Shown: piece after piece, positions 1 to 64,000 of the stretch | How the letters are laid out: the number at the start of each line of letters is the position of its first letter | Position numbering within the stretch: position 1 is the stretch's first letter | NCBI GenBank assembly: GCA_963801675.1 | Contig: CAWDFN010000001.1 | Location: 4,311,069 to 4,375,068, forward strand | DNA: 64,000 nucleotides | Direction of reading: 5' to 3' | Source: an uncultured Planctomycetia bacterium | GTDB lineage: Bacteria > Planctomycetota > Planctomycetia > Pirellulales > PALSA-1355 | Position numbers and translations under genes: made by a program | The notes under the pieces: generated by a model | What the model saw: the letters and a program-made list of their open reading frames with translations, nothing else | What the model was told of the DNA's origin: nothing | The model's database searches: none

Positions 1-279
1 TTCCAATTGAATGCTGTCCAGAATGGCGGCGTTGTAGGCGTCGACGGGCTTCATTTCGGGGTGGAACGGCTGGGCCGCTTCGCCCCCTTCGCTGATCGCG
101 ATCCGGCTGCCCATGCCCGCGCCGAGTTCGTCGTAGACCACCAGGCATTCGCCGGTGGGCGATGCGTCGCCCGACAAATCGGCAAGCGTCAGCGGAATCG
201 CCAGGCGCAGCGACGCCGCGGCAAAGCTCGGGTGAGCACGGCTGAGGGTCACGGTTCCTATGACTTCGGCGATTCGCAT
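1..279 (-). CDS. BMC-P (EutN/CcmL family) microcompartment vertex protein, paralog 1; 3' end leaves the window
   Basis: Own reverse-strand translation from ATG at 277-279: [93 protein letters not shown], which is EutN/CcmL-like. It is absent from the ORF track because no stop codon lies inside the window. Confidence 0.8.
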   Translation of the reverse strand, partial: MRIAEVIGTVTLSRAHPSFAAASLRLAIPLTLADLSGDASPTGECLVVYDELGAGMGSRIAISEGGEAAQPFHPEMKPVDAYNAAILDSIQLE

Positions 280-1000
280 GGTGTTGGTTGTCTTTTGCTC
301 TGTTTATTCAAGTCGTTCGCGCAGGGCGCGGGTACTTGTTGTCGTCCGGCGTGGAACCAGGCGTACATAATTTGTTTCAATTCGAAGAGGCTTTTGGCGA
401 CTGGATCGATTACCAGCAGGTTTGCGGCGACGCTGGTCACGGCGGCAACGACGGTTTGCACATCGTTGCCGAGCGCCGCCCGCACGCCGCGTTGGCGATT
501 GGCCAGGCAGAGTGCCGCGGCGGTTTGCCCGGTGATCAGCAGCCCCATTTGGCCTCCCTTGACGATTGCGTCGCACAGTTCATCGATGACTCCGATCAAT
601 CCCAATTGCGGCAGCCGCTCGACGTGCACGCGATCGCGCGAGAGCACGTCGACCAGCGACGCCGGTTCATAATTGGTTTCCGCCACTGCCGATCACGAGT
701 TGTCGCCTGCCGGTCGATTTCGCGTTGGCCACGGCCGAGGCGATCGAAACCTGATGTTTTCTTGAGCACGTCGCGGGCGGCGGGCGTGAAAATCGCGCCG
801 CGCGGCACCACCAATCGCGTCACTCCGCTCAGCCGATCCTCCAGCTTCCGCCAGACTCACCACCTTGCAGGAGAGCACCAGTTCGGCGCCTGTGCACTGC
901 AAGTCGCCGGTTGTTGCCCGGCGGCAATTTCGGCCAACACTTCGCGCACGACGCGTTCGACGTCGGCCCGCCGCGCAAAACTGGTTCCTCCCTTGGCCAT
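258..1000 (-). CDS. BMC-operon protein with an RpiB/LacA/LacB-like C-terminal half and an N-terminal encapsulation-peptide-like helix; about 4 frameshifts as sequenced
   Basis: Own translation from ATG at 998-1000 gives [32 protein letters not shown]. It continues in other frames (ORFs 693..902, 596..823, 258..686): [20 protein letters not shown] / [29 protein letters not shown] / [24 protein letters not shown] / [14 protein letters not shown]...[48 protein letters not shown]. Frame breaks lie near 905, 848, 757-760 (T-run) and 690. The GxLIxG...GVRAAL block resembles RpiB-family isomerases. Confidence 0.55.
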
Positions 1001-1001
1001 A

Positions 1002-1260
1002 TCAATCCTGGATTCCCAACACGCTCCACCGTACCGGCGTGGTGTCGCTGCCCACCAGCGCCCGAGTGCCCTTGCCGTCGCTGGTCAACATCACGCGCTC
1101 GCCGCGGCCGGCGCCCAAGCGCGTCGATCGCCAGCACCGGCTCGCCGTCGGGCGTGCGGCCGTCGCGCCGTAAGAACTGCACGACCAGCAGCTTCCAGCC
1201 CTGCAGCGACGGATGCTTGACCGTCGACGTCGCGGTGCCGACCACTAGTCCGAGTTGCAT
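1002..1260 (-). CDS. BMC-P (EutN/CcmL family) vertex protein, paralog 2; 1 frameshift as sequenced
   Basis: [49 protein letters not shown] (ORF 829..1275). After dropping one base of the C-run at 1114-1116 it continues [36 protein letters not shown], with the stop at 1002-1004. Confidence 0.8.
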
Positions 1261-1293
1261 GCATTCGTTCATCAAGTCGTGGCCGATTGTCCG

Positions 1294-2743
1294 TTACTCT
1301 TCCCAAAATTCGCAAATCGTCGATCAGCGAGCAGCGGCGCTCGCGGGTGAACGTCAGCGGCGTGGTCACGCCTTCGCCGGTCGGCGTGGCGATCGAGAAC
1401 GACAGGTAGCCTTCGCCCCCCAGGCCCAGCGCCGCCATGCACGGGCCGTTCTTGACGAACAGCGTCGTGTCCATCGCCCGGCCCATCTTGGTCATGTTCC
1501 GCACGTTGTTCGAGTGAATGATGCTCGTGTGCCGGAAGCCGTGCTCGTAGTACTTGGCCTTCGCGATCGCCTCGTCGACGTCGCGGCACGCGGACGAACG
1601 GCACGAAGGGCATCATCTGCTCGACCGGCACGAACGGGTTCGACTCGTCGGTCTCGCCGAAGAGCAGCTCGGTCTCGGCGGGCACGTTCTTGCCGACGGC
1701 CGCGGCCAGCACGGCGGCGTCCTGGCCGATGAAATCCTTGGCGGCCACGTCGTGCTTGTGCGTCGCCTTCGCCGACCGTGGCGATGGCCACCTTCGTCAG
1801 GGCGTCGATCTCGCGGGCGTTGAGCCGCACGGCGCCGGCCCGGTCCATCGCCGCCAGCATCGCGTCGAACACCTCGGCGACGACGAAGACTTCCTTCTCG
1901 GCGATGCACAGCAGGTTGTTGTCGTAGGCGCCGCCCTGGATGATCGCAGCGGGCGGCCCGGTCCGAGGTCGGCCGTTTCATCGACCACGACCGGCGGATT
2001 GCCCGGCCCGGCGACGATCGCCCGCTTGCCGCTGTTGCATGGCCGCCCGGGCCACGGCCGGGCCGCCGGTGACGCAGATCAGCTTGACGCCGCGATGGTC
2101 GAAGATCGCGTCGGCCGATTCGAGCGTCGGCTCGGCGATGACGCAGATCAGATTGTCGATGCCCAGGTCGCGGTAGATCGCCTCGTTGAAGCGGCGCACG
2201 CCCTCGGCCGCCACGCGCTTGCCGCTGGGATGCGGATTGACGACCAGCGTGTTGCCGCCGGCGATCATGCTGACGGCGTTGCCGGTGATCGTCGGCAGCG
2301 AGTGCGTGACCGGCGTGATGGCGCCGATCACGCCGAACGGGGCGTGCTCGATGACCGCCAGGCCGTGATCGCCGCTGAAGACCTCGCTGCGCAGAAACTC
2401 GACGCCGGGCGTGCGCTCGCCGAGCGTCTTGAGCTTTTCGATCTTGTGCGTCCAGCCGGCCGATCTTGGTTTCTTCCATCTCCATCGTGCCCAGCTCGAC
2501 GCGACTGCTCGATCGAGATGCGGCGGATGTGGTCGATGATCCGCTTGCGGTCTTCGATGCGTGCGCTCGCTGAGCTGCTCGAAGGCCTCGGTGGCGGCCG
2601 CCACGGCTTCGTCGACGCAGGTGAAGACGCCGAAGCGGCCGGCGTAGCCGCGGCCGCTGACCGGCGGCGCGGCGGCACCGTGCCCATGCGCGGCCAGCAC
2701 TTGCTTGCACGACGCTGCGAATGAGTTCTTCGGTGACTTGCAT
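1294..2743 (-). CDS. Acylating (CoA-dependent) aldehyde dehydrogenase, PduP/EutE-like BMC core enzyme; at least 8 frameshifts as sequenced
   Basis: Pieces in all three minus frames (ORFs 1613..2743, tail of 1978..4311, 1492..1872, 1272..1748, 1091..1504) concatenate to [20 protein letters not shown]...[20 protein letters not shown]...[40 protein letters not shown]...[15 protein letters not shown]...[30 protein letters not shown] (catalytic Cys context)...[10 protein letters not shown]...[60 protein letters not shown]. The 3' end is uncertain (stop at 1294 or 1272, depending on the frame repair). Confidence 0.8.
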
Positions 2744-2789
2744 GGTGATTCGATATCCCTGGTCGAGTGGTCGAGTGAGTCGTTGTGGT

Positions 2790-3111
2790 TCAGCGTAGTC
2801 TGTCTTCGCGGCTGAAGACGCAGTTGTGGTCGACGTGCACCGTGTCGACGATGCCGATGATGACGGTGTCGACCGGCAGGTTCTTGGTTTCCGGCGTGAG
2901 CCGGGCGCTCGAGCCTTGCGTGATCAGCACGAACTCGCCCTCGCCGGCGCCGACGGTGTCGACGGCCACGAACGTGCGGCCGGTGGTCGACCAGCCGGTC
3001 GCGATCCTGCGGATCGACGCGATACGGCTCGACGACCAGCAGCTTGTGGCCGACCATCGAGTCGACCTTTTGCGTGGCCACGAGCGAGCCGGTGACTTTG
3101 GCGACGAACAT
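2790..3111 (-). CDS. BMC-P (EutN/CcmL family) vertex protein, paralog 3; 1 frameshift as sequenced
   Basis: [31 protein letters not shown] (inside ORF 1978..4311) continues in the frame of ORF 2790..3392: [65 protein letters not shown]. The frame break is near 3010. Confidence 0.8.
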
Positions 3112-3115
3112 GATA

Positions 3116-4311
3116 TTAGCCTTTCGAGAAGTAGTTTGCGCCTGCCGGGCGACGATGAACTCTTCGTTGGTCGGCACGACCCAAATTTGCACGCGGCTGT
3201 TCGGCGGCGCTGATCTTCGCCTCGCCCTTGGCCGTGGCGTTGGCGGCCGGGTCGAGCACGATGCCCAGCTCTTCGAGCCCGGCGGCAGACGGCCGCGCGG
3301 ATGTGGACGCCGTTCTCGCCGATGCCGCCGGTGAAGACGATCGCGTCGGCGCCGCCCAGCTCGACCAGCATCGCGCCCAGGTAGTGCCGCATGTCGGACG
3401 CGAAGACGTCGAGCGCCAGCCGTGCCCGCGCGTTGCCCCGCGGCGGCCGCTTCCTCCAGATCGCGCACGTCGCCGCTGACGCCGCTTAGGCCCAGCAGCC
3501 CGCTGCGCTCGGCCAGGTCGTCGAGCACTTCGTCCAGCGACTTGCCGGTGTGCTTCATGATCACGCGGCAAGGCGAACGGATCGAAGTCGCCCGACGCGG
3601 TTGTTCTGCGGCAAGCCCGACTGCGGGCTCATGCCCATCGCTGGTGGCCACGCTCTGGCCGTCGCGAATGGCGCACAGCGAGCTCGAGCCGCCCAGGTGG
3701 CAGGAGATGATCCGCAGGTCGTTGCGGCCGAGCAGCTCGGCCGTCCGCGTCGGCGATGTAGCGATGGCTGGCGCCGTGAAAGCCCCAGCGCTTGACGTGA
3801 TACTTCTCGGCCCACTCGTACGGAGCCGGCGTAGTAGCGGTTGCGGTCGGGAATCGTGTGATGAAAGCCGGTCTCGAACGCCGCCACCAGCGGAATCTCC
3901 GGCAGCTTTTCGCTCAGCAGCCGCATGGCCGCGATGTAGGGCGGATTGTGGGCCGGCGCGACTTCGCTCATCTCTTCCATCGCCGCCAGCACCTCGGCCG
4001 TGACCCGCTGCACGCCGCTGATACGTCCGCCATGCACCGCCTTGAAGCCGATGGCCGACACTTCGGCGGCGTCCTTCAGGCAGCCGCGTTCGCGGATCGG
4101 TCAGCTGCTCCAGGCACTGGCGCACCGCCACGGCATGATCGGGCACGCGCGCCGTCAACTCGCGCTGCGCGCCGCCGATCTCGACGACGCAACGGCTTTC
4201 CGGCGAGCCGATCCGCTCGACGCCGCCGCGCGCAAGCTGCCGCTCGTCGGCCATGTCGAACAGCCGGTACTTGAAGCTCGTCGAGCCGAGGTTGGCGACG
4301 AGGATCTTCAT
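3116..4311 (-). CDS. ackA: Acetate kinase; at least 7 frameshifts as sequenced
   Basis: [20 protein letters not shown]...; [76 protein letters not shown]; [22 protein letters not shown]; [22 protein letters not shown]; [13 protein letters not shown]. The pieces are spread over ORFs 1978..4311, 3561..4061, 3116..3571 and 2790..3392. Confidence 0.8.
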
Positions 4312-4344
4312 CGATCTTCGCGGCGTTGGTCCTTGCGTGTCCGT

Positions 4345-4630
4345 CTAGCGAAGCGACTTTACGACGAGATACGCCGCGACCAGACCTTCGGCGGGCCGCG
4401 GAATGACGTGGCTGGCGACCAGTTCGCCGACTCTGGGTGGCGGCCGCGGCGCCGGCTTCGACGGCGGCCCGCACGCTGCCGACGTCGCCGCGGACGACGG
4501 TGGTCACGTAGGCGCCGCCGATGGAGATGCGCTTGACGATCTCGACGTTGGCCGCCTTGGCCATGGCGTCGGTGGCTTCGACCAGCGCGATCAAGCCCTT
4601 GGTTTCAATCAGTCCGATTGCCGTATTCAT
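4345..4630 (-). CDS. BMC-H hexameric shell protein (PduA/EutM-type BMC domain); 1 frameshift as sequenced
   Basis: [66 protein letters not shown], then after a one-base repair near 4432 [28 protein letters not shown]. The stop is at 4345-4347. Confidence 0.85.
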
Positions 4631-4977
4631 GCGAGTTGTCCTTGTTGACGTGTTGTGTTGACGGTGTTTGGAGTGTGAGTGACGTTGACTTTTTGCGCGG
4701 ACTCGGGCAGGACGATGCCCAGGTCGTCGTGCGGACGCGGAATGACTTGCACGCTGACGACTTCGCCGATGCGGCCGGCCGCGGCGGCGCCGGCATCGGT
4801 GGCGGCTTTCACCGCGGCCACGTCGCCGGTGACGAACGCGGTCACCAGACCGCTGCCGACTTTGTCCCAGCCGAGGAACTGCACGTTGGCCGCTTTCATC
4901 ATCGCGTCGCTGGCTTCGACCAGGGCGACGAAGCCCTTGGTCTCGATCATGCCGAGCGCTTCCACTGTCTTTGCCAT
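4627..4977 (-). CDS. BMC-H hexameric shell protein with a C-terminal tail; intact
   Basis: [86 protein letters not shown]... (tail of ORF 4627..5316). Its stop overlaps the start of the next BMC-H gene. Confidence 0.9.
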
Positions 4978-5039
4978 CTGAGGGTCTCCGGAGAAAAAAG
5001 GAAAAGGTAGTTGTTTCAACCGCTTGTTAATTGGGGGTG

Positions 5040-5723
5040 TTATCGCTGCTTGAACAGTTCGACCTTCGTCGCGTGATCCAGGTCGGCCGCGTTGCCTTCG
5101 TCGGTGTCGATGTGGACTTCGAGCTTGCTGGTCTCGTCGGCCCGCACCAGCAGGTCTTCGAACACCGGCGTGCAGGTGCCCTCGATCCGCAGGTTCATGC
5201 GGTCGCCGTTCTTGACGCCGTAGCGGGCCGCGTGCTCGAGGCTCATGTGGACGTGCCGCTCGGCGCGGATCACGCCCTCGTTCAACTCGACGACGCCGCG
5301 CGGGCCCGACCAGCACGCAGCCGGGCGTGCCGGCGATCTTGCCGCTGGCGCGGACCGGCAGCGTCGATGCCCAGCGAAATGCCGTCGGTGAACGCCAGCT
5401 CGACCTGGCTGTGCGGCCGCGTCGGGCCGAGCACGCGGACCGTGGGCAGCATGCCGGCGCCGCGGGCCGACGACCATCACCGTTTCCTCGGCCGCGAAGA
5501 ATCCATCCTGATACAGCGGCTTTTGAACGGTCAGCTTGTGGCCCGGGCCGAACAGCGTCTCGACGTGCTCGTCGGTCAGGTGCAGATGCCGGGCCGAGAT
5601 GCTGACGACCAGGTCGCTGCCGCCGCGTTTGCTGCTGCCCGCTTGCGCGGTGAGCGTGCCGAGCACGACTTCGCGCACGATTTGTTCGACGGTCGAGCGA
5701 TCGATGGCGGCGGACATGCTCAT
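5040..5723 (-). CDS. pduL: PduL-type phosphate acyltransferase (phosphotransacylase); two compensating frameshifts in the middle
   Basis: ORF 5040..5723 reads N-terminally [26 protein letters not shown]...[42 protein letters not shown] and C-terminally [63 protein letters not shown]. This is the duplicated PduL RHxH repeat. The central ~60 codons (about 5300-5470) read as Arg/Pro-rich nonsense. Confidence 0.8.
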
Positions 5724-6518
5724 GGTCGTTGCTCGGGTGCTAGGCGTTGTTGGTCGATTTCGGCGACGTGCAACTCAAGTCCTGCGGCGGCGGCTTTGTC
5801 GCGCCATTCGGCGGAAATTTCGGCGATCGACGACCAGGTGGTGCGACGTCGCCGAGCGGGCACAGATGGGCCAGGCTCTGGCGGCCGAACTTCGTGCTGT
5901 CGGCCACGACGATCACTTCGTCGGCGGCGTGCATCATGGCCCGTTCGGTTTCGACCAGCAGCAGATTGCTGTTGAAGAAGCCCCGCTCGTTGATGCCCGA
6001 CGACGCTGAGGATCGTGCGCCGCACGTTGAGCCGCGCGAGCATTTCGTTGGCATACGGCCCCAGCGCGACGCCGGTCCGCGGATAGACGTAGCCGCCGAC
6101 CAGCACCAGGTCGTTGTTGGCGTTCGAGGCGAACAGGTTGGCCACCGGCAGCGAGTTGGTGACGATTTGCAGCGGGCGGCCGACCAGCAGCCGGGCGACT
6201 TCGTAGGTCGTGCTGCCGCCGTCGAGCAGCACGGTGTCGCCGTCCTCGATCAGCTTGACGGCTTCCTGCGGCAATGGCTTTCTTCTTGTCCCACTGGGCC
6301 GGCTGGCGTTCGTCGAAGTGGGGCAGCTTGGGCGAGGGGCCGGTGTAGAAGACGCCGCCGTGGGTTCGCTTAGCCGTGCCAACGTCTTCCAGGTAATCCA
6401 GATCGCGGCGGATGGTGGACTCGGAAACTTTCAATTGATCGGCCAGTTCGGGCAGCGACGCAAACCCTTTGGATCGCACCATTTCGAGCAACTGATTCCG
6501 GCGTTCGTCGACGAGCAA
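5720..6518 (-). CDS. DeoR-family transcriptional regulator at the head of the BMC operon; 3-4 frameshifts as sequenced
   Basis: [55 protein letters not shown] (HTH); [33 protein letters not shown]...[34 protein letters not shown]; [46 protein letters not shown]. The pieces come from ORFs 5934..6518, 5720..6382 and 5740..6054. Confidence 0.8.
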
Positions 6519-6547
6519 GGGAGTTGCGCCTGGAAGCCTGATGAGAT

Positions 6548-6634
6548 GAAATGCGATAACTACTTCAAGTATGTCCGTTTTTTAGGTGGAAATCAATCAC
6601 TGGTGCGCTTGGCATGATAGAAATCTGTCATTTC
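6548..6634. promoter_or_regulatory. AT-rich divergent control region with three phased GAAAT motifs and the palindrome GAAATCTGTCATTTC (6620-6634); candidate DeoR operator
   Basis: GAAAT occurs at 6548, 6589 and 6620 (spacings 41 and 31 nt). The third copy is the left arm of GAAAT-ctgtc-ATTTC, flanked by TGATA repeats. The region lies between divergent deoR and the GNAT gene. There is no experimental support. Confidence 0.25.
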
Positions 6635-6749
6635 CGTGATAATTTCTTGGTTTCATTGTGATAAAGAACGGTCGAATAAGGGCTTAAGAGTGGTGGGTTT
6701 GCCGGTCGTCGCTGGCGATTCGCCGGACGAAGCGCAAGAATCAAGGGTC

Positions 6750-7256
6750 ATGGCCACGGTTCTACAACTGACGCGCGAACTCTTGGAGCGGCCGGTGGCG
6801 ACGCCGATCGCAGGTGTTCGACTGCGTCATTTCGGCGGGCCGGACGACGTCGAAGTGTGGCTCGAGTTGCGCCGCCGCGCGTTTTCGCGGCAGAAGCTGG
6901 GCGTGGGCGATTGGGATGCGGCGGATTTCGAACGCGAGTTTCTCCGCAAAAGTTGGTGGCGGCCCGAGGCCATGTGGTTTGCCGAAGCGCAGCGACTGCC
7001 GCTGGCGCCGCATGCGCCCGTGGGCACGGTGACGTTGGCCCGGCGGGGCGATTCGTCGGATGCCAAGCCGGTCGTGCATTGGCTGGCCGTGCTGGGCAGC
7101 GATCGACGGCGCGGAGTGGGGCGGCTGCTGATGGCGACGCTGGAAACGGCCGTGTGGGACGCCGGCGGCCGGCAAGTGTGGCTGGAGACGCACATTGCGT
7201 GGGAGGAAGCGGCTCGGCTGTACGAGTCGCTGGGTTACCGGCCCGTGCGCGAGTGA
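6750..7256 (+). CDS. GNAT-family N-acetyltransferase
   Basis: MATVLQLTRELLERPVATPIAGVRLRHFGGPDDVEVWLELRRRAF...VGTVTLARRG...HWLAVLGSDRRRGVGRLLMATLETAVWDAGGRQVWLETHIAWEEAARLYESLGYRPV. The RRRGVGRLL block fits the acetyl-CoA-binding motif. The start was chosen at ATG 6750 inside ORF 6636..7256. Confidence 0.7.
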   Translation: MATVLQLTRELLERPVATPIAGVRLRHFGGPDDVEVWLELRRRAFSRQKLGVGDWDAADFEREFLRKSWWRPEAMWFAEAQRLPLAPHAPVGTVTLARRGDSSDAKPVVHWLAVLGSDRRRGVGRLLMATLETAVWDAGGRQVWLETHIAWEEAARLYESLGYRPVRE

Positions 7257-7324
7257 GCGCCACACAGCGATCGTCCCAGTCCGTCACAACATTATTCTAG
7301 TGCAAACGACAAGCGGCTAGGACT

Positions 7325-7449
7325 GGGTGGCCCAGACAACTTGTTGTCTGGGTCCCGAAGGGACAAGAGGATCTCGAGAGGTGTGCGCCCCCCCCTCAAA
7401 CACTTCTTATTGCTTCGCAACACCGACAACAAGTTGTCGGTGCCACCCC
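7325..7449 (+). repeat. Copy A of a ~125-nt nested-palindrome intergenic element
   Basis: GGGTGGC-CCAGACAACTTGTTGTCTGG-GTC-CCGAAGGGACAAGAGG-(35-nt core containing a C8 run)-CTTATTGCTTCG-CAACA-CCGACAACAAGTTGTCGG-T-GCCACCCC. It lies between the convergent GNAT and purN genes. Confidence 0.9.
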
Positions 7450-7458
7450 GTTTGGGTT

Positions 7459-8100
7459 TTAACGAATCACGACGCGCCGGCCTTCGACCGTCACCTGGCC
7501 GCTGGCGAGCCGGCGCAGGGCCTCGGGGTAGGCTTCGCATTCGGCGGCGAAGACGCGGGCGGCGAGCGTGTCGGGCGTGTCGTCGTCGAGCACGGGCACG
7601 ATTTTCTGCAAAATGATCGGGCCGTGGTCGTACTCGTTGTCGACAAAGTGGACTGTGCAGCCGCTCACCTTGGCGCCATATTCCAACACGGCTTCGTGCA
7701 CGTGATGGCCGTAGAAACCCTTGCCGCAGAAGGCAGGAATCAAGGCGGGATGGATGTTGAGCACGCGATTTTCGAAATCGGGCGGAATCGGCACGTAGGT
7801 CAGGAACCCGCCCATCACGACCCATGGAGCGTCGGTCGAGCGGCAGGCAGCAAAAATTTCGTCGCTGTAGGCCTGGTCGGTGCTGAACTTCGAGCGGTCG
7901 ACGACTTGCGTGCGAATGCCGGCCTCGGCGGCGATTTGCAGGCCGCGGGCCTGGGGGTTGCTGGAGATGACCAGCGCAATCTGGGCGTCGAGCTGGCCGG
8001 CGGCAATCTTTTCGAGCAGGTTCTTCAGCGTCGTGCCGCCGCCGGAAATCAGCACGACCAGGCGCAGGGCGGATTCGTGTTGACTCGACGTCTTGCTCAC
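7459..8100 (-). CDS. purN: Phosphoribosylglycinamide formyltransferase
   Basis: Intact ORF with LVVLISGGGTTLKNLL and NIHPALIPAFCGKGFYGHHVHEAVLEYGAKVSGCTVHFVDNEYDHGPII. Its start overlaps the ileS stop by 4 nt. Confidence 0.9.
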   Translation of the reverse strand: MSKTSSQHESALRLVVLISGGGTTLKNLLEKIAAGQLDAQIALVISSNPQARGLQIAAEAGIRTQVVDRSKFSTDQAYSDEIFAACRSTDAPWVVMGGFLTYVPIPPDFENRVLNIHPALIPAFCGKGFYGHHVHEAVLEYGAKVSGCTVHFVDNEYDHGPIILQKIVPVLDDDTPDTLAARVFAAECEAYPEALRRLASGQVTVEGRRVVIR

Positions 8101-11100
8101 GCGGGTACCACCTGGACGTAGATTTTTACAAGAATCGTGCCCAGCTTCAGTTCGATCGGCTCCACGCCCGGCATCGGCCCAAGCACGAGCCGCACGGCCA
8201 GCGTTTCGCTTTCGATGTAAGAAGAAAATCGCAGCACTGCGTCGCGCAGCGCCGCGTCATCTGTCTCGACGCCGATCGCGATGCGATCGGTGTACTGGCA
8301 GTCGAGGTCCTTGCGGCGCGTTTGCACGGCGTGCACGATCTCGCGGGCCAGCCCTTCGGCCAGCAGCTCGCCGTCCAATTCGGTCGAGAGCACGACGACG
8401 CACGCGGCGCCCTGCGCGGCGGCCCAGCCCTGCTTTGGCTTGCAGGCGAACTTGCAGGTCCTCGCGCGTCGAGCGTCACCGGCCCGTCGGGCAGTTCGAG
8501 CGTGATCGACTTCTCGGCTTCCAGTTGCGGCCAGCAGCGCGCCGGCGTCGGCCTCGGCCAAGCGCTTTCTTCACCGCCGGCAGTTGCTTGCCCAAGCCGC
8601 GGGCCAAGCCGCTTCAGATCGGGCAGCACGGTGTAGGTGATGTACTGATCGGCCTGGTCGGTGAACTCGACCTGCTTGACGTTCAGCTCTTCGGCGATCA
8701 GCGACGGCGTGCTCTTCGAGCCAGGCCTGATGCGTTACGGTCGGCCAGGATGACTTCGACCTTCGCCAGCGGCTGGCGGACCTTGAGCTTGGCGCCCATG
8801 CGGGCAGCGCGGCCCAGCGAGACGATCTCGCGCACCAGGCTCATCCGCTCGGACAAGGCGCTCGTCGATCGCGCCGGCGTCGCCGGCTCGGGAAAGTCGG
8901 CACAGGTGGACGCTTTCGCGCGACGCGATTGCGGGCGTGATTCACCGCCGAACGCGGCCACGGCCAGGTTCTGCCACATCGCTTCGGCCAGGAACGGCAC
9001 GAACGGCGCGATCAGCTTGGCGGTCGTCAGCAGGCATTCGTAGAGCGTCCAGTAGGCGTCGAGCTTGTCCGGCGCGATGCTTGTCTTCGCTCCAGAAGCG
9101 GTCGCGGCTGCGGCGGACGTACCAGTTGCACAGGGCGTCGACGAACTCGGTGATCGCGCCGCAGGCGGCGAAGTTGTCGTAGGCGTCCATCCGCTCGACG
9201 ACGGCCGCCGCCGTGCGGTTCAGCTCGCTGAGGATCCAGCGGTCGAGTTCGCTGCGCTCGCTGACCGGCCGATAGCCTTTGGCGGCGCGACAGATCGTCG
9301 GACGTCAAGCTTGCTCGACGTTGCCCGCGACTGCCGATCGTCCGCGGCCGGATCGAAGCCGTCGATGTTGGCGTAGATCACGAAGAAGCTGTAGACGTTC
9401 CACAGCCGCAGCAGGAACTCGGGAATGCTGTCTTTGATCGCCTGCTCGCTGTAGCGGATCGAGGTCCACGGCGGCTGGTTGGCGAAGAAGTACCAGCGCA
9501 GGGCGTCGGCGCCGTAGCGGTCGAAGATCTCGTCCGGCTCGCGGTAGTTCCGCTTGCTCTTCGACATCTTCTGCCCGTCTTCGCCGAGCATCAGGCCGAG
9601 CACGATGCAGTTGCGGAACGGATGCGGGTAGGCGGCGTGATACGGTCGGTCGGCGTCGTGGCGAATCCTGGTCGCCGAACAGCAGCGTGCTGATGGCCAG
9701 TTGGCTGTAGAACCAGCCGCGGGTCTGGTCGAGGGCTTCGCTGATGAAGTCGGCGGGGAACTGCTCGTCGAAATCGCTCGCGAGCCCGGCTGATGCGGAT
9801 AGCCCCACTGGGCAAACGGCATCGCGCCGGAGTCGAACCAGCAGTCGATCACTTCGGCGACGCGGCGCATCCGCTGCCCGGCGGCTTGCGGCGAGTCGTA
9901 GGTGACCGCGTCGATGTACGGCTTGTGGACTCTGCAGGTCGTCGGACAAGCTCGGGATTGGCCTGCTTTCGCTTCGTCCCAGACTTCGGTGCCCGTGCAC
10001 GCCGGGCTTGGCCAGCAGCTCGTCGTAGCTGCCGACGGCTTCCATCTGGCCGGTCTCTTCGCACACCCAGATCGGCAGCGGCGTGCCCCAGTAGCGCTCG
10101 CGCGAGAGGGCCCAATCGACGTTCGTTTCCAGGAAGTTGCCGAACCGGCCGTCCTTGATGTGCTCCGGCAGCCAGTTGATCTGCCGCGTTGTTGGCCAGC
10201 ATCCGGTCTTTGAACTGCGTCGTGCGGATGAACCAGCTCCGGCGCGGATACTGGATCAGCGGATCTTCTTCGGCCCGCCAGCAGAACGGATATTCGTGCA
10301 GGTATTGCTCCTGATGGAACAGCAGCCCGCGCTGCTTCAGATCGCGGATGATGTCCTTGTCGCAGTCTTTGACCCAGCGGCCTTGCGTAGTCGGGCGCTT
10401 CGGCGGTGAATTTGCCGTCGGGCGCGACGCGCGCAGATCAGTTCGGGCCCTTGGCCGGTCGACGAATCGCGGCTTGCTCGTTCGATCAGCACGTCGAAGT
10501 CGACTTCGCCGAAGGCCGGGGCCTGGTGGACGACGCCGGTGCCGCTGTCGGTCGTGACGAAATCGGCGCGCGACGACGCGCCAGGCAAGATGCTGCGCTG
10601 CCGCCGACCGTCAGCGTGCCCGTCGCGTTGCCCTGGATGCTTGTAGTAATAGTCGAACGGCGGCACGATAGCGCCGGCCGATCAGTTCCTTGCCGCGCAA
10701 GCGTTTTGACTACCTTCAATGTGGCTTCTGCGCCGACCTTGGCCGCGATCGTCTCGACCAGCGCCGAGGCGATGATGAGTTTCTCGCCGCTCGGCTTCAT
10801 CGACGATCGCGTATTCCAGGTCGGGATGCACGGCGGCGAACTGATTGCTCGGCAGCGTCCAGGGCGTGGTCGTCCAGACCAGCAGAGCGACGTGTCGGTC
10901 GCTTTGCCGTCGTCGTCGAGCAGCGGAAACTGCACATACACGCTCGGGTCGGCCACCTCGCGATAGCCTTGGCCGACTTCGCCGGCGCTGAGGGCCGTGC
11001 CGCCTTGGGCCCACCACCAGACGATCTTGTGGCCCTGGTAGAGCAGGCCGCGGTCGAACAGGTTCTTCAGCGCCCACCAGACGCTTTCGACGTAGCTCTG

Positions 11101-11559
11101 GTGGTAGGTGACGTAGGCCTCGTCGAGGTCGATCCAGAAGCCGAGCCGCTCGGTGAGCCGCTCCCACTGCTGCATGTAGCGCAAGACGCTCTCCAGGCAC
11201 TTGTGGATGAACGGCTCGACGCCGTAGGCTTCGATCTCTTCCTTGGAGTGGATGCCCAGCTCTTTGCAGACTTCGACTTCGACCGGCAGGCCGTGCGTGT
11301 CCCAGCCGGCCTTGCGCTCGCAGAGGTAGCCGCGCATCGTGCGGTAGCGCGGGAAGAGGTCCTTGATCGCCCGGGTGAGGCAGTGGCCCGGATGCGGCAT
11401 GCCGTTGGCCGTCGGCGGGCCTTCGTAGAAGACGAACCGCGGGCCGCCGGCGCGTTGAGCCAGCGACTTTTCGTAGATTTTTTGAGCTTTCCAGAACCGT
11501 CCGATTTCGGCTTCGAGGGCGGGAAATTTGACGGAAGTTTCTACGGGGCGAAATGTCAT
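8097..11559 (-). CDS. ileS: Isoleucine--tRNA ligase; at least a dozen frameshifts as sequenced
   Basis: [24 protein letters not shown]...[26 protein letters not shown] (HIGH-type); [21 protein letters not shown]; [22 protein letters not shown]; [18 protein letters not shown]; [14 protein letters not shown] (KMSKS); C-terminus [17 protein letters not shown]. The pieces are scattered over all three minus frames (ORFs 10486..11613, 10682..11200, 10337..10666, 9220..9870, 8097..8561 and others). Confidence 0.9.
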
Positions 11560-11854
11560 GAGACGGTCAGACGGAAGCGAGCCAGAAGGATTCCAAACCT
11601 CAAAGTAGACCAAGTGAGGGCGAGGTTTTCAATTGCACTCGGGGAGGCGTGGGAGAAGAGTGATGAACCACAAAGGCACCAAGGGCACCAAGGGAAGGAG
11701 ATGGACAGGCACGAACTGTTCGTCAGTGAACCTTCGCTTAGAATGGGTTGTCAAGCGGATGCGCATATTTGTCAACAGATTTGATTCTCAGATCGCTCGT
11801 CCTTAGCGCCGGACGGCTGGGCGGCCACGCGAGCTGGTCGATGGTAATCGAAAA

Positions 11855-12138
11855 ATGGCGAGCTTCGTACCGCACTACACGAAGAAGCTCCGCATCCGCA
11901 AGGAGAAGGAGGACAAGCTGCGCCGACTGGTTGCCAGGGGCGCAGCTCACGCGAAGCTACATAGTGCTGCCGAAGTGGTCAGAGATGCGCGGATCCGGCG
12001 CTGCAAGCAAAAAAGGCCCAAATTTCGCCAGAGGACAAACCCGATCTACTTCAACGGATTGCAAAGATTGAAGCACAGATTGAGGCAATGCGTGCAAACA
12101 CGCCGGAGTCTGTCCTGGCTGAGTTTACGTCAATTTAG
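11855..12138 (+). CDS. Small hypothetical coiled-coil protein (~95 aa) upstream of parDE; 1 frameshift in an A-run
   Basis: MASFVPHYTKKLRIRKEKEDKLRRLVARGAAHAKLHSAAEVVRDARIRRCKQ (ORF 11855..12235). It continues one frame over as KKAQISPEDKPDLLQRIAKIEAQIEAMRANTPESVLAEFTSI (stop at 12136-12138) if the A6 run at 12009-12014 is read as A7. I recognised no family. Confidence 0.35.
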
Positions 12139-12267
12139 TCAGGCGAGGTCGCATTTATTCCTGTATTCCTGCGTTTCCACTCAACGTCTCAGCGGTGTGT
12201 TTTCCCGTTTGCCGGTGCCGTTGGATTTGCGGTAGACTATAAAAGGCGAAAACGCAGGAAACACAAT

Positions 12268-12522
12268 ATGTCTACTTTTCCGCCGGACATTGAAGCTTAC
12301 GTTCAGCAGAAGATTGCCAGCGGGCAATTCCATTCGCGCGATGAGCTGGCGGTGGAAGCCGTGCGCGTTTACCGCGCGCTCGAAGCAAAGCATGCCCAAC
12401 TCAAATCCGACGTGCAGGCAGCCATCGACGAGTCCGACCGAGGGTTGAGCGTGCCCCTCGACATTGAGGCGATCAAAGCCCAGCTGATGGCGGAACTCGA
12501 CGGTAGCGGTCAAAGTGACTGA
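12268..12522 (+). CDS. parD: ParD-family type II antitoxin (RHH)
   Basis: MSTFPPDIEAYVQQKIASGQFHSRDELAVEAVRVYRALEAKHAQLKSDVQAAIDESDRG. This matches the ParD antitoxin pattern (xIxxQVxSGxYxSxSEVVRxALRLLEE-like). It overlaps parE by 1 nt. Confidence 0.8.
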   Translation: MSTFPPDIEAYVQQKIASGQFHSRDELAVEAVRVYRALEAKHAQLKSDVQAAIDESDRGLSVPLDIEAIKAQLMAELDGSGQSD

Positions 12523-12824
12523 TGCCTTGCGTCCTTCACACGCCGCGCGCGACACAGGATCTTGTAGACATCGGCCGGTATCTCGTCCAGGAGAGTCAAA
12601 GTCGGAATGTCGCGAAGCGTTTCCTGGATTTCATAGCCACCAAGTGCTCCGTCTACGCGACCGCCCCCGAGATCGGCGAGCTTTGTGTTGACCTGGCGCC
12701 GAATGTCCGGCGCTTCGCGGTGGGCAATTACGTTGTTTTCTATCGGCCCGTGCGCGGTGGCATCGAAGTGCTCCGTGTGCTACACGGCAGTCGTGACATT
12801 CCGGCCGCATGGGGAAGCCGTTAG
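12522..12824 (+). CDS. parE: ParE/RelE-family type II toxin
   Basis: MPCVLHTPRATQDLVDIGRYLVQESQSRNVAKRFLDFIATKCSVYATAPEIGELCVDLAPNVRRFAVGNYVVFYRPVRGGIEVLRVLHGSRDI. The C-terminal VxxVLHGxRD is typical of ParE. Confidence 0.8.
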   Translation: MPCVLHTPRATQDLVDIGRYLVQESQSRNVAKRFLDFIATKCSVYATAPEIGELCVDLAPNVRRFAVGNYVVFYRPVRGGIEVLRVLHGSRDIPAAWGSR

Positions 12825-13002
12825 CGGAAGATACGAGACTGCTTCTAATGCCCGGACTGAGCCGCGTGCCTTGAAAGGGCTTCGGCCTTCGTCCACAATG
12901 GGGAGAACGCAGGCCGATATAATCCCCGCTCTGGGGCCCGCTCGCGCCGGGCGCCAGTCACGAATCCTTCCTCACTCCCCACTCGCATTGGAACTTCAGG
13001 CG

Positions 13003-16000
13003 ATGCACTTATTTTCGCTCCGGGCCCTGGTGTTGCTCTCGGCCCTGTTTTGTTCGTTGGCCACGACAAACGCTGCCGACAAGCCGCTTTTGGAATTGAA
13101 GCCGGGGGAGCGGATTGCGATTGTCGGCAATACGCTGGCGGATCGGATGCAGCATTTTGGGTATTTTGAGACGCTGCTGCACCATCGATTTCCGCGGCAT
13201 GAGTTGGTAGTGCGCAATCTCGGCTTCTCGGGGGACGAATTGACGCTGCGGCTGCGTTCGGCCGGCTTTGGCACGCCGGACGAGCATCTCAAGGCGGTCG
13301 GGGCCGACGTGGTTTTGGCATTCTTCGGCTACAACGAGTCGTTCGGTGGGGCGCCAGGGCTGGCGAAGTTCAATACGGACCTCGACGAGTTCGTGAAGCA
13401 TACGCTGGGCGAGAAGTACAACGGAAAAACCGCGCCGCGGCTGGTGCTGTTTTCGCCGATCGCGCACGAGGATTTGCACGACCGCAACCTGCCCGACGGC
13501 AAGGCGAACAACGAGCGGATCAAGCTCTACACGGCCGCCATGGCCGAGGTCGCGCGGGCCGACAAGGTGCCGTTTGTTGATCTGTTCACGCCCAGCCTGG
13601 AGCTGTATCGCAAGGCCGGCGGGCCCCTGTCGATCAATGGCGTGCACTTGAACAAAGCCGGCGACGAGCAGTTGGCCGAGGTGATCGACGCGAAGTTGTT
13701 TGGCACCAAGAATTCGCCGCGCGACTGGGCACGACTTGAAAAGTTGCGCCAGGCGGTGCTCGACAAGAACTTCGCCTGGTTTGAGAAGTACCGCACGACG
13801 GACGGATATTCGATCTTCGGCGGCCGGGCTGATCTTAAATTCGTCGACGGGCAGACGAATCGCGAGGTCATGCAGCGCGAGCTGGAAGTGCTTGAACGTG
13901 ATGACGGCCAACCGCGACAAGCGCGTGTGGGCGGTCGCCGGCGGCAGCGAGTTGAAGGTCGACGACGCGAACACCCCGCCGTTTGTCGAGGTGGTCACGA
14001 ACAAGCCCGGCCCGCTGCCCGGCGGCAAGCATGTTTTTCTCGGCGGCGAAGAGGAGATCGGCACGCTGACCGTGCACCCGGGGATGAAGGTCATCCTGGT
14101 GGCCTCGGAAGAGATGTTTCCCGAACTGGTCAACCCTGTGCAGATGGCGTTCGACACCAAGGGCCGGCTGTGGGTCGCGGCGTGGCAGAGCTATCCGCAC
14201 TGGAAGCCGAAGGACGAATTGAACGACAAGCTGCTGATCCTGGAAGACACCAACGGCGACGGCAAGGCCGACAAGTGCATCACGTTCGCCGATCATCTGC
14301 ACAACCCGACCGGTTTCGAGTTTTGGAATGGCGGCGTGCTGGTGGCGATGGCGCCCGATCTGCTGTTCATCAAGGACATCGACGGTGACGACAAGGCGGA
14401 CACGCGCGAGCGAGTGTTGAGCGGGCTGGACTCGGCCGACACGCATCACACGTCGAACAGTTTTACGCTCGATCCAGGCGGGGCGCTGTATTTTCAGGAA
14501 GGGACGTTTCACCACACGCAGGTCGAGACCCCCTACGGTCCGCCTGTGCGGCTGGCCAACGCCGGCGTGTTTCGCTATGAGCCGCGGACGCAGAAGTTCG
14601 ACGTGTATGTGTCGTACGGCTTCGCCAATCCGCACGGCCACGCGTTCGATCAGTGGGGCCAGGACATCGTCGTCGACGGCACGGGAGCCAACCCCTATCA
14701 CGCGGCGTTGTTCTCGGGCCACGTCGAGTTTCCGCACAAGCACCCGCAGCCGCCGCAGGTCTACAAGCCGCGCACGCGTCCGTGTCCGGGCATCGAGTAT
14801 CTTTCGAGCCGGCATTTTCCCGACGAGATGCAAGGCAACCTGCTGGTCGGCAACGTGATCGGGTTCCAGGGGATCTTGCAGTACAAGATTTCGGACAAGG
14901 GGGCCAGCTTCGCGGGCACGGAGTTGGAGCCGATCCTCTCGTCGAGCGATCCGAGTTTTCGGCCGGCCGATTTGGAGATCGGGCCCGACGGCGCGCTGTA
15001 TTTCACCGATTGGCACAACCCGATCATCGGCCACATGCAACACAACCTTCGCGATCCGAGCCGCGATCGAACGCACGGCCGTGTGTATCGCGTGACGTAC
15101 GAGGGCCGGCCGCTCGTCAAGCCGGCCAAGATTGCCGGCGAACCGATCGACAAACTGCTCGACTTGCTCAAGGAGCCCGAGGCCCGCGTGCGCTATCGGG
15201 CCAAGATCGAGCTCAGCGGGCGTGGCAGCAAGGAGGTCATTGCCGCGGTCGATCGTTGGGTGAGCCGGCTCGACAAGCAAGACCCGCAGTACGAACACCA
15301 TCTGCTCGAAGCGCTGTGGGTGCACCAGCATCACAACAACGTGAACCTGTCGGTGCTGGGCCGGATGTTGGGCTCGTCCGACTTTCGGGCCCGCTCGGCG
15401 GCCGCGCGCGTGTTGTGCTACTGGCACGATCAGGTGTCGGATTCGCTTGAGCGTTTCAAGCGGCTGGCGGCCGACGAACATCCGCGCGTTCGGTTGGAAG
15501 CGGTGCGGGCGGCCAGCTTTTTCACCATGCCGGAGGCGGTTGAGGTGGCGGTGATCGCGGCGGAGAAACCGGGTGACGAGTATCTGGACTATGTGCGAAG
15601 CGAGACGCAGCGGACCTTGGAGCCCTATTGGAAGCAGGCGCTGGCCTCGAACCGTGAGGTGGCGTTTACGACCGAGGCGGGCGCGAGATACCTGCTGCGC
15701 AACATCAGCAACGAGCAATTGCTCAAGCGCGCTCGCGGAAGGGCGGTATGCATCGAGATGCTCAGTCGGCCGGGCCTGCTGGATGAGCATCGCCGCGAGG
15801 CGGTGCGTATTTTGGCCGGGCTCGACAAAAAACCGGAACTGACCATCATCATCGACGCCATCAAGGCGCAGGACGAAAAACAGGACAAAGTCGAAGCAAG
15901 CGTCGTGTTCGACCTGGTCCGGCAATTGACCAGCCGCAGCGCCGCGGAGCTGGCGAGCGCGCGGGCGGAGCTGGAAAAGCTGGCCACGAGTGCCCGGCAG

Positions 16001-17969
16001 CCGATCTTGCGGCAGATCGGTTTTGTGTCGCTGGTTAACGTCGATCAATCGACCGAACGGGCCTGGACGCTGGCAACGCGGTCGGCCGCGTCGCTGGGCG
16101 ACTTTGTCGATGCCATGCCGCTGGTGGCCGACGCCAGTCTGCGAGCCAGTTTGTATCCGCAAAATCGAGCCGCTTTTGGCCGGCTTGCCGGCGTCGCTTG
16201 CGGCAAGCGGAAAATCCGTTGGTACGCTGGCGCGCTTTGTGCGAATCGAGCTGCCGCACAAGGGCACGCTGACGCTGGCCGAAGTCGAAGTCATCAGCGG
16301 CGGGCGCAACATCGCCCGCGCGGGCAAGGCATCGCAGAAAAACACGGCCCACGGCGGCGACGCCTCGCGGGCCATCGACGGCAACAGCGGCGGCGAGTTC
16401 GGCGCGGCGGGCCAGACGCACACGGAGGAGAACACCGCAAACCCCTGGTGGGAAGTCGATCTCGGCGCGCAGCTGCCGATCGAGTCGGTCGTGGTTTACA
16501 ATCGCACCGACGGCTATCTGGGCAAGCGGCTCGACGAATTCACGCTCAGCGTGCTCGACCAGGACCGCAAGGTCGTCTTTCGCCAGCAGGGCATCGAGGC
16601 GCCGCGCACAATCGCGACGTTTCGCGTCGGCGAGGGCGACCCGGCGGTGGCCATCCGCCAGGCGGCCATGCTGGCGCTGACGTACGTGCGCGGGCAGGAG
16701 GCCAAGACGTTCGAATTGCTGTCGGACTTCCTCGGCGACGAAGTGAACCGCGCCGCGGCGATCCGCGCCCTGCAGCGCATTCCGCGAGTCGATTGGCCCA
16801 AGGACAAGGCGCGGCCGCTGTTGGATGCCGTGGTGGCGTACGTCGGCAAGATTTCCGCTTCGCAGCGCACCGGACCCGAGGCGCTCGACGCGTTGGAGTT
16901 TGCCCAGGCGCTGACGGGGTTGTTGCCGGTGGCGGAAGCCAAAAAGGCCCGGGCCGAATTGAGCGAACTAGGCGTGCGCGTGGTGCGCGTGGGCACGCTG
17001 TTCGAGCGCATGTCGTACGATCAGGATCTGATCGCGGTGCGCGCCGGCAAGCCGGTCGAGTTCGTATTCGAGAACTCGGACCTGATGCCGCACAACTTTG
17101 TGATTGCCCAGAGCGGTTCGCTGGAAGAGATTGGCATGAGTGCCGAAGAGACCGCGCAGCAGCCGGGCGCGGCCGACCGCAATTATGTGCCGCAGTCGAC
17201 GAAGATCCTGCTGGCCAGCACGCTGCTGCAACCACGGGCCAGCGAGAAGCTAAGCTTCGTCGCGCCGACGCAGCCGGGCGTTTATCCCTACGTGTGCACG
17301 TATCCCGGCCATTGGCGGCGGATGTACGGGGCGTTGTACGTGGTCGACGATCTCGACGCTTATCTGGAAAACCCTGAAAGTTACCTGGCGTCGCACCCGC
17401 TGGAGATCAAGGACGCACTGCTCAAGGATCGACGGCCGCGGACGGAGTGGAAGTTCGACGATCTGGCCGGGCCGGTGGCCGCGCTCAAGGACGGCCGCTC
17501 GCACGGCAACGGCAAGCAGATGTTTCAAGTGGCCAATTGCGTGGCCTGCCACAAGATGGACGGCGTCGGCAACTTGTTCGGGCCCGAACTGGCCAAGCTC
17601 GATCCCAAAATGCTGCCGCTCGACATCTTGAAGGAGCTGATGGAGCCTTCGGCCAAGATCAATGAGAAGTACCAGGCGTACACGTTCGAGCTGGAAAGTG
17701 GCAAGGTACTTACTGGGCTGATCCTGGAGGAGACGCCCAGCAAGATCAAGCTGATCGAAAACCCGCTGGCCAAGGCCGACGCGATCGAGATCAAACCGTC
17801 GGACATGGCGGCCCGGCACAAGAGTGCCACGTCGATCATGCCCAAGGGGCTGCTCGACAAGCTCTCGCGCGAGGAGATTTTGGACTTGCTGGCCTACGTG
17901 ATCGCCCGCGGCAACGCGAACGACCGCATCTTTCAAGGCGGCCACGCGCACGGTCACGGCGGGCATTAG
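13003..17969 (+). CDS. Giant secreted multidomain protein: SGNH/GDSL-like + PVC-type dehydrogenase-like beta-propeller + HEAT repeats + F5/8-type-C-like + cupredoxin-like + c-type haem domain; 2 frameshifts as sequenced
   Basis: ORF pieces 12685..14388, 13700..17377 and 15990..17969 join at single-base breaks near 13897 and 16160. Signal peptide MHLFSLRALVLLSALFCSLATTNA. SGNH blocks: IAIVGNTLADRM, VVLAFFGYNES, INGVHLN. Propeller: GRLWVAAWQSYPHW, DGDGKADK, GALYFTDWHNPIIGHMQH. Discoidin-like: ASRAIDGN...NPWWEVDLG. Cupredoxin-like: MPHNFVI...YPYVCTYPGHWRRMYG. CxxCH motif NCVACHKMDG (17538-17552). His-rich tail HAHGHGGH. Confidence 0.8.
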
Positions 17970-18038
17970 TCAGGCCGGGTCGATTCATGCTGCACGCCGT
18001 GCTGCGGCTGCGTGGGCCTTGTCGCTCGATAACGAAAA

Positions 18039-18058
18039 GGGCCGCCTTGCGGCGGCCC
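18039..18058. terminator. Bidirectional stem-loop terminator between convergent genes
   Basis: GGGCCGCC-ttgc-GGCGGCCC is a perfect 8-bp GC stem. AAAA lies on the left and a T-containing tail (ctcgagtttcgtt) on the right. It sits between the giant gene (+) and the PEP-CTERM gene (-). Confidence 0.6.
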
Positions 18059-18099
18059 CTCGAGTTTCGTTGCCTGTGGTATTGTTTGAGTGAGTCGTT

Positions 18100-19098
18100 T
18101 TAGCGCGACCGACGGCGCCTCAGGGCCGTTACGATCAAGCCCACGCTTCCCATGGTCAGCAGCATGACGGTGCTGGGTTCGGGAACGATCGTGTACAACG
18201 CAAAAGCAAGATCCTTCGAGTAGTCGATCCCGTCGTATGCCGGGATATAGTTGGTTGGAGTCCAGGCTTGTTGGTCCACCGTGATATTGAACGGGCTTAG
18301 AGCATTGATGAAGATGGGGCCCGTAACCGCGTCGTCCTGGAAGTGCCAGCCCGGATTCGGAAACGGCAAGCCCGTCGGGAAGGGGTACTCACCCGGCACA
18401 GGCACCGGCGAAGCCAGTGGATCGCGGATGCCATAGTCGCGATCGTGCCATCCCCACATCCATGGCTCGCTCGGATTGTCTTTCAGGGCCACGATCTTGA
18501 TCCACTCCACTTGTCCGGCCGCTTCGGGCGCCGGAAGCGCCAGCTCGGCGTTATACTGCCATAGAGTTCCGTCGGGACTCGGCGGACCAAGCGGTCCCGG
18601 CACGACCGGGGTCTCGGTGAACGTGCCCGACTGTGGGGCCAAAGGCCCCAGCGTGACAATCTGGCTCGAAATCACGCTGCCCGGATGGCTGTAACCAAGC
18701 GGATTGCCGGGCCCAACCGGCACGTCGGATTCGAACGTAATCAAGAATTTCTGGGCCCCCCCATCGCGGAGATTGTTCTGGTAGGATCCCCACCACATTA
18801 CGTGCGCGATCGGGGTGGAGTAGTTGTCGGAGAAATCATCGGCCATGTAGTAGCCCTGGTATTGTCCGGGGGCGATCTGGGTGGCCGTGCTCCATTCGTC
18901 ATGGCCCGGAAATGGCGCGGCGAAGTCCCCCGGATTTGGGAACGCGCCTGGCGGATAAACCGCCAAGCCGTTATTCAAGGGCGTTTGATAGAACTTGAGA
19001 ACTTCGTTGGGCAGAGGGTCCGCAAAGGCCGGACCGCAGGCAATCGCGATGATAGCGGCAGCGACCGCGACAGCGCAAAAGCGAGATGCATTCATCAT
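18100..19098 (-). CDS. Secreted PEP-CTERM sorting-domain protein
   Basis: Intact ORF. Signal peptide MMNASRFCAVAVAAAIIAIACGPAFA. The C-terminus VPEPSTVMLLTMGSVGLIVTALRRRRSR combines a PEP motif, a TM helix and an Arg cluster. An AAGGAGA Shine-Dalgarno sits just upstream of the ATG. Confidence 0.8.
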   Translation of the reverse strand: MMNASRFCAVAVAAAIIAIACGPAFADPLPNEVLKFYQTPLNNGLAVYPPGAFPNPGDFAAPFPGHDEWSTATQIAPGQYQGYYMADDFSDNYSTPIAHVMWWGSYQNNLRDGGAQKFLITFESDVPVGPGNPLGYSHPGSVISSQIVTLGPLAPQSGTFTETPVVPGPLGPPSPDGTLWQYNAELALPAPEAAGQVEWIKIVALKDNPSEPWMWGWHDRDYGIRDPLASPVPVPGEYPFPTGLPFPNPGWHFQDDAVTGPIFINALSPFNITVDQQAWTPTNYIPAYDGIDYSKDLAFALYTIVPEPSTVMLLTMGSVGLIVTALRRRRSR

Positions 19099-19115
19099 TG
19101 TTTCTCCTTAGGGAA

Positions 19116-19131
19116 TGCGGATACGTGCCAA
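19116..19131 (-). promoter_or_regulatory. Sigma-54-like -24/-12 element (TTGGCACG-tat-CCGCA), spacer one nt shorter than consensus
   Basis: The reverse strand reads TTGGCACGTATCCGCA about 20 nt upstream of the SD of the PEP-CTERM gene. The consensus is TGGCACG-N4-TTGCW. The match needs a 1-nt longer spacer, so it is tentative. Confidence 0.25.
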
Positions 19132-19198
19132 CTTGCATTTCTTGCGGTTGAACCGATCGTTTTGCGCGGATCAACCTCCGACGCACGCGCCAAAGCGG

Positions 19199-19258
19199 TC
19201 AGTCGCAAGCAAGTAAATTACCGCCGTTCCCAAGGGAACGCGCCGTGGTCGAAACCAT
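19199..19258 (-). other. 19-codon upstream ORF with a strong Shine-Dalgarno in the PEP-CTERM leader
   Basis: The reverse strand reads AAAAAGGAGGAagctcATG GTT TCG ACC ACG GCG CGT TCC CTT GGG AAC GGC GGT AAT TTA CTT GCT TGC GAC TGA (MVSTTARSLGNGGNLLACD). The only support is the SD plus the ORF. Confidence 0.2.
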
Positions 19259-19351
19259 GAGCTTCCTCCTTTTTGGCTGCCGAACACAGAATGAAGGACT
19301 CCACCATCCACGTAAGCAACGCCGAGTCGTTTACGGAAAGCTGACTTGCAG

Positions 19352-19379
19352 GCAGCGCCGTCAAATGCAGCGCCGTCAA
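19352..19379. repeat. Tandem 13-nt perfect direct repeat (GCAGCGCCGTCAA x2, 15-nt period) in the leader region
   Basis: GCAGCGCCGTCAA occurs at 19352-19364 and 19367-19379. On the minus strand this is TTGACGGCGCTGC twice. A related TTGACGCCGCT forms the -35-like box at 19541-19546. Confidence 0.6.
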
Positions 19380-19518
19380 TGGCGGCACGTGAGACCGCAG
19401 CGTGTCGCCCAGAGCGGCGATTGGCCTGCCGGCAAGTTATGGCCACCATGGTCGAGCGTTCCTCCGGAACACCGCGGCTAGCCAGAAACGTCCCCCACGA
19501 AATGAGGTCCGGACTGAG

Positions 19519-19546
19519 AATTTACCAAGTTTTATAGCGGCGTCAA
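19519..19546 (-). promoter_or_regulatory. Sigma-70-like promoter candidate (TTGACG-16 nt-TAAATT) in an AT-rich patch
   Basis: The reverse strand reads TTGACGccgctataaaacttggTAAATT. It would give a ~400-nt leader for the PEP-CTERM gene. This rests on sequence resemblance only. Confidence 0.3.
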
Positions 19547-19870
19547 ACTATTTTTTAGGAATAAACTCGACAGCCACCGCCGGCAGCCCCAGGCAGACGC
19601 CGGCCTGATTATGCTTAAATATTTTGGCAACAGATATTTACGATTTTTATCCCGGCAGTGCGAGCTCGCCAACCGGCCGCGTACACGGTTATCCACGGGC
19701 GCGTGGCCAGGTTAGTGGCCATTAATTCCCTTGTCGGGCTTACGGGGGGCCGGCAGCTGGCGGTAGGGGGGCTTCCGTTTGGTATCTCGACCGGAAGATG
19801 CAGAGATGCGCTGCCCGGGGGGGGAGAGCGTGAATTGCGTTGCTTTCTGCCGCGGCACGCCGTATTCCTG

Positions 19871-21526
19871 CTACTCGATTAGCCGGTGATACCGGCCCAT
19901 CCAGTAGGGCAGCAGGATGGCGGCGCCGTCGTCGCGCCCGTGACCGTCGTTGCCGCCGTCGACCGAGTACGGGTCGCCGTTCCACTTCATGACCGGGCGC
20001 TCCGAAACGGGCAGCACGATCTGCGCCCGTAGCCGGCGAAAACGGTTGGTCACCAGGGGCCCGATATCCTGGCGGTCGCTATTGTCGACGGTCCACTGAA
20101 TCGTGTCCTGCGGCACGTCGCGGAACCAGGCGACGCATTCGTCGTGATCGTACTCGGCCGGATCGACGATGGCACCGTCGGGTCGCTTCGACGGATCGGT
20201 CCACGTGCTGGCTTGCAGGCTGGCTCCGTAGATGAGATTGAAAAACGGGCTGCGCTCCAGCCGCTCGCTGCGCCAGGAACGTTTGATGCTGGCAAGGTAG
20301 ATCGTGCGCAACTGCGGATCGCGCTCGAGGATCAACAGCGGGTAGTACGCCAGGAAGGCCAGCTCGTCGTCGCTGTGATTGACGAATTCCGGCGGCCAGG
20401 CGTGCTTTTGATGGACGGTGTTGATTTCGTAGCTGTGCTTCTCGATCAAGTCCTTGATCGTTTCGGTGTAGCGCGGCTTGCCGACGACGTGCTCGGCCAC
20501 CTTCAGGTGCGAGAGGATTTCGAGCGAGTTGAGCCCACGGTCTCCGGAGCGCCTGAGATCGTGATTGAGCTTCTCCGGCGCCCACACGCCCCAGGTGGTG
20601 GGCTTACCCGGCGGTCCGACGTAGTACAGCCCGTGATCGAGAATGTGATCGGTGATGCGAGCCACCACCCCTCGGATTTCCTTCTTCTCCTGCTCATCGG
20701 CCGCGACGTCGTAATAGATGCAATAGGCAAAATAATGGCCGTCGACTTCGTCGCTCGACGTATCACCCTTCCACCACCACTTGCCGTCGGCAGAGCGGTG
20801 CCACTCGCCGTGATGGGTTTGCGCGACGTCGTCAATTGGCACGACGCTGCGGGCGGCGAAGCCGCTGATGCCGGTGATGCGTTCCAGAAACATCAGCGCT
20901 TCGAGCGAGCGGCGGGCGTTCTGTTTCGCGGCCGGATCGCCGGTCGCGCCAAAACGAAAGGCTTCGGCGGCGACGTACATCGCGGTCCACAGTCCGTCGT
21001 TGTCGTTCGAGTGCTGCGTGTGTCCGGCGTCGATCTTTCCCGGCTCCTTCAGATGAATTTGGCCGACGAGCCCGCGTTGTACGTGATATTTTTGCAGCGT
21101 GTCGCCGACGGCGGCCATTTTTCGCTCGAGCGTCATTGGGCGGCGGGCGATCCGGCCGATGCCGTCGGGTGTCTTGGCGAGTACGTCACCCTGGGCCGTG
21201 ACGGCCAGATCCTGCACGTCGTCGGCCGGCAGCCAGCGTCGCGAGTGGAACAGCCGCCAACGGTCGGCGCCGGGCACGAGATGCATCAAACCTCGATGCG
21301 AGCCGACCCACACGCCGCCGTCGTTGACGCGCACGCCCGCGGTCAGTTCGGCGAAGGGCAACGTCGGCCTGGCCGTGGCCAGCGAGGTCAACTCGGCCGG
21401 CGAAAGGTGTTGGCCCACGGATGTCGGCAGCGCGGTGACGCCCGCCGACTCGGCAACCCAGGCGAGGTACTCGTCATCGGACGCGGTGATTAGCGCGAGA
21501 CAGCAGAGCAGGGTGTGCATGGGCAA
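19871..21526 (-). CDS. Hypothetical secreted protein (551 aa), possibly propeller-like N-terminal part plus alpha/alpha-barrel glycosidase-like C-terminal part
   Basis: Intact ORF. Signal-like N-terminus MPMHTLLCCLALITA. Blocks include NDNDGLWTAMYVAAEAFRFGATGDPAAKQNARRSLEALMFLERITG and GHYFAYCIYYDV. The fold guess is weak and I could not name a family. Confidence 0.55.
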   Translation of the reverse strand: MPMHTLLCCLALITASDDEYLAWVAESAGVTALPTSVGQHLSPAELTSLATARPTLPFAELTAGVRVNDGGVWVGSHRGLMHLVPGADRWRLFHSRRWLPADDVQDLAVTAQGDVLAKTPDGIGRIARRPMTLERKMAAVGDTLQKYHVQRGLVGQIHLKEPGKIDAGHTQHSNDNDGLWTAMYVAAEAFRFGATGDPAAKQNARRSLEALMFLERITGISGFAARSVVPIDDVAQTHHGEWHRSADGKWWWKGDTSSDEVDGHYFAYCIYYDVAADEQEKKEIRGVVARITDHILDHGLYYVGPPGKPTTWGVWAPEKLNHDLRRSGDRGLNSLEILSHLKVAEHVVGKPRYTETIKDLIEKHSYEINTVHQKHAWPPEFVNHSDDELAFLAYYPLLILERDPQLRTIYLASIKRSWRSERLERSPFFNLIYGASLQASTWTDPSKRPDGAIVDPAEYDHDECVAWFRDVPQDTIQWTVDNSDRQDIGPLVTNRFRRLRAQIVLPVSERPVMKWNGDPYSVDGGNDGHGRDDGAAILLPYWMGRYHRLIE

Positions 21527-21655
21527 GTTTTCTGAAGGAAGATCGCGGCGGGAGTCGAGAGCGGCAGCGTTCGAACGATGCAGTGTCTGAGGGATACAGT
21601 AATCGGCCGCCCGGCCGCTCGCAACCGCGCGGCAAGAATCGAGCTGCGTCTCCGT

Positions 21656-22867
21656 TCACTTGGTTTCGAACAGCGCGATGCTGGCAGTGAAGCCGTGGAG
21701 GAAGCTTTTGCCGCCGACGGGGCCGATTTCGCCCTGGGCGAAGAAGCCGGCCAGCGGGAGGTTTGGCCAATGGCGGTCCACGGCGGTCGCGTCGTGATGC
21801 GGCTGGTCGAACAACCGGGTGCCACGCCCGTTGCAGGAAAACATCAACCCGCCCAGGCAGCGTTTGGCCGATTCCGCGCTGGCAGCGGCCAGCAGGGCGT
21901 TTAGGTCTTCGTCGGCCGTGTCGGCGTCACGCACGTGAAATTGGATGGTCTGACCGACTCGCACGTAGTCGCCAATCGCGATGGCGCCGGTCTTGGGATC
22001 GACGGCTTGTACGTTGCGGATCAGAAAATCGCCGCGACCGAATTGTTCCTGGTACTCGTTGATGACCTGGCCCACGTGCAATCCTTGCCTGGCGAGTTGT
22101 TGTTCGTCGTCGGAGAGGCCTTGGAACATTTCCTGGAGCTGCTCGAAAGCCGGCCGTCCGCCGAGTTGAAAGATTACGTTGCCTTCCGCCTTGGTGACGA
22201 CGAACGCTCGACCGATGGGGCGGCAGCCCTGGCTGACGATCGAGCGCACCTTGACCGCTCCGTGCACCAGCACCGCCACGGCACCGCTGTCGAGTTCGCG
22301 CGGTCCGAAGATCAAGCGGTTCTGGCCCGCGATCCAGCCGCCGCTGACCATACCGCCGATCACGCGGACGCCGCTGCCGGATTGATTCAACCGCGCCAGC
22401 AGCATATCGGCCGGAAAGCTGAACGGCTCGGCCAGCACGAGCAGGCTGGCGTCGGCGGGCCATTCGTCCGGCAGCTCGTCGGGCCAACCGATGAAGGCGC
22501 CTCCGTCGGCGGTTTGCTGATAATCGAGATGCATCGGCCGCAGGCTAACTCCCGGAAGGTGGGCCGCCCACAGGGCCAGCGCGCCGCCGTGTTCGCTTTG
22601 GCCGGGTTCAATCTCGCGATTGCCGCACACAATCGACTCGCCGGTGCATCCCAGCAAGCAGTCGGGGGCAAGTTCGGCGTGCAGAGTCTCGGCCAGCGCG
22701 GCGAGGTTGGGTTGATGGTGAATCGAGGCGAAAGCGATCACGAGATTGGCCGCCGCGCCGAGTTCGGCCTTCGCCCGCTGGCACACCTCGCGCGCGGCCT
22801 CGCGAGTGTCGGCGAGCGTCGAGAGAGCCGCCGCGCAGCGCGGCAGGGCGGTGTTGAGCACGGTCAT
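21656..22867 (-). CDS. Stand-alone FIST_N + FIST_C domain sensor protein
   Basis: [32 protein letters not shown]...[17 protein letters not shown]...; C-terminal hallmark [60 protein letters not shown]. The ATG at 22865-22867 lies 8 nt after the DUF1501 stop. Confidence 0.85.
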
Positions 22868-22875
22868 GGGAATCC

Positions 22876-24349
22876 TCAGGCCAGAATCTCGCGGATCACT
22901 TGCCCGTGCACGTCGGTCAGGCGGCGGTCGATGCCGTTGTGGCGGAAGGTGAGCTTCTCGTGGTCGATGCCCAGCAGGTGCAGCACGGTGGCGTGCAGGT
23001 CGTAGCAGTAGGTCGGTTTCTCGACGGCTTTGTACGACCACTCGTCGCTCTGCGCCGTAGGTGACGCCGCCCTTGATGCCGCCGCCGGCCAGCCAGGAGG
23101 TGAACGTGAACGGATTGTGGTCGCGGCCCTTGCTCCCCTGGCTGCACGGCATGCGGCCGAACTCGGTGGTCCAGATGACGATCGTGTCGTCGAGCAGGCC
23201 GCGGGCCTTGAGGTCCTTGATCAGCGCGGCGGCGGGCTGGTCCATGCTGGCGGCCCATCGTCGCCGTGGTCGCGGTCGAGGTCTTCGTGGCTAGTCCCAG
23301 TTGCGGCGCGGGAAGCCGTTGTCGGCGCCGCTCCAGACCTGCACGAACCGCACGCCGCGCTCGAGCAGCCGCCGGGCGATCAGGCAGTTGCGGCCGAAGT
23401 CCTCGGTGACTTTCTGGTCCAGTCCGTACAAACGCCGCGTGGCCTCGGTTTCGCCCGACGATGTCGAGCACTTCCGGCGCGCTGAGTTGCAGCCGGGCGG
23501 CCAGTTCGTAGCGAGGCGATCCGGGCGTCGAGCCGCGAGTCGCCGGCGCGGCTCGCCAGGTGCTCGGCATTCAGCTGCTTGAGCAGCTGCAAGCCCTCGG
23601 CGTCGCTTTGGCGGGTGACGAAGCGGGCGTCGGCGGGCGGAAACAGATCGGCGATCGGATTCTTCGCCGCCGGCTTGATCATCGTGCCCTGGTGGGCCGC
23701 CGGCAAGAAATCCGGCGCTCCAGTTGCCCGGCCCGTTGGGCGGAAAGCCGCGCGCGTCGGGCAGCACGACGAACGTCGGCAGGTTGTCGGTCAGGCTTCC
23801 CAGGCCGTACGAGATCCAGGCACCCATGCTCGGAAAGCCGGGCAGCACGAAGCCGGTGTTCTGCATGAACGTCGCCGGGCCGTGGACGTTCGACTTCGAG
23901 ACCATCGAGTGGATGAAGGCCATGTCGTCGACGCAGCCGGCCAGGTGCGGCACCAGGTCGCTCATCCACTTGCCGCACTGGCCGTATTGCTTCCAGGCCC
24001 AGGGGCTCGCCATGCAGTCGCCGGGCTTGCTCTGAAACAGCTCGACCTTTTCGCCCGGGTCGAACGGCTGGCCGTGCGGCTGGATCAGCTCGGGCTTGTA
24101 GTCGAACATGTCGCACTGGCTGGCCGCGCCCGACATGAAGAACTGCACGACGCGCTTGGCCTTGGCCGGATGGTGCAGCCCGCCGGCGGGCTGCGAGGCG
24201 TCTTTGGCGGCATGGTCCTGCGCCAGCAGTCCGTTCTCGGCCAGCAGCTGTGCCAGCGCGATGCCGCCCAGTCCGCCGCCCAGGTTCCAGAGGAACTCGC
24301 GCCGGCTGTTCGCAGGAGAACTGCGTTGCGTGTTGGGATGGTCGTTCAT
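22876..24349 (-). CDS. DUF1501 (sulfatase/alkaline-phosphatase-like) protein, paralog 1; about 6 frameshifts as sequenced
   Basis: [36 protein letters not shown] (Tat-like); [19 protein letters not shown]; [40 protein letters not shown]; [17 protein letters not shown]...[30 protein letters not shown]; C-terminus [44 protein letters not shown]. The pieces come from ORFs 23291..24367, 23380..23706, 22917..23570 and 21656..23245. Confidence 0.85.
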
Positions 24350-24356
24350 TGCGAAG

Positions 24357-27345
24357 TCAATCGACAAACACGAATTCGTTGCTGTTGAAGATCATGCGGC
24401 AGGCGTTGGCCAGGCCGAACTTGCCGGCATACTCGGCCAGCGCCGCGCGCTTCACGCTCGCTCGGCTCGCGGCCGAAGGCCAGCCGGTAGGCCGCCTCGA
24501 TCTGGCCTGGCAGGTCGCCGCGCATGTTTTTCAGCCGCTCGGCGAAATGCTCGGCCTGCCGCGTGGCCAGCGGGTTGTTCAACAGCGCCAGCGCCTGGAT
24601 CGAGGTCAACGTCGTATTGCGCTTGGGCGTCATGATCGACGGGTCGGCACAGTCGAGGCATTCCATGAACGGATCGGGCACGCTGCGAACCAAAAAGCGG
24701 TACACGCTCCGGCGGAAGCTGCGGGCGTCGTCGACGTCGAACCGCGTGTAGTCGTAAATCGGCGAATGATCGTCTTTGAAGAAGAACTGCTGCACCGATG
24801 GGCCGCCCATCGTCAGGTCGAGTTTGCCGGAGACCGCCAGCATCGCGTCGCGAATGCACTCGGCGTCGAGCCGCTGGCGGTTCATCCGCCACAGGTAGCG
24901 GTTGCCGGCGTCGAGCCGGGCGTGGTCGGCGTTGGCCTCCGACGATTGCCGATAGACGGCGCTGGTCACCAGCAGGCGGTGCAGCTTCTTGAGCGAGTGG
25001 CCGTTGTCGATCAGCCAGCCGGCCAGCCATTCGAGCAATTCTGGATGCGTCGGCAGCGAGCCCATGCGGCCGAAATCATTGGGCGTGTCGACGATTCCCT
25101 GGCCGAAATGATATTGCCAGACCCGATTGACGATCGAGCGCCGCACCAGGGCGTTGCGCGAATCGGCCAGCCAGCGGGCGAGCGCCGCGCGGCGCTGTGC
25201 CTCGTCGGCGGGATCGGCCAGCGCAAATGCCGCTTGCGGTCCGCGCACGCACGGCACGCCGCCTGGCGCGATCTGCTGCTGCGGGCTGCGGACGTCGCCG
25301 CGGGCCAGCAAGTGAATCGGCCGCGGAGCGCGCGGCTCGGCAAACGCGGCCGCGGCATAGACCATGGGCGGCTTGGGCAGCGCCGCGATTCGTGCGTCGA
25401 CGTCCTTCGAGCCGGCCTCGAGCAGGGCCAGCTCTTTGCGAGTGGCTTCGTCTGTGCGATCGTCGACGAGCTTTAGCCGCGCTTTGTTGCCCGCGTCGAG
25501 TTCCTGTTCGAGCGCGAGCCGGCGCGACGGTTGCGCTGAATCGCCGGAGTTGATCCGGGCAAGACTGCTGAATCCGTCGACGAGATTCTTCATCGCCCAA
25601 CTGGGCGGAGCCTCGATCGAATCGAGCGACGTGACGCTTTTGTCGGCCGCCAGGTTCTGCGAACCAGAAATCACCATAAGCTCCGACAGGGCGAAGATCC
25701 AATCGTTCGTACGTTTCCAAAGCTTCGTGGCGGTGACGCGGACGTAGCGGCCGGCGGCGCCGGACGTGGCAATGCGATAGGGTTTGTCGCCGGGATGCGG
25801 GAAATCGGCGGTCGTGTGGTCGACGAACGTGCGGGCTTCCGCAAAATCGGACGCGTCGGATACCTCGACCTTGAACCGCGTCGGAAATCCGAAACCCGGA
25901 CCGGGGTGGCCGCCATAGACGACGTGTGCCGGCACCAGCACGATCTGGTCGATCGTCGCGCGTGCACCCAAGTCGACCTGCACCCATTTTGTTTCGTTCT
26001 GAGCGGGCATGATCTGGCTGTGATAGCCGAGCGTCTTGCTGGGCATGTCGGCGGGCAGGGCGGCCAGTTCGGCCTTCCACGCGGCAAGCCGCTGGTCGAT
26101 CGCGGCGATTTCGGGACTCGTGATTTGCGCGAGCCGCTCGCGGATTGCCGATCGCTGTTTTTCCAATCGCGACTTTTCAACGGCCAGCTCGGCGCGCAGT
26201 TTGGCGATGCGCCGGTCGGCGTCGTACGGGCGGTCGGCCCGATCGACGCCGGCGAACACGGCTTGCAGGGCGTAGTAATCTTCCTGGCGGATCGGGTCGA
26301 ACTTGTGATTGTGGCAGCGAGCGCAGTGGACCGTCAGGCTGGCGAAGGTGGACATGGTGTTGGCCACCATGTCGTCGCGATCGTTCGAGCGGGCGATGTC
26401 CTTGTCGACCGTCCCCTCGCGCAGTTCGACGTGTCCGACGAAGTCCCACGGCCCGGCGGCGATGAAGCCGGTGGCCACGGTGGCCTGCGGGTCGTCGGGA
26501 GACAACACGTCGCCGGCGATTTGCTCGGCGACGAAGCGGTCGTACGGCTTGTCTTGGTTGAGGCTGTCGATCACGTAATCGCGATAGGGCCAGGCGTTGG
26601 GGCGCGGCTTGTCCTTGTCGTAGCCGTGCGACTCGCCGAAATGGACGACGTCGAGCCAGTAGCGGCCCCAACGCTCGCCGTAGCGCGGCGAAGCGAGCAA
26701 CCGATCGACCAAGATTCCGTAGGCGTCGTCGCGGTTGTCGTGCAAAAACGCATCGATCTCCTCGGGCGTCGGCGGCAGGCCGTGTAGGTCGTAAGTCAAG
26801 CGGCGGATCAGCGTGCGGCGGTCGGCCTCGGGCGATGGGGCGAGATGCTGTTCGCGCAATTTGGCGAGAATGAACGTGTCGACCGGCGTGCGAATCCAGG
26901 GGTCGTCTTGCGGCGGAACGCTCACTTTGGCCAGCGGCACCAGCGACCACCAATTTGTGTCGATCGGCTTCTTGTCGGTCAGCACGAGTCCCTCGGGCCA
27001 CTTCGCGCCGGCGGCGATCCAACCGCGGACGGCGGCCACTTGCTCGGGTGAAAGGGGCGGCGCGTCCTTGGGCATTTCGGGCTTGTCGCCCGAGATGTAT
27101 TCGACGAGCAGGCTTTCGTCGGGTTTGCCGGGCGTGATTGCCGGCCCGCTTTCGCCGCCGGCGGAAAACGCCTTGCCATCGGTCAGGGCCAGTCCGCCCT
27201 TGGGCTTGGCACCCTGGTGGCAGGCCACGCAATGCCGCTCGAAAATCGGCGCGACCTGCTGCCGAAAAATCGTCCCGTCGTCGGCGCGTAGCGGCGTGAC
27301 GGTGAAAATCGAGACGGCAAGAAAAAGGGACACGGTGCGCGGCAT
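24357..27345 (-). CDS. PSCyt1-DUF1549-(F5/8 type C-like)-DUF1553 protein; 1 frameshift near the 3' end
   Basis: MPRTVSLFLAVSIFTVTPLRADDG; FERHCVACHQGAKPKGGLALT (CxxCH); WWSLVPL...DTFILAKLREQHLAPSPEADRRTLIRRLTYDLHGLPPTPEEIDAF; HCARCHNHKFDPIRQEDYYALQAVFAG; discoidin-like KWVQVDLGARATIDQIVL. The C-terminus reads ALAEYAGKFGLANACRMIFNSNEFVFVD after a one-base repair near 24441-24445. Confidence 0.85.
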
Positions 27346-27459
27346 CGTCTCAGTATACCAACGCGACGGGCGGCACCGGAACATGGTGCGCGGATTCTTG
27401 ACTTTCGCGCTGCGCTGAGAGTTTGACGGGCTCGGCCACATGGCACGCAAGGGATTCTG

Positions 27460-29516
27460 ATGGCCCATGAGATTGAAACTCACGAACTGATCGCGTGCGG
27501 GCTTGACGCGGCGGACGCCGAGTCGCTGACGGCGCCGGTAAATCGCGCGCTCGCGCTGCCCAGCGTTGAGGCCTGGCGCGAGATTTCGAGCGGCATTTTG
27601 CGGCCGGAGCATCCATTCGCGTTGCACAAGTTTTTGTTCGCCGCGGCATTCAGCGGCCGGCGTGCCGACGATCCTCCGGCGCCGGCTTGGACGCCGACCG
27701 ACGAGCAGATTCGCGCATCGAACGTGGGACGCATGATCAAGGAGCGGGGCTTTGCTGACGTCGCACAACTGCACGCCTGGTCGGACGCCGATCGCGGCGA
27801 GTTTTGGGGACAGATGGTCGAGCGATTAGGAATCGCGCTGGCGAAGCCGCCGACGAGCGTTCTCGACGTGTCCGACGGCGTCGAGCGGCCCAAGTGGCTG
27901 GCGGGAGCGAGACTCAATATCGCGGAGAGTTGTTTTCAGGCCGACCCGGGCAAGCCGGCAATTGTCTATCACGACGAGAGCGGAATGACGAGTACCGTCA
28001 CGTACGGACAGTTGTCGAAGCTGGTCAACCGGGTGGCCAACGGGTTACAGGCCGCCGGCTTTCGGCCCGGCGACGCGCTGGCGATTTATTTGCCGATGTC
28101 GGCCGAAGCGGTGGCTATTTACTTGGGCATCGTTCGCACCGGCTGCGTGGCGGTCTCGATCGCTGACAGTCTGGCGGCCGAAGAGATCGCGGTGCGTCTG
28201 CGGCTTTCGGAGGCCAAGGGTGTCTTCACGCAGGACGTTCTGTTGCGCGGCGGCAAGCCGTTGCCGCTGTATGCCAAGGTGGTCGAGGCCGGGCGCCGGT
28301 GACGGTGGTGATTACTGGCGCCGAATCGACTCAGCCGGAAAAGTTGCGGCACGGTGACGTCAAGTGGGCGAGCTTTTTGAGCGACAACAGGCAGTTCGAG
28401 CCCTATATCGCCGAGCCGCACGAACCGACCAACATCTTGTTTTCGTCAGGCACGACGGGCGAACCGAAGGCAATTCCGTGGACGCACCTGACGCCGATCA
28501 AGTGCGCGGTCGACGGCTATCTGCATCAAGACGTGCACGCCGACGATCGCCTGGCCTGGCCGACCAACCTGGGGTGGATGATGGGGCCGTGGTTGATCTA
28601 TGCCAGCCTGGTGAATCGGGCCACGATGGCCCTCTATGGCGGAGCGCCGACGGGCAGGGATTTTGGCGAGTTCGTGCACGACGCCCAAGTCACGATGCTG
28701 GGGGTGATTCCCAGCCTGGTGAAGACTTGGCGGGCGACTGACTGCATGCGCGGGCTCGATTGGAGCCGCGTGCGTCGGTTCAGCTCGACCGGCGAGTGTT
28801 CCAACGCCGACGACATGCTGTACCTGATGAGCCTGGCGGGCTACCGGCCCGTGATTGAATACTGCGGCGGCACCGAGCTTGGCGGCGGATACATCGGCAG
28901 CACGATGGCCCAGCCGAACGTGCCGGCCGCGTTCTCGACCGCGTCGTTCGGCGTCGGCTTGGTGATGCAGCGCGACGACGACACGGCGATCGAGGCGGGG
29001 GAAATCTTTCTGGTGCCGCCGGCCATCGGCATGTCGACCGAACTGCTGCATCACGATCATCAGGCGGTCTATTTCGACGGCACGCCGCTCGGTCCGGGCG
29101 GCGAAACGCTGCGCCGGCACGGCGACGCGATGGAGCGGCTGAGCGGCGGCTACTATCGCGCGCAGGGACGCGTCGACGACACGATGAACCTGGGCGGCAT
29201 CAAGGTCAGCTCGGTGGAAATCGAGCGGGTCGTCAACGGCGTCAGCGGAATACGCGAGTCGGCCGCCATCGCCGTTTCGCCGGCGGGGGGCGGCCCGAGC
29301 ACGCTGTGGATCTTCGCGGTGCTGCGCGAGGAGTGCCAGGCGAGCGCTGCCGAGTTGCGCGGGCAGTCGCAAGCGGCGATCCGCCAACACTTGAACCCGC
29401 TGTTCGAGATTCAAGAGTTCGTGCCGATCGACGCCCTGCCGCGCACGGCTTCGCACAAGATCATGCGACGGTTGCTGCGAGACGACGCGACTCGGAGGCA
29501 AGCGGGTTCGGGGTAG
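27460..29516 (+). CDS. AMP-dependent synthetase/ligase (acyl-CoA synthetase-like); 1 frameshift near 28295
   Basis: ORFs 27460..28302 and 28299..29516 join. They contain NILFSSGTTGEPKAIPWTH (AMP-binding signature), YCGGTELGG, RVDDTMNLGGIKVSSVEIE and LPRTASHKIMRR. Confidence 0.8.
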
Positions 29517-29648
29517 CCCTGGCAATTTCCGTGCGATGATTGACTTTGCCTTGCAGGTCCGTTAGTTTTCGTCGGTGGTCGATGGTCGAACGAATTGGCC
29601 CTCGACAGCGGCTCTGTGCACGGCACTAGGCACCTTCAAGAGATGGCG

Positions 29649-30767
29649 TATGAGCAGCGATGCGCAGTCGATTCGGTACGGCATGTTCATCATGCCGTTT
29701 CATCCGCCCGCCAAGCCGCCGGCCCAGTGCTACGACGAAGATCTGGAGCTGATCGTCGCGGCCGAGGAGCTGGGCTTCTCGCGAGTTCTGGATCGGCGAG
29801 CATCACACGATGAAGTACGAGAACATCGTGATGCCCGAGATCTTCATCGCCCGCGCGCTGGGCGAGACGCAGCACGATTCGGCATGGGGCCCGCGCCGGT
29901 CTGCCTGCAGCAGCACCATCCGGCCCACGTGGCCTGCCGGCTGGCGTTTCTCGATCACCTGTCGAAGGGGCGGCTCAACCTCTGCTTCGGCGCCGGCAGC
30001 GTCACGGCCGACCAGGAGCTGTACGGCTGCGAGCCGAAGAACGCCGCCGAGATGGTCGACGAGGCGATCGAGACGATTCTGTATCTGTGGACGCCACGAT
30101 CCGCCCTACGAGGTCGAGGGCAAGTACTGGAAGATCAAGCTGACGAAAACGGTCGACACGGAGACCGGCATCGGCTACATCCCCAAGCCGCTGCAAAAGC
30201 CGCACCCGCCGATCGCCGTGCCGGGCATGAGCCGCAACTCGCCGAGCATGAAGACCGCCGCCGGCGCGGGCATCAGCCGTTCGGCCATTGCCTGATGCCG
30301 GGCAACGTGCTGGCCGACACCTGGAAGACCTACGAAACGGCCGCCCTCGAGGCCGGCCGCACAGCCGAAGCGCTCCGACTGGAAGGTCGCCCGCTCGATC
30401 TTTCTGGCCGACACCACCAAGGAAGCCCGCCGACGGGCGCGCACCAACTCGCTGGGCAACAACTACGAGTACATCGGCCGGCTCTTCGACAAGGGACTGG
30501 GCCGCAAGATCTACAAGCGCGACCTCAACATGAGCGACGCCGACTGCAATCTCGATTACCTGATGGACGAGCAGATCATCGCCGGCGACGTCGACGAAGT
30601 GCTTGCGGCGGCTGCTGGTCATGATCGAGGAGACCGGCACGTTCGGCACGCTGGTGCTGATGAGCTACGACTGGGACGACAAAGCAAGCTGGCTGCGCAG
30701 CATGGAGCTGTTCGCCCACGAGCTGATGCCTGCGCTGAACAAGGCGGTGTTGGGAGTGGGTGTTTAG
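29649..30767 (+). CDS. Luciferase-like (LLM class) flavin-dependent monooxygenase/oxidoreductase; about 6 frameshifts as sequenced
   Basis: MSSDAQSIRYGMFIMPFHPPAKP...EELGFSEFWIGEHHTMKYENIVMPEIFIARALGET (after repair at ~29787); GPAPVCLQQHHPAHVACRLAFLDHLSKGRLNLCFGAGS; PPYEVEGKYWKI...YIPKPLQKPHPPIAVPG; C-terminus DEQIIAGDVDEVLRRLLVMIEETGTFGTLVLMSYDWDD...ELMPALNKAV. Confidence 0.7.
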
Positions 30768-30861
30768 TGGTTGGTGAATGGCGTGCTGTGTCGGCGCTGG
30801 TTTGATGACGCTGGCGCGGGTACGCATGCGGACGACGCGTTTGGGCATCGCGTGAACAACC

Positions 30862-32879
30862 ATGGACCCCTCCACTCCAATTCCTAACCCCCCAACCCTG
30901 GACCCTAGCCCCCAAGTTCGCGTTCCCGCTGGGCACCTTCCGCCTTGGACGGTGGGTGAATTGCCGAATCCGCCGCGCGCGGGTGGCGAACTTGGATCAA
31001 GCTGATCGGGCCGGGGGTGTTGTTGGCCGGCGCGTCGGTCGGCTCGGGCGAATGGTTGTTCGGTCCGGCCGTCAGCGCGCAGTATGGCGGAACGCTGCTG
31101 TGGCTGGCCGGCCTGAGCATTCTGGGCCAGGTGTTTTGCAACCTGGAGATGATGCGGTATGCCGTGTATTGCGGCGAGTCGATCATCGTCGGCTATCTGC
31201 GCACCTGGCCTGGCCCGCGGTTTTGGATGTTGTGGTACGCGATCATGGACGTGGCCGCGATCTGGCCATTCAACGCGTCGAACGCGGCCGTGCCGTTGGC
31301 GGCCGCCCTGTTGGGCCGACTGCCTGGCACCGGCTCGGTGGACATTCTTGGCGTCAGCGTGCCCGAGTGGCAATTGGTCAAAATGCTGGGCTACGCGATT
31401 TTCTTGCTGGCCTTTGTGCCGCTGATTTTCGGCGGCACGATCTACAAGATGCTCGAGCGCGTCATGGCGATCAAGCTGGTGCTGGTGCTGGGCTATCTTT
31501 TGTTCTTCGCCTTGTTCATGGTCTCGGCGGCGAATGCCTGGGAGGTGGTGTCCGGATTCTTTCGCGTCGGCACGGTGCCGCTGGCGGCCCAGACGATCGT
31601 GGCGGGGCGGCACTTTACCGTGGGCGAGCGCGACGGCCCGGCCCGGCTGTCGATCCGCGGCACGATGGAGGAAGGAAAGAACGGAACAACTCCGCTGGTG
31701 GTGACGTACCTGGTCGAGACGGAGCCCGACGGCAAACGAAGGGTCGAAAAGTACGACCGCCTGGCAGCCGTGCCGGTTGATTTGCGGGACAAATTCGAGC
31801 AGATCAAGCGGCGCGCGGTCACTCTGGCACAGCCGGGTCGATTCACGGTGGACGACGTCGACGATGAGGCCGCGATTTCGGTGACCGGCAGGATCGACGA
31901 ATCGCGCAACTGGCACGCCGAGAGTTTCGTCGTGGCGCCGCACGACGAATCGGCAACCGAGTACCAGCGGCTGGCCGACGTGCCCGAACCGTATCGCGGT
32001 CGCTTCGTCGAGCTCGTCGAACATCAGGGCCTTCATCTGGTCGGATTGATCGGCTACTATCGCGAGCATGGCGCGCTGCCCCCTTTGGATTGGGCCATGC
32101 TGGCCGCGTTCGCCGCGATTGCCGGCGCGGGGGGGATGACCAATACGTTGTTTTCGAATTTCGCGCGCGACGCGGGCTGGGGAATGGGAGCCCGCGTTGG
32201 GACCATTCCCAGCGCGATCGGCGGACGGCAGATTCAGCTTTCGCACGTGGGCGAGGTTTTTCCGCTCGACCACGTCAACCGCTCGCGCTGGCGGGGCTGG
32301 ATGCGGCACGTGCGGCGCGATCAGTTGGCGATTTGGATGGCTGCCTCGGTGGTCGGCATGGCGCTGCCGTGCATGCTGTCGTTGGAGTTCATTCGCCACG
32401 CGCCGGTCTCGGGCGACCGCGTGGCGGCGATGACCGCCGAAGGCATGGCCGAACGGTTTCCCCAGTACTCTGGGATCTTGTGGGCTGCCACGCTGTTGTG
32501 CGGCTTTCTCGTGCTCGCGCCGGGACAGATCCTCTCCGGCGACATGATCTCGCGGCGCTGGACCGACATCATCTGGACCGCCAACAGCCGGGCGCAACGG
32601 CTGTCGGGTGATCGCGTGCGTTGGATCTATTACAGCATTCTCACGCTGTACGGCTTTTGGGGCTTGTTCGCGCTGACGATGTTCGATCCGCTGCAAATCG
32701 CCAAAATTGGCGCGGTGTTGATGAACGTCGCGCTGGGCTGGACGGCGTTGCATTCCGTGTACGTGAATCGCCGGCTGCTGCCGGCCGAGTTGCAGTCGCC
32801 GTTATTGATGCAACTGGGCTCGATCAGCTGCGGCATCTTCTTTCTGGGAATCAGTTTGATCGTGTTTTTCAACATGTGA
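30862..32879 (+). CDS. Nramp-like polytopic membrane transporter carrying a ~175-aa soluble insertion; 1 frameshift near 30985
   Basis: MDPSTPIPNPPTLDPSPQVRVPAGHLPPWTVGELPNPPRAG joins ORF 31017..32879: WIKLIGPGVLLAGASVGSGEWLFGPAVSAQYGGTLLWLAGLSILGQVFCNLEMMRYAVYCGE. This resembles the Nramp/MntH first-helix region. There are multiple hydrophobic helices. The family assignment is from memory, not a search. Confidence 0.5.
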
Positions 32880-32894
32880 GGCGGAGGAGACGGT

Positions 32895-33722
32895 GTGACA
32901 CGCGTCGACGCCCATCTGCACGTGTGGCAGGCAGCCGAGGGGGAGACGCCCGGCGTGCAAACGATCGTGCCGCCACAAACCGACGTGCCGATCGAACGGG
33001 CGAGCCGGGTCATGCTCGAGCACAAGATCGATCGGGCCGTGCTGGTCCAGCCGGTATTTCGCGGCGAAGACAACAGCTATGTGGCCGCCAGCGCACGGAA
33101 CGATCCGGCGCGGTTCGCGGCCGTGTGCGTCGTCGATCCTCGCGTTGCCGGGGCCGAGCAGAGGCTTGCCGATTGGGTCGAGCAGGGCTGCCGCGGATTG
33201 CGGCTGCGGCCGCGCATCGCCGACGAGGCCGACGCGTTTGGCGACCCGGCGACGTATCCGCTGTGGCAGGCCGCCCAGCGGTTGCGGGTTGTCGTCAGCG
33301 TGTTGGCGGAACCACGGCACGCGCCTGCCATCGGCGCGCTGGCCGAACGATTTCCCGACGTGTCGATCGTGGTCGATCACATGGGACACCCCGACCCGGC
33401 CGCCGGCGCGCAAGACGACGGCTTTCGGCAGCTCATCGCGCTGGCTCGCCATCCGCGCGTGTTCGTCAAAGTTAGCGGATTTTATCACTTTTCCACGCAG
33501 GCGTTCCCGTTTGCCGATTGCTGGGACCTGGTCGAGGCCCTGTACGAGCACTTTGGTCCGCGGCGGCTGCTGTGGGGGAGCGACTTTCCACACGTCGAGG
33601 CGACGTGCGGATACTCCCAAAGTTTGCGGCTGCCCGACGCCGCGCTGGCCGATTGGATCGCCAACGAGCGCGATCTGGTGATGGGTGAAAATGCGGTGAA
33701 GTTGTACTGGCCGACGAGGTGA
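32895..33722 (+). CDS. Amidohydrolase_2-family metal-dependent TIM-barrel hydrolase (lactonase/decarboxylase-like)
   Basis: Intact ORF with a GTG start preceded by GGAGGAG. Motifs: VDAHLHVW, VVDHMGHP, FVKVSGFY, LLWGSDFPH. Confidence 0.75.
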   Translation: MTRVDAHLHVWQAAEGETPGVQTIVPPQTDVPIERASRVMLEHKIDRAVLVQPVFRGEDNSYVAASARNDPARFAAVCVVDPRVAGAEQRLADWVEQGCRGLRLRPRIADEADAFGDPATYPLWQAAQRLRVVVSVLAEPRHAPAIGALAERFPDVSIVVDHMGHPDPAAGAQDDGFRQLIALARHPRVFVKVSGFYHFSTQAFPFADCWDLVEALYEHFGPRRLLWGSDFPHVEATCGYSQSLRLPDAALADWIANERDLVMGENAVKLYWPTR

Positions 33723-33751
33723 ATCGCGCGCCGAGCGAGATCGAATCACTA

Positions 33752-33821
33752 ACCCGACGCGCAACATCGAACAGCGCCAACGAAGGCGAACCACGAAGAA
33801 TCCTCGCTGGCGCGTCGGGTT
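33752..33821 (+). terminator. Long stem-loop (12-bp perfect outer stem, inner 5-bp stem) followed by a T-rich tract; probable terminator or structured 3' element
   Basis: AACCCGACGCGC (33752-33763) pairs with GCGCGTCGGGTT (33810-33821). Inner CAGCG..CGCTG pairing is also possible. It is followed by cgtattttg and lies 30 nt after the amidohydrolase stop. Confidence 0.4.
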
Positions 33822-33983
33822 CGTATTTTGCGCGCGACCAACGCTGGCCACGGCCAATGGCCGGTACGGATTGATTGACAGCAAAACGCGGAATCGGATA
33901 CCATTTTGGCATGCGGTCGATCCGTCGCGGTGCAGGACGCGCGCGGCGGTGAGACGTCGTTTCACTGGGGGCGTAATCTGACC

Positions 33984-35324
33984 ATGTTGTCCATTCTTGG
34001 CCGACCGTATCGCCTGTGCGATGGCGTTTCGCGGCGCAGCTTTTTGAAGTTGGGCTCGCTGGCCATGGGTGGCCTGACGCTGGCCGATATTTTGCGCGCC
34101 GAAGCGTCGTCCGACGCGCCGCGCCGGCACAAGTCGGTGATCATGATCTTCCTGCCGGGCGGACCCTCGCACATCGACATGTACGACCCGAAGCCCGAGG
34201 CGCCGGTTGAGGTGCGGGGCGAATTTCGGCCGATCCGCACAGCCGTTCCCGGCATCCAGGTTTGCGAGCATTTGCCCAAGCTGGCCCGCATCATGGACAA
34301 GCTGGCGCCAATCCGCACCATCATCGGCGGGCCCGACGACCACGCCTCGCACATGTTGCTCACCGGCTGGGACCGCCAGGGTCCGCAAGCCGCGGGGAAT
34401 TGGCCGACCGTGGGCTCGTTCGTTTCCAAGCTGCAAGGGCCTGTCGATCCGACGGTGCCCCCGTACGTGGGCCTGGCCGCCAAGATGATCCATCCGCCGT
34501 ACAACGATCCCGGGCCGGGTTTTTTGGGGGCCGCGCATTCGGCGTTCACGCCCGACGGCCATTCGCTGGCCAATATGACGCTCAACGGCGTCACGCTCGA
34601 TCGGCTGGCGGACCGGCAGACGCTGCTGGCGCGGTTCGACCGGCTGCGAGAGGAAGTCGACAACGGCGGCGCGTTGCGCGGGCTCGACGCGTTTCAGCAG
34701 CAAGCAATGCGCGTGATCACGTCGTCGAAGCTGCGCGACGCGCTGGACATTTCGCGAGAACCGGCGGACGTGTTGGCTCGTTATGGGCCGGGCGATCCCA
34801 GCTTGATCCCGGGTTTCAACGCGGCGCCGAAGATGACCGAACACCTGCTGGCGGCGCGGCGGCTGGTCGAGGCCGGCGCGCGATGCGTCACGCTGGCCTT
34901 CGGCGGCTGGGATTGGCACGCCACGAATTTCTTGGGGATGCGAAAGGAACTGCCGTTGTTCGATCACGGCGTAGCAGCCTTGGTCGAGGATTTGCACGCC
35001 CACGGGCTCGACAAGGACGTGCTGGTGGTGGCCTGGGGCGAAATCGGGCGCAGCCCGCGCGTCAACCCGGCGGCCGGCCGCGACCATTGGCCCACCGTTT
35101 CGTGCGCCCTGTTGGCCGGTGGTGGTTTGCGGACCGGGCAGGTGATCGGCCGCACGAACCATCTGGGCGAAATGCCGCTCGATCGACCGGTCCACGTTCG
35201 CGAGGTGCTAGCCACGATCTACCACCACTTGGGCATCAACGCCTGCGAGACCACCTTGCCCGACCTCAACGGCCGGCCCCGGTATGTGGTCGAAGATTAC
35301 CGACCGATCGGCGAGTTGCTATAA
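33984..35324 (+). CDS. DUF1501 protein, paralog 2 (Tat signal); intact, with no adjacent PSCyt/DUF1553 partner
   Basis: MLSILGRPYRLCDGVSRRSFLKLGSLAMGGLTLADIL; FLPGGPSHIDMYDPKPEAP; GRDHWPTVSCALLAGGGLRTGQVIG; C-terminus GRPRYVVEDYRPIGELL. Confidence 0.85.
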   Translation: MLSILGRPYRLCDGVSRRSFLKLGSLAMGGLTLADILRAEASSDAPRRHKSVIMIFLPGGPSHIDMYDPKPEAPVEVRGEFRPIRTAVPGIQVCEHLPKLARIMDKLAPIRTIIGGPDDHASHMLLTGWDRQGPQAAGNWPTVGSFVSKLQGPVDPTVPPYVGLAAKMIHPPYNDPGPGFLGAAHSAFTPDGHSLANMTLNGVTLDRLADRQTLLARFDRLREEVDNGGALRGLDAFQQQAMRVITSSKLRDALDISREPADVLARYGPGDPSLIPGFNAAPKMTEHLLAARRLVEAGARCVTLAFGGWDWHATNFLGMRKELPLFDHGVAALVEDLHAHGLDKDVLVVAWGEIGRSPRVNPAAGRDHWPTVSCALLAGGGLRTGQVIGRTNHLGEMPLDRPVHVREVLATIYHHLGINACETTLPDLNGRPRYVVEDYRPIGELL

Positions 35325-35436
35325 ATGGGTCAGCCGAGATCGCCGGGTATCATTCCAGGCGGTTCGCGAAGCAAGCACTGGCAGGATGCCCGTGGCACCC
35401 GAGAGGAAATTCTGTTCGACAATTCAGGGAGTTGAT

Positions 35437-36423
35437 ATGCCGAGTGTGTTGATCACGACCGAGGCGCTGCGCAAGGCGCCGGGTAAGCATGCGACGATCT
35501 TGCGAGACGCCGGTTATGAGATTCGTTTCCCGGTCAAGACCGTGTTGCTTTCGGAGGAGGACACGCTGGAGGCGATGCAAGGCTTTGTCGCCGTGATCGC
35601 CGGCAGCGAGCCGTACACCGATCGCGTGCTGGCGGGACTGCCGCAGTTGCGCATCATTTCGCGCAACGGCGTGGGCTACGATCGCATCGACGTGCCGGCG
35701 GCCACGCGTCGCGGCGTGGCCGTCACGATCACGCCTGAGGGCAACCACCAGGCCGTGGCCGAGCACGCCATGGCCATGATGCTGGCCGTGGCCCGCAGCG
35801 TGGTGCAAAACGCCGTCGATACCCGAGCCGGCCAGTGGCGTCGTCGGTCGATGCTGGTGCCGCTGCGCGGTAAGACGCTGGGCATTGTCGGGCTGGGGCG
35901 GATCGGCCGCAGCGTGGCGGTGCGCGCTTCGGCGTTTGGAATGCAGCTGGTGGCGCATGAGAAATTTCCGGATGTCGAATTCGTCAAGAAATACAACGTT
36001 GAACTGGTCGATCTCGACACGCTGATGTCGCGGTCCGATTTTGTCACGCTGCACACGCCGATGTCGAGCGAGACCGAAGGGCTGATCAATCGCCGGACGC
36101 TGTCGCGGATGAAGCCGGGCGGTTTTCTGATCAATACCGCGCGCGGCGGACTGGTCAATGAGGCCGACCTGATCGACGCGCTGCGATCGGGTCATCTGGC
36201 TGGCGCGGGGCTCGACGTGCTGGTCGTCGAGCCGCCGGCGGCGGATCATCCGCTGTTGGCGATGGAAAACGTGATCGTCAGCCCGCACGTGTCGGCACTC
36301 GACGGTCAGGCGGTCGAGGACATGTCGGTCGGCGCGGCGCAGAATATCGTCGACGTCTTGGCCGGCAAGTGGCCGACGGCCGCGCTCATCAATCCCGACG
36401 TAAGGGCCGCATGGAAAGCCTGA
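35437..36423 (+). CDS. D-isomer-specific 2-hydroxyacid dehydrogenase (phosphoglycerate-dehydrogenase-like)
   Basis: Intact ORF with GKTLGIVGLGRIGRSVAVRA (Rossmann), NTARGGLVNEADL and GAGLDVLVVEPP...SPHVS. Confidence 0.85.
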   Translation: MPSVLITTEALRKAPGKHATILRDAGYEIRFPVKTVLLSEEDTLEAMQGFVAVIAGSEPYTDRVLAGLPQLRIISRNGVGYDRIDVPAATRRGVAVTITPEGNHQAVAEHAMAMMLAVARSVVQNAVDTRAGQWRRRSMLVPLRGKTLGIVGLGRIGRSVAVRASAFGMQLVAHEKFPDVEFVKKYNVELVDLDTLMSRSDFVTLHTPMSSETEGLINRRTLSRMKPGGFLINTARGGLVNEADLIDALRSGHLAGAGLDVLVVEPPAADHPLLAMENVIVSPHVSALDGQAVEDMSVGAAQNIVDVLAGKWPTAALINPDVRAAWKA

Positions 36424-37628
36424 AGATCACGGCGCTGGAGACGATTCTCGATCCCGAACGGCCCTTGTTGATGTGGGTTCGCGTGCATACCGACGCGGGG
36501 CTCGTCGGGCTCGGCGAAAGTTTTCAATCGCCCGACGCGATTGCGCGTCGTGCACGGCACGCTGGCCAAGGTGCTGCTCGGAGCGGACCCGACGCGCATC
36601 GAGCTGCTGTGGCATCACATGTTCAAGGTGGTGCACTACGCCGGGTATGCCGGCGCCGAGATGCGGGCGATCAGCGCGATCGACATTGCGCTGTGGGACC
36701 TGTTGGGTCAACTGACCGAGCGGCCCCTCTACGATCTGCTGGGCGGAGCCTGCCGCGACCGGATTCCGCTGTACAACACGTGCGCCAGCTTTGCGCCGTA
36801 CAACGACCACGAATTGTTTCATGATGACCCGGCCCGGCTGCGCGCGAGCTGTTGGCCTCGGGCGTGCGGGCGATGAAGATCTGGCCATTCGACGATCTGG
36901 CCCGGCGGACGCTGGGGCAGAACATCAGCCCGGCGGACTTGGAGTATGGTGTGTCGCGATTTCGTGCGATCCGCGAGGCGGTCGGCGACGAGATCGAGAT
37001 CGCGCTCGAAGGGCACTGCCAGTGGAACTTGCCCAGCGCGATCCGCATCGCCCAGGCGGTCGAGCCTTACCGGCCGATGTGGCTGGAAGAGTTGATGCTG
37101 CCCGACGATCCGCAAGCCACGCGTCAATTGCGCGCCTCGACGCGCACGCCTCTGGTCAGCAGCGAGCGGCTGATGACGCGCTGGGGCTATCGCCCGGTGA
37201 TCGAGACCCACGCGGCGGACATCGTGATGTTTGACATTGATTGGGCCGGCGGCCTGACGGAAGCCCGCAAGATCGCGGCGCTGGCCGAGAGCCACCAGTT
37301 GCCGGTTGCTCCGCACAATCCGGGCGGACCGGTGAGCAACGTCGTCACGGCCCATTTTTGCGCAAGCGTTTACAACTTGTTCATCATGGAGAGCGTGCGT
37401 GCGTTTTATCTCACCTGGTTCGGCGACGCGCTGACGCACAACCTGGTGGCCGTCGACGGCCATTTTCCGCTTCCAAAGGGACCGGGATTGGGCACCCACC
37501 TGAGCCCGCAGTTTTTGGCCCGCGAGGATCTGGTCCGCGAGACCTCGAACGAAGAACAAGGCCCGCTGTCCGGCTATGCTGTCGGCAATCCGTACCGCGC
37601 GGGGAACCCTTGGCAGCGGAAGGCGTAG
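36411..37628 (+). CDS. Enolase-superfamily (mandelate racemase/muconate-lactonizing family) sugar-acid dehydratase-like enzyme; 2 frameshifts as sequenced
   Basis: MESLKITALETILDPERPLLMWVRVHTDAGLVGLGE; AISAIDIALWDLLGQLTERPLYDLLGG; MKIWPFD; EIALEGHCQWN; PMWLEELMLPDD; DIVMFDIDWAGGLTEARKIAALAESHQLPVAPHNPGGP. Breaks lie near 36540 and 36845. The start overlaps the upstream dehydrogenase by 13 nt. Confidence 0.8.
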
Positions 37629-37703
37629 GAGTGAGTTCGGCAATAACTACTGCACTCTCGCTGGCCAACATTATTCGCATGCTTGCGACGAGGGGCTAGA
37701 ATT

Positions 37704-37827
37704 GGGTGGCCCAGACAACCTGCCGTCTGGGTCCCGAAGGGACAAGAGGGTTTGGCGAGGTGCGCGGCCGCCCTCGATTGCCTCTTATTGCTTCGCAACA
37801 CCGACAACAAGTTGTCGGTGCCACCCC
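37704..37827 (+). repeat. Copy B of the ~125-nt nested-palindrome element
   Basis: GGGTGGC-CCAGACAACCTGCCGTCTGG-GTC-CCGAAGGGACAAGAGG-gtttggCGAGGtgcgcggccgcCCTCGattg-CCTCTTATTGCTTCG-CAACA-CCGACAACAAGTTGTCGG-T-GCCACCCC. It lies between the dehydratase-like gene and the PQQ-like gene. Confidence 0.9.
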
Positions 37828-37944
37828 AGAACGCGACTGCAAGCATTCGGATAATGTTGTTGTGCGCTGGGTTAGTTTGAGGATACTCCGCCAAGTACAA
37901 TAGCATCGCCTGGACGAAATACGAGCTGGATGAGGGAAAGTCCG

Positions 37945-39186
37945 ATGCGGCGTTTGATCCTGTTTGCGGCGACTCTCGTGTCGGCGGCATCGCCGGCGGC
38001 TGCTGGGGAGAATTGGCCGCAGTTTCGTGGCCCGCAGGGGGACGGAATGTCGGTCGAGACCGGCTTGCCGTCGACTTGGAGCGAATCGCAACACGTAACT
38101 TGGAAGACGGCCATTCACGGCAAGGGCTGGAGCTCGCCGGTCATCTGGAACACTCAGATCTGGATCACCACCGCCACCGAGGATGGCAAGCAGCTGTTCG
38201 CCGTGTGTATCGACCGCGAGACGGGACGGATCGTGCATGACGCGCTGGTGTTCGAGATCGCCGAGCCGCAGTTCTGCCATGCGCTCAACAGCTATGCCAC
38301 GCCGACGCCGGTGGTCGAGGAGGGTCGGGTGTACGTGCACTTCGGCACGCACGGCACGGCCTGTCTCGACACGCAGTCGGGAAAGACGCTGTGGACGCGT
38401 CAGGATTTTCCGTGCAATCACTTTCGCGGCCCAGCCTCTTCGCCGATCGTGTACGGAAACCTGCTGATCGTGGCTTACGACGGGTTCGACTTGCAGTACG
38501 TGGTGGCGCTCGACAAGCGGACTGGAAAAACGGTGTGGCGCCGCGATCGCAACATTGATTATGGCACCGCCGACGGCGACGCGAAAAAGGCGTACGGCAC
38601 GGCCAAGGTGATCGAAGTCGACGGCCAGCCGCAACTGGTCTATCCCAGCGCCGGGGCGACGATCGCCTACGTGCCCGAAACCGGCGCGGAGATTTGGCGA
38701 GTCAACCACGGCGGCATGAACGCGGCGGCGACGGCGCTATTTGGGCACGGACGACTGTACCTCAACACGGCCGCCGGCGGCTTCAAACTGTTTGCCATGC
38801 GCGTGGGAGGAAAGGGGGACGTGACCAACACCAGCGTCGAGTGGAAATGCAGCCAGGGGGTGCCCACGCGAAGTTCGCAATTGCTGGTGGGCGATTGGAT
38901 CTTCATGGTCAGCGATGCCGGCATTGCCTCTTGTCTCGACGCCAAGACCGGCAAGACGATCTGGCACGAGCGGCTCGACGGCGAGTTTTCGGCGTCGCCT
39001 CTGTACGCCGACGGAAAGGTTTATTATTTCAATCAGACTGGCGCAGCTTTCGTCGTCGCGCCCCAGCCCGAGTTCAAGCTGCTGGCGACCAACACCCTCA
39101 ACGCGGGGTTCATGGCCTCGCCGGCGGTTTATGAAAAGGCGCTGTATTTGCGCACGAAGACGGATCTGTATCGGATCGAGGATTGA
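37945..39186 (+). CDS. Secreted PQQ-like (BamB-like) beta-propeller repeat protein
   Basis: Intact ORF. Signal peptide MRRLILFAATLVSAASPAAA. It has ENWPQFRGPQGDGMS, WKTAIHGKGWSSPVIW and repeated G(K/R)T(I/L/V)W blades (SGKTLWTR, TGKTVWRR, TGAEIWRV, TGKTIWHE). Confidence 0.75.
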   Translation: MRRLILFAATLVSAASPAAAGENWPQFRGPQGDGMSVETGLPSTWSESQHVTWKTAIHGKGWSSPVIWNTQIWITTATEDGKQLFAVCIDRETGRIVHDALVFEIAEPQFCHALNSYATPTPVVEEGRVYVHFGTHGTACLDTQSGKTLWTRQDFPCNHFRGPASSPIVYGNLLIVAYDGFDLQYVVALDKRTGKTVWRRDRNIDYGTADGDAKKAYGTAKVIEVDGQPQLVYPSAGATIAYVPETGAEIWRVNHGGMNAAATALFGHGRLYLNTAAGGFKLFAMRVGGKGDVTNTSVEWKCSQGVPTRSSQLLVGDWIFMVSDAGIASCLDAKTGKTIWHERLDGEFSASPLYADGKVYYFNQTGAAFVVAPQPEFKLLATNTLNAGFMASPAVYEKALYLRTKTDLYRIED

Positions 39187-39226
39187 CGCTCGCTGCCGCG
39201 AAGCGAACGGAGTGCGTGCAGCACAC

Positions 39227-40357
39227 CTACTTGTGCACCCAGCGTACTCGGTGATTGTTTGTGTCGCCGATAATCACTCCGCCGTCCGGCGCGATGCAAA
39301 TGCCGTGGGGGCGGTCGACCTTCGCTTCGAGCGCCGCAGTTTTCTCGCCCGCATAGCCGCGCGCCGCGGGTCCGCCGCCGGCGATCGTATCCACGCGATT
39401 GGCGCGGGTGTCGATGCGGCGAATCGCCTGGTTTTCGGAATCGACGACGTACACCAGGCCCTCGAGCGTCGCGGCGATGCCCTTGGGTCCGTTGAAAGTC
39501 GCGTCGGCGGGCGGTCCGCCGTCGCCGGAGAAGCCCGACTTGCCGGTGCCGGCCACGTGATGGATGACGCCGGAGTCGAGATCGAGCCGCCAAACGCTGT
39601 TACCCTCGCGCAGCGCGATCCACAAGTTTCGGCCCGTGATGGCCAGCGCCCGAGGGCCGAGGATGGGCTGGCCTTGCGATTGTGTGCCGTCGCGCGGCAG
39701 CGTTCGCTCGCCGTTGCCGGCGATCGAGGTAATCGTGCCGTTTTTGACGTCGATGCGGCGAACACGATGGTTGCCGATGTCGGCGACGTAAAGAAAGCCG
39801 CGGTCGTCGAGCGCAATGCTGTGCGGCTGGCGGAACTGTGCGGCTCTCGCAGGTCCATCGTCGCCATCGTATCCCGCCTGGGGCGTGCCGGCCACCGTCG
39901 AGATCGTGCCGTCGCGGGCGTCGACCCGGCGGACGAGATGGTTCTGCATCTCGACGAAATACATGTTCCGTTGAGCGTCGAAGCGGACTTCGTAGGGCTC
40001 GTTGAGCTGGGCTTTGTCGGCCGGTCCGCCGTCGCCCGAGTAACCCTTGGTTCCGTTGCCGGCGACGCTGGTGAGTTGTCCGCTCGAGCGGTCGAGTCGC
40101 AACACGCGGTGCTGACCGATGTTGGTGATGTAGAGAGCGCCGCTAGGGCCCAGCTCGACGCCAAACGGCTGGTCGACGGGGGCTTGCACGGCCGCCGCGC
40201 CGCCGTCGGGAAAGTCGCCGCCGCGCCCGTTGCCGGCGACGGTTTCGATAATCAGTCCGTCGGCGCCTGCTCGGGCCGCGATTGGAAAAATGCACGCGAC
40301 ACCAGTCAGAAGTCTCAGCAGGCAACTCGATGTTCGCGGCAAAGTCATGGCTTCCAC
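39227..40357 (-). CDS. Secreted NHL-repeat beta-propeller protein
   Basis: Intact ORF. Repeats include GYSGDGGPADKAQLNEPYEVRFD, GYDGDDGPARAAQFRQPHSIALD, FSGDGGPPADATFNGPKGIA and NHRVRRID. The start may be the internal ATG at 40348. Confidence 0.8.
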   Translation of the reverse strand: MEAMTLPRTSSCLLRLLTGVACIFPIAARAGADGLIIETVAGNGRGGDFPDGGAAAVQAPVDQPFGVELGPSGALYITNIGQHRVLRLDRSSGQLTSVAGNGTKGYSGDGGPADKAQLNEPYEVRFDAQRNMYFVEMQNHLVRRVDARDGTISTVAGTPQAGYDGDDGPARAAQFRQPHSIALDDRGFLYVADIGNHRVRRIDVKNGTITSIAGNGERTLPRDGTQSQGQPILGPRALAITGRNLWIALREGNSVWRLDLDSGVIHHVAGTGKSGFSGDGGPPADATFNGPKGIAATLEGLVYVVDSENQAIRRIDTRANRVDTIAGGGPAARGYAGEKTAALEAKVDRPHGICIAPDGGVIIGDTNNHRVRWVHK

Positions 40358-40490
40358 TCCAGAGATGAATCAAATGCTGCGGGCTATTGTAGCGGCGGCA
40401 CGCGGCGGTTGCACTCGCTCGGACTGCACGGCACAATATCGCTTTGCACTTCAGGCCGCGTTTTGGCCGGTCCAATCCCGCTTTGAAATC

Positions 40491-41836
40491 ATGGGGGGCG
40501 CCATGGCAGTCAGGTGGAGCATCCACGTCGTCGTTTGCGCTTTGCAGCTCGGTTGGCTCGCGCCTTCGGCGTGGGCGCAGGCTGGGCTTGGAGGCATTGC
40601 GCCCAACCAGGCGGCCGATTTCTTGCGCATCGGCCAAGATCAGAAAGAAGCGCTCAAGGTGAACGAGGCCATCTATCAGGGAATCGGTTTCGCCAATACT
40701 TTTCTGGTTACCACCCCAGAGGGCAACGTGATCGTCGACACGTCGTCGGCCCACATCGCGCAAAAGCACCATGACTTGCTGACCAAGGTCAGCGACGCGG
40801 CGGTGCGGTACATCATCTTGACGCACGGCCACGGCGACCATAACGGCGGAGTGCACTTGTGGAAGCAAGAGGGGACGCAAATCCTCACGCAGCGGAATTT
40901 TCCCAAGTTGTGCGCGTATCAGGACCGGCTGACCGGTTATTTTGTTCGCACCAACGCGGCCCAATTCAATTTCAACCCCGAGCGGCTGGCCGAGCTGGCC
41001 CGGTCGCCGAAGAGCAAGGTCGAGCCCACGATTACCTTCGACGAGCGCTATGACTTCGAACTGGGAGGCGTGAAATTCGAGGTCTTGCACACGCCGGGCG
41101 AAACGGACGACGCCTTGACCGTTTGGCTGTCCAAGTACAAGGCCGCCTTTGTCGGCGACAATGTGTACGATTCGTTTCCGAACATTTACACGCTGCGCGG
41201 CACGCCGCCGCGCTGGGCGCTCGACTACGTGGCGTCGATCAACAAGGTGCTGGCGCTTGAGCCGGAAATCGTGCTGCCGAGCCATGGTTTGCCGATCGTG
41301 GGCAGGGAGAAGATCGTCCAGAGGCTGACGCAGTATCGAGACGCGATTCAGTACGTGCACGACGCGGTAGTCAAGGGAATGAACGACGGCAAAGACGTGT
41401 TTACGCTGATGCGCGAGATCAAGCTTCCGGCGGAGCTGGACATCGGCGAAACGTACGGCAAGGTGTCCTGGAGCGTGCGGGGAATTTATGAGGGCTACGT
41501 GGGCTGGTTCGACAACAATCCGGCGACGATGTATTCGGCTTCGCCGACCGTGGCGGACGCCGACCTAGTCGATCTGGCCGGCGGGCCGGGCGCGGTGGCG
41601 GCCAAATCGCGCGAAGTGACTCAAGCCGGCGACGCCGTGCGCGGCTTGCGGCTGGCCGATGCGGCGCTGGCACGCGACTCGGTGCATCGCGGGGCGCTCG
41701 AGGCCAAACGGTCGGCGCTTTTGGCGCTGCAAAAAAGACGCGCAATGGACTGGAGCACGCCTGGCTGGGCTATGGCGTGCGCGGCGTGCAGAAGTTGCTC
41801 GACGCCACGGCCCAAGGGAAAACCGAGGCGAAGTGA
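40491..41836 (+). CDS. MBL-fold hydrolase with an alkyl-sulfatase-type dimerisation domain; 1 frameshift in an A-run
   Basis: Signal peptide MAVRWSIHVVVCALQLGWLAPSAWA. It has ILTHGHGDHNGG (HxHxDH), VLHTPGETDDAL and YGKVSWSVRGIYEGYVGWFDNNPA. The C-terminus KKTRNGLEHAWLGYGVRGVQKLLDATAQGKTEAK is recovered if the A6 run at 41731-41736 is read as A7. Confidence 0.7.
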
Positions 41837-41838
41837 TC

Positions 41839-42726
41839 TTACTTCGATGGCGGCCGCTGGACGGTCAACACGGCCGAGACGGGAAAATGATCGGACGGAT
41901 AGCGGTCGTTCTGACTGGCGCGGTCGATCGTGGCTTCGGTGGCCCGGCACTCGGCCGAGCCCAGCACGAAATCGATCCGCTTGCCGCGGCGGTTGCCGGA
42001 GAAATTATGGAACGTGGCTTCGTCCGGTTCCGGATTGGGGTGGACCTGGCGATAGAGGTCGAACAGGCGCGGGCCGGCGGCCGGCTTGGCTACGATCGTG
42101 CGGAAGCCCTCGTGATCTTCGCTGACGTTGAAGTCGCCGGTGACGATTGTTGGAACGGCGCCGGCGTGTTCGGAAATCCAGCGGCGTATGATTTTGGCTG
42201 ATTCGACCCGAGCCTGGTTGCCGCGGTGGTCCCAGTGCGTGTTGAGATAGCATAGATCGCGACCCGCGTCGTCGCGATCGCGCAGTCGGGCCCAGGTGGC
42301 GATGCGCGGGAGCGAGCTGTCCCAGCTTTTGCTGCCCGGCCGGTCGGGGGTTTCGCTGAGCCAGAACGTGCCGGAATCGACCAGTTCGAAGCGCGAAGTT
42401 CGGAACATCACGGAGGAAAACTCGCCGCGCCGCTTGCCGTCGTCACGTCCAACGCCCACCAGGGTGTAGTCCTTGAGTCGCTCGGCCAGAAAATCGGCTT
42501 GCACGGCCAGCACCTCTTGGGTGCCGAGCAAGTCGGGGTTGAATTTGCGGATCACGTCGATCAGAAAGTCCTTGCGCTTGTCCCAGCCGTTTTCGCCGTC
42601 GGCCGCGGCGGCGTAGCGAATGTTGAAGGTCATCACGCGCAGCGTCGGCTCGCCGGCTGAAGTAGCGGTCCCGAGCAAGCTGTTGGCAAACATAAACAGT
42701 CCGAGCGAGATCACCGTCTGGCGCAC
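41839..42726 (-). CDS. Secreted endonuclease/exonuclease/phosphatase (EEP) family protein
   Basis: Intact ORF with LRVMTFNIRY, LLGTQEV, LNTHWDH, IVTGDFN and PSDHFPV. Confidence 0.8.
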   Translation of the reverse strand: MRQTVISLGLFMFANSLLGTATSAGEPTLRVMTFNIRYAAAADGENGWDKRKDFLIDVIRKFNPDLLGTQEVLAVQADFLAERLKDYTLVGVGRDDGKRRGEFSSVMFRTSRFELVDSGTFWLSETPDRPGSKSWDSSLPRIATWARLRDRDDAGRDLCYLNTHWDHRGNQARVESAKIIRRWISEHAGAVPTIVTGDFNVSEDHEGFRTIVAKPAAGPRLFDLYRQVHPNPEPDEATFHNFSGNRRGKRIDFVLGSAECRATEATIDRASQNDRYPSDHFPVSAVLTVQRPPSK

Positions 42727-42753
42727 AAGTGTGTCTCCTCTTCAATATTTGAT

Positions 42754-43858
42754 TCAGGCCTCGGCGACTTCGACGAACACCTTGAGCGCCGCATTGTCGT
42801 CGACCAGGGCGCGCATCATTTGAGCGTAATTGTCGAGCCCGCGAATCGGCGTCGTGAGAATACGCTGGATTACGCCGGGGTACATCATTTCGCCCAGCGC
42901 CAGGTCCTTGATGCCCATTTCGAAGTGTTCGCGGTTGGCGTTGACCGAACCCAAGAGCAGCTTGTTGCCCAGCACCCAGTCGAGGTTCACCTTGTCGGAG
43001 GGGACTTCGACGTGCTGGCGGCCGCCTGTGACGCTGGTCCAAACGAGCACGCCATTGTGTCCCAGCACCTGCATCGATTCGAAGGCCACCGCACTGCTGC
43101 CGGTGGCGTCGATGATCAGGTCGGCCTTGCCGACGTTCCGTGCCAGCTCGGCCTGCGAGGTGCGCGCGGTGCTGATGTAATGGGCGCCCATGGCTTCGAC
43201 CAGTTCGGCCTTGAGCTGCGGCGGCTCGCTACGGGCCAGCGTGTAGACCTCGAGTCCGCGCAGCCGCAGGGCCAGCGTGCTCAGCAGGCCGATCTGTCCG
43301 GCGCCCATGACGTAAGCGATTTTCGGCCGCCACACGTGCAACCGGCGCTGCACCTCGTAGGCTTGCTGCACGGCCTTGGTGGCGCAGCTCATGGGCTCAA
43401 CCAGCACGTGCAGGTGGTCCAGCCCGCGGGGCATCTTGACGATGAACTCGGCATCGTCGACGTAATGCTCGGTGAGGAAGCCGTGCAGCAGGTTGATGCC
43501 TCGTTCGTAGTAGGTTTCTTCGCTGGTCATGTCCGAGGTGCCGATCTGGTCGTAGATCGAGCCGCCGGGGCGGCGCACCGTTGCGGTGACGATAGTCGCC
43601 CGGCTTGACGTGCTTGACGTTTTCGCCGACGGCTTCCACGATGCCAAACGACTCGTGCCCGAGAACCAGAAAATCGCAGCCCGGCGGGGCGGCGCCGTAC
43701 TTGGCTTCGTTGATTTCCCGATCGGTGGCGTCGACGCCGATTTTCAACACCCGCACCAAAACGCCGCGCCCGCCGGCGACGTCGCGCACGCCGGGCTTCG
43801 GCAGATCGGCCAGGTGCACGCTGTTGGGTTTGCCCGGAGTGACGGCGACGGCTTTCAT
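42754..43858 (-). CDS. Zinc-type medium-chain dehydrogenase, glucose 1-dehydrogenase-like; 1 frameshift near 43590
   Basis: [24 protein letters not shown]...[15 protein letters not shown]...[26 protein letters not shown] joins [21 protein letters not shown]...[10 protein letters not shown]...VFVEVAEA (ORFs 43397..44020 and 42754..43647). The substrate call is tentative. Confidence 0.7.
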
Positions 43859-43984
43859 GTTTTTCGAACTCGAAGGACGCAGAGCATGTACGATCGGTTG
43901 ATGCTGGACGCGGCACCTGACCAGCCTAGCCGCTGACTGCTCGTTGTCAACGCAAGGTCTCAGAGACGCCGGTGGGACATTTCC

Positions 43985-44109
43985 GGGTTGGCACCGACAA
44001 CTCGTCGTCGTTCTTGCCAAGCAACAAGAGGAGTTTCAGCGAGGCTCTCGCAGCTCATCCAAGCCTCTTGTCCCTTCGGGACCCAGACAACAAGTTGTCT
44101 GGGCCACCC
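43985..44109 (-). repeat. Copy C of the ~125-nt nested-palindrome element (reverse orientation)
   Basis: The reverse complement reads GGGTGGC-CCAGACAACTTGTTGTCTGG-GTC-CCGAAGGGACAAGAGG-cttggatgagctGCGAGagcCTCGCtgaaact-CCTCTTGTTGCTTGG-CAAGAACGACGACGAGTTGTCGG-T-GCCAACC. It sits in the divergent region between the dehydrogenase and the membrane-protein gene. Confidence 0.9.
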
Positions 44110-44252
44110 GAGGGGGCGGCCGTTGCCACTGGCGTGCATCCAAACGAACTTGGGATGATCTCGACAGGTTCGCTCGCGACGGATAGCTTGATATGGTTCG
44201 CTGTCAGCCGTGGATCGGTTCCGTCTTTCATCGCGCCGCAGGAGGCATCGCC

Positions 44253-44642
44253 ATGCCGAATATTTCGCTGTTCTTTGGGGCCGTTTTGACTGCCATCGGG
44301 CTGTTCGGGTATTTTGGATCCGCGTCCGACGACCCGAGCCCCACCGCGTTGATTCCGGCGGCCGTTGGCGCCATCTTGATCGTTTGCGGGCTCATTGCCC
44401 GCAAGCCTAGCCTACGGATGCATGCGATGCACGCGGCGGTGTTGGTGGCGTTGATTGGTGCTATTGGGGCTCTGGTAAAGGCGTTTCCTAATATCGGGCG
44501 ATTGGCCTCGGACGATCCGACATACAGGCGCCCGGTGGCGATGCAGTTTTTGATGGCGGTCACGTGCATCGTCTACGTCGTGCTGTGCGTACGTTCGTTC
44601 ATCGCGGCGCGACGGGCTCGCACACAAGCCGCGGAACATTGA
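44253..44642 (+). CDS. Small integral membrane protein (about 4 TM helices), unknown function
   Basis: MPNISLFFGAVLTAIGLFGYFGSASDDPSPTALIPAAVGAILIVCGLIARKPSLRMHAMHAAVLVALIGAIGALV...FLMAVTCIVYVVLCVRSFIAARR. A GGAGG sits 7 nt upstream of the ATG. Confidence 0.6.
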   Translation: MPNISLFFGAVLTAIGLFGYFGSASDDPSPTALIPAAVGAILIVCGLIARKPSLRMHAMHAAVLVALIGAIGALVKAFPNIGRLASDDPTYRRPVAMQFLMAVTCIVYVVLCVRSFIAARRARTQAAEH

Positions 44643-44677
44643 CGAACCAACTGACGACGCACAACGTCGAGGAATCC

Positions 44678-45667
44678 GTGAGCCACTTTCTCCTCAGGAA
44701 GATTACGTCTCGCCGTTGGCTGGCCCGGGGGATCATTGCGCTGGCCGTCGCGGCGGCATTCTCGATCGACTGCCCATTGGCTTGCGCCGAGGACGGCGAA
44801 TGGACTGAGCAGACGTTCGTCTACAAGAGCGTCGGGCCGACCAAGATCGAGGCGGACGTCCGGCGACGAAATGGCACGCAAGCGCGGCCGGCGGTGGTTT
44901 GGATTCACGGCGGCGCGTTGATCATGGGCAATCGCAAAGGCGTGCCGCGGAACATCGTCGAGCTGTGCAAGGCGAACAACTATGTGTTGATCTCGATCGA
45001 CTACCGCCTGGCGCCCGAGGTAAAACTGCCGGCGATCATCGACGATCTCAAGGATGCCTTTCACTGGATCGGCGCCGAGGGTGTGACACAGTTGCACCTC
45101 GATACCGAGAAGATTCTGGTCAGCGGCGGATCGGCCGGCGGGTATCTGACGATGATGAGCGGCATTTGCGCCGAGCCGAAGCCGAAGGCGCTGTTGGCCT
45201 ACTGGGGATACGGCGACGTCGACGGGCCATGGTATGCCGAGCCGGCTTACCAAAACGTGAAGCGCGTGAGCAAGGAAGACGCCTTCAATGCCGTGGGTGG
45301 CGAAGTGCAAACCAACGGTGGCGGCCAACGCGGAACGTATTACATGTATCTGCGGCAGAACGGCCTGTGGCCGAAGGAAGTCACCGGCTTCGATCCCAAG
45401 ACCCAGCGCGCGAAGTTGGACCCCTATTGCCCGGTGCGCAACATCACGCCCAAGTATCCGCCGCTGCTGATGGTGCATGGCACGGCCGACGAAGACGTGC
45501 CCTACCAGGAATCGGTCGACATGGCCGAGGCCTGCAAGAAGCAGGGTGTTTGGCACGAGCTGATCACCGTTGAAGGGGGCGGCCACGGGCTGGGCGGCGG
45601 CGACAAGAAGGTGATCGCCGAGGCGCAAGCGCGGGCGATGGAGTTCATCAGCAACCAGCTCGACTGA
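44678..45667 (+). CDS. Secreted alpha/beta-hydrolase (esterase/lipase-like)
   Basis: VVWIHGGALIMGN (HGG oxyanion motif), VSGGSAGGYL (GxSxG) and MVHGTADEDVP. The GTG start at 44678 is tentative. Confidence 0.75.
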   Translation: MSHFLLRKITSRRWLARGIIALAVAAAFSIDCPLACAEDGEWTEQTFVYKSVGPTKIEADVRRRNGTQARPAVVWIHGGALIMGNRKGVPRNIVELCKANNYVLISIDYRLAPEVKLPAIIDDLKDAFHWIGAEGVTQLHLDTEKILVSGGSAGGYLTMMSGICAEPKPKALLAYWGYGDVDGPWYAEPAYQNVKRVSKEDAFNAVGGEVQTNGGGQRGTYYMYLRQNGLWPKEVTGFDPKTQRAKLDPYCPVRNITPKYPPLLMVHGTADEDVPYQESVDMAEACKKQGVWHELITVEGGGHGLGGGDKKVIAEAQARAMEFISNQLD

Positions 45668-45673
45668 TTGCCG

Positions 45674-47080
45674 TTACAGCAATTCGCGAATCGGTTCGCC
45701 GTGGTCGACGTAATAGCGGGGGCGGCCGCGAGGGTCGAGATACGTGCCGTCCAAGGGCACACCCATGTGGTGATAGATCGTGGCGGCCAGGTCGCCGGGG
45801 GTCACGGGTCGCTCGCGGATCTGGCCGCCGTCGCGCTCGGTGGCGCCGATCACCTGGCCGTGACGCATTCCGCCGCCGGCCAGCGTCATCGACATGACCA
45901 CCGGCCAGTGGTCGCGGCCGTCGGTGCTGCCTTGCGTTCCGAGTTTCGGCGTGCGGCCGAACTCGCCCATCGCGATCACCAGCACGTCGTCGAGCAGACC
46001 GCGCTGGTCGAGATCGGCGACCAGCGTGGTCAACAGGTGGTCGAACACCGGCAGCAGGGGCCGCAGGCCGTTCCAGATTCCGCCGTAAGGAGGAATGTTG
46101 TCGCCGTGCGTATCCCAGGTGCCCGACGAGGGGTGATTGCTGAGGTCGATGGTGACGAAGCTCACTCCGGCTTCGACCAGCCGCCGGGCGAGCAGGGCCT
46201 GCTGACACCAGTTGTGGCTGCCGTAGCGCTCGCGGACGGCCGCCGGCTCTTGCGACAAGTCGAACACCTGCTGGGCCCGCTGGCCGGCAACGATGTCGAC
46301 CGCCTGCTGTTCGAACCGATCCATGGCGGCCATCGAGCCGGACAAATCGAGGTCGCGCCGCAAGCGATCGAATTGTTGTTGCAGCGAATGCCGGGTATTG
46401 ATGCGGTCCTGGTCCAATCCGCTGGGCAGCTTGAAAAGCGAGCCGGCCTGATTTCCCAAAAACGGATCGTACTGCTTCCCCAAGTAGCCGCCCCAGGCCA
46501 CGTGCGACCGGGACTGCATGTTGAGCACGACGCTGGGGGGCATGGCCGGGTTGGCAGCGCCACGATGTTTGGCGACGATCGAGGCAATGGCCGGATATTT
46601 CTCGGCCTCGGGGTTGATGCGCGGCTCGGCTTCGAGGTTGGCCGTCTGAAAAACCTGGTTGGGCTCGTGGTTGCTGGAGCGCGCGTCGACCGAGCGGATG
46701 ATGGTCAGCTGGTCCATCATGGCGGCTTGCTTGGGCAGATATTCACACAGCAGCACGCCGGGCAGTTTTGTGCGGATGGTCGAGAATGGTCCGCGGATTT
46801 CGCGCGGCGCGTGGGGCTTGACGTCCCAGGTGTCGATGTGGCTGGGTCCGCCGGTCATCCACAGCAGGATCACGCTCTTGTTCCCGGGGATTGGCTGGCC
46901 GGCTTCGGCCGCTTTAGTTCGGGCCCATAGCAGATCGGGCAGGGACAACCCCGCGATGCCGGCAAGGCTGGCCTTTAGCACGCTGCGCCGGCTGACGACG
47001 GTCAGGCCTTCGCGCAGCCGGGCGTTGAGATAGCCAAACGCGTGTTGCGGAGAATGCGAATGTTGCGCTGGACGTTGCAT
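45674..47080 (-). CDS. DUF1501 protein, paralog 3; intact, with the IS element 71 nt upstream
   Basis: SRRSVLKASLAGIAGLSLPDLL; LLWMTGGPSHIDTWDVKPHAP; GRDHWPVVMSMTLAGGGMRHGQVIG; C-terminus GRPRYYVDHGEPIRELL. Confidence 0.85.
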   Translation of the reverse strand: MQRPAQHSHSPQHAFGYLNARLREGLTVVSRRSVLKASLAGIAGLSLPDLLWARTKAAEAGQPIPGNKSVILLWMTGGPSHIDTWDVKPHAPREIRGPFSTIRTKLPGVLLCEYLPKQAAMMDQLTIIRSVDARSSNHEPNQVFQTANLEAEPRINPEAEKYPAIASIVAKHRGAANPAMPPSVVLNMQSRSHVAWGGYLGKQYDPFLGNQAGSLFKLPSGLDQDRINTRHSLQQQFDRLRRDLDLSGSMAAMDRFEQQAVDIVAGQRAQQVFDLSQEPAAVRERYGSHNWCQQALLARRLVEAGVSFVTIDLSNHPSSGTWDTHGDNIPPYGGIWNGLRPLLPVFDHLLTTLVADLDQRGLLDDVLVIAMGEFGRTPKLGTQGSTDGRDHWPVVMSMTLAGGGMRHGQVIGATERDGGQIRERPVTPGDLAATIYHHMGVPLDGTYLDPRGRPRYYVDHGEPIRELL

Positions 47081-47151
47081 GTGCCCCGCATTCTATCCTA
47101 GAGCCGCACTGGAAGAAACGTCGCGTCTATCGTGACGGCCCTCACCCCTGC

Positions 47152-48662
47152 CCCTCTCCCGCCGGCTGCACTTTCGGAGAAGTCAGATTAGGGAATTGGG
47201 TTTGGTCAATAACGTAGGGTGCAATAAAAATGGCTCTCCAACCACGGTGTTGTATTGGCGTACCGCCCGTGAATCGGAGAGCCAAGGATGGCTGGTCGAA
47301 ATCCGTATTGTGTCCGGCGTCTGCCGGAGGAGTGGTCGGAGTGGGTGGAACTGTTGACGCCTGTGCTCGACAGCCGTACGGCGTGGCGTTTGCCAATCGT
47401 GCTGGCCGGGTTGTTGCTGGCCAGGGGGCGTCGCACGGTGACGACCTGGCTGCGTGCTCAAGGTATCTTGGACGACTTCGACGACTATTATTACTTCCTG
47501 GCCAGCCTGGGACGCAAGATCGAACCGTTGGCCACGCGGTTGTTTCAGCTGTTGCTTTTGCATCTGCCGACCGGCGAGCGGATCGTGCTGGCGCTGGACG
47601 ACACGCCCACCCGGCGTTACGGGCCGAAAGTCGAAGGGGCAGGCCTGCATCACAATCCGACCTCGGGGCCGGACGATCACAAGTTTATTTACGGTCACAT
47701 TTGGGTGACGTTGGCCTGGGTCGTGCGTCATCCGCTGTGGCACACGATCGGATTGCCGTTGCGTGCCTTGTTGTATGTCAAAGCCAAGGATCTGCCCAAG
47801 TTGCACCCGCGTTGCCGCTGGACGTTCCGCACCAAGCTCGAGATGGCGGCCGAACTGGTGAAATGGGCCGAAAACGTGGTCCGTCCGCTGGGCAAGCCGC
47901 TGTGGATCGTGGCCGATGGAGCGTATGCGTATCGGCCCCTGCTGCGAGAAATCTTGCCGCTGGGTGTGACGTTTGTCAGCCGACTGCGCCGCGACGCGGG
48001 CCTGCGCACCCTGCCGCCGCCGCGCCCCCAGGGCCATCGCGGCGGAACGCGCAAATATGCGCGCAAGCGATCTCGCTGGCCAAGCGTGCTGCCCATCGCA
48101 AAGGTTGGCAGCAAACCGAAGTGGTGCTGTATGGACGGCCAGTCATCAAAACCTACAAAACATTTTTGGCCACCTGGCCGGTGGTGGGTGGAGTGTTTCG
48201 CGTGGTGATCGTTCGCGAGCCGGATCGCTGGGAGCCGCTCTTCACGACCGATCCCGATGCCAGCGTGGAAAGCATTCTGGAGTGCTTCGCCGATCGCTCG
48301 TCGATCGAGCAGGTGTTCCACGACATCAAGGAAGTCTGGGGCGCCGGCCAGCAACAAGTCCGCAACCTGTTTACCAACGTGGCCTGCTACCATCTGAACT
48401 TGTGGATGCACACGCTGGTGGAATTGTGGGCATGGAACAAAAGCCACCAGGAACTTCGCGACCGATCGCTGTCGCCGTGGGACTGCCTGCCGCGCCGCCC
48501 GAGCCACGCCGACCGGCGCAACGCCCTGCGACGAAACTGTTTCCAAAACGAATTGTCGGCCGTTGAACTGAAACACCAGATTACACCACGAATCAAAAAA
48601 CTGTTGAAAACCTTCCTCTCCCTAGCCGCCTAACGTCCAAAAGTGCAGCCAAAGGGAGAGGG
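47152..48662 (+). mobile_element. Insertion sequence (~1.5 kb, IS701/IS4-like DDE transposase) with 28-bp imperfect terminal inverted repeats
   Basis: IRL at 47152-47179 is CCCTCTCCCGCCGGCTGCACTTTCGGAG. The reverse complement of IRR at 48635-48662 is CCCTCTCCCTTTGGCTGCACTTTTGGAC (23/28 identical). I found no clear target-site duplication. Confidence 0.75.
47288..48633 (+). CDS. DDE transposase (IS701/IS4-like); 1 frameshift near 48056-48062
   Basis: MAGRNPYCVRRLPEEWSEWVELL...LALDDTPTRRYGPKVEGAGLHHNPT...IYGHIWVTLA...WIVADGAYAYRPLL (ORF 47288..48208) continues as ISLAKRAAHRKGWQQTEVVLYGRPV...FADRSSIEQVFHDIKEVWGAGQQQVRN (tail of ORF 47230..48633). Candidate D, D, E residues are present. Confidence 0.8.
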
Positions 48663-48680
48663 TTCTGTATGCATGCCGCG

Positions 48681-49538
48681 CTACTTGGGGTCGTTCGTGT
48701 TGATGAACGCTACCAGGGAGTCGATATATTGCGGCGGAATATAGCCGGCCATGATGGCGGTGAGGTGCGACTTGCCGGGAAGCACGACGGCTTTGAAGTT
48801 GCCCAGCTCGCGCTTCATGCGGTGGGTTTTGAAGTTCGGGCCGTCGAACTGGCCGTTGATCGCGAGCACCGGAATTTTGATCTGGGTCAGATCGATCGCG
48901 CCCCGCTCGCCCTCTTTCCAGGGATATTGGCGCACGGCGGCCAGGGCGTCGGCGTCGCGATCGGCACGCGAGCTCAGCTTGGCCGAAGCTTCCGACTCCT
49001 GCCGATCGGGGCCCGGCTCGTCTTTGGGCACTTGCTCCCTGTATCTCTCTTCAACCTCGGGCACGCCCGACCCGCCGTATGAGGCGGTGATGAAACGCTG
49101 GGGCGCGGCGACGAGAAGTTGGGTCACGATGCCGCCACCCATCGAGTAGCCGTGGACGTGGGCTTTGTCGATTTTCAAATGGTCCATCATCTCGAGCACG
49201 TCCTTGGCCATCTGCGGTCCGTACTTGGCCGGATCGTGCGGCTTCTCGCTCTGGCCGTGGCCGCGGCAGTCGATGGCCACGACCCGATGATTCTTGGACA
49301 GGGCCTCGGCCACGCCGTTGGCAAACCAATTGCCCTCGGCGCTGCCCGAAAAACCGTGAATCAACACCACCGGCGAGCCCTTGCCGGCTTCGAGATAGTG
49401 AATCTTCACGCCATCGGAGGCGGTGAAGGTGCCGTGCACCGGATCGAGGGCCGCCACGGCCGCCAGCGGCGCCAGCACGATTGCCAGCGGCAACGTCAGC
49501 CTGAGCAATTGATTGTGAGACCGCAGGGCGTATCGCAT
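48681..49538 (-). CDS. Secreted alpha/beta-hydrolase
   Basis: MRYALRSHNQLLRLTLPLAIVLAPLAAVAA; VVLIHGFSGSAEGNW; VHGYSMGGGI (GxSxG); LPGKSHLTAI. The start is at the internal ATG of ORF 48681..49799. Confidence 0.8.
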   Translation of the reverse strand: MRYALRSHNQLLRLTLPLAIVLAPLAAVAALDPVHGTFTASDGVKIHYLEAGKGSPVVLIHGFSGSAEGNWFANGVAEALSKNHRVVAIDCRGHGQSEKPHDPAKYGPQMAKDVLEMMDHLKIDKAHVHGYSMGGGIVTQLLVAAPQRFITASYGGSGVPEVEERYREQVPKDEPGPDRQESEASAKLSSRADRDADALAAVRQYPWKEGERGAIDLTQIKIPVLAINGQFDGPNFKTHRMKRELGNFKAVVLPGKSHLTAIMAGYIPPQYIDSLVAFINTNDPK

Positions 49539-49750
49539 CGATCGACCTCCCGGGCAAGTAGGGGTGCATTGCCGCCAGCCGCCGACGTGCGATTGTGTCG
49601 ATAATCGTGGGAAAAGGCAAGTTTTTTTAAGCCGCGCCTGAACTTCGGATGGCGAGATTCGCCACGTTGACCCTAACGTGCGGGGTAGGGTAAGCTCAAA
49701 TCCCGGCGACACGTGGAGCATCAAGCCGGCACTCAATGAGGGAATCCGTG

Positions 49751-50377
49751 ATGATTCGATCTGCGACGTTGATTTGCGTTTGGCTCGTGATGGCCGCACA
49801 GGCGATGGCCGGCAAGTACAACTCGGTTTTGAACATCGGCGACGCGGCGCCGGCTTGGAGCAACCTGGAGGTGGTCGACGGCAAAAGGCACGCGCTCGCC
49901 GACCTCGCCGATAAGGACGTGGTCGTGGTGGTGTTCACGTGCAACAGTTGCCCCGTGGCCACCGACTATGAGGACCGGATCATCGAGTTTGCGAAGAAAC
50001 ACGCCCAGCCCACCAGCAAGGTGGCCCTGGTGGCGATCAACGTGAACAAAGTTGCCGACGACCTGTTGCCGAAGATGAAGGAGCGGGCCGAATCGAAGGG
50101 TTTTGATTTTCCCTATCTCTACGACGATACGCAAAAGATCGGCAAGGATTTCGGCGCCAATTTCACGCCGGAAGTTTTCGTGCTCAACAAGCAGCGGCAG
50201 GTGGTCTACATGGGCGGAATGGACGACAACAGCAACCCGCTGGAAGTGAAGGCCCACTACCTGGAGCCGGCGGTCGCGGCGGCACTGGCCGGCAAGGCCC
50301 CCAGCAAGGCCGAGGCGCCTGCGATCGGCTGCCGCATTCGCTACGAGCGCGAGCGGCGCAAGCCTGCCGGGAAGTAG
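49751..50377 (+). CDS. Secreted thioredoxin-fold redoxin (CxxC), paralog of the N-terminal domain of the 51472 gene
   Basis: MIRSATLICVWLVMAAQAMA; VVVVFTCNSCPVATDY (CNSC); FDFPYLYDDTQKIGKDFGANFTPEVFVLNKQRQVVYMGGMDDN; GCRIRY. Confidence 0.75.
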   Translation: MIRSATLICVWLVMAAQAMAGKYNSVLNIGDAAPAWSNLEVVDGKRHALADLADKDVVVVVFTCNSCPVATDYEDRIIEFAKKHAQPTSKVALVAINVNKVADDLLPKMKERAESKGFDFPYLYDDTQKIGKDFGANFTPEVFVLNKQRQVVYMGGMDDNSNPLEVKAHYLEPAVAAALAGKAPSKAEAPAIGCRIRYERERRKPAGK

Positions 50378-50389
50378 AGGAGCCGGTTT

Positions 50390-50514
50390 GGGGTAGCACC
50401 GACAACTGGTTGTCGGTGTTGCAACGCAACAAGAGGCGCTTTCGAGTGGCGATTGACACCGACCGATTCCTCTTGTCCCTTTGTGACCGATACAACGAGT
50501 TGTTTGGGCCACCC
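50390..50514 (-). repeat. Copy D of the ~125-nt nested-palindrome element (reverse orientation, most diverged)
   Basis: The reverse complement reads GGGTGGC-CCAAACAACTCGTTGTATCGG-TCA-CAAAGGGACAAGAGG-aatcggtcggtgtcaatcgccactcgaaagcg-CCTCTTGTTGCGTTG-CAACA-CCGACAACCAGTTGTCGG-T-GCTACCCC. It lies between the redoxin gene and the tetR promoter. Confidence 0.85.
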
Positions 50515-50594
50515 GACCCCAGGCCATTGCCAGCACCCAAGGCCGGAAGACCCCCGGTCCGGCCGCCCGACCCCGCGAAATACCGCAATATACC

Positions 50595-50623
50595 TTGACA
50601 GGGGGTGTCGTCATGAGTATAAA
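50595..50623 (+). promoter_or_regulatory. Near-consensus sigma-70 promoter of the TetR gene (TTGACA-17 nt-TATAAA)
   Basis: TTGACA at 50595-50600, a 17-nt spacer, then TATAAA at 50618-50623. GGAGGG lies 7 nt before the GTG start at 50684. Confidence 0.45.
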
Positions 50624-50683
50624 CAGAATGAGAATTCTAGTTCGATTCACACGCGTTTGACTCAATTCGGGCGGAGGGTTGGC

Positions 50684-51361
50684 GTGACGGCGGCATTTAC
50701 CCAAGTCGAATGGGTCCGGCCGACTCATCAGGCGCGGAGCCAGGAGACGCTGGAGCGCATCTTGGAGGCCGCGGAGGAGATCGTCTCCGAAAAGGGCTTT
50801 GATAGCGCTACGGTTTCCGAAATCGTGCGCCGCGCGAAGTCGTCGGTCGGCGCCATGTACGCGCGGTTCAACGACAAGGACTCGCTGCTGGTATGCCTGC
50901 ACGAACGGTTTTGCGAACAGGCGATGGCCACGACCGAAGCGGCGCTCGACCCCGCGCGGTGGGAGGGCGCATCGATTGCCGAGATCCTTTCGGCGTCGCT
51001 GCCGTTCGTGGTGCACGTCTATCACGAGAAGCGGGGCCTGATCCGCGCCTTCATCGTGCGCGGCAGCACCGATCTGCAATTCGCCGAGCGCGCCAGCCGG
51101 CTGAGCCGCGCGATTTCGGAAAAGCTGATCGCGTTGTTCATGGCGCGGCGCGACGAAATCAAACACCCCGACCCCGTGCTGGGGGTCGATTTTGGTTTGC
51201 GCATGGCGTTCGACACATTGGACCAGGCGACGTTGTACGTCGACATTCAACGCACGAAGATCCAACTGACGCCCGAGCAGTTGTCCGAGGAACTGACGCG
51301 CGTGTTTTTGAGTTATCTCGGCATCGAAACCGTTCCGTCGTGGGAATCGGCGGCCCAGTAG
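50684..51361 (+). CDS. TetR/AcrR-family transcriptional regulator
   Basis: QETLERILEAAEEIVSEKGFDSATVSEIVRRAKSSVGAMYARFNDKDSLL is a TetR N-terminal HTH. The GTG start is in frame with ORF 50453..51361. Confidence 0.8.
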   Translation: MTAAFTQVEWVRPTHQARSQETLERILEAAEEIVSEKGFDSATVSEIVRRAKSSVGAMYARFNDKDSLLVCLHERFCEQAMATTEAALDPARWEGASIAEILSASLPFVVHVYHEKRGLIRAFIVRGSTDLQFAERASRLSRAISEKLIALFMARRDEIKHPDPVLGVDFGLRMAFDTLDQATLYVDIQRTKIQLTPEQLSEELTRVFLSYLGIETVPSWESAAQ

Positions 51362-51430
51362 CGGCGCGTCGCGCAACGCGGACTCCGTAAAGCCGGTCGA
51401 ACCTTGTACCAGATCATTCTGAAACCAACC

Positions 51431-51445
51431 CCTGTCATCAACAGG
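51431..51445. promoter_or_regulatory. 15-bp palindrome CCTGTcatcaACAGG between tetR and the redoxin fusion gene; candidate TetR operator
   Basis: Perfect 5-bp arms, 27 nt upstream of the ATG at 51472. A related TGTCGTCA lies in the spacer of the tetR promoter (50606-50613). This is inference only. Confidence 0.3.
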
Positions 51446-51471
51446 TATCTTTGCATTGGAGGAAGACGACG

Positions 51472-53816
51472 ATGAGGAAATCCGTACTGGCGTTGCTGGC
51501 CCTGGTGGCCGCTTTTGGTAACGGCGCGCTGGCCATGGCAGGCGAGAACGCGCCGAACGGCAAGTCTCCGATCGAGATGAAGTCTCCGATTGGAAACGCG
51601 GTCGACTCGTTTTCGGCCCGCGATTTCCGCGGCAAGCCCACGTCGCTGGCCGACTTTGCCCAGAGCAAGATCGTGGTTGTGACGTTCCTGGGCACCGAAT
51701 GCCCGCTGGCGAAACTGTACGCCTCGCGGCTGGTCGAACTGGCCGCCGAGTTCAAAGCTCGGGGCGTGACGTTTGTCGGCATCGATGCGAACCAGCAGGA
51801 CTCGGACAGCGAGCTGGCGCATTACGCCAAGGAGAACAAAATCGAGTTTCCGTTGCTCAAGGACGCCGGCAACGTGATTGCCGACAAGCTCGGCGCGGTA
51901 CGCACGCCGGAGGTGTTCGTGCTCGACGAGAAACGCACGGTTCGCTATTGGGGTCGTATCGACGATCAGTACGGGTTCCAGGAAGCCGGCGTCGCTTTTC
52001 AACGGTCGGAGCCGAAACGCCGCGACCTGGCCGTCGCGCTGGACGAACTTCTGGCCGGCAAGCCGGTGAGCCAGGCCGTCGCCCAGAACCAAGGCTGCCG
52101 CATCGGGCGCATCAAGCAGCCGGTGGCCGACAGCGACGTGACCTACAGCAAGGACATCGCCGCGATTTTCAACAACAACTGCGTGTACTGCCATCGCAAC
52201 GGCCAGATCGCGCCGTTCCCGCTGACCTCGTATGAAGAGTCGGTCGGCTGGGCCGAAATGATTCGCGAAGTGGTCGACGAGCAGCGCATGCCGCCCTGGC
52301 ACGCCGATCCGAAGATCGGACACTTCCGCAACGACGCGCGGTTGAGCGAGCACGACAAGGATCTGATCGGCAAATGGGTCGACAACGGCGCGCCCGAGGG
52401 CAACCCCAAGGATTTGCCGGCGCCGCCGAAGTTTGCCGAGGGCTGGCAGATTCCCAAGCCCGACGCCGTGATCTACATGGCGGACAAGGCATACGACGTG
52501 CCGGCCACCGGCACGGTGGAGTATCAGCGGTTCGTGGTCGATCCGGGCTGGACGGAAGACAAGTGGGTCAAAGCCATGGAGTGCGTGCCCGGCAATCCGT
52601 CGGTGGTGCACCACATCATCGTCTACCTGGTGCCGCCGGGCGTGACTCCCAGCGGCCAGGCCGGCCGGTTGCGCACCAACTGGCTGGGAGCGTTTGCCCC
52701 CGGCTTGCGGCCGCAGGTGCTTGAAGAGGGACTGGCTCGCTACGTGCAGACCGGTTCGAAGCTGCTGTTCGAAATGCATTACACGCCCAACGGCGCGGCG
52801 CAGAGCGACCGCAGCTACGTCGGCTTTGTGTTTGCCGATCCCAAGACGCGTGAAGAAGGAAGTGGCCGTGCAGAACGCCGGCAACTTCACTTTCAAGATT
52901 CCGCCCGGTGACGCGAACTACGAGGTGGAGTCGGAATTCGTGTTCCGCCAGAACACGTTGCTGCTGACGGTGTCGCCGCACATGCACGTGCGCGGCAAGG
53001 ATTTTCACTACGAGTTGATTTACCCTGACGGCAAGCAAGAGCCGGTGCTGTGGGTTCCGCACTACGATTTCGGCTGGCAGACGACGTACGAGTTGACCGA
53101 GCCGAAGTTGCTGCCGCAAGGGCACGAAGATGCATTGCGTGGCCCACTTCGACAACTCGGCCGACAACTTGGCCAATCCCGATCCGACCAAGGAAGTGAG
53201 CTGGGGCGAGCAGACTTGGGAAGAAATGATGTTCGGCTGGTTCGAAATGGCGCTGGCCGACCAGGATTTGACCCAGCCGGCCACGGCTTCGGCCCTGCGC
53301 GTCAAGGAGTTTCTGGCGCAGGCCGATACGATTCAACTCGACGATCAGCTCAAGGCGTTGGCTCGCGGATCGCTGGCCAACGACAAAGTTTTCGAGCGAT
53401 TCGTGTGGCAGTTGTTCGACCTGGTTCCGCAGTTGGACCGGGTGTGCATCACGACTGTCGACAATGACAAGATGCGGCTCAAGATGTTGCAAGAGCGGCT
53501 GGGACTGAAAACTTCGCTGCGCAGCCCGATCGACGCGTCATCAAGGCCCAGGGACAGTCGCTGGCCGACTACGCGCTGGGCGACAAAGTGATCGTCAACG
53601 ACGACATGTCCAAGACGACCGGCTCGGTGATGGCGAACATGTCGAGCAAGGACATTCGTTCGAGCATGCACGTGCCGGTGACCGATCAAGGGCGTCCGCT
53701 CAACGATCAACTTCTGGAGTGCCGAAGCGGGCGCGTTTCCGCCGCAAGCGGCCAAGCTGCTGGAACAAGTGGCACGGCTGATGGCCGAAGGGGCCGAGTC
53801 GGTCGCACAGAAATAG
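51472..53816 (+). CDS. Secreted fusion protein: redoxin (thioredoxin fold) + CxxCH haem motif + copper type II ascorbate-dependent-monooxygenase-like domain + GAF-like C-terminus; about 5 frameshifts in the last third
   Basis: MRKSVLALLALVAAFGNGALA; VVVTFLGTECPLAKLY; TPEVFVLDEKRTVRYWGRIDDQ; NNNCVYCHRNGQIAPFPLTSYE; VVHHIIVYLVPPG, LLFEMHYTPNG, VSPHMHVRGKDFHYEL, MHCVAHFDNSADN (His/Met copper-ligand-like pattern). The C-terminal part reads VCITTVDNDKMRLKML...VIVNDDMSKTTGSVMANMSSKDIRSSMHVPV...AAKLLEQVARLMAEG, stitched from ORFs 51451..52911, 52694..53467, 53130..53591 and 53588..54037. Confidence 0.7.
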
Positions 53817-53857
53817 ATGCCGTACGTTGGAAACCCACCTGGGGGGTGGGGGCAAGT

Positions 53858-53895
53858 CGAGTGCCCCGCGAGTCGAGAGGCTCGCGGGGCACTCG
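53858..53895 (+). terminator. Rho-independent-type terminator with a perfect 15-bp stem
   Basis: CGAGTGCCCCGCGAG-tcgagagg-CTCGCGGGGCACTCG, followed by cgtttctacttc. It lies 42 nt after the stop of the fusion gene. Confidence 0.65.
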
Positions 53896-54045
53896 CGTTT
53901 CTACTTCGGACAGCTCTGTCTGTCGATTGTCCTCATGCAAGAGGATGGCGCCGGTAACTCGGTCGGCACTGGCCAGACGCCAGGTATACACAAACGCTTT
54001 AATGCTCTTTAATTCGAACTTCAGTACGCGATCCTAGACGCTCAA

Positions 54046-55032
54046 CTACTTCGCGGCCGCGGGCTCCGCTTTCTCCGCCGGCTTGCCCGCGGGGCTCTTG
54101 CCCAGGTGCATGCTGAACGTTTCTTTCATGTCCTGCGTCAACTCCCGCGCTCCGGAGAGCTCCATGAAGAAGCTTTGCGAGCCGTTGGACTTCACCAGGT
54201 GGCCTGCCTCCCGATCAAAGTAGAACGTCGCGCTGGCTTCCTGCGAGAGGATCTCCAAATCGGCGACCGGCTTCTCGACGGGTTCGAAGGTCAGCTCGGT
54301 GCCGGCCGAGATTTTGGCCAGCTTCTTGCCGTCCACCGTCTCGTCGGGAGCCATAGAAAACGTTGTGTCGGTCATCGTAGTGCCGATCGAGGGCATCGTG
54401 TTCTCAAAATGCTGATTCCAGGTGACGTCCTTGTCCGGCGCGGCGTCGGGCAGCGGCAATACCGATTTTTCGATCAGTTCCTTGATTCCTTTTTCCGAAA
54501 ACGCGTTGCCGCCGATGCCGAAACCCATCTGCCGGTTCTGGCTTTGCTGCTTCTTGAACGACTCGGCCAACTTCTCGGGCAGCACGATGTCACTGACCTT
54601 GCCGAGCGGCGAAATCTTCAGGCGAAACGTCTGGCCGAGCATGCCCGTGACCATTGGTTCCATCTGCGCCCAGGCGATGCCGGCGGGCTTTTCGGGACTT
54701 TGCGAATCGTAGGTCATGTTGCCCCCTAACGGCGAGCTCATGTTGATCTGAATCCGCCCGATCAATAGCTCGACCTCGGCCGTGCCGTCGCCGGCCACCG
54801 CTTGGGCCTTCCAGTCGATGTCGAAGGTCATACCCATGTTGAAGGTGATTTCGGACCCTGTCAGGTTGAGCTTGCCCTGCGCGGTGCGCTCCAGGACATA
54901 ACTGAGCGTTTCGCCCGTTTTGAACTTCCAGCGAAGCGGCGACTCGGCCCGGGCAACGGCGATTCCGGCCAGGGCGACGGCCAGAACCGCGATAAGCTTG
55001 GAAGTCCGCGCTGGAAATGCATGTGTCGGCAT
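54046..55032 (-). CDS. Hypothetical secreted protein (328 aa)
   Basis: MPTHAFPARTSKLIAVLAVALAGIAVARA is a signal peptide. The rest is beta-rich sequence: RWKFKTGETLSYVLERTAQGKLNLTGSEITFNMGMTFDIDWKAQAV... I could not confidently name a family. Confidence 0.6.
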   Translation of the reverse strand: MPTHAFPARTSKLIAVLAVALAGIAVARAESPLRWKFKTGETLSYVLERTAQGKLNLTGSEITFNMGMTFDIDWKAQAVAGDGTAEVELLIGRIQINMSSPLGGNMTYDSQSPEKPAGIAWAQMEPMVTGMLGQTFRLKISPLGKVSDIVLPEKLAESFKKQQSQNRQMGFGIGGNAFSEKGIKELIEKSVLPLPDAAPDKDVTWNQHFENTMPSIGTTMTDTTFSMAPDETVDGKKLAKISAGTELTFEPVEKPVADLEILSQEASATFYFDREAGHLVKSNGSQSFFMELSGARELTQDMKETFSMHLGKSPAGKPAEKAEPAAAK

Positions 55033-55257
55033 GGAATGACCCTTTACGCTTGCGTGACGAGTGGTTGTTGAGGCCGTAGTTTCGGCGGCCGAACCGCGAG
55101 TCAATTGTAGCCCGCGACGGCGCCGGCCGCAAAGGAGAATTGCGTCGATGGCAAAAAGAGATTGCAAGCAGCGACGGGAGCCGACGTTTTGATTGCAAAG
55201 TCTTGGTGGGCGGCTACTATCAGAGGCAGGCGACTTGCCGATCCTGGGGGCCATGGG

Positions 55258-56113
55258 ATGAGTTTCAATCGCGGCGCCGCGAGATTCTTGATGGGGCTCG
55301 CGCTAATTCGTGGTTCGATCGAGATCAGCCGCGCGGACGAGGTCCCGCGCCCGCCGACAGTGCGAGTTGCCGGCATCGTGCTCAAGTGGATTCGCGGCGA
55401 CAAGGCCGCGAACTTTCGCCGCGTCGAGCCGAAGATTCGCGCTGCAGCCGCGGGTGGAGCGAAGATCGTGTGCACGACCGAGTGTTTTCTGGACGGGTAT
55501 GCGATCGCCGACAAGTCGATTCCGCTCGACGTCTACCGGGGGCTGGGCGAGCCGATTCCCGGCGGCGCGTACTTCGACCGGCTGGCGAAGTTGGCCGACG
55601 AGTTGGATATCCATCTGATCGCCGGCATGCTCGAAGCCGACGGCGACGACCGATACAACTCGGCCGTCATCCTTGGGCCGGACGGCAAGCTGGTCGGCAA
55701 GTATCGCAAGCAGAAGCTCGACCACGAGCTGGTCCGCAACAAGCCGGGCAACGTCTCGAGCGTGTTTCCGACTCCGTACGGTTCGCTGGGCGTGATGATT
55801 TGCGCCGACCGCCGCGAGGAGGGCATCGTGCGCGCCTTCTGCGCGCGGCGCCGATTTTCTGATCTGTCCGTCCGGCGGCATGTTCGGCCCGAAGTCGAAC
55901 GATCCGATCCTGCAAGCCCGCTCGCGCGAGAACGGCGTGTTCATCGTCTTCGTTCATCCCGCCGAGTTCCTGGTCACCAATCCGCAAGGCGAGATCGTCA
56001 CCGCCGAGTTGTTCGGCGACCGCCTGCTGATCGACCCGGCGGATGAGAACGGCGAAGTCGACAGTGCCGCGATTCGATATTTCGACTTGCCGCTGATGAC
56101 GAAGAAGAACTGA
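55258..56113 (+). CDS. Carbon-nitrogen hydrolase (nitrilase superfamily) with an N-terminal signal-like sequence; 1 frameshift near 55850
   Basis: MSFNRGAARFLMGLALIRGSIEISRA; KIVCTTECFLDGY (Glu), KYRKQKL (Lys), LGVMICADR (Cys), which is the E-K-C triad context. The C-terminus ADFLICPSGGMFGPKSNDPILQARSRENGVFIVFVHP comes from ORF 55880..56113. Confidence 0.8.
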
Positions 56114-56152
56114 AATGGCTCTGGCGTATTGTCGGGGCCGGTTTGTCGCTGC

Positions 56153-57210
56153 CTATTCCCTCGCCACGTTGATGCGTATTTCGGCCTTCAAGTCGTGTTC
56201 GCTGGAGAGGATCGCCAGGCGGCCTTGATCGATCCAGATGCCGCCGGCGCTTTGAAAGCGATTGTTGCCGGATAGTCGCATGGGCTTTCGCGACACCTTG
56301 TGCAACTGCATCGCGGAATCGTGCGTTAGGTCGAGCGAGAACAAATCGACATGGTCCTCGCCGGCAGGCGTCGTTTCGAAGCCGAAGAGAAAAATGCGGC
56401 CCACGGCATCAGCGACGAGATTCACCGCCTGGTACGCGCCGAATGTACGATCCGGTTGCCAGGCATCTTTGTTCGCCGTGGCATCCTGCCAGCGGGCGTG
56501 AAGGTCAAAGCGACTTGCTGGGTCGGCCAGCGGCTTGCCGTTCGAGAGGTAGCAGTCAATCGCCCGGCTGTCCCAATTGGCCACGACCAATAGATGGTCT
56601 TTTTCGCGCGCAGCAGGCCCACGGCGCCGGCCGTCTTGTCCTTCGGCGCGCCGCTGCGGCGAATCGTCAGGTGTTTCCACGGCGCCGGCTTTTCCGGCGT
56701 GGAGACGTCCCAAAATTGGACCTCCGAGCGGGTCTTCTGCTGGTTGTCTTCCAGTCCGACTACGAGTACGTTGCCCAAGATCTGGATGCCGCCGGCGTGA
56801 CGCAACGGGGGCGACTGCCCGTCGGAGGGAAACTCGTGAACATGCACTACGCGTCCGTCGCCGTCGAGGTTTGCGGGTAGCTCGGCGATCACGAGGTAGG
56901 CGACCGAGAGCGAATCGTGCGACAAGAAAGCGAGGTTTCGCTTCCCGGCCGCGTCGAACCGCACCTGGATTCCTTGCAGATGTCCGCCGGGCGGGACGCG
57001 GGCGTCGCCGCGCGCGATTCGCAGCAGCTTGCCTTCAGCGGGAACGCTTGCCAGCGCGGCGGCGACGTTGGAGATTGCACCGTCGCCGCTGAGGCGCGCC
57101 GACTCGTCGCCGAATGCCTGGCTCGCTATGGCGCCAAGCGTCATCGTGATGAGGCAGACGGCAAGCGCGGTGCCGCGACGAGCACGGCTGTGCAGGATTG
57201 GCCAACCCAC
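56153..57210 (-). CDS. Hypothetical secreted protein (~350 aa); 1 frameshift near 56590
   Basis: ORFs 56422..57210 and 56153..56713 join: ...GHLQGIQVRFDAAGKRNLAFLSHDS...HAGGIQILGNVLVVGLEDNQ...TAGAVGLLR / EKDHLLVVANWDSRAIDCYLSNGKPL...GRIFLFGFETTPAGEDHVDLFSLDL...GGIWIDQGRLAILSSEH. I recognised no family. Confidence 0.5.
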
Positions 57211-57223
57211 GGAGTTTGCCGGC

Positions 57224-58528
57224 CTACTTCGCCGTCTCCGGCGGGAACTTGCCGAGCATGGTGTAGAGGTTGACCAGGGCCTGGTTCATCATGACTTCGC
57301 CGGCGCCGACCTGGACGGGCGAAACGGTGGGATCGCCGCCGTAGCCCCCTTCGGAAGCCGCTTCGATGGTCGGGAAGTACATGTCGTGACCGTTGCAATA
57401 GCCGAAGAACAACGTGTTGTTCAAGTAGGCACGTTGTTTCAGACGGTTCGAGTGATTGCAAAAGAACTCGCCCGATCCGCCGACCAGCGCCAGGTTGCCA
57501 TTGAGCAGAATGGTGGTCAACTCGGGCTGAATGCCGTCTTTATATTCGGCCATGAAGTTGGCGACCAGCTCGGGAAAGAAGGCCCGACTGAAAGCGATGG
57601 TCACGGCCGGATTGGAAAAGTCGACGCGGCTGCTGAACGTGAACTTATTGACCTTGGCCTGGATCGAGGGTTTGGGAGGAACCTGAGTTTCGATCGACTG
57701 CGCCAAGGCGATCACGTGATCGCCGAGCGCTTCGCCATAGCCCTTGGTGTCGAGGTTGCCGCGATTGGGGCTCATGTCGCCGGCGGCGCCCTGCATGAAG
57801 ACGCAGTTGGTGTTCATCGCCGATTCGACGCGGCTTTGCAGCGCGCCGGGATAGTCGGGCGAGAATTTGAGCACCTCGCCTTCCAGCGTCACCGGATGGG
57901 CCGCGTAATTGACCAGAATTGCCAACGGCTTGCCGTCGGCCGAATCGAAGCGGATCACCGCCAGCATCGGATCGATCGGCTTGACGGGCTGCTTGGTGTG
58001 CCGATTTCGGTTCAGTTCGAGGTCCTTCTTCGCGACGCCCATCTTGGCCGGCTGGGCGTTGTTCTTGGCTTCGACAATGGCCTCGATCAGCAACTCGGGC
58101 AGGCGCTTGCTATAGGCAACGGCGTCGTCGAACTTGCCCTTGCCGAAACCATCGCGATCGGTCAGTTCGATCACCGGGCCGTGGTGCGAATGGCTGCCGC
58201 TGATCATGACGGTTTGCACGCCCGCTTTTTCGCCGACTTCCTTGCGAATCTGCTCCATCATGGCTCGTGTTGGACCGCGGCCGATATCGAGACCGACGAT
58301 CGCCAGCCGATCGTTGCCCGTTTCAATCACCACGGCTTTAGCCATCAGCGGATCCAAGACGCCTTGCGACAGCAGCGCGTGCCGCGCTCCGTAGCCCCAC
58401 ATGGGCGTGGGAGCCGGTGGCGTGATGTCGCGTTTGGCGAAACCCACCTTGAAGCTGGCCGGCTCGTCGGCGGTCGCAATCGTTCCACAAAGCAAGCACA
58501 GGCCGAGGAGGATCAGGAACCGCTTCAT
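57224..58528 (-). CDS. Secreted neutral/alkaline ceramidase-like amidohydrolase
   Basis: Intact ORF. MKRFLILLGLCLLCGTIATA; GFAKRDITPPAPTPMWGYG; MISGSHSHHGP; LVNYAAHPV; FMQGAAGDMSP. The family call is from motif memory. Confidence 0.7.
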   Translation of the reverse strand: MKRFLILLGLCLLCGTIATADEPASFKVGFAKRDITPPAPTPMWGYGARHALLSQGVLDPLMAKAVVIETGNDRLAIVGLDIGRGPTRAMMEQIRKEVGEKAGVQTVMISGSHSHHGPVIELTDRDGFGKGKFDDAVAYSKRLPELLIEAIVEAKNNAQPAKMGVAKKDLELNRNRHTKQPVKPIDPMLAVIRFDSADGKPLAILVNYAAHPVTLEGEVLKFSPDYPGALQSRVESAMNTNCVFMQGAAGDMSPNRGNLDTKGYGEALGDHVIALAQSIETQVPPKPSIQAKVNKFTFSSRVDFSNPAVTIAFSRAFFPELVANFMAEYKDGIQPELTTILLNGNLALVGGSGEFFCNHSNRLKQRAYLNNTLFFGYCNGHDMYFPTIEAASEGGYGGDPTVSPVQVGAGEVMMNQALVNLYTMLGKFPPETAK

Positions 58529-58791
58529 CGGTGGTCACCTTAAAATAGAGAGGAGGCCGCGATCGGACGCAGCCGTCGATTCAGCTTCACATTTGCCTAA
58601 CATAGTTGTCCCGCGGCGCGTTGTAAACGCGCCATCCGTCCCAGGCCAATCGGGAGCCCTTCGGTCGCAAAAACATACGCCTCGGCGGCGCCCATTGCAT
58701 CCGGCCTCGGCCACCCGTAAGCTCAAGCATCCGTGATCGGTATCGGGGTACCGACTGTGGCCCGTGCCGTGGTCGTTGGCGCTCGCTGAGG

Positions 58792-60764
58792 GTGGAAGCC
58801 ATGAAACGCTGTTGCTTTGCGTGCGCTGTCTGGATGTGGAGTGCGGCAGGGCTGTTCGGTCAAGGTGCCGACGTGCTGGCACCCGGGGAAAACCTGGTTG
58901 TCCAGGGCCTGCCGCCGATTCCCGCCGAGCTGGCCGAGAAGGCCCGCCGCTACACCGAGTATCGCTCGGCCGACCTGTGGGACTGGCACCCCACGCGGCG
59001 CGAGATCCTGATCGGCACCCGTTTCGCCGACACCGTCCAAGTGCATCATGTCGCCACTCCGCTGGGGGACCGCCGGCAGATCACGTTCTTTCCCGACCGG
59101 GTGATGTCCGCCTCGTACCACCCGCATCGGGGCGACTACTTCATTTTCAGCAAGGACGCTGGCGGCAACGAATTCTTTCAAAGCTATCGCTTCGATTCGG
59201 CGTCGGGCGATTCGCGTTTGATTACCGACGGCAAGTCGAGAAACACCGGGGCCGCCTGGAGTCGCGCGGGCGACCGCATTGCCTACGGCTCGACGCGGCG
59301 CAACAAGAGCGACGTCGATTTCTACGTGGTCGACCCGGCCAGGCCCGAGAGCGACAAGCTCCTCGCGCAAAACGCCGGCGGCGGCTGGAGCGTGGTTGAT
59401 TGGTCGAGCGACGACAAGCAACTGCTGGCTTCCGAGTACGTTTCGATCAACGAGGCGTACATCTGGCTGGTGGATGCGGCCAGCGGCGAAAAGAAACTCG
59501 TCACGCCCAAGGGGAGCGCGGAAAAGATTGCCTATCATCCGATCGCCTTTGGCAACGACGGCAAGGGAATCTACGTGCTGAGCGATCGCGACTCGGAATT
59601 CATGCGGCTGGCGTATCTCGAATTGAAATCGGCCCAGCAAACGGTCCTGTCCGGCGACATTCCGTGGGACGTCGAGTTGGCGCGGCTGTCGTTGGACGGC
59701 AAGCATCTGGCGTTCGTCACGAATGAAAACGGATTCAGCCGCCTGCACGTGCTCGACACGGCGACGCAACGGCTGCTGTCCGAGCTTCCCGAGCTGCCTT
59801 CCGGCGTGATCAGCCACGTGCAATGGCACGAGAACAACCACGAGCTGGGCCTGTCGATCAGTTCGGCTCGTTCGCCGTCGGACGTTTATTCGCTCGACGT
59901 CACGGGCGGCGGCGTCGCGCGTTGGACAGCCAGCGAAACCGGCGGCTTGAATCCCGAGAGTTTCGTCGAGCCCAAGCTGATCGCCTGGAAGACATTCGAC
60001 GGGCGCGAGATCTCGGGCTTTCTTTACAGCCCGCCGGCGCAATTTCAGGGCAAGCGTCCGGTGATCGTCAACATTCATGGCGGACCCGAGGGGCAATCGC
60101 GGCCGGGTTTCCTGGCCCGCAATAATTTTTACGTCAATGAGCTGGGCATCGCGGTGATCTTTCCCAACATTCGCGGTTCGAGCGGCTATGGAAAATCGTT
60201 CTTGAAGCTCGACAACGGATTCTTACGGGCCGATTCGTACAAGGACGTCGGTGCGCTGTTCGACTGGCTCAAAACGCGCGACGATTTGGACGCCGTACTC
60301 GAGTGATGGTGACCGGCGGCAGTTATGGCGGGCACATGACGCTGGCGGTGGCCACGCTGTACAACGATCGGATTCGCTGCTCGCTCGACGTGGTGGGCAT
60401 CTCGAACCTGGTTACGTTTTTGGAGCGCACCGAGGGCTATCGCCGCGATTTGCGGCGCGTGGAGTATGGCGACGAGCGCGACCCGAAGATGCGGGCCTAT
60501 TTGGAAAAGATCGCGCCTATCAACCACGTTGCCGACATCAAGAGACCGCTGTTCGTGGTGCAAGGCATGAACGATCCGCGCGTGCCGCTGAGCGAGTCGG
60601 AGCAGATCATCGAGACGGTGCGCAAGAACAACACGCCCGTCTGGTACTTGATGGCCAAGGACGAGGGGCACGGCTTTGCCAAGAAGAAGAACGCCGATTT
60701 TCAGTTCTACGCCACAATCGAGTTTGTGCGGAAGTACTTGCTGGATGAAAGTGTATCGCCGTAG
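58792..60764 (+). CDS. S9-family prolyl oligopeptidase/dipeptidyl peptidase with an N-terminal beta-propeller; 1 frameshift near 60300
   Basis: ORFs 58792..60306 and 60303..60764 join: ...VNIHGGPEGQSRPGF...FPNIRGSSGYGKSF... / VTGGSYGGHMT (GxSxGG), VVQGMNDPRVP, AKDEGHGF. Confidence 0.85.
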
Positions 60765-60827
60765 GCTGCGGCAAGAGCGCGGCATCATCGGAAAAGAAAT
60801 ATCCCCGTTGGCCAAGAACCCAAGAGG

Positions 60828-62168
60828 GTGATCATGTCGACAGCAGATCGCAGAGAATTCTTCAAGCAAGCAGGGCAGGGCGCCGCGGCGGCGGCCACGG
60901 CGCTAGCGATATCCGGTGCGGCGCATGCGCGCGGTGCCAACGAGCAACTGGTGGTCGGGGTGATTGGTCCCGGCGGCATGGGAAGCCATCACGTCGATCT
61001 GTTGGCCAAGAACAAGCAAGTGCGGCTGGCGTACGTGTGCGACGTCGACGAGACCCGATTGGCCGCCGCGGCTGCTACGACCGAAAAGCTCAGCGGCAGC
61101 AAGCCGCAAGCGGTCAAGGACCTGCGCCGCGTCCTCGACGACAAGAGCGTCGATGCGGTATGGATTGCCACGCCCGACCACTGGCACGGGCCGGCCACGA
61201 TCCTGGCCTGCGACGCCGGCAAGCACGTGTACGTCGAAAAGCCGTGCGCGCACAACATCCGCGAAGGCCGGCTGATGATCGAAGCGGCCGAGCGCAACAA
61301 GAAAGTCGTGCAGGTCGGCACGCAAAGCCGCAGCACGGCGCACGTGCGCCAGGCGATCGAGCGGCTGCGCGCAGGGCGCGATCGGCCAGGTGCTGGTCTC
61401 CAAGGCCTGGAACAGCCAGCGGCGCAAGCTCGATCGGCCATGCCAAGCCGAGCGACCCGCCGGCCACGCTCGACTACGACCTGTGGATCGGCCCCGCGCC
61501 GATGGTGCCGTATCAGAGCAACATGCTGCCGGGCATTTGGCGATGGTGGTACAATTTCGGCGCCGGCGACATGGGCAACGACGGCGTGCACGACATCGAC
61601 CTGGCCTGCTGGGGGCTGGGCGTCGATACGCATCCCAACTCGGTCGCGGCCCTGGGCGGCAAGTATTTTTTCGACGACGACCAGCAGTTTCCCGACACGC
61701 AATACGTGGTGTTCGAGTATGCCGGCGACGGAAGCGTGGGCCAGAAGCGGCAGTTGATCTTCGAGCAGCGAATCTGGTCGCCCTACGTTCAGGAAGGTTT
61801 CGAGAACGGCAACGCGTTCTACGGCACCGAGGGGATGATGATCCTGGCCAAGAGCGGCGGCTTCAAGATTTTCGGACCGCGCAACAAATTGATCGAAGAG
61901 GTCAGCCAGGGCACGCCCGACTTGCCGGCCCATCATGAAAACTTCATGCAGTGCGTCAGGAATGGCGGTCAGCCGAATGCCGACGATCGCCATCAACCAC
62001 TTCTCGAGCGCGCTGTGCCACCTGGGCAACATCGCGACGCGCGTCGACGGGCCGATCCATTTCGATCCGAAAAAGGAGGAGATCATCGGCAACGCCGAAG
62101 CGGCCAAACTCGTCCGCCGCCAATATCGCGAGGGTCATTGGGCCGTGCCGCGCGGCGTGCAAGCGTAG
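60828..62168 (+). CDS. Tat-signal Gfo/Idh/MocA-family oxidoreductase; about 4 frameshifts as sequenced
   Basis: MSTADRREFFKQAGQGAAAAATALAISGAAHA; LVVGVIGPGGMGSHH; VDAVWIATPDHWH; KHVYVEKPCAHN; LDYDLWIGPAP...RWWYNFGAGDMGNDGVHDIDLACWGLGV; C-terminus HFSSALCHLGNIATRVDGPIHFDPKKEEIIGNAEAAKLVRRQYREGHW. Breaks lie between about 61380 and 61990. Confidence 0.8.
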
Positions 62169-62219
62169 CGGCGGGCGATTATGATTGATGGTGCGTGAAG
62201 GGAGCCGCCCTTTGATTGG

Positions 62220-62238
62220 CACTGGCAAGATGCCAGTG
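62220..62238 (+). terminator. Stem-loop terminator candidate
   Basis: CACTGGC-aagat-GCCAGTG is a 7-bp perfect stem. A T-rich tract (ttttcttgtt, 62251-62260) lies 12 nt downstream, after the oxidoreductase stop. Confidence 0.45.
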
Positions 62239-62272
62239 GCACCTGGTGTATTTTCTTGTTGAGGTCTTTTGA

Positions 62273-63370
62273 ATGCCAACGGCTCGATTTCTTCCGACGA
62301 CAGCGGGCGGTCGTTTCCGTTTCATGGCCCCGCTGTGGGCCCTGGCGATTCTATTGGCGGCGTGGCACTCGCTGGCGTCGACGGTCGCGGCGGCGGGCGT
62401 TGCCGAGTATGTGATTCAGGTCAGCGTCGACGGCATGGGTTCGAGCTACTTGCAGGCGCTAATCGACGAAGGCCAGGTGCCGACATTCAAAAGGTTTCAG
62501 GACGAGGGGGCCTGGACCCATAACGCGCGCACTGACTTTGACTACACGGTCACGTTGCCCAATCACACCTGCATGGTCACCGGCCGGCCGGTGAAGGACA
62601 AAGCGGCCAGCCCCGCGGCCATCGCGGGGCACAATTGGACGATCAACACCGACCCAGGCGATAAGACAATCCATGGGCAGCGGCACGATTACGTGAAGAG
62701 CACGTTTGACGTGGTTCACGATCATGGGTTGCGCACGTCGCTGTTTCCGACCAAGAGCAAATTCCGAGTCTACGACCAATCCTACGATGCCACCCATGGG
62801 GCGCCCGACACGACCGGCGCGGACAACGGCCGCGGAAAGATTGATCTGTACGTCAAAGAGGGCAACACCGGGAAAATGACCGACCGGTTCATCGAGGAGA
62901 TGAAGGCCAATCCGTTCCACTACACCTTCATGCATTTCCACGACACCGACTCGGCCGGTCATGCCAAGAAATGGGGCAGCCCGGAATACAACGCCGCGCT
63001 CAAGGCCATCGACGGGCACTTGGGTCGCATCGTCGAACTGGTCACCAGCGACGAACGATTCAAAGGCAAGACGGCGATCATTATTTCGGCCGACCACGGC
63101 GGCACGGGTTTGGATCACGGCTTCAACACGAATCCGATCAACTACACGATTCCGTTTTACGTATGGGGCGCGGGCGTCTCGCACGGCGATCTTTACGCGC
63201 TGAACTCGGCGACGCGGCTCGATCCGAAAACCGGCCGGCCCGACTATTCCGATCCCGGCTTGCAGCCGATTCGCAACGGCGACAGCGGCAACCTGGCCCT
63301 GAAATTGCTGGGCCTGCCCGCCATTCCCGACTCGTCGATCAATGCCTTGCAGGATCTCAGCGTGCACTGA
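62273..63370 (+). CDS. Secreted alkaline-phosphatase-superfamily enzyme (type I phosphodiesterase/nucleotide pyrophosphatase-like)
   Basis: Intact ORF with VSVDGMGSSY, TLPNHTCMVTG (Thr nucleophile context), FMHFHDTDSAGHAKKWGS and IISADHGG. Confidence 0.8.
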   Translation: MPTARFLPTTAGGRFRFMAPLWALAILLAAWHSLASTVAAAGVAEYVIQVSVDGMGSSYLQALIDEGQVPTFKRFQDEGAWTHNARTDFDYTVTLPNHTCMVTGRPVKDKAASPAAIAGHNWTINTDPGDKTIHGQRHDYVKSTFDVVHDHGLRTSLFPTKSKFRVYDQSYDATHGAPDTTGADNGRGKIDLYVKEGNTGKMTDRFIEEMKANPFHYTFMHFHDTDSAGHAKKWGSPEYNAALKAIDGHLGRIVELVTSDERFKGKTAIIISADHGGTGLDHGFNTNPINYTIPFYVWGAGVSHGDLYALNSATRLDPKTGRPDYSDPGLQPIRNGDSGNLALKLLGLPAIPDSSINALQDLSVH

Positions 63371-63384
63371 GAGTTGCTTTCCGC

Positions 63385-64000
63385 ATGAAATACCTACCCA
63401 TTGCTTTCGCCGCATCGTGCATGTTCGCCGCGCTGGCAATCGCCGCCGACGTGGCCTCGGCCCAGACGAGCTACTTTCGTCTCGACAACGGCCTGGCCGC
63501 CGCCGACGGGAAACCGCTGCCGGGCGAACTCGACGACGAGCACCTGGTTTGGAAGGAGCCGTTACCGCAGGGGCATTCGACGCCAACGATCGTGGGCGAG
63601 CGTATTTTTCTCACTGGCCATGACGCGGCCGAATTGACCACGATCTGCCTGGATCGCGCCAGCGGCAGGCTGCTTTGGAAGCACAGCATCCACGTGGAAC
63701 AGATGGAGAAAGTGCACGGCGAGGGAAGCCCGGCGGCGTCCACGCCCGCCTGTGACGGCAAACGGGTGTATTCGTTTTTTGGCAGCTTCGGCCTGCTTTG
63801 CTTCGACGTGGACGGCAAGCCGCTGTGGTCGAAACGGATGGGGCCGTTCCGCGATGAGTTCGGTTCTTCCAGCTCGCCGATCCTGGTCGACGACAAAGTG
63901 ATCTTGTGTGAAGACCACGATCTGGACAGTTTTCTGATCGCCGTTCGGCAGGACAACGGCGAAACGGCCTGGCAGACCCGCGCGAGGGATCGACGCGCAG
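63385..64000 (+). CDS. Secreted PQQ-like beta-propeller repeat protein, 3'-partial (runs off the window)
   Basis: Own translation from ATG at 63385: MKYLPIAFAASCMFAALAIAADVASA...HLVWKEPLPQGHSTPTIVGERIFLTGH...SGRLLWKHSI...ASTPACDGKRVYSFFGSFGLLCFDVDGKPLWSKRMGPF...SSSSPILVDDKVILCEDHD...DNGETAWQT. It is not in the ORF track because no stop lies in the window. Confidence 0.7.
   Translation, partial: MKYLPIAFAASCMFAALAIAADVASAQTSYFRLDNGLAAADGKPLPGELDDEHLVWKEPLPQGHSTPTIVGERIFLTGHDAAELTTICLDRASGRLLWKHSIHVEQMEKVHGEGSPAASTPACDGKRVYSFFGSFGLLCFDVDGKPLWSKRMGPFRDEFGSSSSPILVDDKVILCEDHDLDSFLIAVRQDNGETAWQTRARDRRA

Follow-up and report, generated by a model that had tools for sequence, protein, structure and literature searches.

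Four repeat units lie between genes in the window

The window, by which we mean the whole 64-kb stretch of DNA analysed here (GC content 63.4%; its nearest named proteins belong to Pirellulales MAGs), contains four copies of a repeat of about 125 nt. The first-pass annotation had given their positions and strands, and both were borne out by alignment and by repeat finding, which recovered the four units independently (families D1/D2, inverted pairs I1-I9). The copies are listed below with their arms, the scores of these arms under a single-arm covariance model and the neighbouring genes; the terms REP unit and REPIN are taken up in the later sections.

REPIN copy A, 7325-7449, + strand: REP unit 7325-7370 (+), 32-nt core 7371-7402, inverted REP unit 7403-7448 (-); arm scores 75.6 and 67.0 bits; between the convergent 3' ends of a GNAT gene (6636-7256, +) and a formyltransferase gene (7459-8100, -)
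REPIN copy B, 37704-37827, + strand: REP unit 37704-37749 (+), 31-nt core, inverted REP unit 37781-37826 (-); arm scores 67.1 and 70.7 bits; between an enolase-like gene (36852-37628, +) and a PQQ-propeller gene (37930-39186, +), in tandem
REPIN copy C, 43985-44109, - strand: REP unit 44064-44109 (-), core, inverted REP unit 43986-44031 (+), the latter being the most degraded arm at 56.3 bits; between divergent genes for a Zn-ADH (42754-43647, -) and an alpha/beta-hydrolase (44564-45667, +)
REPIN copy D, 50390-50514, - strand: REP unit 50469-50514 (-), core, inverted REP unit 50391-50436 (+, head GGGTAGC); arm scores 61.3 and 64.7 bits; between a redoxin gene (49736-50377, +) and a TetR gene ending at 51361 (+), in tandem

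The covariance model (R1) was built from one arm, i.e. a single module, and was run on the window with filters off. It returned exactly 8 arms, forming 4 doublets, with scores of 56-76 bits and E values from 3e-15 to 8e-11, and the next-best match (21.9 bits) overlapped one of the copies. The invariant 13-mer AAGGGACAAGAGG gave 5 matches at <=2 mismatches against 0.86 expected, and the terminal 16-mer gave 9 against 1.03; for each of them, 0/100 shuffles contained as many. Between copies the arms are 88-90% identical and the core 59%, confirming the initial description of near-identical arms round a divergent core. All 8 units in the 64 kb are intergenic, with GC3-supported and Pfam-supported genes on both sides, and the gene contexts are convergent (A), tandem (B and D) and divergent (C). 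Hence the repeat does lie between genes in every case and keeps no consistent orientation to them, as had been proposed.

It should be pointed out that the TetR ORF beside copy D was listed from 50453, with its HTH at residues 103-146. The true TetR start should therefore lie well downstream of 50453, and the ATG near 50615 is a candidate for it.

Each unit is a pair of inverted 46-nt modules

Each unit consists of two 46-nt modules arranged in inverted orientation, tails inward, round a spacer of 31-32 nt, and all 8 modules of the window are paired in this manner. The module begins with a GGGT[G/A]GC head, continues with hairpin 1 (an 8-bp stem of variable sequence) and hairpin 2 (a 5-bp stem with a G-N-A loop), and ends with an AAGAGG tail. 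In the window, hairpin 1 reads CCAGACAA-CTTG-TTGTCTGG in the left arm and ACCGACAA-CTTG-TTGTCGGT in the right arm, while hairpin 2 reads GTCCC-GAA-GGGAC and GTTGC-GAA-GCAA[C/T], respectively. The left and right arms of one doublet are different variants, 70-78% identical, and the arms of copy A (7322-7386 and 7387-7451, pair I4) are 72% complementary, forming an imperfect palindrome. The inverted repeat of about 17 nt that had been noticed at the termini is thus present, but it is not limited to them, as the whole 46-nt arms are inverted copies.

Further copies were collected by an exact-pattern scan, which gave 8 loci in species-representative genomes and 45 in metagenomes; about 35 of these loci carry the full module and the others are chance matches. 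Among the rejected matches are L003, L004, L005, L007 and L008 in the genomes and L012, L023, L028, L030, L033, L034, L036, L045, L049 and L050 in the metagenomes, with neither head nor hairpin. A blastn search of the plasmid collection gave no match to the element, and two matches to viral contigs were due to chance, the model finding no REP unit in them. The longer cores of L016, L041 and L052 contain a T-arm-like sequence, for which a tRNA was ruled out by ARAGORN.

The combination of a left arm of the CCAGACAAC/GTCCC type with a right arm of the ACCGACAAC/GTTGC type is kept in 4/4 window copies. The doublets of loci L014 and L002 keep both window arm types almost unchanged, the right hairpin 1 of L002 being GCCGACAAC, and about 20 further tails-inward doublets were found in other loci. 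With both arm types kept across copies, the doublet itself appears to be the unit that is copied. Its spacer, 31-32 nt in the window, varies elsewhere between roughly 20 and 175 nt.

The foot of the window modules is GTGG in 7 arms and GTAG in the right arm of copy D. Of 56 distinct units, 45 have GTGG and 10 have GTAG, as set by position 5 of the head, and the AAGAGG tail is present in 43/56. These modules therefore carry the GT[AG]G 5' of a hairpin foot by which REPs are defined. The window units likewise have the composition of REPINs, namely an inverted REP pair with a short spacer in which the doublet is what is copied.

Structural constraint acts on the single arm

Covariation, a check that the first-pass annotation had suggested, supports both local hairpins through compensatory changes. 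In a set of 18 hand-picked modules of equal length, 95.3% of cells were paired and double changes occurred in 8/13 pairs; 0/500 shuffles matched the observed percentage paired or the covariation score, and shifted registers gave 29-56% paired. When 56 distinct modules were aligned by the model, 98% were paired with double changes in 9/13 pairs, figures that favour pairing since this alignment was fitted to the structure. Over about 60 copies from other genomes, strong compensatory covariation was observed in both hairpins, with more than 20 stem variants for hairpin 1 and at least 7 for hairpin 2 (GTCCC/GGGAC, GTCGC/GCGAC, GTTGC/GCAAC, GCGGC/GCCGC, GGGCC/GGCCC and GTGCC/GGCAC, as well as GTGAC/GTCAC in L060). 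Because the metagenome copies were retrieved by a pattern made of hairpin 2 and the tail, conservation of these parts in the metagenome copies is partly a matter of ascertainment; the RAYT-flank loci described below were not selected by this pattern, and A[A/C/G]GAGG is still found in them together with the head and the two hairpins. The module is therefore a short imperfect palindrome under structural constraint, as expected of a REP, with two local hairpins per 46-nt unit.

A DNA fold of the lone arm reproduces both hairpins, and both strands of the units fold far better than shuffles (z -3.4 to -7.5). In the window copies the local hairpins within the arms are intact in 23-26/26 pairs, whereas arm-to-arm pairing at the same positions reaches 16-19/26. 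As the two arms differ in sequence, the local hairpins hold and arm-to-arm pairing is only partial, so the conserved structural unit is the single arm. The cloverleaf-like junction proposed at first, like a long hairpin, was thus rejected as the conserved structure, and the minimum-energy folds alternate by copy between a long hairpin and a multi-helix form. The short core stems that had been read in copies B and C do appear in minimum-energy folds, though nothing beyond the folds supports them.

Several arms are degraded, with stem damage that is uncompensated. These are the left arm of copy B, in which the upper stem of hairpin 1 is degraded, the left arm of copy D, with mismatches within hairpin 1, and the right arm of copy C.

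The same module brackets RAYT genes in other Planctomycetota

In locus L006, a MAG of Isosphaeraceae, two identical modules in inverted orientation bracket an ORF of 170-220 aa, and each of them matches the window left arm at 44/46 nt. The NCBIfam scan, which covered this one RAYT gene, gave 90.7 bits for NF047646 (REP-associated tyrosine transposase; cut-off 80) and 27.4 bits for the IS200 model, below its cut-off of 55. The ORF also matches Pfam Y1_Tnp (1.2e-8), and its sole PDB match is 4ER8, the TnpA-REP of E. coli, to which it aligns at the HUH, WQ and NPV motifs. Two homologue searches, one with the L006 RAYT and one with P0117, gave 676 and 1141 matches. These include proteins from Tautonia and Calycomorphotria that NCBI already names REP-associated tyrosine transposase, along with homologues from Planctopirus and from Thermoguttaceae and Phycisphaerae MAGs.

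Besides L006, seven RAYT loci were taken by protein identity, independently of the DNA motif. The eight loci belong to the following sources:

Isosphaeraceae
Tautonia (two loci)
ENA MAG
GCA_029259915
Thermoguttaceae
Planctopirus ephydatiae
Phycisphaerae

In 8/8 of them the module stands on both sides of the HUH/Y1 gene of about 170 aa, inverted and tails inward. The same REPs thus flank the RAYT gene in these relatives, which is the hallmark of a REPIN-RAYT system. In the six loci that were read closely, the upstream module ends 34-41 nt ahead of the ATG; in the Planctopirus locus L059 this distance is 160 nt. The downstream module lies 0-30 nt past the RAYT stop, again with L059 as the exception, where the unit nearest the stop is on the + strand and the inverted partner follows about 220 nt past the stop, a looser bracket than any of the seven others show. 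In the Thermoguttaceae locus hairpin 1 is much longer, with head, hairpin 2 and tail kept. The encoded RAYTs carry DHVH, WQ and YMHxNP motifs. Some RAYTs of the clade are without the catalytic tyrosine, which is replaced by Ser, Asp or Thr in P0001, P0055, P0042, P0076 and P0105.

As judged by sequence comparison, the arms of the window units are RAYT-flanking sequences of other Planctomycetota, and the doublet would be the two ends of a RAYT unit from which the gene has been deleted. The start of the core of copy C, CTTGGATGAG, resembles the CTTGAGG found after the 5' REP upstream of RAYT genes. In locus L055 a C-terminal RAYT fragment lies directly beside a module, and this arrangement looks like a deletion intermediate.

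A search for RAYT or tnpA genes, which had been recommended at the outset, was run on the 64-kb window and none was found to be encoded there; tblastn matched just the translated REP tail. No RAYT of the source genome was found among the best 120 of 676 and the best 120 of 1141 homologues, and as these lists hold only the best 120 of each search, this absence is weak evidence. The first-pass annotation was right that no transposase lies adjacent to any copy in the window. It is, however, no argument against REPs, because REPINs are dispersed and mobilised in trans.

Copies C and D are absent from syntenic relatives

Orthologous sites, another comparison put forward in the first-pass annotation, suggest that the copies may come and go. 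The DUF1501 protein of the window has orthologues at 87-89% identity on the contigs L061 and L062. Both contigs share synteny with the window (nucleotide identity 77-82%), and the model scan found no REP unit in the 42.8 kb of these two contigs. The spacer between the Zn-ADH and the small membrane protein in L061 is about 270 nt shorter than that of the window and copy C is absent from it, while copy D is absent from the redoxin-TetR spacer of L062. At about 78% identity, the intergenic alignments with L061 and L062 are too diverged for exact insertion boundaries. Copy B is located at a break of synteny. The L002 doublet lies between the two genes of a DUF1501/DUF1553-type pair, the homologous pair of the window is without one, and the two pairs may be paralogous.

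Target-site duplications, which were also to be looked for, were found at none of the four copies, whose flanks share no direct repeat. This absence fits Y1/HUH transposition.

Identity of the units and alternative explanations

Because the same module brackets the RAYT gene in relatives, the window units can be read as REPINs, i.e. a RAYT unit minus its gene, and we consider it very probable that they are non-autonomous doublets, mobilised when a RAYT acts in trans on their DNA folded in the single-stranded state. The mechanism envisaged follows what is known of TnpA-REP in E. coli and of IS200/IS605 elements. While the DNA is single-stranded, as on the lagging-strand template, a RAYT encoded elsewhere in the genome would bind the folded REP hairpins together with the GT[AG]G foot, and would cut and rejoin the DNA beside them. 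The doublet would thereby be moved or copied to other intergenic sites, leaving no target-site duplication. We infer both a cognate RAYT in the source genome that would mobilise the units in trans and a single-stranded DNA chemistry for the window units. Of the three readings first offered, the mobile REP/BIME-like one has thus stood, given GT[AG]G modules that flank RAYTs in relatives, whereas those of a small RNA and of a protein-binding module gained no specific support, although either function may exist as a secondary role.

That the units are a structured small RNA family or cis-regulatory RNA elements acting on or with the neighbouring genes is very improbable. Folding of both strands beyond shuffles and covariation of the hairpins would agree with it, but covariation is equally expected of single-stranded DNA hairpins read by an HUH enzyme. 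Rfam 15 gave 0 matches in the whole window at the gathering threshold and 0 at E<=1 around copy B. The copies occur in every orientation and gene context, orthologous sites of relatives at about 80% identity are without them, and individual copies carry uncompensated stem damage. Moreover, an RNA gene family leaves the transposase bracket in 8/8 loci unexplained. Another alternative is a MITE that goes back to an insertion sequence of DDE type and is moved by cut-and-paste via terminal inverted repeats. The size of about 125 nt, the terminal inverted repeats and the intergenic, non-coding nature all suit such a MITE; yet target-site duplications flank no copy, the full-length relatives encode a Y1/HUH enzyme instead of a DDE transposase, and the supposed terminal inverted repeats are hairpins in subterminal position, which have a GT[AG]G foot and whose structure is under selection. 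We regard this origin as scarcely credible.

Several arms being degraded, some of the window copies are probably fossil, and together with the absence of a source RAYT from the best-120 lists this makes fossil status a real possibility. It is nevertheless unlikely that all of them are immobile relics whose RAYT is lost. In that reading any retention would be owed to a host function of the kind suggested for REP/BIME in E. coli, such as protecting mRNA 3' ends, attenuating transcription or binding gyrase or nucleoid proteins, and the low probability applies to relic state and function jointly. This reading draws on the RAYT missing from the best 120 homologues of each list, on arms just 88-90% identical with several damaged stems, on the position of copy A between convergent 3' ends, a classic REP site, and on the clade RAYTs without a catalytic tyrosine. 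Against it, lists that comprise the best 120 of 676 and 1141 are weak evidence, and the units have no T-tract and hence are not intrinsic terminators: no terminator-like site or promoter was found in 7200-7600 around copy A, and the sequence after copies B, C and D is not T-rich. The units may still serve the host, for instance by protecting mRNA 3' ends or binding proteins, but no terminator tail supports this. In any case the REPIN origin is unaffected, as the relic reading touches present activity and function only.

Relation to known repeat systems

REPIN-RAYT systems are known from Pseudomonas and Enterobacteria (Bertels & Rainey 2011, PMC3116915; PMC3337134), and the REP/BIME elements with TnpA-REP from E. 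coli (PMC3479197). Mobilisation of REPINs in trans has been proposed for Pseudomonas and shown in part biochemically for the E. coli TnpA-REP (PMC3116915, PMC3337134, PMC3479197). The canonical REP tag is GT[AG]G at the hairpin foot, which TnpA-REP of E. coli reads base-specifically and requires for cleavage (PMC6006769, PMC3479197). The window units share with these systems an extragenic pair of inverted REPs, here dispersed over the 64 kb, whose spacer is short and less conserved. They also share an imperfect hairpin with the GT[AG]G foot on its 5' side, the lack of target-site duplication and, here in relatives, a single HUH/Y1 RAYT gene flanked by the same REPs. Their heterotypic arms are like the Y and Z REPs of E. 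coli BIMEs. In contrast to the single palindrome of 20-40 nt in REPIN-RAYT/BIME systems, the module here is 46 nt long, forms two hairpins and ends in an AAGAGG tail that hardly varies, and the planctomycete RAYT is usually bracketed by one REP per side, as in an IS, so that the window REPIN would be a simple internal-deletion derivative of this IS-like RAYT unit.

Proteobacterial REP sequences differ from genus to genus. Here, head and tail are kept across Isosphaerales, Pirellulales, Planctomycetales and Phycisphaerae.

The first-pass annotation knew of no described element class for the phylum. This did not hold, as REP and RAYT sequences have been reported in Planctomycetes (PMC3733652, PMC6006769) and NCBI already names such proteins REP-associated tyrosine transposases. 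No paper pairing RAYT with Planctomycetota was found in the searchable literature text. Di Nocera et al. 2013 (PMC3733652) deal with TIRtrons/TIRYTs and GTAG REP families, and their analysis included the Planctomycetes R. baltica, P. brasiliensis and P. limnophilus. For this group they reported, already in 2013, REP families as well as units in which a tyrosine-transposase gene has inverted flanks that are long or double-palindromic. As portrayed there, TIRtrons resemble our loci in that a tyrosine-transposase gene stands between long inverted repeats, some of them 'double palindromic', and that the repeats are also dispersed in the genome as dimers. The outer motif of the window units is GGGGTGGC (GGGTGAC in L002), and that of some TIRtrons is of GGGGWSAS type (PMC3733652); GGGGTGGC departs from it at position 7, with G rather than A, and GT[AG]G fits better. 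The exact family of the window may already be among those listed there.

With IS200/IS605 elements the units have in common the Y1 HUH enzyme and a single-stranded DNA chemistry (here by analogy), the lack of duplications, hairpins in subterminal position whose foot carries a 4-nt guide, and the occurrence of short, gene-less derivatives made of the ends only. They differ from IS200/IS605 in that the L006 protein scores under the NCBIfam IS200 cut-off and over that for RAYT, and in that their ends are inverted copies of one module rather than distinct left and right ends. The ERIC/IRU sequences of enterobacteria are intergenic imperfect palindromes of about 127 bp. Size, imperfect palindrome and intergenic site are therefore alike, with no relation in sequence; to our knowledge ERIC is not linked to any RAYT, whereas the window elements are, through their relatives.

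A survey of 2018 assigned GT[AG]G REPs to several TnpA-REP subclasses and found the class-3 RAYT pattern principally in Planctomycetes, Acidobacteria and Proteobacteria (PMC6006769). The motifs of the RAYTs examined here follow the class-2 (TnpA-REP) pattern, not that of class 3.

Significance of the planctomycete REPINs

The window units belong to REP/REPIN, a known class of elements, and represent neither a new kind nor a new mechanism. What appears distinctive in the sequences compared is the two-hairpin module of 46 nt, the near-constant head and tail across the phylum and the IS-like RAYT bracket. A conspicuous repeat in a Pirellulales-like genome is thereby explained as an ordinary class of bacterial mobile DNA. 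For annotation, the units should be masked as REP/REPIN, and no ORFs or RNAs should be called across them. The REPIN/RAYT field gains a lineage outside Proteobacteria and Cyanobacteria, with useful traits such as a two-hairpin REP, conserved single-stranded ends, an IS-like RAYT unit and coexisting gene-less derivatives of several sizes. It is thus well suited to studies of what a RAYT recognises in a REP and of the rise and decay of REPIN populations.

The REP head and tail are nearly constant from Phycisphaerae to Planctomycetia. We put forward, tentatively and as a possibility that is on the whole doubtful, that Planctomycetota carry one ancient, co-evolving REP-RAYT pair with a bipartite REP, whose REPINs would be internal-deletion derivatives of the IS-like RAYT unit. 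The RAYT fragment beside a REP in L055 and the doublets of differing spacer length would then be surviving intermediates. If true, this would provide a natural series from an IS to a domesticated RAYT with its REPIN population, and the extra hairpin and tail would point to determinants of recognition or cleavage unseen in the E. coli system.

Outer repeats

Outside the doublet, copy B is enclosed by a further inverted repeat:

Outer inverted repeat round copy B, left arm, 37666-37686, + strand: CAACATTATTCGCATGCTTGC
Outer inverted repeat round copy B, right arm, 37839-37859, - strand

Copy A is preceded by a left flank related to this outer repeat, starting at 7287, and a homologous outer repeat encloses the L002 doublet, its arms starting at 2694 and 2850.

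Variant RAYT genes and REP modules

In Tautonia sp. JC769 (locus L055), a short fragment of a RAYT (REP-associated tyrosine transposase) gene and a REP module adjoin each other at the following positions:

L055 1412-1498: RAYT C-terminal fragment, 29 aa, 76% identical to the RAYT protein of the Isosphaeraceae MAG (locus L006)
L055 1504-1549: REP module directly adjoining this fragment

This arrangement resembles a transitional stage from the complete RAYT unit to a doublet that has lost the gene. In two genomes, the annotated RAYT ORF runs through the 3' REP module (L006 6619-7281, minus strand, and L055 3001-3786), giving lengths of 220 aa and 261 aa, respectively, compared with 170 aa. Thus, the REP sequence is translated here as a C-terminal extension (GRLLSLRDPDNKLSGPP).

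The catalytic tyrosine itself is not invariant, as its position is occupied by Ser, Asp or Thr in five of the approximately 50 RAYTs of the clade (P0001, P0055, P0042, P0076 and P0105). Two of these proteins depart from the family motif YMHxNP as follows:

L006 6619-7281 (-): RAYT P0001, SMYLNP instead of YMHxNP
L054 3001-3513: RAYT P0055, from a Tautonia genome, SMHLNP instead of YMHxNP

Despite the altered tyrosine motif, the P0001 gene still carries two identical REP modules on its flanks. The RAYTs lacking the catalytic tyrosine may be inactive or domesticated. As the neighbours of the RAYT unit are unrelated between the two Tautonia species (L054 and L055), the unit has no fixed chromosomal position within this genus.

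Outer repeats and longer doublets

REPIN copy B is enclosed by an additional inverted repeat, with which it forms a nested palindrome of about 195 nt:

37666-37686 (+): left arm of the outer inverted repeat (CAACATTATTCGCATGCTTGC)
37839-37859 (-): right arm (complement of CAACATTATTCGCATGCTTGC)

The doublet of locus L002 also lies inside a homologous outer repeat (arms starting at 2694 and 2850) in a gene context different from that of copy B. At copy A, the outer repeat is limited to its left half, from window position 7287. In these few instances (copy B, L002 and the half at copy A), the outer repeat and the doublet may constitute a composite mobile unit, or the outer repeat may be a hairpin serving as a preferred target.

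Further doublet families have the head, hairpin 2 and tail in common, while their cores are longer and conserved across contigs:

Cores of ~95 nt: L015, L017, L018, L021, L031, L044, L048, L051
Cores of ~65-70 nt: L016, L029, L041, L052

One of these longer cores contains a T-arm-like CCAGGTCGAATCCCCC, and ARAGORN detected no tRNA in it.

Other features of the window

The left end of the window (1-5858) is syntenic with a bacterial-microcompartment operon of the related locus L062, the genes of which are:

L062: BMC shell, EutN, PTAC, acetate kinase, aldehyde dehydrogenase, aldolase

Internal repeats at 4380-4955, spaced by 338-339 nt, correspond to adjacent paralogous BMC shell genes. Direct repeats (families D5, D8 and D17) at 39485-40241, with spacings of 171, 339 and 510 nt, lie within a long ORF adjoining the PQQ-propeller gene and probably reflect repeats within the encoded protein.

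Upstream of the TetR gene, the window (~50590-50645, outside REPIN copy D) and L062 (~7460-7510, reverse complement) have in common a conserved stretch with TTGACAGG and a palindrome-like AGAAT[G/A]AGAATTCTA. This stretch is likely a promoter/operator.

Follow-up and report, generated by a model that had tools for sequence, protein, structure and literature searches.

Several described systems resemble parts of the locus examined here. In the camphor (CAM plasmid) pathway of Pseudomonas putida, two-component 2,5- and 3,6-diketocamphane monooxygenases, which are type II Baeyer-Villiger monooxygenases (BVMOs), precede a CoA ligase and the opening of the lactone; the camphor enzymes are described in PMC4631483 and PMC6352141, with the type II BVMO assignment of 3,6-diketocamphane monooxygenase in PMC4631483. 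PxpT/YcsG (TCDB 2.A.55) is an Nramp-family secondary transporter of Corynebacterium glutamicum and Bacillus subtilis that is needed for use of 5-oxoproline; its gene belongs to the 5-oxoprolinase operon, which breaks down a small cyclic (lactam) carboxylate and is controlled by a GntR-type repressor (PMC13274462). Residues defining the Slc11/Nramp (MntH) proteins are listed in PMC9606685. The cog3618 lactonases include LigI (2-pyrone-4,6-dicarboxylate hydrolase), L-fucono-1,5-lactonase and 4-sulfomuconolactone hydrolase, and among acyl-CoA ligases the plant enzyme AAE18 has been reported with indels common to planctomycete homologues (PMC3493653).

The window (the whole stretch of DNA analysed, 64,000 nucleotides) contains four co-oriented genes:

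27460..29516, + strand: AAE17/18-type, acetoacetyl-CoA-synthetase-like acyl-CoA ligase, about 685 aa after repair of one frameshift
29650..30767, + strand: luciferase-like FMN-dependent monooxygenase (LLM), 370 aa after repair of six indels
30862..32879, + strand: Nramp-fold (LeuT-fold) secondary transporter (NRAMPL), about 672 aa after repair of one frameshift
32895..33722, + strand: Amidohydro_2 (cog3618-type) hydrolase (Amido2), 275 aa, frame intact

A preliminary description had reported four co-oriented genes here; all four lie on the + strand where it placed them, and between them Pfam and NCBIfam agree with its family-level identities. Of the gaps it gave, those of 94 and 15 nt are correct and the first measures 133 rather than 132 nt; the stem-loop it reported after the fourth gene is present as an inverted repeat with a fold energy below that of shuffled sequences. 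Its term 'Nramp-like' holds for the transporter's fold and not beyond, and 'metal-dependent' is not established for the hydrolase; LigI and other enzymes of the cog3618 group are not known to require a metal. Its suggestion that a lactone-like substrate is processed oxidatively or hydrolytically agrees with both the Baeyer-Villiger relative of the LLM and the cog3618 group of the hydrolase.

The LLM-transporter-amidohydrolase order is conserved in one Pirellulales clade, conservation of context within clades being partly due to shared descent, and its recurrence in independent genomes puts the three-gene arrangement far from chance. Among the homologous loci (L numbers), ligase-LLM-NRAMPL-Amido2-GntR occurs in L001/L002, L003 and L006, LLM-NRAMPL-Amido2-GntR without the ligase in L004, L005 and L022, and LLM-(HpcH)-NRAMPL in seven further loci. 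A search from the LLM side found LLM-Amido2 in L163, LLM-Amido2 with a 2-hydroxyacid dehydrogenase (2HADH) and NRAMPL on the opposite strand in L164, and HpcH-NRAMPL-2HADH-LLM-Amido2 in L167. The LLM, Amido2, transporter, 2HADH and HpcH aldolase form a recurrent set in shuffled order. Around the operon, GFO/IDH/MocA, MR_MLE, 2HADH and HpcH genes lie in synteny or keep recurring.

Relatives share a conserved promoter form, TTGACA-N17-TAGnnT, plus a 14-bp operator, GGTCGACCGTCGAC, and an alignment of eight loci locates the corresponding elements in the window:

29540..29591, + strand: promoter-operator unit of the LLM operon, between ligase and LLM
29540-29545, + strand: -35 hexamer TTGACT, followed by a 17-nt spacer
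29563-29568, + strand: -10-like hexamer TAGTTT, followed 8 nt further by the operator-like site
29577-29591, + strand: operator-like GGTCGATGGTCGAAC, with two mismatches to GGTCGACCGTCGAC

TTGAC and TAG.TTTCG are invariant in all eight aligned loci, and the promoter motif occurs once in the window. By E. coli standards the LLM -10 hexamer is a weak one, and a promoter scan did not pick it up. The exact 14-mer operator lies at the LLM promoter, 8 nt past the -10, in L003, L004 and L022, and is degenerate there in the other five loci, the window included; the same promoter-operator unit also stands before the GntR/FCD gene of relatives, with the exact 14-mer at the same position after the -10 in six loci. 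We propose that the LLM, transporter and Amido2 genes constitute one operon (Unit 2) driven by this promoter, which in relatives would be repressed through the putative operator by the GntR/FCD regulator encoded just downstream. No GntR gene is present in the window; the GntR/FCD gene of relatives is lost from this genome.

DNA homology to L001 and L006 ends at about 33713 and restarts at about 33980. The intervening 266 bp (33714-33979) have no counterpart in relatives and take the place of their gntR, PSCyt/PSD1 and first DUF1501 genes. This stretch includes the stem-loop, and the flanking features are as follows:

33748..33824, + strand: stem-loop, with 15-nt arms at 33748-33762 and 33810-33824, 93% complementary and 47 nt apart
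33875..33904, + strand: promoter-like site from the promoter scan, TTGACA-18 nt-TACCAT, before the downstream DUF1501 gene
33984..35324, + strand: DUF1501 protein (Pfam DUF1501, 7e-84)
35437..36423, + strand: D-isomer-specific 2HADH (Pfam 2-Hacid_dh_C, 3e-62)
36411..37628, + strand: enolase-superfamily (MR_MLE) enzyme, frame broken near 36850-36876
24346..27345, - strand: PSCyt/PSD1 protein, divergently oriented, 77% identical to L006 2099-5107
about 22879-24376, - strand: DUF1501 gene, frame-broken, 79-91% identical to L006 590-2092

The stem-loop, a candidate terminator (fold energy -48.4 kcal/mol, z = -2.95 against shuffles), is followed by CGTATTTT, and its arm sequence is not repeated in the window above chance. 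The promoter-like site is the best sigma-70-type match in 27000-36500 (10/12 positions). The DUF1501 gene behind it is orthologous to the one that comes second after the operon in relatives (77-82% identical to L001 17856-19196, L006 17806-19161 and L005 12405-13745). The 2HADH, a member of the recurrent set, shares 75% identity with its counterparts in L001 and L004, its homologues adjoining LLM, Amido2 and transporter in L164 and L167, and the MR_MLE enzyme is 68-69% identical to L004 19705-20934 and L022 19771-21000. The upstream flank (PSCyt/PSD1 and DUF1501) is syntenic with L006 and with L163, where the order is FIST, DUF1501, PSD1, then LLM.

No protein of the set is better conserved than the LLM (Pfam Bac_luciferase, 1e-38), which reaches 76% identity or more in over 120 clusters. 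It can be aligned along its full length with 3,6-diketocamphane 1,6-monooxygenase (PDB 4uwm; E 6e-45, 32.6% identity over 350 positions), and this type II BVMO is by far the closest solved structure. No curated NCBIfam subfamily cut-off is reached, and there are weak matches to several lactone-forming dehydrogenase or sulfonate monooxygenase-type subfamilies, enzymes that the LLM family also includes. The protein is probably the oxygenase component of a two-component system and is a relative of 3,6-diketocamphane monooxygenase. The camphor enzyme is only 33% identical, and at that distance Baeyer-Villiger chemistry is no more than an analogy. As in the camphor system a separate flavin reductase would be needed; one (PF01613) is encoded immediately upstream of the LLM in L009 and L012, and none in the window. 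The camphor scheme, in which a ketone becomes a lactone, then an acid and finally a CoA ester, would call for the three enzyme classes found here, but the window locus is chromosomal in a planctomycete host, lacks terpene-pathway genes (P450cam, dehydrogenases, OTEMO) and has a cog3618 amidohydrolase as its lactone opener. The partner enzymes are 2HADH and HpcH aldolase, which suggests a small hydrophilic substrate.

Amido2 is well over the Pfam Amidohydro_2 threshold (PF04909, 7e-49), and its best solved relatives are 2ffi, a putative 2-pyrone-4,6-dicarboxylate hydrolase (7e-25), 4i6k, and 4dlf, an L-fucono-1,5-lactonase (5e-11). The motifs DAHLHVW and WGSDFPH are legible in the sequence, corresponding to the N-terminal H-x-H and the C-terminal Asp motif, and we consider Amido2 a probable lactonase of the LigI/fuconolactonase type. 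Identity with 4-sulfomuconolactone hydrolase or L-fucono-1,5-lactonase proper is ruled out, since it scores far under the NCBIfam equivalog cut-offs (83 against 500 and 78 against 400). Unlike LigI, it has no aromatic meta-cleavage genes (LigAB, LigC, LigJ, LigK) nearby.

The transporter protein has no Pfam match at E<=0.01, PF01566 included, and no PDB sequence match even at E 10. It exceeds the cut-off of 50 for NCBIfam NF037982 'Nramp_1' (134.5 bits in two stretches), and its AlphaFold model (pLDDT 76, pTM 0.79) has a LeuT-type fold with DraNramp, EleNRMT and BfraNramp as best Foldseek matches (TMt 0.65-0.75) and with the YcsG model 9a52 giving the highest query-normalised TM-score (0.47) and lowest rmsd (5.3 A). 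Aligned by hhalign with E. coli MntH, only TM1 is matched, and there GSGE replaces the Slc11 motif DPGN (Asp-Pro-Gly-Asn); in TM6 the motif AGGM(S/T)N, read by eye, keeps the methionine, with M(S/T)N in place of the Slc11 MPH. A beta-rich periplasmic insert of about 165 residues separates TM5 from TM6, and its model (pLDDT 83) has no PDB structural match (TM<=0.26). PxpT differs in being 436 aa long without a large loop, against about 660 aa for the window transporter family, and the partner enzymes of PxpT/YcsG are entirely other than those of the window operon. The clades of the family track catabolic contexts rather than metal homeostasis.

One alternative, which we think unlikely, keeps the same catabolic module and has the Nramp-fold protein import a divalent metal (Mn2+, Mg2+, Co2+ or Fe2+), not the carbon substrate. 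The cofactor would then serve metal-dependent enzymes encoded alongside, namely HpcH aldolase and MR_MLE and perhaps the hydrolase. Nramp/MntH and NRMT are the closest folds, NCBI's model is named 'Nramp family divalent metal transporter', and the frequent neighbours of the transporter are HpcH, FAH, E1 dehydrogenase and MR_MLE, families that use divalent cations. Metal transport would also fit the retained TM6 methionine, an invariant Glu at the TM1 break and the report of B. subtilis YcsG as a Mn2+ importer (PMC10448178). Against it stand the replaced Slc11 signature together with the lack of any PDB Nramp sequence match, and the large insert, which is without parallel in metal-transporting Nramps. 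Moreover the paralogues, of which genomes carry several, differ from one another in catabolic context, which is unusual for a metal importer, and MFS transporters occupy the equivalent place beside the orthologous LLM in L165 and L168, where NRAMPL is absent.

For the transporter we favour carbon-substrate import, in line with the catabolic contexts of its clades, the MFS transporters of L165 and L168 and the precedent of PxpT/YcsG. The best reading is a module for breaking down a ketone or a compound that forms a lactone, for which we infer every catalytic step, the substrate and the transporter cargo. The Nramp-fold transporter would import the substrate; the LLM, with FMNH2 from an unlinked flavin reductase, would convert a ketone to a lactone (Baeyer-Villiger type) or perform another oxygenation; and the cog3618 hydrolase would open the lactone to a hydroxy acid. 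The co-conserved 2HADH and, in relatives, the HpcH/HpaI aldolase would lead through a 4-hydroxy-2-oxo acid to its cleavage into pyruvate and a small acid or aldehyde, and the ligase, where present, would turn a short (keto)acid product into its CoA ester. The window has no HpcH aldolase and, with flavin reductase and GntR also absent from it, the proposed route is incomplete in this genome.

We give a rather low probability to an ordinary non-phosphorylative sugar or sugar-acid route with an LLM that is not a Baeyer-Villiger enzyme. In such a route, a dehydrogenase would form a lactone, and the next steps would fall in turn to Amido2 as lactonase, MR_MLE dehydratase, HpcH aldolase and 2HADH; the LLM would contribute an accessory hydroxylation, dehydrogenation or desulfonation. 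L-fucono-1,5-lactonase is among Amido2's relatives, the MR_MLE, 2HADH, HpcH and GFO/IDH/MocA genes found around the operon would suit this route, GntR/FCD regulators are typical of sugar-acid regulons, and the weak NCBIfam matches of the LLM point the same way. However, the LLM is both the most conserved protein and the anchor of the recurrent set, which makes an accessory role unlikely, several versions of the set (L163, L164, L167) lack MR_MLE, and the closest solved structure is a type II BVMO.

Three of the four frames, at whose breaks the preliminary description only hinted by its mention of repaired protein sequences, are interrupted by eight indels of 1-2 bases:

near 28290-28300, + strand: ligase, one frameshift
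about 29779, 29877-29878, 30093, 30261, 30360 and 30601, + strand: LLM, six indels, from DNA alignment with five orthologues
near 30975-30985, + strand: transporter, one frameshift

The clustering of these indels in three adjacent genes, the fact that none lies in a homopolymer run, the lack of HpcH, gntR and one PSD1/DUF1501 pair that L001 and L006 possess, and the two mismatches in the remaining operator could be read as a decaying pseudogene cluster, with real frameshifts gathered in ligase, LLM and transporter after loss of the regulator and aldolase. We consider this very unlikely, because frame breaks are equally dense in an essential gene and in unrelated genes of the window: a class-I tRNA synthetase (IleS-type, about 8.7-11.6 kb) lies in three frames, with successive Pfam profile coordinates in different frames, the upstream - strand DUF1501 gene has its Pfam matches divided between two ORFs, MR_MLE_N lies in another frame than MR_MLE_C, and a frame-segmentation HMM counts 34 same-strand frame switches over 64 kb. 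Similarly fragmented DUF1501 genes occur in L163, a nanopore-assembly contig (record name ending 'np1212'). Once repaired, the LLM reads through without stops, shares 85-87% identity with its orthologues and is under purifying selection at the orthologue level (dN/dS 0.09-0.17, against 0.07-0.11 among intact copies). Most probably, then, the frameshifts are errors of an indel-prone assembly and the genes are intact in the organism.

The ligase carries AMP-binding (3e-48), ACAS_N and AMP-binding_C domains, an architecture common to AAE17/AAE18-type enzymes and acetoacetyl-CoA synthetase, and its best PDB matches are acetyl-CoA and acetoacetyl-CoA synthetases (1e-42 to 1e-52). Its best NCBIfam match, acetoacetate-CoA ligase, stays below the curated cut-off (257 bits against 639); for the L001 orthologue, a PF27750 SAM_AAE17_18 domain is precomputed at the N-terminus. 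The window ligase is 62-77% identical to those of L001 and L006. In 80 loci of the wider family, no ligase adjoins LLM, transporter or Amido2, and the neighbours include thiolase (10 loci), SDR genes like 3-hydroxybutyrate dehydrogenase (BDH-like; 7) and 3-hydroxyacyl-CoA dehydrogenase (5). Placement beside the LLM operon is confined to a narrow lineage: four of the eight closest loci, window counted, have the ligase, and L004, L005, L022 and L163 do not. The ligase thus appears to be a lineage-specific, separately transcribed neighbour of the operon (Unit 1), and, judged by the test that the preliminary description itself set, the conserved unit does not extend to it, with half of the closest loci lacking it and the promoter-operator unit intervening. 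That description had also allowed for coincidence, four unrelated genes merely on one strand, which fairly describes the ligase, given its absences, its unrelated neighbours and the promoter that parts it from the LLM, but which is refuted by synteny for the three-gene core and as a whole has a negligible probability, since LLM, transporter and Amido2 occur together in at least nine independent loci, L164 and L167 show the same genes in other order or orientation, and the closest clade has a common conserved cis-regulatory element.

Taken as a whole, the locus is best explained as two transcription units of one carbon-catabolic locus in a Pirellulales-type planctomycete, an explanation to which we give an even chance. 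Within it, the LLM, Nramp-like transporter and lactone-type hydrolase are best read as a conserved, repressor-controlled catabolic operon of soil and water planctomycetes, which in the window genome, having no GntR/FCD regulator, is probably deregulated or controlled in trans.

The locus is probably a catabolic operon of a putative two-component flavin monooxygenase, a familiar kind of system with new variant features, and its most unusual component is an Nramp-fold transporter with a structurally unmatched, predicted periplasmic domain. The preliminary description placed four forward-strand genes here, followed by a stem-loop. Pfam and NCBIfam matches confirm the genes, which are separated by gaps of 133, 94 and 15 nt:

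27460-29516, forward strand, ACS-type CoA ligase (Pfam AMP-binding, ACAS_N and AMP-binding_C)
29650-30767, forward strand, luciferase-like monooxygenase, LLM (Pfam Bac_luciferase)
30862-32879, forward strand, polytopic transporter (no Pfam match; NCBIfam 'Nramp_1')
32895-33722, forward strand, hydrolase, Amido2 (Pfam Amidohydro_2)

The stem-loop 3' of Amido2 is likewise real, with inverted 15-nt arms at 33748-33762 and 33810-33824 and a fold z of -2.95; a REP-like repeated element was ruled out, the arm sequence not being over-represented in the window. No terminator-like site was found in the three intergenic gaps. Both flanks are typical of planctomycetes, with divergent PSCyt/PSD1 and DUF1501 genes upstream and a DUF1501 gene, a 2-hydroxyacid dehydrogenase (2HADH) gene and an enolase-superfamily gene downstream.

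Frame repairs were needed in the ligase (one), LLM (six) and transporter (one) genes, and in the public record the transporter of the window is annotated at only 620 aa, a truncated form. Aligning the LLM gene at DNA level with five orthologues resolved its indels as +1, +2, +1, -1, +1 and +1, none of the six in a homopolymer run. These eight indels, together with the absence of the regulator gene gntR found downstream in relatives, suggested pseudogene decay, which we rejected because the same damage occurs in an IleS-type class-I tRNA synthetase gene and elsewhere in the window, and because dN/dS is normal. The IleS-type gene (8700-11630, reverse strand) uses all three frames with a dozen or more indels: tRNA-synt_1 profile positions 4-186, 207-265 and 285-405 fall in different Pfam-matched frames, as do the halves of Anticodon_1. 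The upstream DUF1501 and downstream MR_MLE genes are similarly split, and a simple codon-position HMM found 34 same-strand frame switches across the 64 kb, clustered at 1-6, 8-10, 22.9-23.7, 28.3-30.6 and 52.8-53.5 kb. The repaired LLM gene has no stop codons, encodes a protein 85-87% identical to its orthologues, and gives a dN/dS of 0.09-0.17, compared with 0.07-0.11 among intact orthologues. Since the IleS-type gene is spread over all three frames, the assembly appears indel-prone, and the genes are most probably intact in the organism. As a practical warning, runs of frameshifts in indel-rich long-read assemblies mimic pseudogene decay.

Three other features of the window lie outside the cluster. 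A bacterial-microcompartment-type locus at 1-6400 on the reverse strand encodes EutN/CcmL vertex proteins, acetate kinase, aldehyde dehydrogenase, a PduL-type PTAC and an RpiB-like protein, and we take it to resemble the planctomycete fucose/rhamnose microcompartment; within it, acetate kinase, EutN and Aldedh matches run together in a 777-aa 'ORF' (1981-4311), presumably a product of frame errors. A ParE-type toxin gene (PF05016, 3.5e-18), which is probably part of a type II toxin-antitoxin pair, lies in a short stretch of lower GC content (0.59) among small neighbouring ORFs. The coordinates of this gene and of a split transposase gene are:

12522-12821, forward strand, ParE-type toxin
47288-48633, forward strand, DDE-superfamily transposase (DDE_5, 2.6e-23), split over two overlapping ORFs

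To place the cluster among relatives, the genome collection was scanned with the transporter profile, yielding 80 loci onto which the four proteins and the downstream GntR/FCD regulator were mapped; about 20 LLM-containing loci were examined. The order ligase-LLM-transporter-Amido2-GntR occurs in L001/L002, L003 and L006, and L004, L005 and L022 have the same order without the ligase, while seven further loci have LLM-(HpcH)-transporter, where HpcH is an HpcH/HpaI aldolase. Searching from the LLM side added L163, with LLM-Amido2 only and again no ligase; L164, with LLM-Amido2 and with 2HADH and the transporter on the opposite strand; and L167, with HpcH-transporter-2HADH-LLM-Amido2. Taken with the transporter-side loci, these orders define a recurrent set of LLM, Amido2, transporter, 2HADH and HpcH genes whose arrangement varies. 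A metagenome scan for the ligase, tried as a source of more four-gene examples, returned only relatives of 46-59% identity, and in none of the 80 loci of this wider ligase family did the ligase adjoin LLM, the transporter or Amido2. Conservation of the four-gene arrangement thus does not extend beyond the window, L001/L002, L003 and L006. The idea of a catabolic cluster with lactone-type chemistry is partly borne out: the cluster is real, but its unit, in place of the four genes proposed, is probably a three-gene operon to which the ligase is loosely attached.

In two loci, L165 (4772-9492) and L168 (5855-9329), one of them a Gemmataceae-type locus, the genes flanking an LLM orthologue (79% identity) encode MFS transporters and a cupin, with no Nramp-like gene found beside LLM, which looks like non-orthologous replacement of the Nramp-like transporter by MFS. 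Almost all close relatives have pairs of PSCyt/PSD1 and DUF1501 genes beside the LLM operon, on one side or on both (L001 13684-19196; L003-L007 and L022; 22879-27345 and 33984-35324 in the window), the downstream DUF1501 protein being 77-82% identical across loci. A functional link is one reading of this association; the other is that both families are simply very abundant in planctomycetes.

The preliminary description named separate promoters between the genes as evidence against a single unit, and a conserved candidate promoter-operator unit does sit between the ligase and LLM genes. In the alignment, all eight close loci share an invariant block upstream of LLM, consisting of TTGAC[AT], 17 nt, TAG[GT]TT, 8 nt and an operator-like sequence that is GGTCGACCGTCGAC or a near copy. 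The corresponding sites, with the equivalent unit ahead of gntR in a relative, are:

29540-29545, forward strand, -35 element of the LLM promoter (cross-locus alignment)
29563-29568, forward strand, -10 element of the LLM promoter (cross-locus alignment)
29577-29591, forward strand, operator-like sequence with two mismatches (cross-locus comparison)
L001 12851-12919, gntR promoter and candidate operator, with equivalent sites in L003, L004, L005, L006 and L022

A generic sigma-70 scan missed the conserved LLM promoter, as only three of six positions of TAGTTT agree with TATAAT, and the promoter call rests on cross-locus conservation. In the relatives, gntR has its own promoter immediately upstream, TTGACA-N17-TA[GC]GAT, followed 8 nt later by GGTCGACCGTCGAC; the exact 14-mer is present at this promoter in all six loci with gntR (L001, L003, L004, L005, L006 and L022), and in three of them (L003, L004 and L022) at the LLM promoter too. 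Because the two promoters share the same architecture, putative autoregulation of gntR is implied in these relatives. No copy of the operator was found upstream of the ligase. From its conservation and position, we infer that the 14-mer is a candidate operator of the GntR/FCD repressor, which would control both the LLM operon and its own gene.

The regulator and the aldolase are missing from this genome, and no GntR, HpcH aldolase or flavin reductase gene was found anywhere in the 64-kb window. DNA homology to L001/L006 breaks off where Amido2 ends and is regained where the second DUF1501 gene starts; 266 bp bearing the stem-loop stand in place of the gntR, PSD1 and first DUF1501 genes of those loci. 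A good promoter-like site lies 3' of the stem-loop.

[quoted passage not shown] By analogy, LLM would insert oxygen beside a carbonyl to form a lactone or ester; the one indirect support for this is that a lactonase-type hydrolase gene recurs next to it. The camphor enzymes use an unlinked flavin reductase (PMC6352141). We read LLM as a probable two-component enzyme because a PF01613 flavin reductase gene lies directly upstream of its orthologue in L009 and L012. LLM reached no cut-off of the curated NCBIfam LLM subfamilies, the best scores being 93.5 bits for TIGR03619 (cut-off 166.9) and 87 bits for TIGR03558 (cut-off 166.95). Its sequence is highly conserved: more than 120 database clusters reach 76% identity or more, and the organisms named as their sources include Pirellulales, Gemmataceae and Planctomycetaceae as well as a Latescibacteria MAG. 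In the window the lactonase-type neighbour of LLM is Amido2, which scores 167.5 bits against PF04909 (cut-off 26.4) and is placed by sequence in the cog3618 lactonase group. Its translation contains the motifs DAHLHVW and WGSDFPH, that is, an N-terminal H-x-H and a C-terminal Asp, which we take from the LigI literature to be catalytic. Among solved structures it comes nearest to a putative 2-pyrone-4,6-dicarboxylate hydrolase, 4i6k and L-fucono-1,5-lactonase, and no equivalog match to a characterised lactonase was obtained (NF042924, 83.2 against 500; NF052480, 77.7 against 400).

The ligase has the ACS-type architecture, with the adenylation motifs SSGTTGEPK and PRTASHKIMRR intact in its translation. 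It falls below the cut-offs for acetoacetate-CoA ligase (NF002937, 256.9 against 639) and acetyl-CoA synthetase (TIGR02188, 224 against 725). The commonest neighbours of the wider family in the 80 metagenome loci are thiolase, 3-hydroxybutyrate-dehydrogenase-like SDR and 3-hydroxyacyl-CoA dehydrogenase genes, which fits the best, sub-threshold NCBIfam match, acetoacetate-CoA ligase. The L001 orthologue carries a precomputed SAM_AAE17_18 domain, and the predicted class of the ligase is AAE17/18; planctomycete homologues of plant AAE18 have been noted (PMC3493653).

The AlphaFold model of the transporter (pLDDT 76, pTM 0.79) has a LeuT-type fold closest to Nramp structures: the best Foldseek matches are DraNramp, EleNRMT, BfraNramp and a YcsG model, at TMt 0.65-0.75 and about 10% identity (8e6l, E 2e-5, TMt 0.71; 7qia, TMt 0.67; 10ky, TMt 0.75). 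The NCBIfam model NF037982 'Nramp_1' matches at 134.5 bits (cut-off 50) in two stretches separated by an insert. The transporter profile found no PDB sequence match at E 0.01 or E 10. Pfam PF01566 was not found in the window transporter at E<=0.01 and is precomputed for only 4 of 120 among the relatives listed. Unlike Slc11/Nramp proteins, whose defining signature residues have been described (PMC9606685), the transporter appears to lack the TM1 Asp-Pro-Gly-Asn and TM6 Ala...Met-Pro-His metal/proton site. An hhalign comparison of the family profile with E. coli MntH gave a weak alignment of TM1 only (E 0.084), in which GSGE is aligned to DPGN; the TM6 motif AGGM(S/T)N was read by eye, no TM6 alignment to MntH having been obtained. 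Between TM5 and TM6 lies an insert of about 165 residues comprising two beta4-alpha repeats (pLDDT 83), which Nramp topology would place in the periplasm. No PDB match to this domain exceeded TM 0.26; matches to Polo-box and PUR-like domains were set aside, since they reflect only the repeated beta-sheet-plus-helix topology.

At E<=0.001 the transporter family takes in more than 1,100 database clusters, and most of the scan loci come from Planctomycetota and Acidobacteriota. Its clades follow different catabolic neighbourhoods (LLM with Amido2; FAH, E1 dehydrogenase and another AMP ligase; triple SSF symporters; HpcH aldolase), and several paralogues occur per genome, each in a different catabolic context. 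A second conserved neighbourhood, seen in the Planctomycetota loci L021, L023, L024, L030, L032, L036 and L018, has on one side an FAA-hydrolase-family gene and a different AMP-dependent ligase gene, and on the other genes for a fused E1 (alpha-beta) thiamine-dependent dehydrogenase and a protein of about 650 aa without a Pfam match. In Acidobacteriota (L059, L062, L066-L070, L075 and L081; Terriglobia and Versatilivoraceae MAGs), the transporter follows same-strand sodium:solute symporter genes; two such loci mapped gene by gene have two and three symporter copies directly upstream, so that three or four transporter genes stand together in a conserved run.

We propose a repressor-controlled catabolic module in which each chemical step is predicted. 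The transporter would import a small oxygenated compound, which LLM with FMNH2 would oxygenate, by analogy from ketone to lactone, and the cog3618 enzyme would open the lactone. 2HADH and the HpcH aldolase would then convert the hydroxy acid, through a 4-hydroxy-2-oxo acid, to pyruvate and a small fragment, and, where the lineage carries it, the acetoacetyl-CoA-synthetase-like ligase would activate a short (keto)acid product. A link to riboflavin/lumichrome catabolism, which involves a pyrone hydrolase, an aldolase and acetoacetate (PMC12746152), was dismissed as chemical analogy only.

The main rival explanation is that the transporter may import a divalent metal and not a carbon substrate; public annotation treats the family of about 660 residues as divalent-metal transporters, and YcsG has been reported as an Mn2+ importer (PMC10448178). 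As a precedent PxpT/YcsG cuts both ways, since it is also required to use 5-oxoproline in a system governed by a GntR repressor (PMC13274462). Against metal import, MFS transporters replace the transporter next to orthologous LLM genes in L165 and L168, several paralogues per genome occupy distinct catabolic settings, and DPGN has been lost; these points favour an organic substrate, none of them decisively, and the family is probably mis-annotated. The fuller proposal is tentative and may well prove wrong: that the Nramp-fold family consists of importers of small organic substrates of lactone, keto-acid or hydroxy-acid type, with the double beta4-alpha domain as a substrate-capturing lid, here feeding the LLM and lactonase pathway. 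If true, the Nramp branch of the APC superfamily would gain both a transport function and an accessory domain that are new to it.

Planctomycetes and Acidobacteria play a major part in degrading complex organic matter, and most of their catabolic genes have no assigned role. This locus offers a compact module with a candidate promoter and operator, a predicted repressor, a highly conserved monooxygenase and an odd transporter. Knowing which ligand the GntR/FCD repressor binds would identify the substrate and allow the conserved gene set to be annotated in any genome that carries it.

Follow-up and report, generated by a model that had tools for sequence, protein, structure and literature searches.

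The spacer between a peroxiredoxin-family gene and a TetR gene contains a full but decayed copy of a ~125-nt repeat, which lies 14 nt past the stop codon of the peroxiredoxin-family gene. This copy, here named copy D, is one of exactly four in the window (the whole 64-kb stretch of DNA that was analysed), a number on which repeat finding, motif searches and a covariance model agree. The covariance-model scores of the four copies range from 99 to 116 bits (Table 1). The core motif GGGACAAGAGG has four exact occurrences in the window, with two further sites elsewhere that differ by one mismatch, where 0.79 matches would be expected. For the end motif GTTGTCGGTGCCACCC, with up to three mismatches allowed, nine matches were found and 1.03 expected, and eight of the nine account for every end of the four copies. 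The repeat is real, at counts far above chance. A preliminary description of these four copies had argued from compensatory and wobble-type substitutions that base pairing in the repeat is under selection, and we examine that argument here with a larger set of copies.

To collect the set, a 26-base two-anchor pattern was run against a genome collection without the source genome, which gave four matches in two Pirellulales MAGs (L001-L003). A looser pattern gave about 30 further copies in metagenome contigs, mainly from one sample (Ga0163150). A covariance model built from 32 full copies then recovered ~45 real copies in the window, the two Pirellulales MAGs and several metagenome contigs, including a dozen that match neither search pattern. 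Viral contigs were scanned for the left module of the repeat, and no match was found.

Table 1 Positions of the four copies in the window, of the parts of copies A and D, and consensus of the parts
Feature	Position	Strand	Description
Copy A	7325-7448	+	between convergent genes; cmsearch 116 bits
Copy A, P1	7325-7330 / 7443-7448		
Copy A, H1	7331-7352		
Copy A, H2	7353-7363		
Copy A, P4	7364-7370 / 7403-7409		
Copy A, H3	7410-7420		
Copy A, H4	7421-7442		
Copy B	37704-37826	+	between two same-strand genes; cmsearch 109 bits
Copy C	43986-44109	-	cmsearch 104 bits
Copy D	50391-50514	-	full but decayed element; cmsearch 99 bits
Copy D, left tag / P1 arm	50509-50514	-	GGGTGG
Copy D, H1	50487-50508	-	CCCAAACAAC-tc-GTTGTATCGG, 2 mismatches
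Copy D, mini-hairpin H2	50476-50486	-	TCAC-aaa-GGGA (family TCCC-GNA-GGGA)
Copy D, P4 5' arm	50469-50475	-	CAAGAGG, inner clamp
Copy D, central spacer	50437-50468	-	32 nt, weakly conserved
Copy D, P4 3' arm	50430-50436	-	CCTCTTG, inner clamp
Copy D, mini-hairpin H3	50419-50429	-	TTGC-gtt-GCAA (family TTGC-TNC-GCAA)
Copy D, H4	50397-50418	-	CACCGACAAC-ca-GTTGTCGGTG, variant specific to source genome
Copy D, right tag / P1 arm	50391-50396	-	CTACCC (consensus CCACCC; one G·T)
Consensus, P1 5' arm			GGGTGG (copy A orientation)
Consensus, H1			CCCAGACAAC-tt-GTTGTCTGGG (copy A orientation)
Consensus, H2			TCCC-GNA-GGGA (copy A orientation)
Consensus, P4 5' arm			CAAGAGG (copy A orientation)
Consensus, P4 3' arm			CCTCTTG, after the 32-60 nt spacer (copy A orientation)
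Consensus, H3			TTGC-TNC-GCAA (copy A orientation)
Consensus, H4			CCCAGACGAC-nn-GTCGTCTGGG (copy A orientation)
Consensus, P1 3' arm			CCACCC (copy A orientation)

The element consists of two inverted modules of ~48 nt, which flank a poorly conserved, fast-evolving spacer of 32-60 nt. Each module contains, in order, a GGGTGG tag, a large hairpin, a 4-bp mini-hairpin, and the sequence CAAGAGG. The large hairpin is 10-14 bp long, with a core of CCAGAC...GTCTGG and a variable distal part, and the triloop of the mini-hairpin is GNA, or TNC when read on the other strand. When the right half is reverse-complemented, its consensus is nearly the same as that of the left half, and the main differences between the two modules are in how the large hairpin continues distally and in the mini-hairpin stem (TCCC/GGGA versus TTGC/GCAA). 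Complementarity between the halves is limited to the tag arms (P1) and the CAAGAGG/CCTCTTG arms (P4). The central spacers can be aligned between copies, yet they diverge quickly. As predicted from these features, the element can adopt a compact multi-hairpin fold that is almost identical on both strands.

The four copies in the window are damaged to different degrees. Copy B has two A·C cells in H1, where AAC in the left arm faces GCC in the right arm, and copy C has a degraded H4 as well as a G·A in P1. Decay has gone furthest in copy D, the mainstay of the preliminary argument: its model score is the lowest of the four, neither H1, with two mismatches, nor H2, with a disrupted stem, is intact, and P1 has one G·T. 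The two mismatches in hairpin 1 of copy D and the G·A in the closing stem of copy C had both been recorded in the preliminary description.

To locate the compensatory changes, two explicit pairing models were counted, one with the local hairpins H1-H4 together with P1 and P4, and the other with one long hairpin in which H1 pairs with H4 and H2 with H3. Under the local-hairpin model, 97.8% of the cells are paired in 32 sequences versus 92.7% in shuffles. Double-change cells number 55 (12.9 in shuffles), and the covariation score of 0.136 (0.046 in shuffles) was reached by 0 of 500 shuffles. When the alignment is extended to 39 sequences, 97.1% of the cells are paired (39-45% in slid controls), and double changes are found at 11 pairs and 69 cells, versus 6.9 pairs and 15.3 cells after shuffling (0 of 500). 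Pair-type counting gives at least 14 independent double changes spread over the 11 pairs. Nearly all of this covariation falls in H1 and H4, where four and five pairs, respectively, have double changes. For example, at one H4 pair 28 copies have C-G, 7 have A-U and 3 have U-A, and at another 26 copies have A-U and 12 have C-G. Several copies also have a longer H1, into which a palindrome has been inserted (CAAC-TCGC...GCGA-GTTG). There is essentially no variation in P1 and P4, which do not covary, and P1 is without any double change in the 39 copies. Strong compensatory change is found in H1 and H4, the large local hairpins, and nowhere else; these two vary independently of one another, and each covaries internally.

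The long-hairpin model behaves differently. The preliminary description had proposed a long imperfect hairpin, in which a central stem (CCGAAGGGACAAGAGG / CCTCTTRTTGCTTCG) and pairing of the outer arms are kept by compensatory and wobble-type changes. When copies A and D are folded singly, the structure of lowest energy is a long hairpin on both strands, and RNAalifold retains six central-stem pairs beyond P4, on energy grounds. However, under this model 83.9% of the cells are paired in 32 copies versus 83.8% in shuffles, with a covariation score of 0.038 versus 0.037, and left-right pairing beyond GGGTGG/CCACCC and CAAGAGG/CCTCTTG cannot be told from that in shuffles. The central stem alone has 78.1% of its cells paired in 39 copies versus 77.4% in shuffles, and three of its positions are never or almost never paired. 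In copy L020:8398, which is independent of the search patterns, both arms of H3 are changed (TTGC/GCAA to TGGC/GCCA), so that the local hairpin is kept and the central stem is broken. H1:H4 pairing, being no better than in shuffles, was rejected, and H2:H3 pairing finds no support. We note that the search pattern fixed AGGGAC and RTTGC, so it could not retrieve copies with double changes in H2 and H3; the H2:H3 extension and the local H2 and H3 hairpins are not separable in copies sampled through the AGGGAC...RTTGC pattern. Taken with the independent variation of H1 and H4, these counts make the long hairpin a very improbable description of what is being maintained.

The base changes that had been cited for the long hairpin are themselves present. 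Copy D has the arms CACAAAGGGACAAGAGG / CCTCTTGTTGCGTTG, and copies A and B have CCGAAGGGACAAGAGG / C(C/T)TCTTATTGCTTCG; the closing stem of copy D is GGGTGGC / GCTACCC with a G·T, copy A carries CTTCTT and hence another G·T, and copy B has the variant hairpin 1 CCCAGAC-aacctgcc-GTCTGGG. The arms of copy D also create an A·G clash, which had gone unmentioned. The change from G-C to A-T in copy D, which had been presented as compensatory, is likewise real, but it lends no support to the stem: the pair is GC in 36 of 39 copies, AU in one (copy D alone), and unpaired in two. The variable position adjacent to it is unpaired in 21 of the 39. The C opposite A in copies A and B, which had been set against a C-G pair in copies C and D, was also read correctly, but it is a private mismatch of A and B at a position that is C-G in 35 of 39 copies. 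The preliminary description had named, as the outcome that would speak against its stem, a larger alignment in which substitutions fall independently of the proposed pairs, and in the 39 copies the central stem is no better paired than in shuffles. Selection on base pairing can thus be upheld for the local hairpins H1 and H4, where covariation exceeds that in shuffles, but not for the central stem for which it had been claimed.

Wobble-type substitutions had been offered as a second line of evidence. The 45 copies contribute 1772 pair cells, of which 13 are G·T, 20 are A·C, and 30 are mismatches of other kinds. In a transcribed RNA under selection, G·U on the strand of the RNA itself would be expected to be tolerated far more readily than A·C. 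G·T is no commoner than A·C, and therefore the wobble argument fails; the G·T cells of the preliminary description are ordinary transition damage. The orientation of the copies relative to the upstream gene is mixed (~8 the same, ~6 opposite). Neither of the two signs of a strand-specific RNA that were looked for, an excess of G·U and a consistent orientation, was found, and the preliminary caution that the functional strand cannot be read from these positions holds.

All ~45 copies are intergenic, and both orientations occur. Four copies in 64 kb is the density in the window. Many copies begin 4-70 nt past a stop codon, including copies between convergent genes, so many of them are probably transcribed; some are located upstream of genes or between divergent genes. 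Target-site duplications are absent; of the 59 boundary pairs, 58 overlap by 0-1 nt, and pyrimidines predominate at the two positions immediately outside each tag. In Ga0163150, tandem arrays of 2-3 units with linkers of 20-30 nt are common, the linkers being duplicated together with the units, and one unit contains a nested partial duplication of the right module. H4 is lineage-specific. All four copies in the window, and L021, carry CACCGACAAC, the MAG copies carry CCCAGACACCgtgccGGTGTCTGGG, and the Ga0163150 copies carry CCAGACG(A/C)C types.

The site of copy D allowed occupancy to be compared across orthologous loci. The spacer between the peroxiredoxin and TetR genes, which holds a full element in the window, also holds a full element in L013 (flanking protein 75% identical), in the same orientation and with the H4 type of its own lineage. 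In L025 (84% identical), the spacer contains one module only, a singlet, and in L029 (76% identical) it contains a different palindrome pair with the same GGGTGGC tag. No element is found at this site in L026, L027, and L028 (76-77% identical). This pattern is one of turnover at the DNA level, by gain, loss or replacement, and not that of one conserved RNA gene. We note that the presence of the element at the same site, next to a protein that is only 75-84% identical, is also compatible with a host function.

The features described above are close to those of REP sequences. In both modules, a 10-bp stem is immediately preceded on its 5' side by GGGTGG, as a REP tag lies next to a short stem; the units are inverted doublets accompanied by singlets and tandem clusters; and, as with REPs, no target-site duplication accompanies them. 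REPINs, the REP doublets of Pseudomonas fluorescens and other RAYT-bearing bacteria, likewise consist of two inverted short palindromes with a less conserved spacer and are extragenic. They also share with our element compensatory changes, tandem clusters of near-identical units, decayed singlets regarded as remnants, and the lack of target-site duplication (Bertels & Rainey 2011, PMC3116915). The Pirellulales element differs from REPINs in three respects. Its halves are not kept complementary, and covariation is found only within the hairpin of each half; as left-right pairing is no better than in shuffles (83.9% vs 83.8%), the element falls outside a strict definition of REPINs. Each half has, in addition, a conserved GNA mini-hairpin and a 7-nt clamp. 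Finally, neither the window nor the loci that bear the element yielded a RAYT gene flanked by it.

A survey of GTAG-tagged REPs (Di Nocera et al. 2013, PMC3733652) describes sequences that are similar as well. There, a 4-nt GT(A/G)G tag is located immediately 5' of a stem of 6-13 bp, GTGG being a known variant (Opitutus terrae GTAG-20), and sub-families are defined by complementary stem changes. Head-to-head dimers have their tags outside and spacers of 20-100 bp, the ends of which may be complementary or form small stem-loops, and the REPs are located preferentially downstream of ORFs. The type of tag, the stem sub-families, the outer tags, the structured spacers, and the location after ORFs are all shared with the Pirellulales element. 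The same source reports GTAG-20 and GTAG-21 REPs together with many tyrosine (Y1) transposases in Rhodopirellula baltica, which also belongs to the Pirellulales. The stem CCAGAC...GTCTGG is apparently unlike the R. baltica families. GTAG-21 of R. baltica is of the GTAGCTGGATTCGCAAGAATTC type, as found around RAYT genes in L030 and L032, and the peptides reported for intragenic GTAG-20 copies of R. baltica do not fit our element. The TIRs associated with TIRYTs, including 'double palindromic' ones, share with it long inverted-repeat modules with self-complementary tracts, and dimers and clusters (PMC3733652); the sampled Pirellulales relatives of rba2408 differ in having no adjacent copy of the element.

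Further parallels exist among enterobacteria and Neisseria. The REP/BIME sequences of Escherichia coli and their TnpA-REP (RAYT) share with the Pirellulales element tagged palindromes in alternating orientation and in clusters, and recognition of tag and hairpin on single-stranded DNA is the mechanism that we propose for the element as well. A further shared trait is that species-specific variants occupy equivalent intergenic sites in related species. The Pirellulales element differs from REP/BIME in phylum, in sequence, and in its longer two-hairpin module, and the enzyme is only inferred. ERIC/IRU elements (~127 bp, enterobacteria) and the Correia/NEMIS MITEs of Neisseria are imperfect palindromes that are intergenic and often co-transcribed with their neighbours. 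They resemble our element in length and palindromic form, with no relation in sequence. Correia elements duplicate a TA target and end in plain repeats, whereas the Pirellulales element has no target duplication and its ends are hairpins.

To look for a transposase, we ran tblastn with YafM of E. coli, rba11751 and rba2408 of R. baltica, and 2468 of O. terrae, and found no match in the window or the element-bearing loci. A scan for the HUH...Y motif over the same sequences gave nothing credible. The 64 kb of the window and ~190 kb of loci that bear the element thus yielded no transposase linked to it. In a protein search, relatives of rba11751 were found as REPtrons in L030 and L032, which are flanked by a different palindrome, GTAG-CTGGATTCGCAAGAATTCAGAC. 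Relatives of rba2408 (TIRYT) sampled in Pirellulales are Y1 genes without an adjacent copy of the element. These two sampled Y1 families were rejected as partners, the one being flanked by another palindrome and the other by no copy of the element. No protein of the source genome is among the best 120 matches listed for each of the two queries, rba11751 and rba2408.

Considering the anatomy, the covariation and the turnover together, we regard the repeat as probably a dispersed family of composite extragenic palindromes in Pirellulales (Planctomycetota), of the REP-doublet, REPIN or BIME kind. On the best reading of the comparisons above, this REP-doublet (REPIN/BIME-like) family appears new. 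The copies would be made and renewed at the DNA level. A folded single strand would be recognised, as a tag plus a hairpin, by a RAYT-type HUH/Y1 tyrosine transposase; no such enzyme was found, so this mode of mobilisation is one that we infer. Only copies with intact hairpins would propagate, which would leave the compensatory pattern, and a copy would decay once it no longer propagates, as copy D may have done. The covariation is best explained by the spread of a selfish or domesticated palindromic DNA element, and not by a functional RNA. Hairpins located at the 3' ends of genes and transcribed with them may have secondary effects on mRNA, which the data do not require.

A structured RNA is an unlikely alternative, although it survives better than the others. 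The element would be either a multi-copy sRNA gene or a cis-acting mRNA element, with a six-helix junction (P1, H1, H2, P4, H3, and H4) under selection for its fold. Strong covariation in two helices with 97% of the cells paired, junction sequences that are highly conserved across distinct MAGs and metagenomes, an intergenic site occupied in three organisms, and the probable transcription of the many copies just past stop codons are all consistent with such an RNA. Against it, G·U is not in excess over A·C, the copies have both orientations relative to neighbouring genes, P1 and P4 do not covary, and tandem units are only 20-30 nt apart. Promoter-like sites were not found beside copies A and D, nor were terminator-like sites, with no T-run after the stems. 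The window has 0 matches in Rfam 15 at the gathering threshold, and when the thresholds were relaxed, the only models to match were those of miRNA-precursor hairpins, which scored far below the gathering threshold and which we regard as noise. Moreover, the genome-specific hairpins and the singlet, replacement and empty states of the orthologous sites are signs of turnover. Nothing here shows a functional RNA role for the repeat.

A little less probable, in our judgement, is that the element serves the host as a conserved nucleic-acid device of six helices, or that it spreads by a mechanism other than RAYT. An invariant core, consisting of GGGTGG, the GNA mini-hairpins and the CAAGAGG clamp, is kept across Pirellulales lineages and at orthologous sites, and this core could serve as an RNA or single-stranded-DNA platform for a dedicated protein. 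We note that recognition of a tag plus a hairpin does not account for the conservation of the mini-hairpins and the CAAGAGG clamp, and that this conservation was partly imposed by the search patterns.

It is improbable that the repeat is a bidirectional terminator, or a hairpin protecting mRNA 3' ends, that evolved in place downstream of genes. The position of many copies just past stop codons, including those between convergent genes, agrees with this idea, as do the stable stems (DNA folding z-scores of -3 to -6). However, the terminator scan at copies A and D was negative, as stated above, and some copies precede genes or are placed between divergent ones. The recurrence of a 125-nt sequence at unrelated loci and in tandem arrays requires copying rather than independent origin.

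A conventional MITE, that is, a deleted derivative of an IS with a DDE transposase that is mobilised through its terminal inverted repeats, would match the size of ~125-160 nt, the terminal inverted repeats, and the dispersed intergenic copies, but we hold it to be highly unlikely, as the boundaries show no target-site duplications, each end is in itself a palindromic hairpin with a covarying stem and not a plain inverted repeat, no related IS or transposase gene is present at any locus, and head-to-tail tandem clusters with short linkers are common. Two further candidates were rejected: a CRISPR-like arrangement, in which conserved repeat halves would enclose unrelated spacers, as the spacers of different copies can be aligned and the linkers in arrays are duplicated along with the units, and, on inspection, an integron attC site, as GTTGTCT does not fit the GTTRRRY core and there are no cassette ORFs between the units.

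Read as a REP-doublet-like DNA element, the repeat accounts for recurrent intergenic blocks of 125-160 nt and for assembly breaks in Pirellulales genomes and MAGs, and the covariance model and the anatomy given here are ready for masking or counting copies. It also calls for caution in a wider sense, as covariation does not count as evidence of a functional RNA when it is found among the paralogous copies of a repeat. The family is a clean example from outside the Proteobacteria of compensatory evolution at the level of the hairpin, combined with an invariant tag and a conserved GNA mini-hairpin in each module. If a cognate Y1 transposase were found, the co-evolution of REP sequences and RAYTs would be extended to another lineage of Planctomycetota.

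The elements also occur in tandem arrays at the metagenome loci used for comparison (Table), each comprising 2-3 elements joined by linkers of 20-30 nt. At one of these loci (L014:13892-14084), a truncated right module is followed by a second, complete right module. Several metagenome contigs terminate within such arrays. A Logan short-read assembly contig (ERR12037362) carrying an identical copy of the peroxiredoxin gene stops 15 nt past its stop codon. This end point coincides with the start of copy D, so the repeat probably broke the assembly here.

Coordinates and sequences of tandem arrays, the outer inverted repeat and GTAG-tagged palindromes.
Feature	Locus	Coordinates	Sequence
Tandem array	L005	8425-8819	
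Tandem array	L006	4998-5472	
Tandem array	L008	6947-7335	
Tandem array	L010	2519-3045	
Tandem array	L014	13892-14245	
Outer inverted repeat enclosing copy B, left arm	window	37666-37686	CAACATTATTCGCATGCTTGC
Outer inverted repeat enclosing copy B, right arm	window	37839-37859 (complement)	CAACATTATCCGAATGCTTGC
Long GTAG-tagged palindrome flanking Y1 gene	L030	3911-3977	GTAGCTGGATTCGCAAGAATTCAGAC...
Long GTAG-tagged palindrome flanking Y1 gene	L030	4587-4653	GTAGCTGGATTCGCAAGAATTCAGAC...
Long GTAG-tagged palindrome flanking Y1 gene	L032	4567-4643	GTAGCTGGATTCGCAAGAATTCAGAC...

In ~45 copies from the window and the comparison loci L001-L024, pyrimidines predominate at the two positions directly outside each GGGTGG tag. 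When both strands were pooled, and with some right ends badly delimited, the tally was T 30, C 20, G 6 and A 3 at position -2, and T 25 and C 22 at position -1. This bias could reflect a preference at the cleavage site or at the target site.

Copy B is enclosed by an outer inverted repeat, of which no more copies were found within the window. A left flank of ~35 nt is common to copies A and B (window 7287-7321 beside copy A), and the left sides of the two copies share 81% identity (7287-7394 versus 37666-37773), but copy A lacks the right arm of the outer repeat. Copy B and its outer arms may together make up a longer composite unit (~200 nt), or they may result from an insertion into another palindrome. 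Elsewhere in the window, GGTGG followed by a perfect 8-bp hairpin (ACATGGTG-ttggc-CACCATGT) occurs once, at 26347-26373, possibly by chance. The stretch at 39410-40241, apparently coding sequence, contains several direct repeats, each 43-73 nt long (70-77% identity, spacing ~339 and 510 nt), which may encode repeated domains of a protein.

Y1 transposase genes related to the Rhodopirellula baltica RAYT rba11751 were found at two loci (L030 and L032), directly downstream of trpA or sucD. With the long GTAG-tagged palindromes that flank them, these genes are REPtrons of a REP family other than that of the element, and this GTAG-tagged family is absent from the window.

In L025, where the flanking protein at the copy D site is 84% identical, the sequence upstream of the TetR-family gene (960-1060) is nearly identical to window 50575-50680, and the spacer has diverged outside it. 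The conserved region contains TTGACA...TATAAA and the palindromic AGAATGAGAATTCTAGTTCGATTCACACG, and probably represents the promoter and operator of TetR. At the orthologous site in L029 (10665-10745), where the flanking protein is 76% identical, there is a different palindrome pair, GGGTGGC-ACTGGCAtctTGCCAGT-GC ... GCACTTGGCAAGATGCCAGT-GCCAC. Because this pair differs from the element yet has the same tag, it suggests that GGGTGGC-tagged palindromes form a wider class in Pirellulales.
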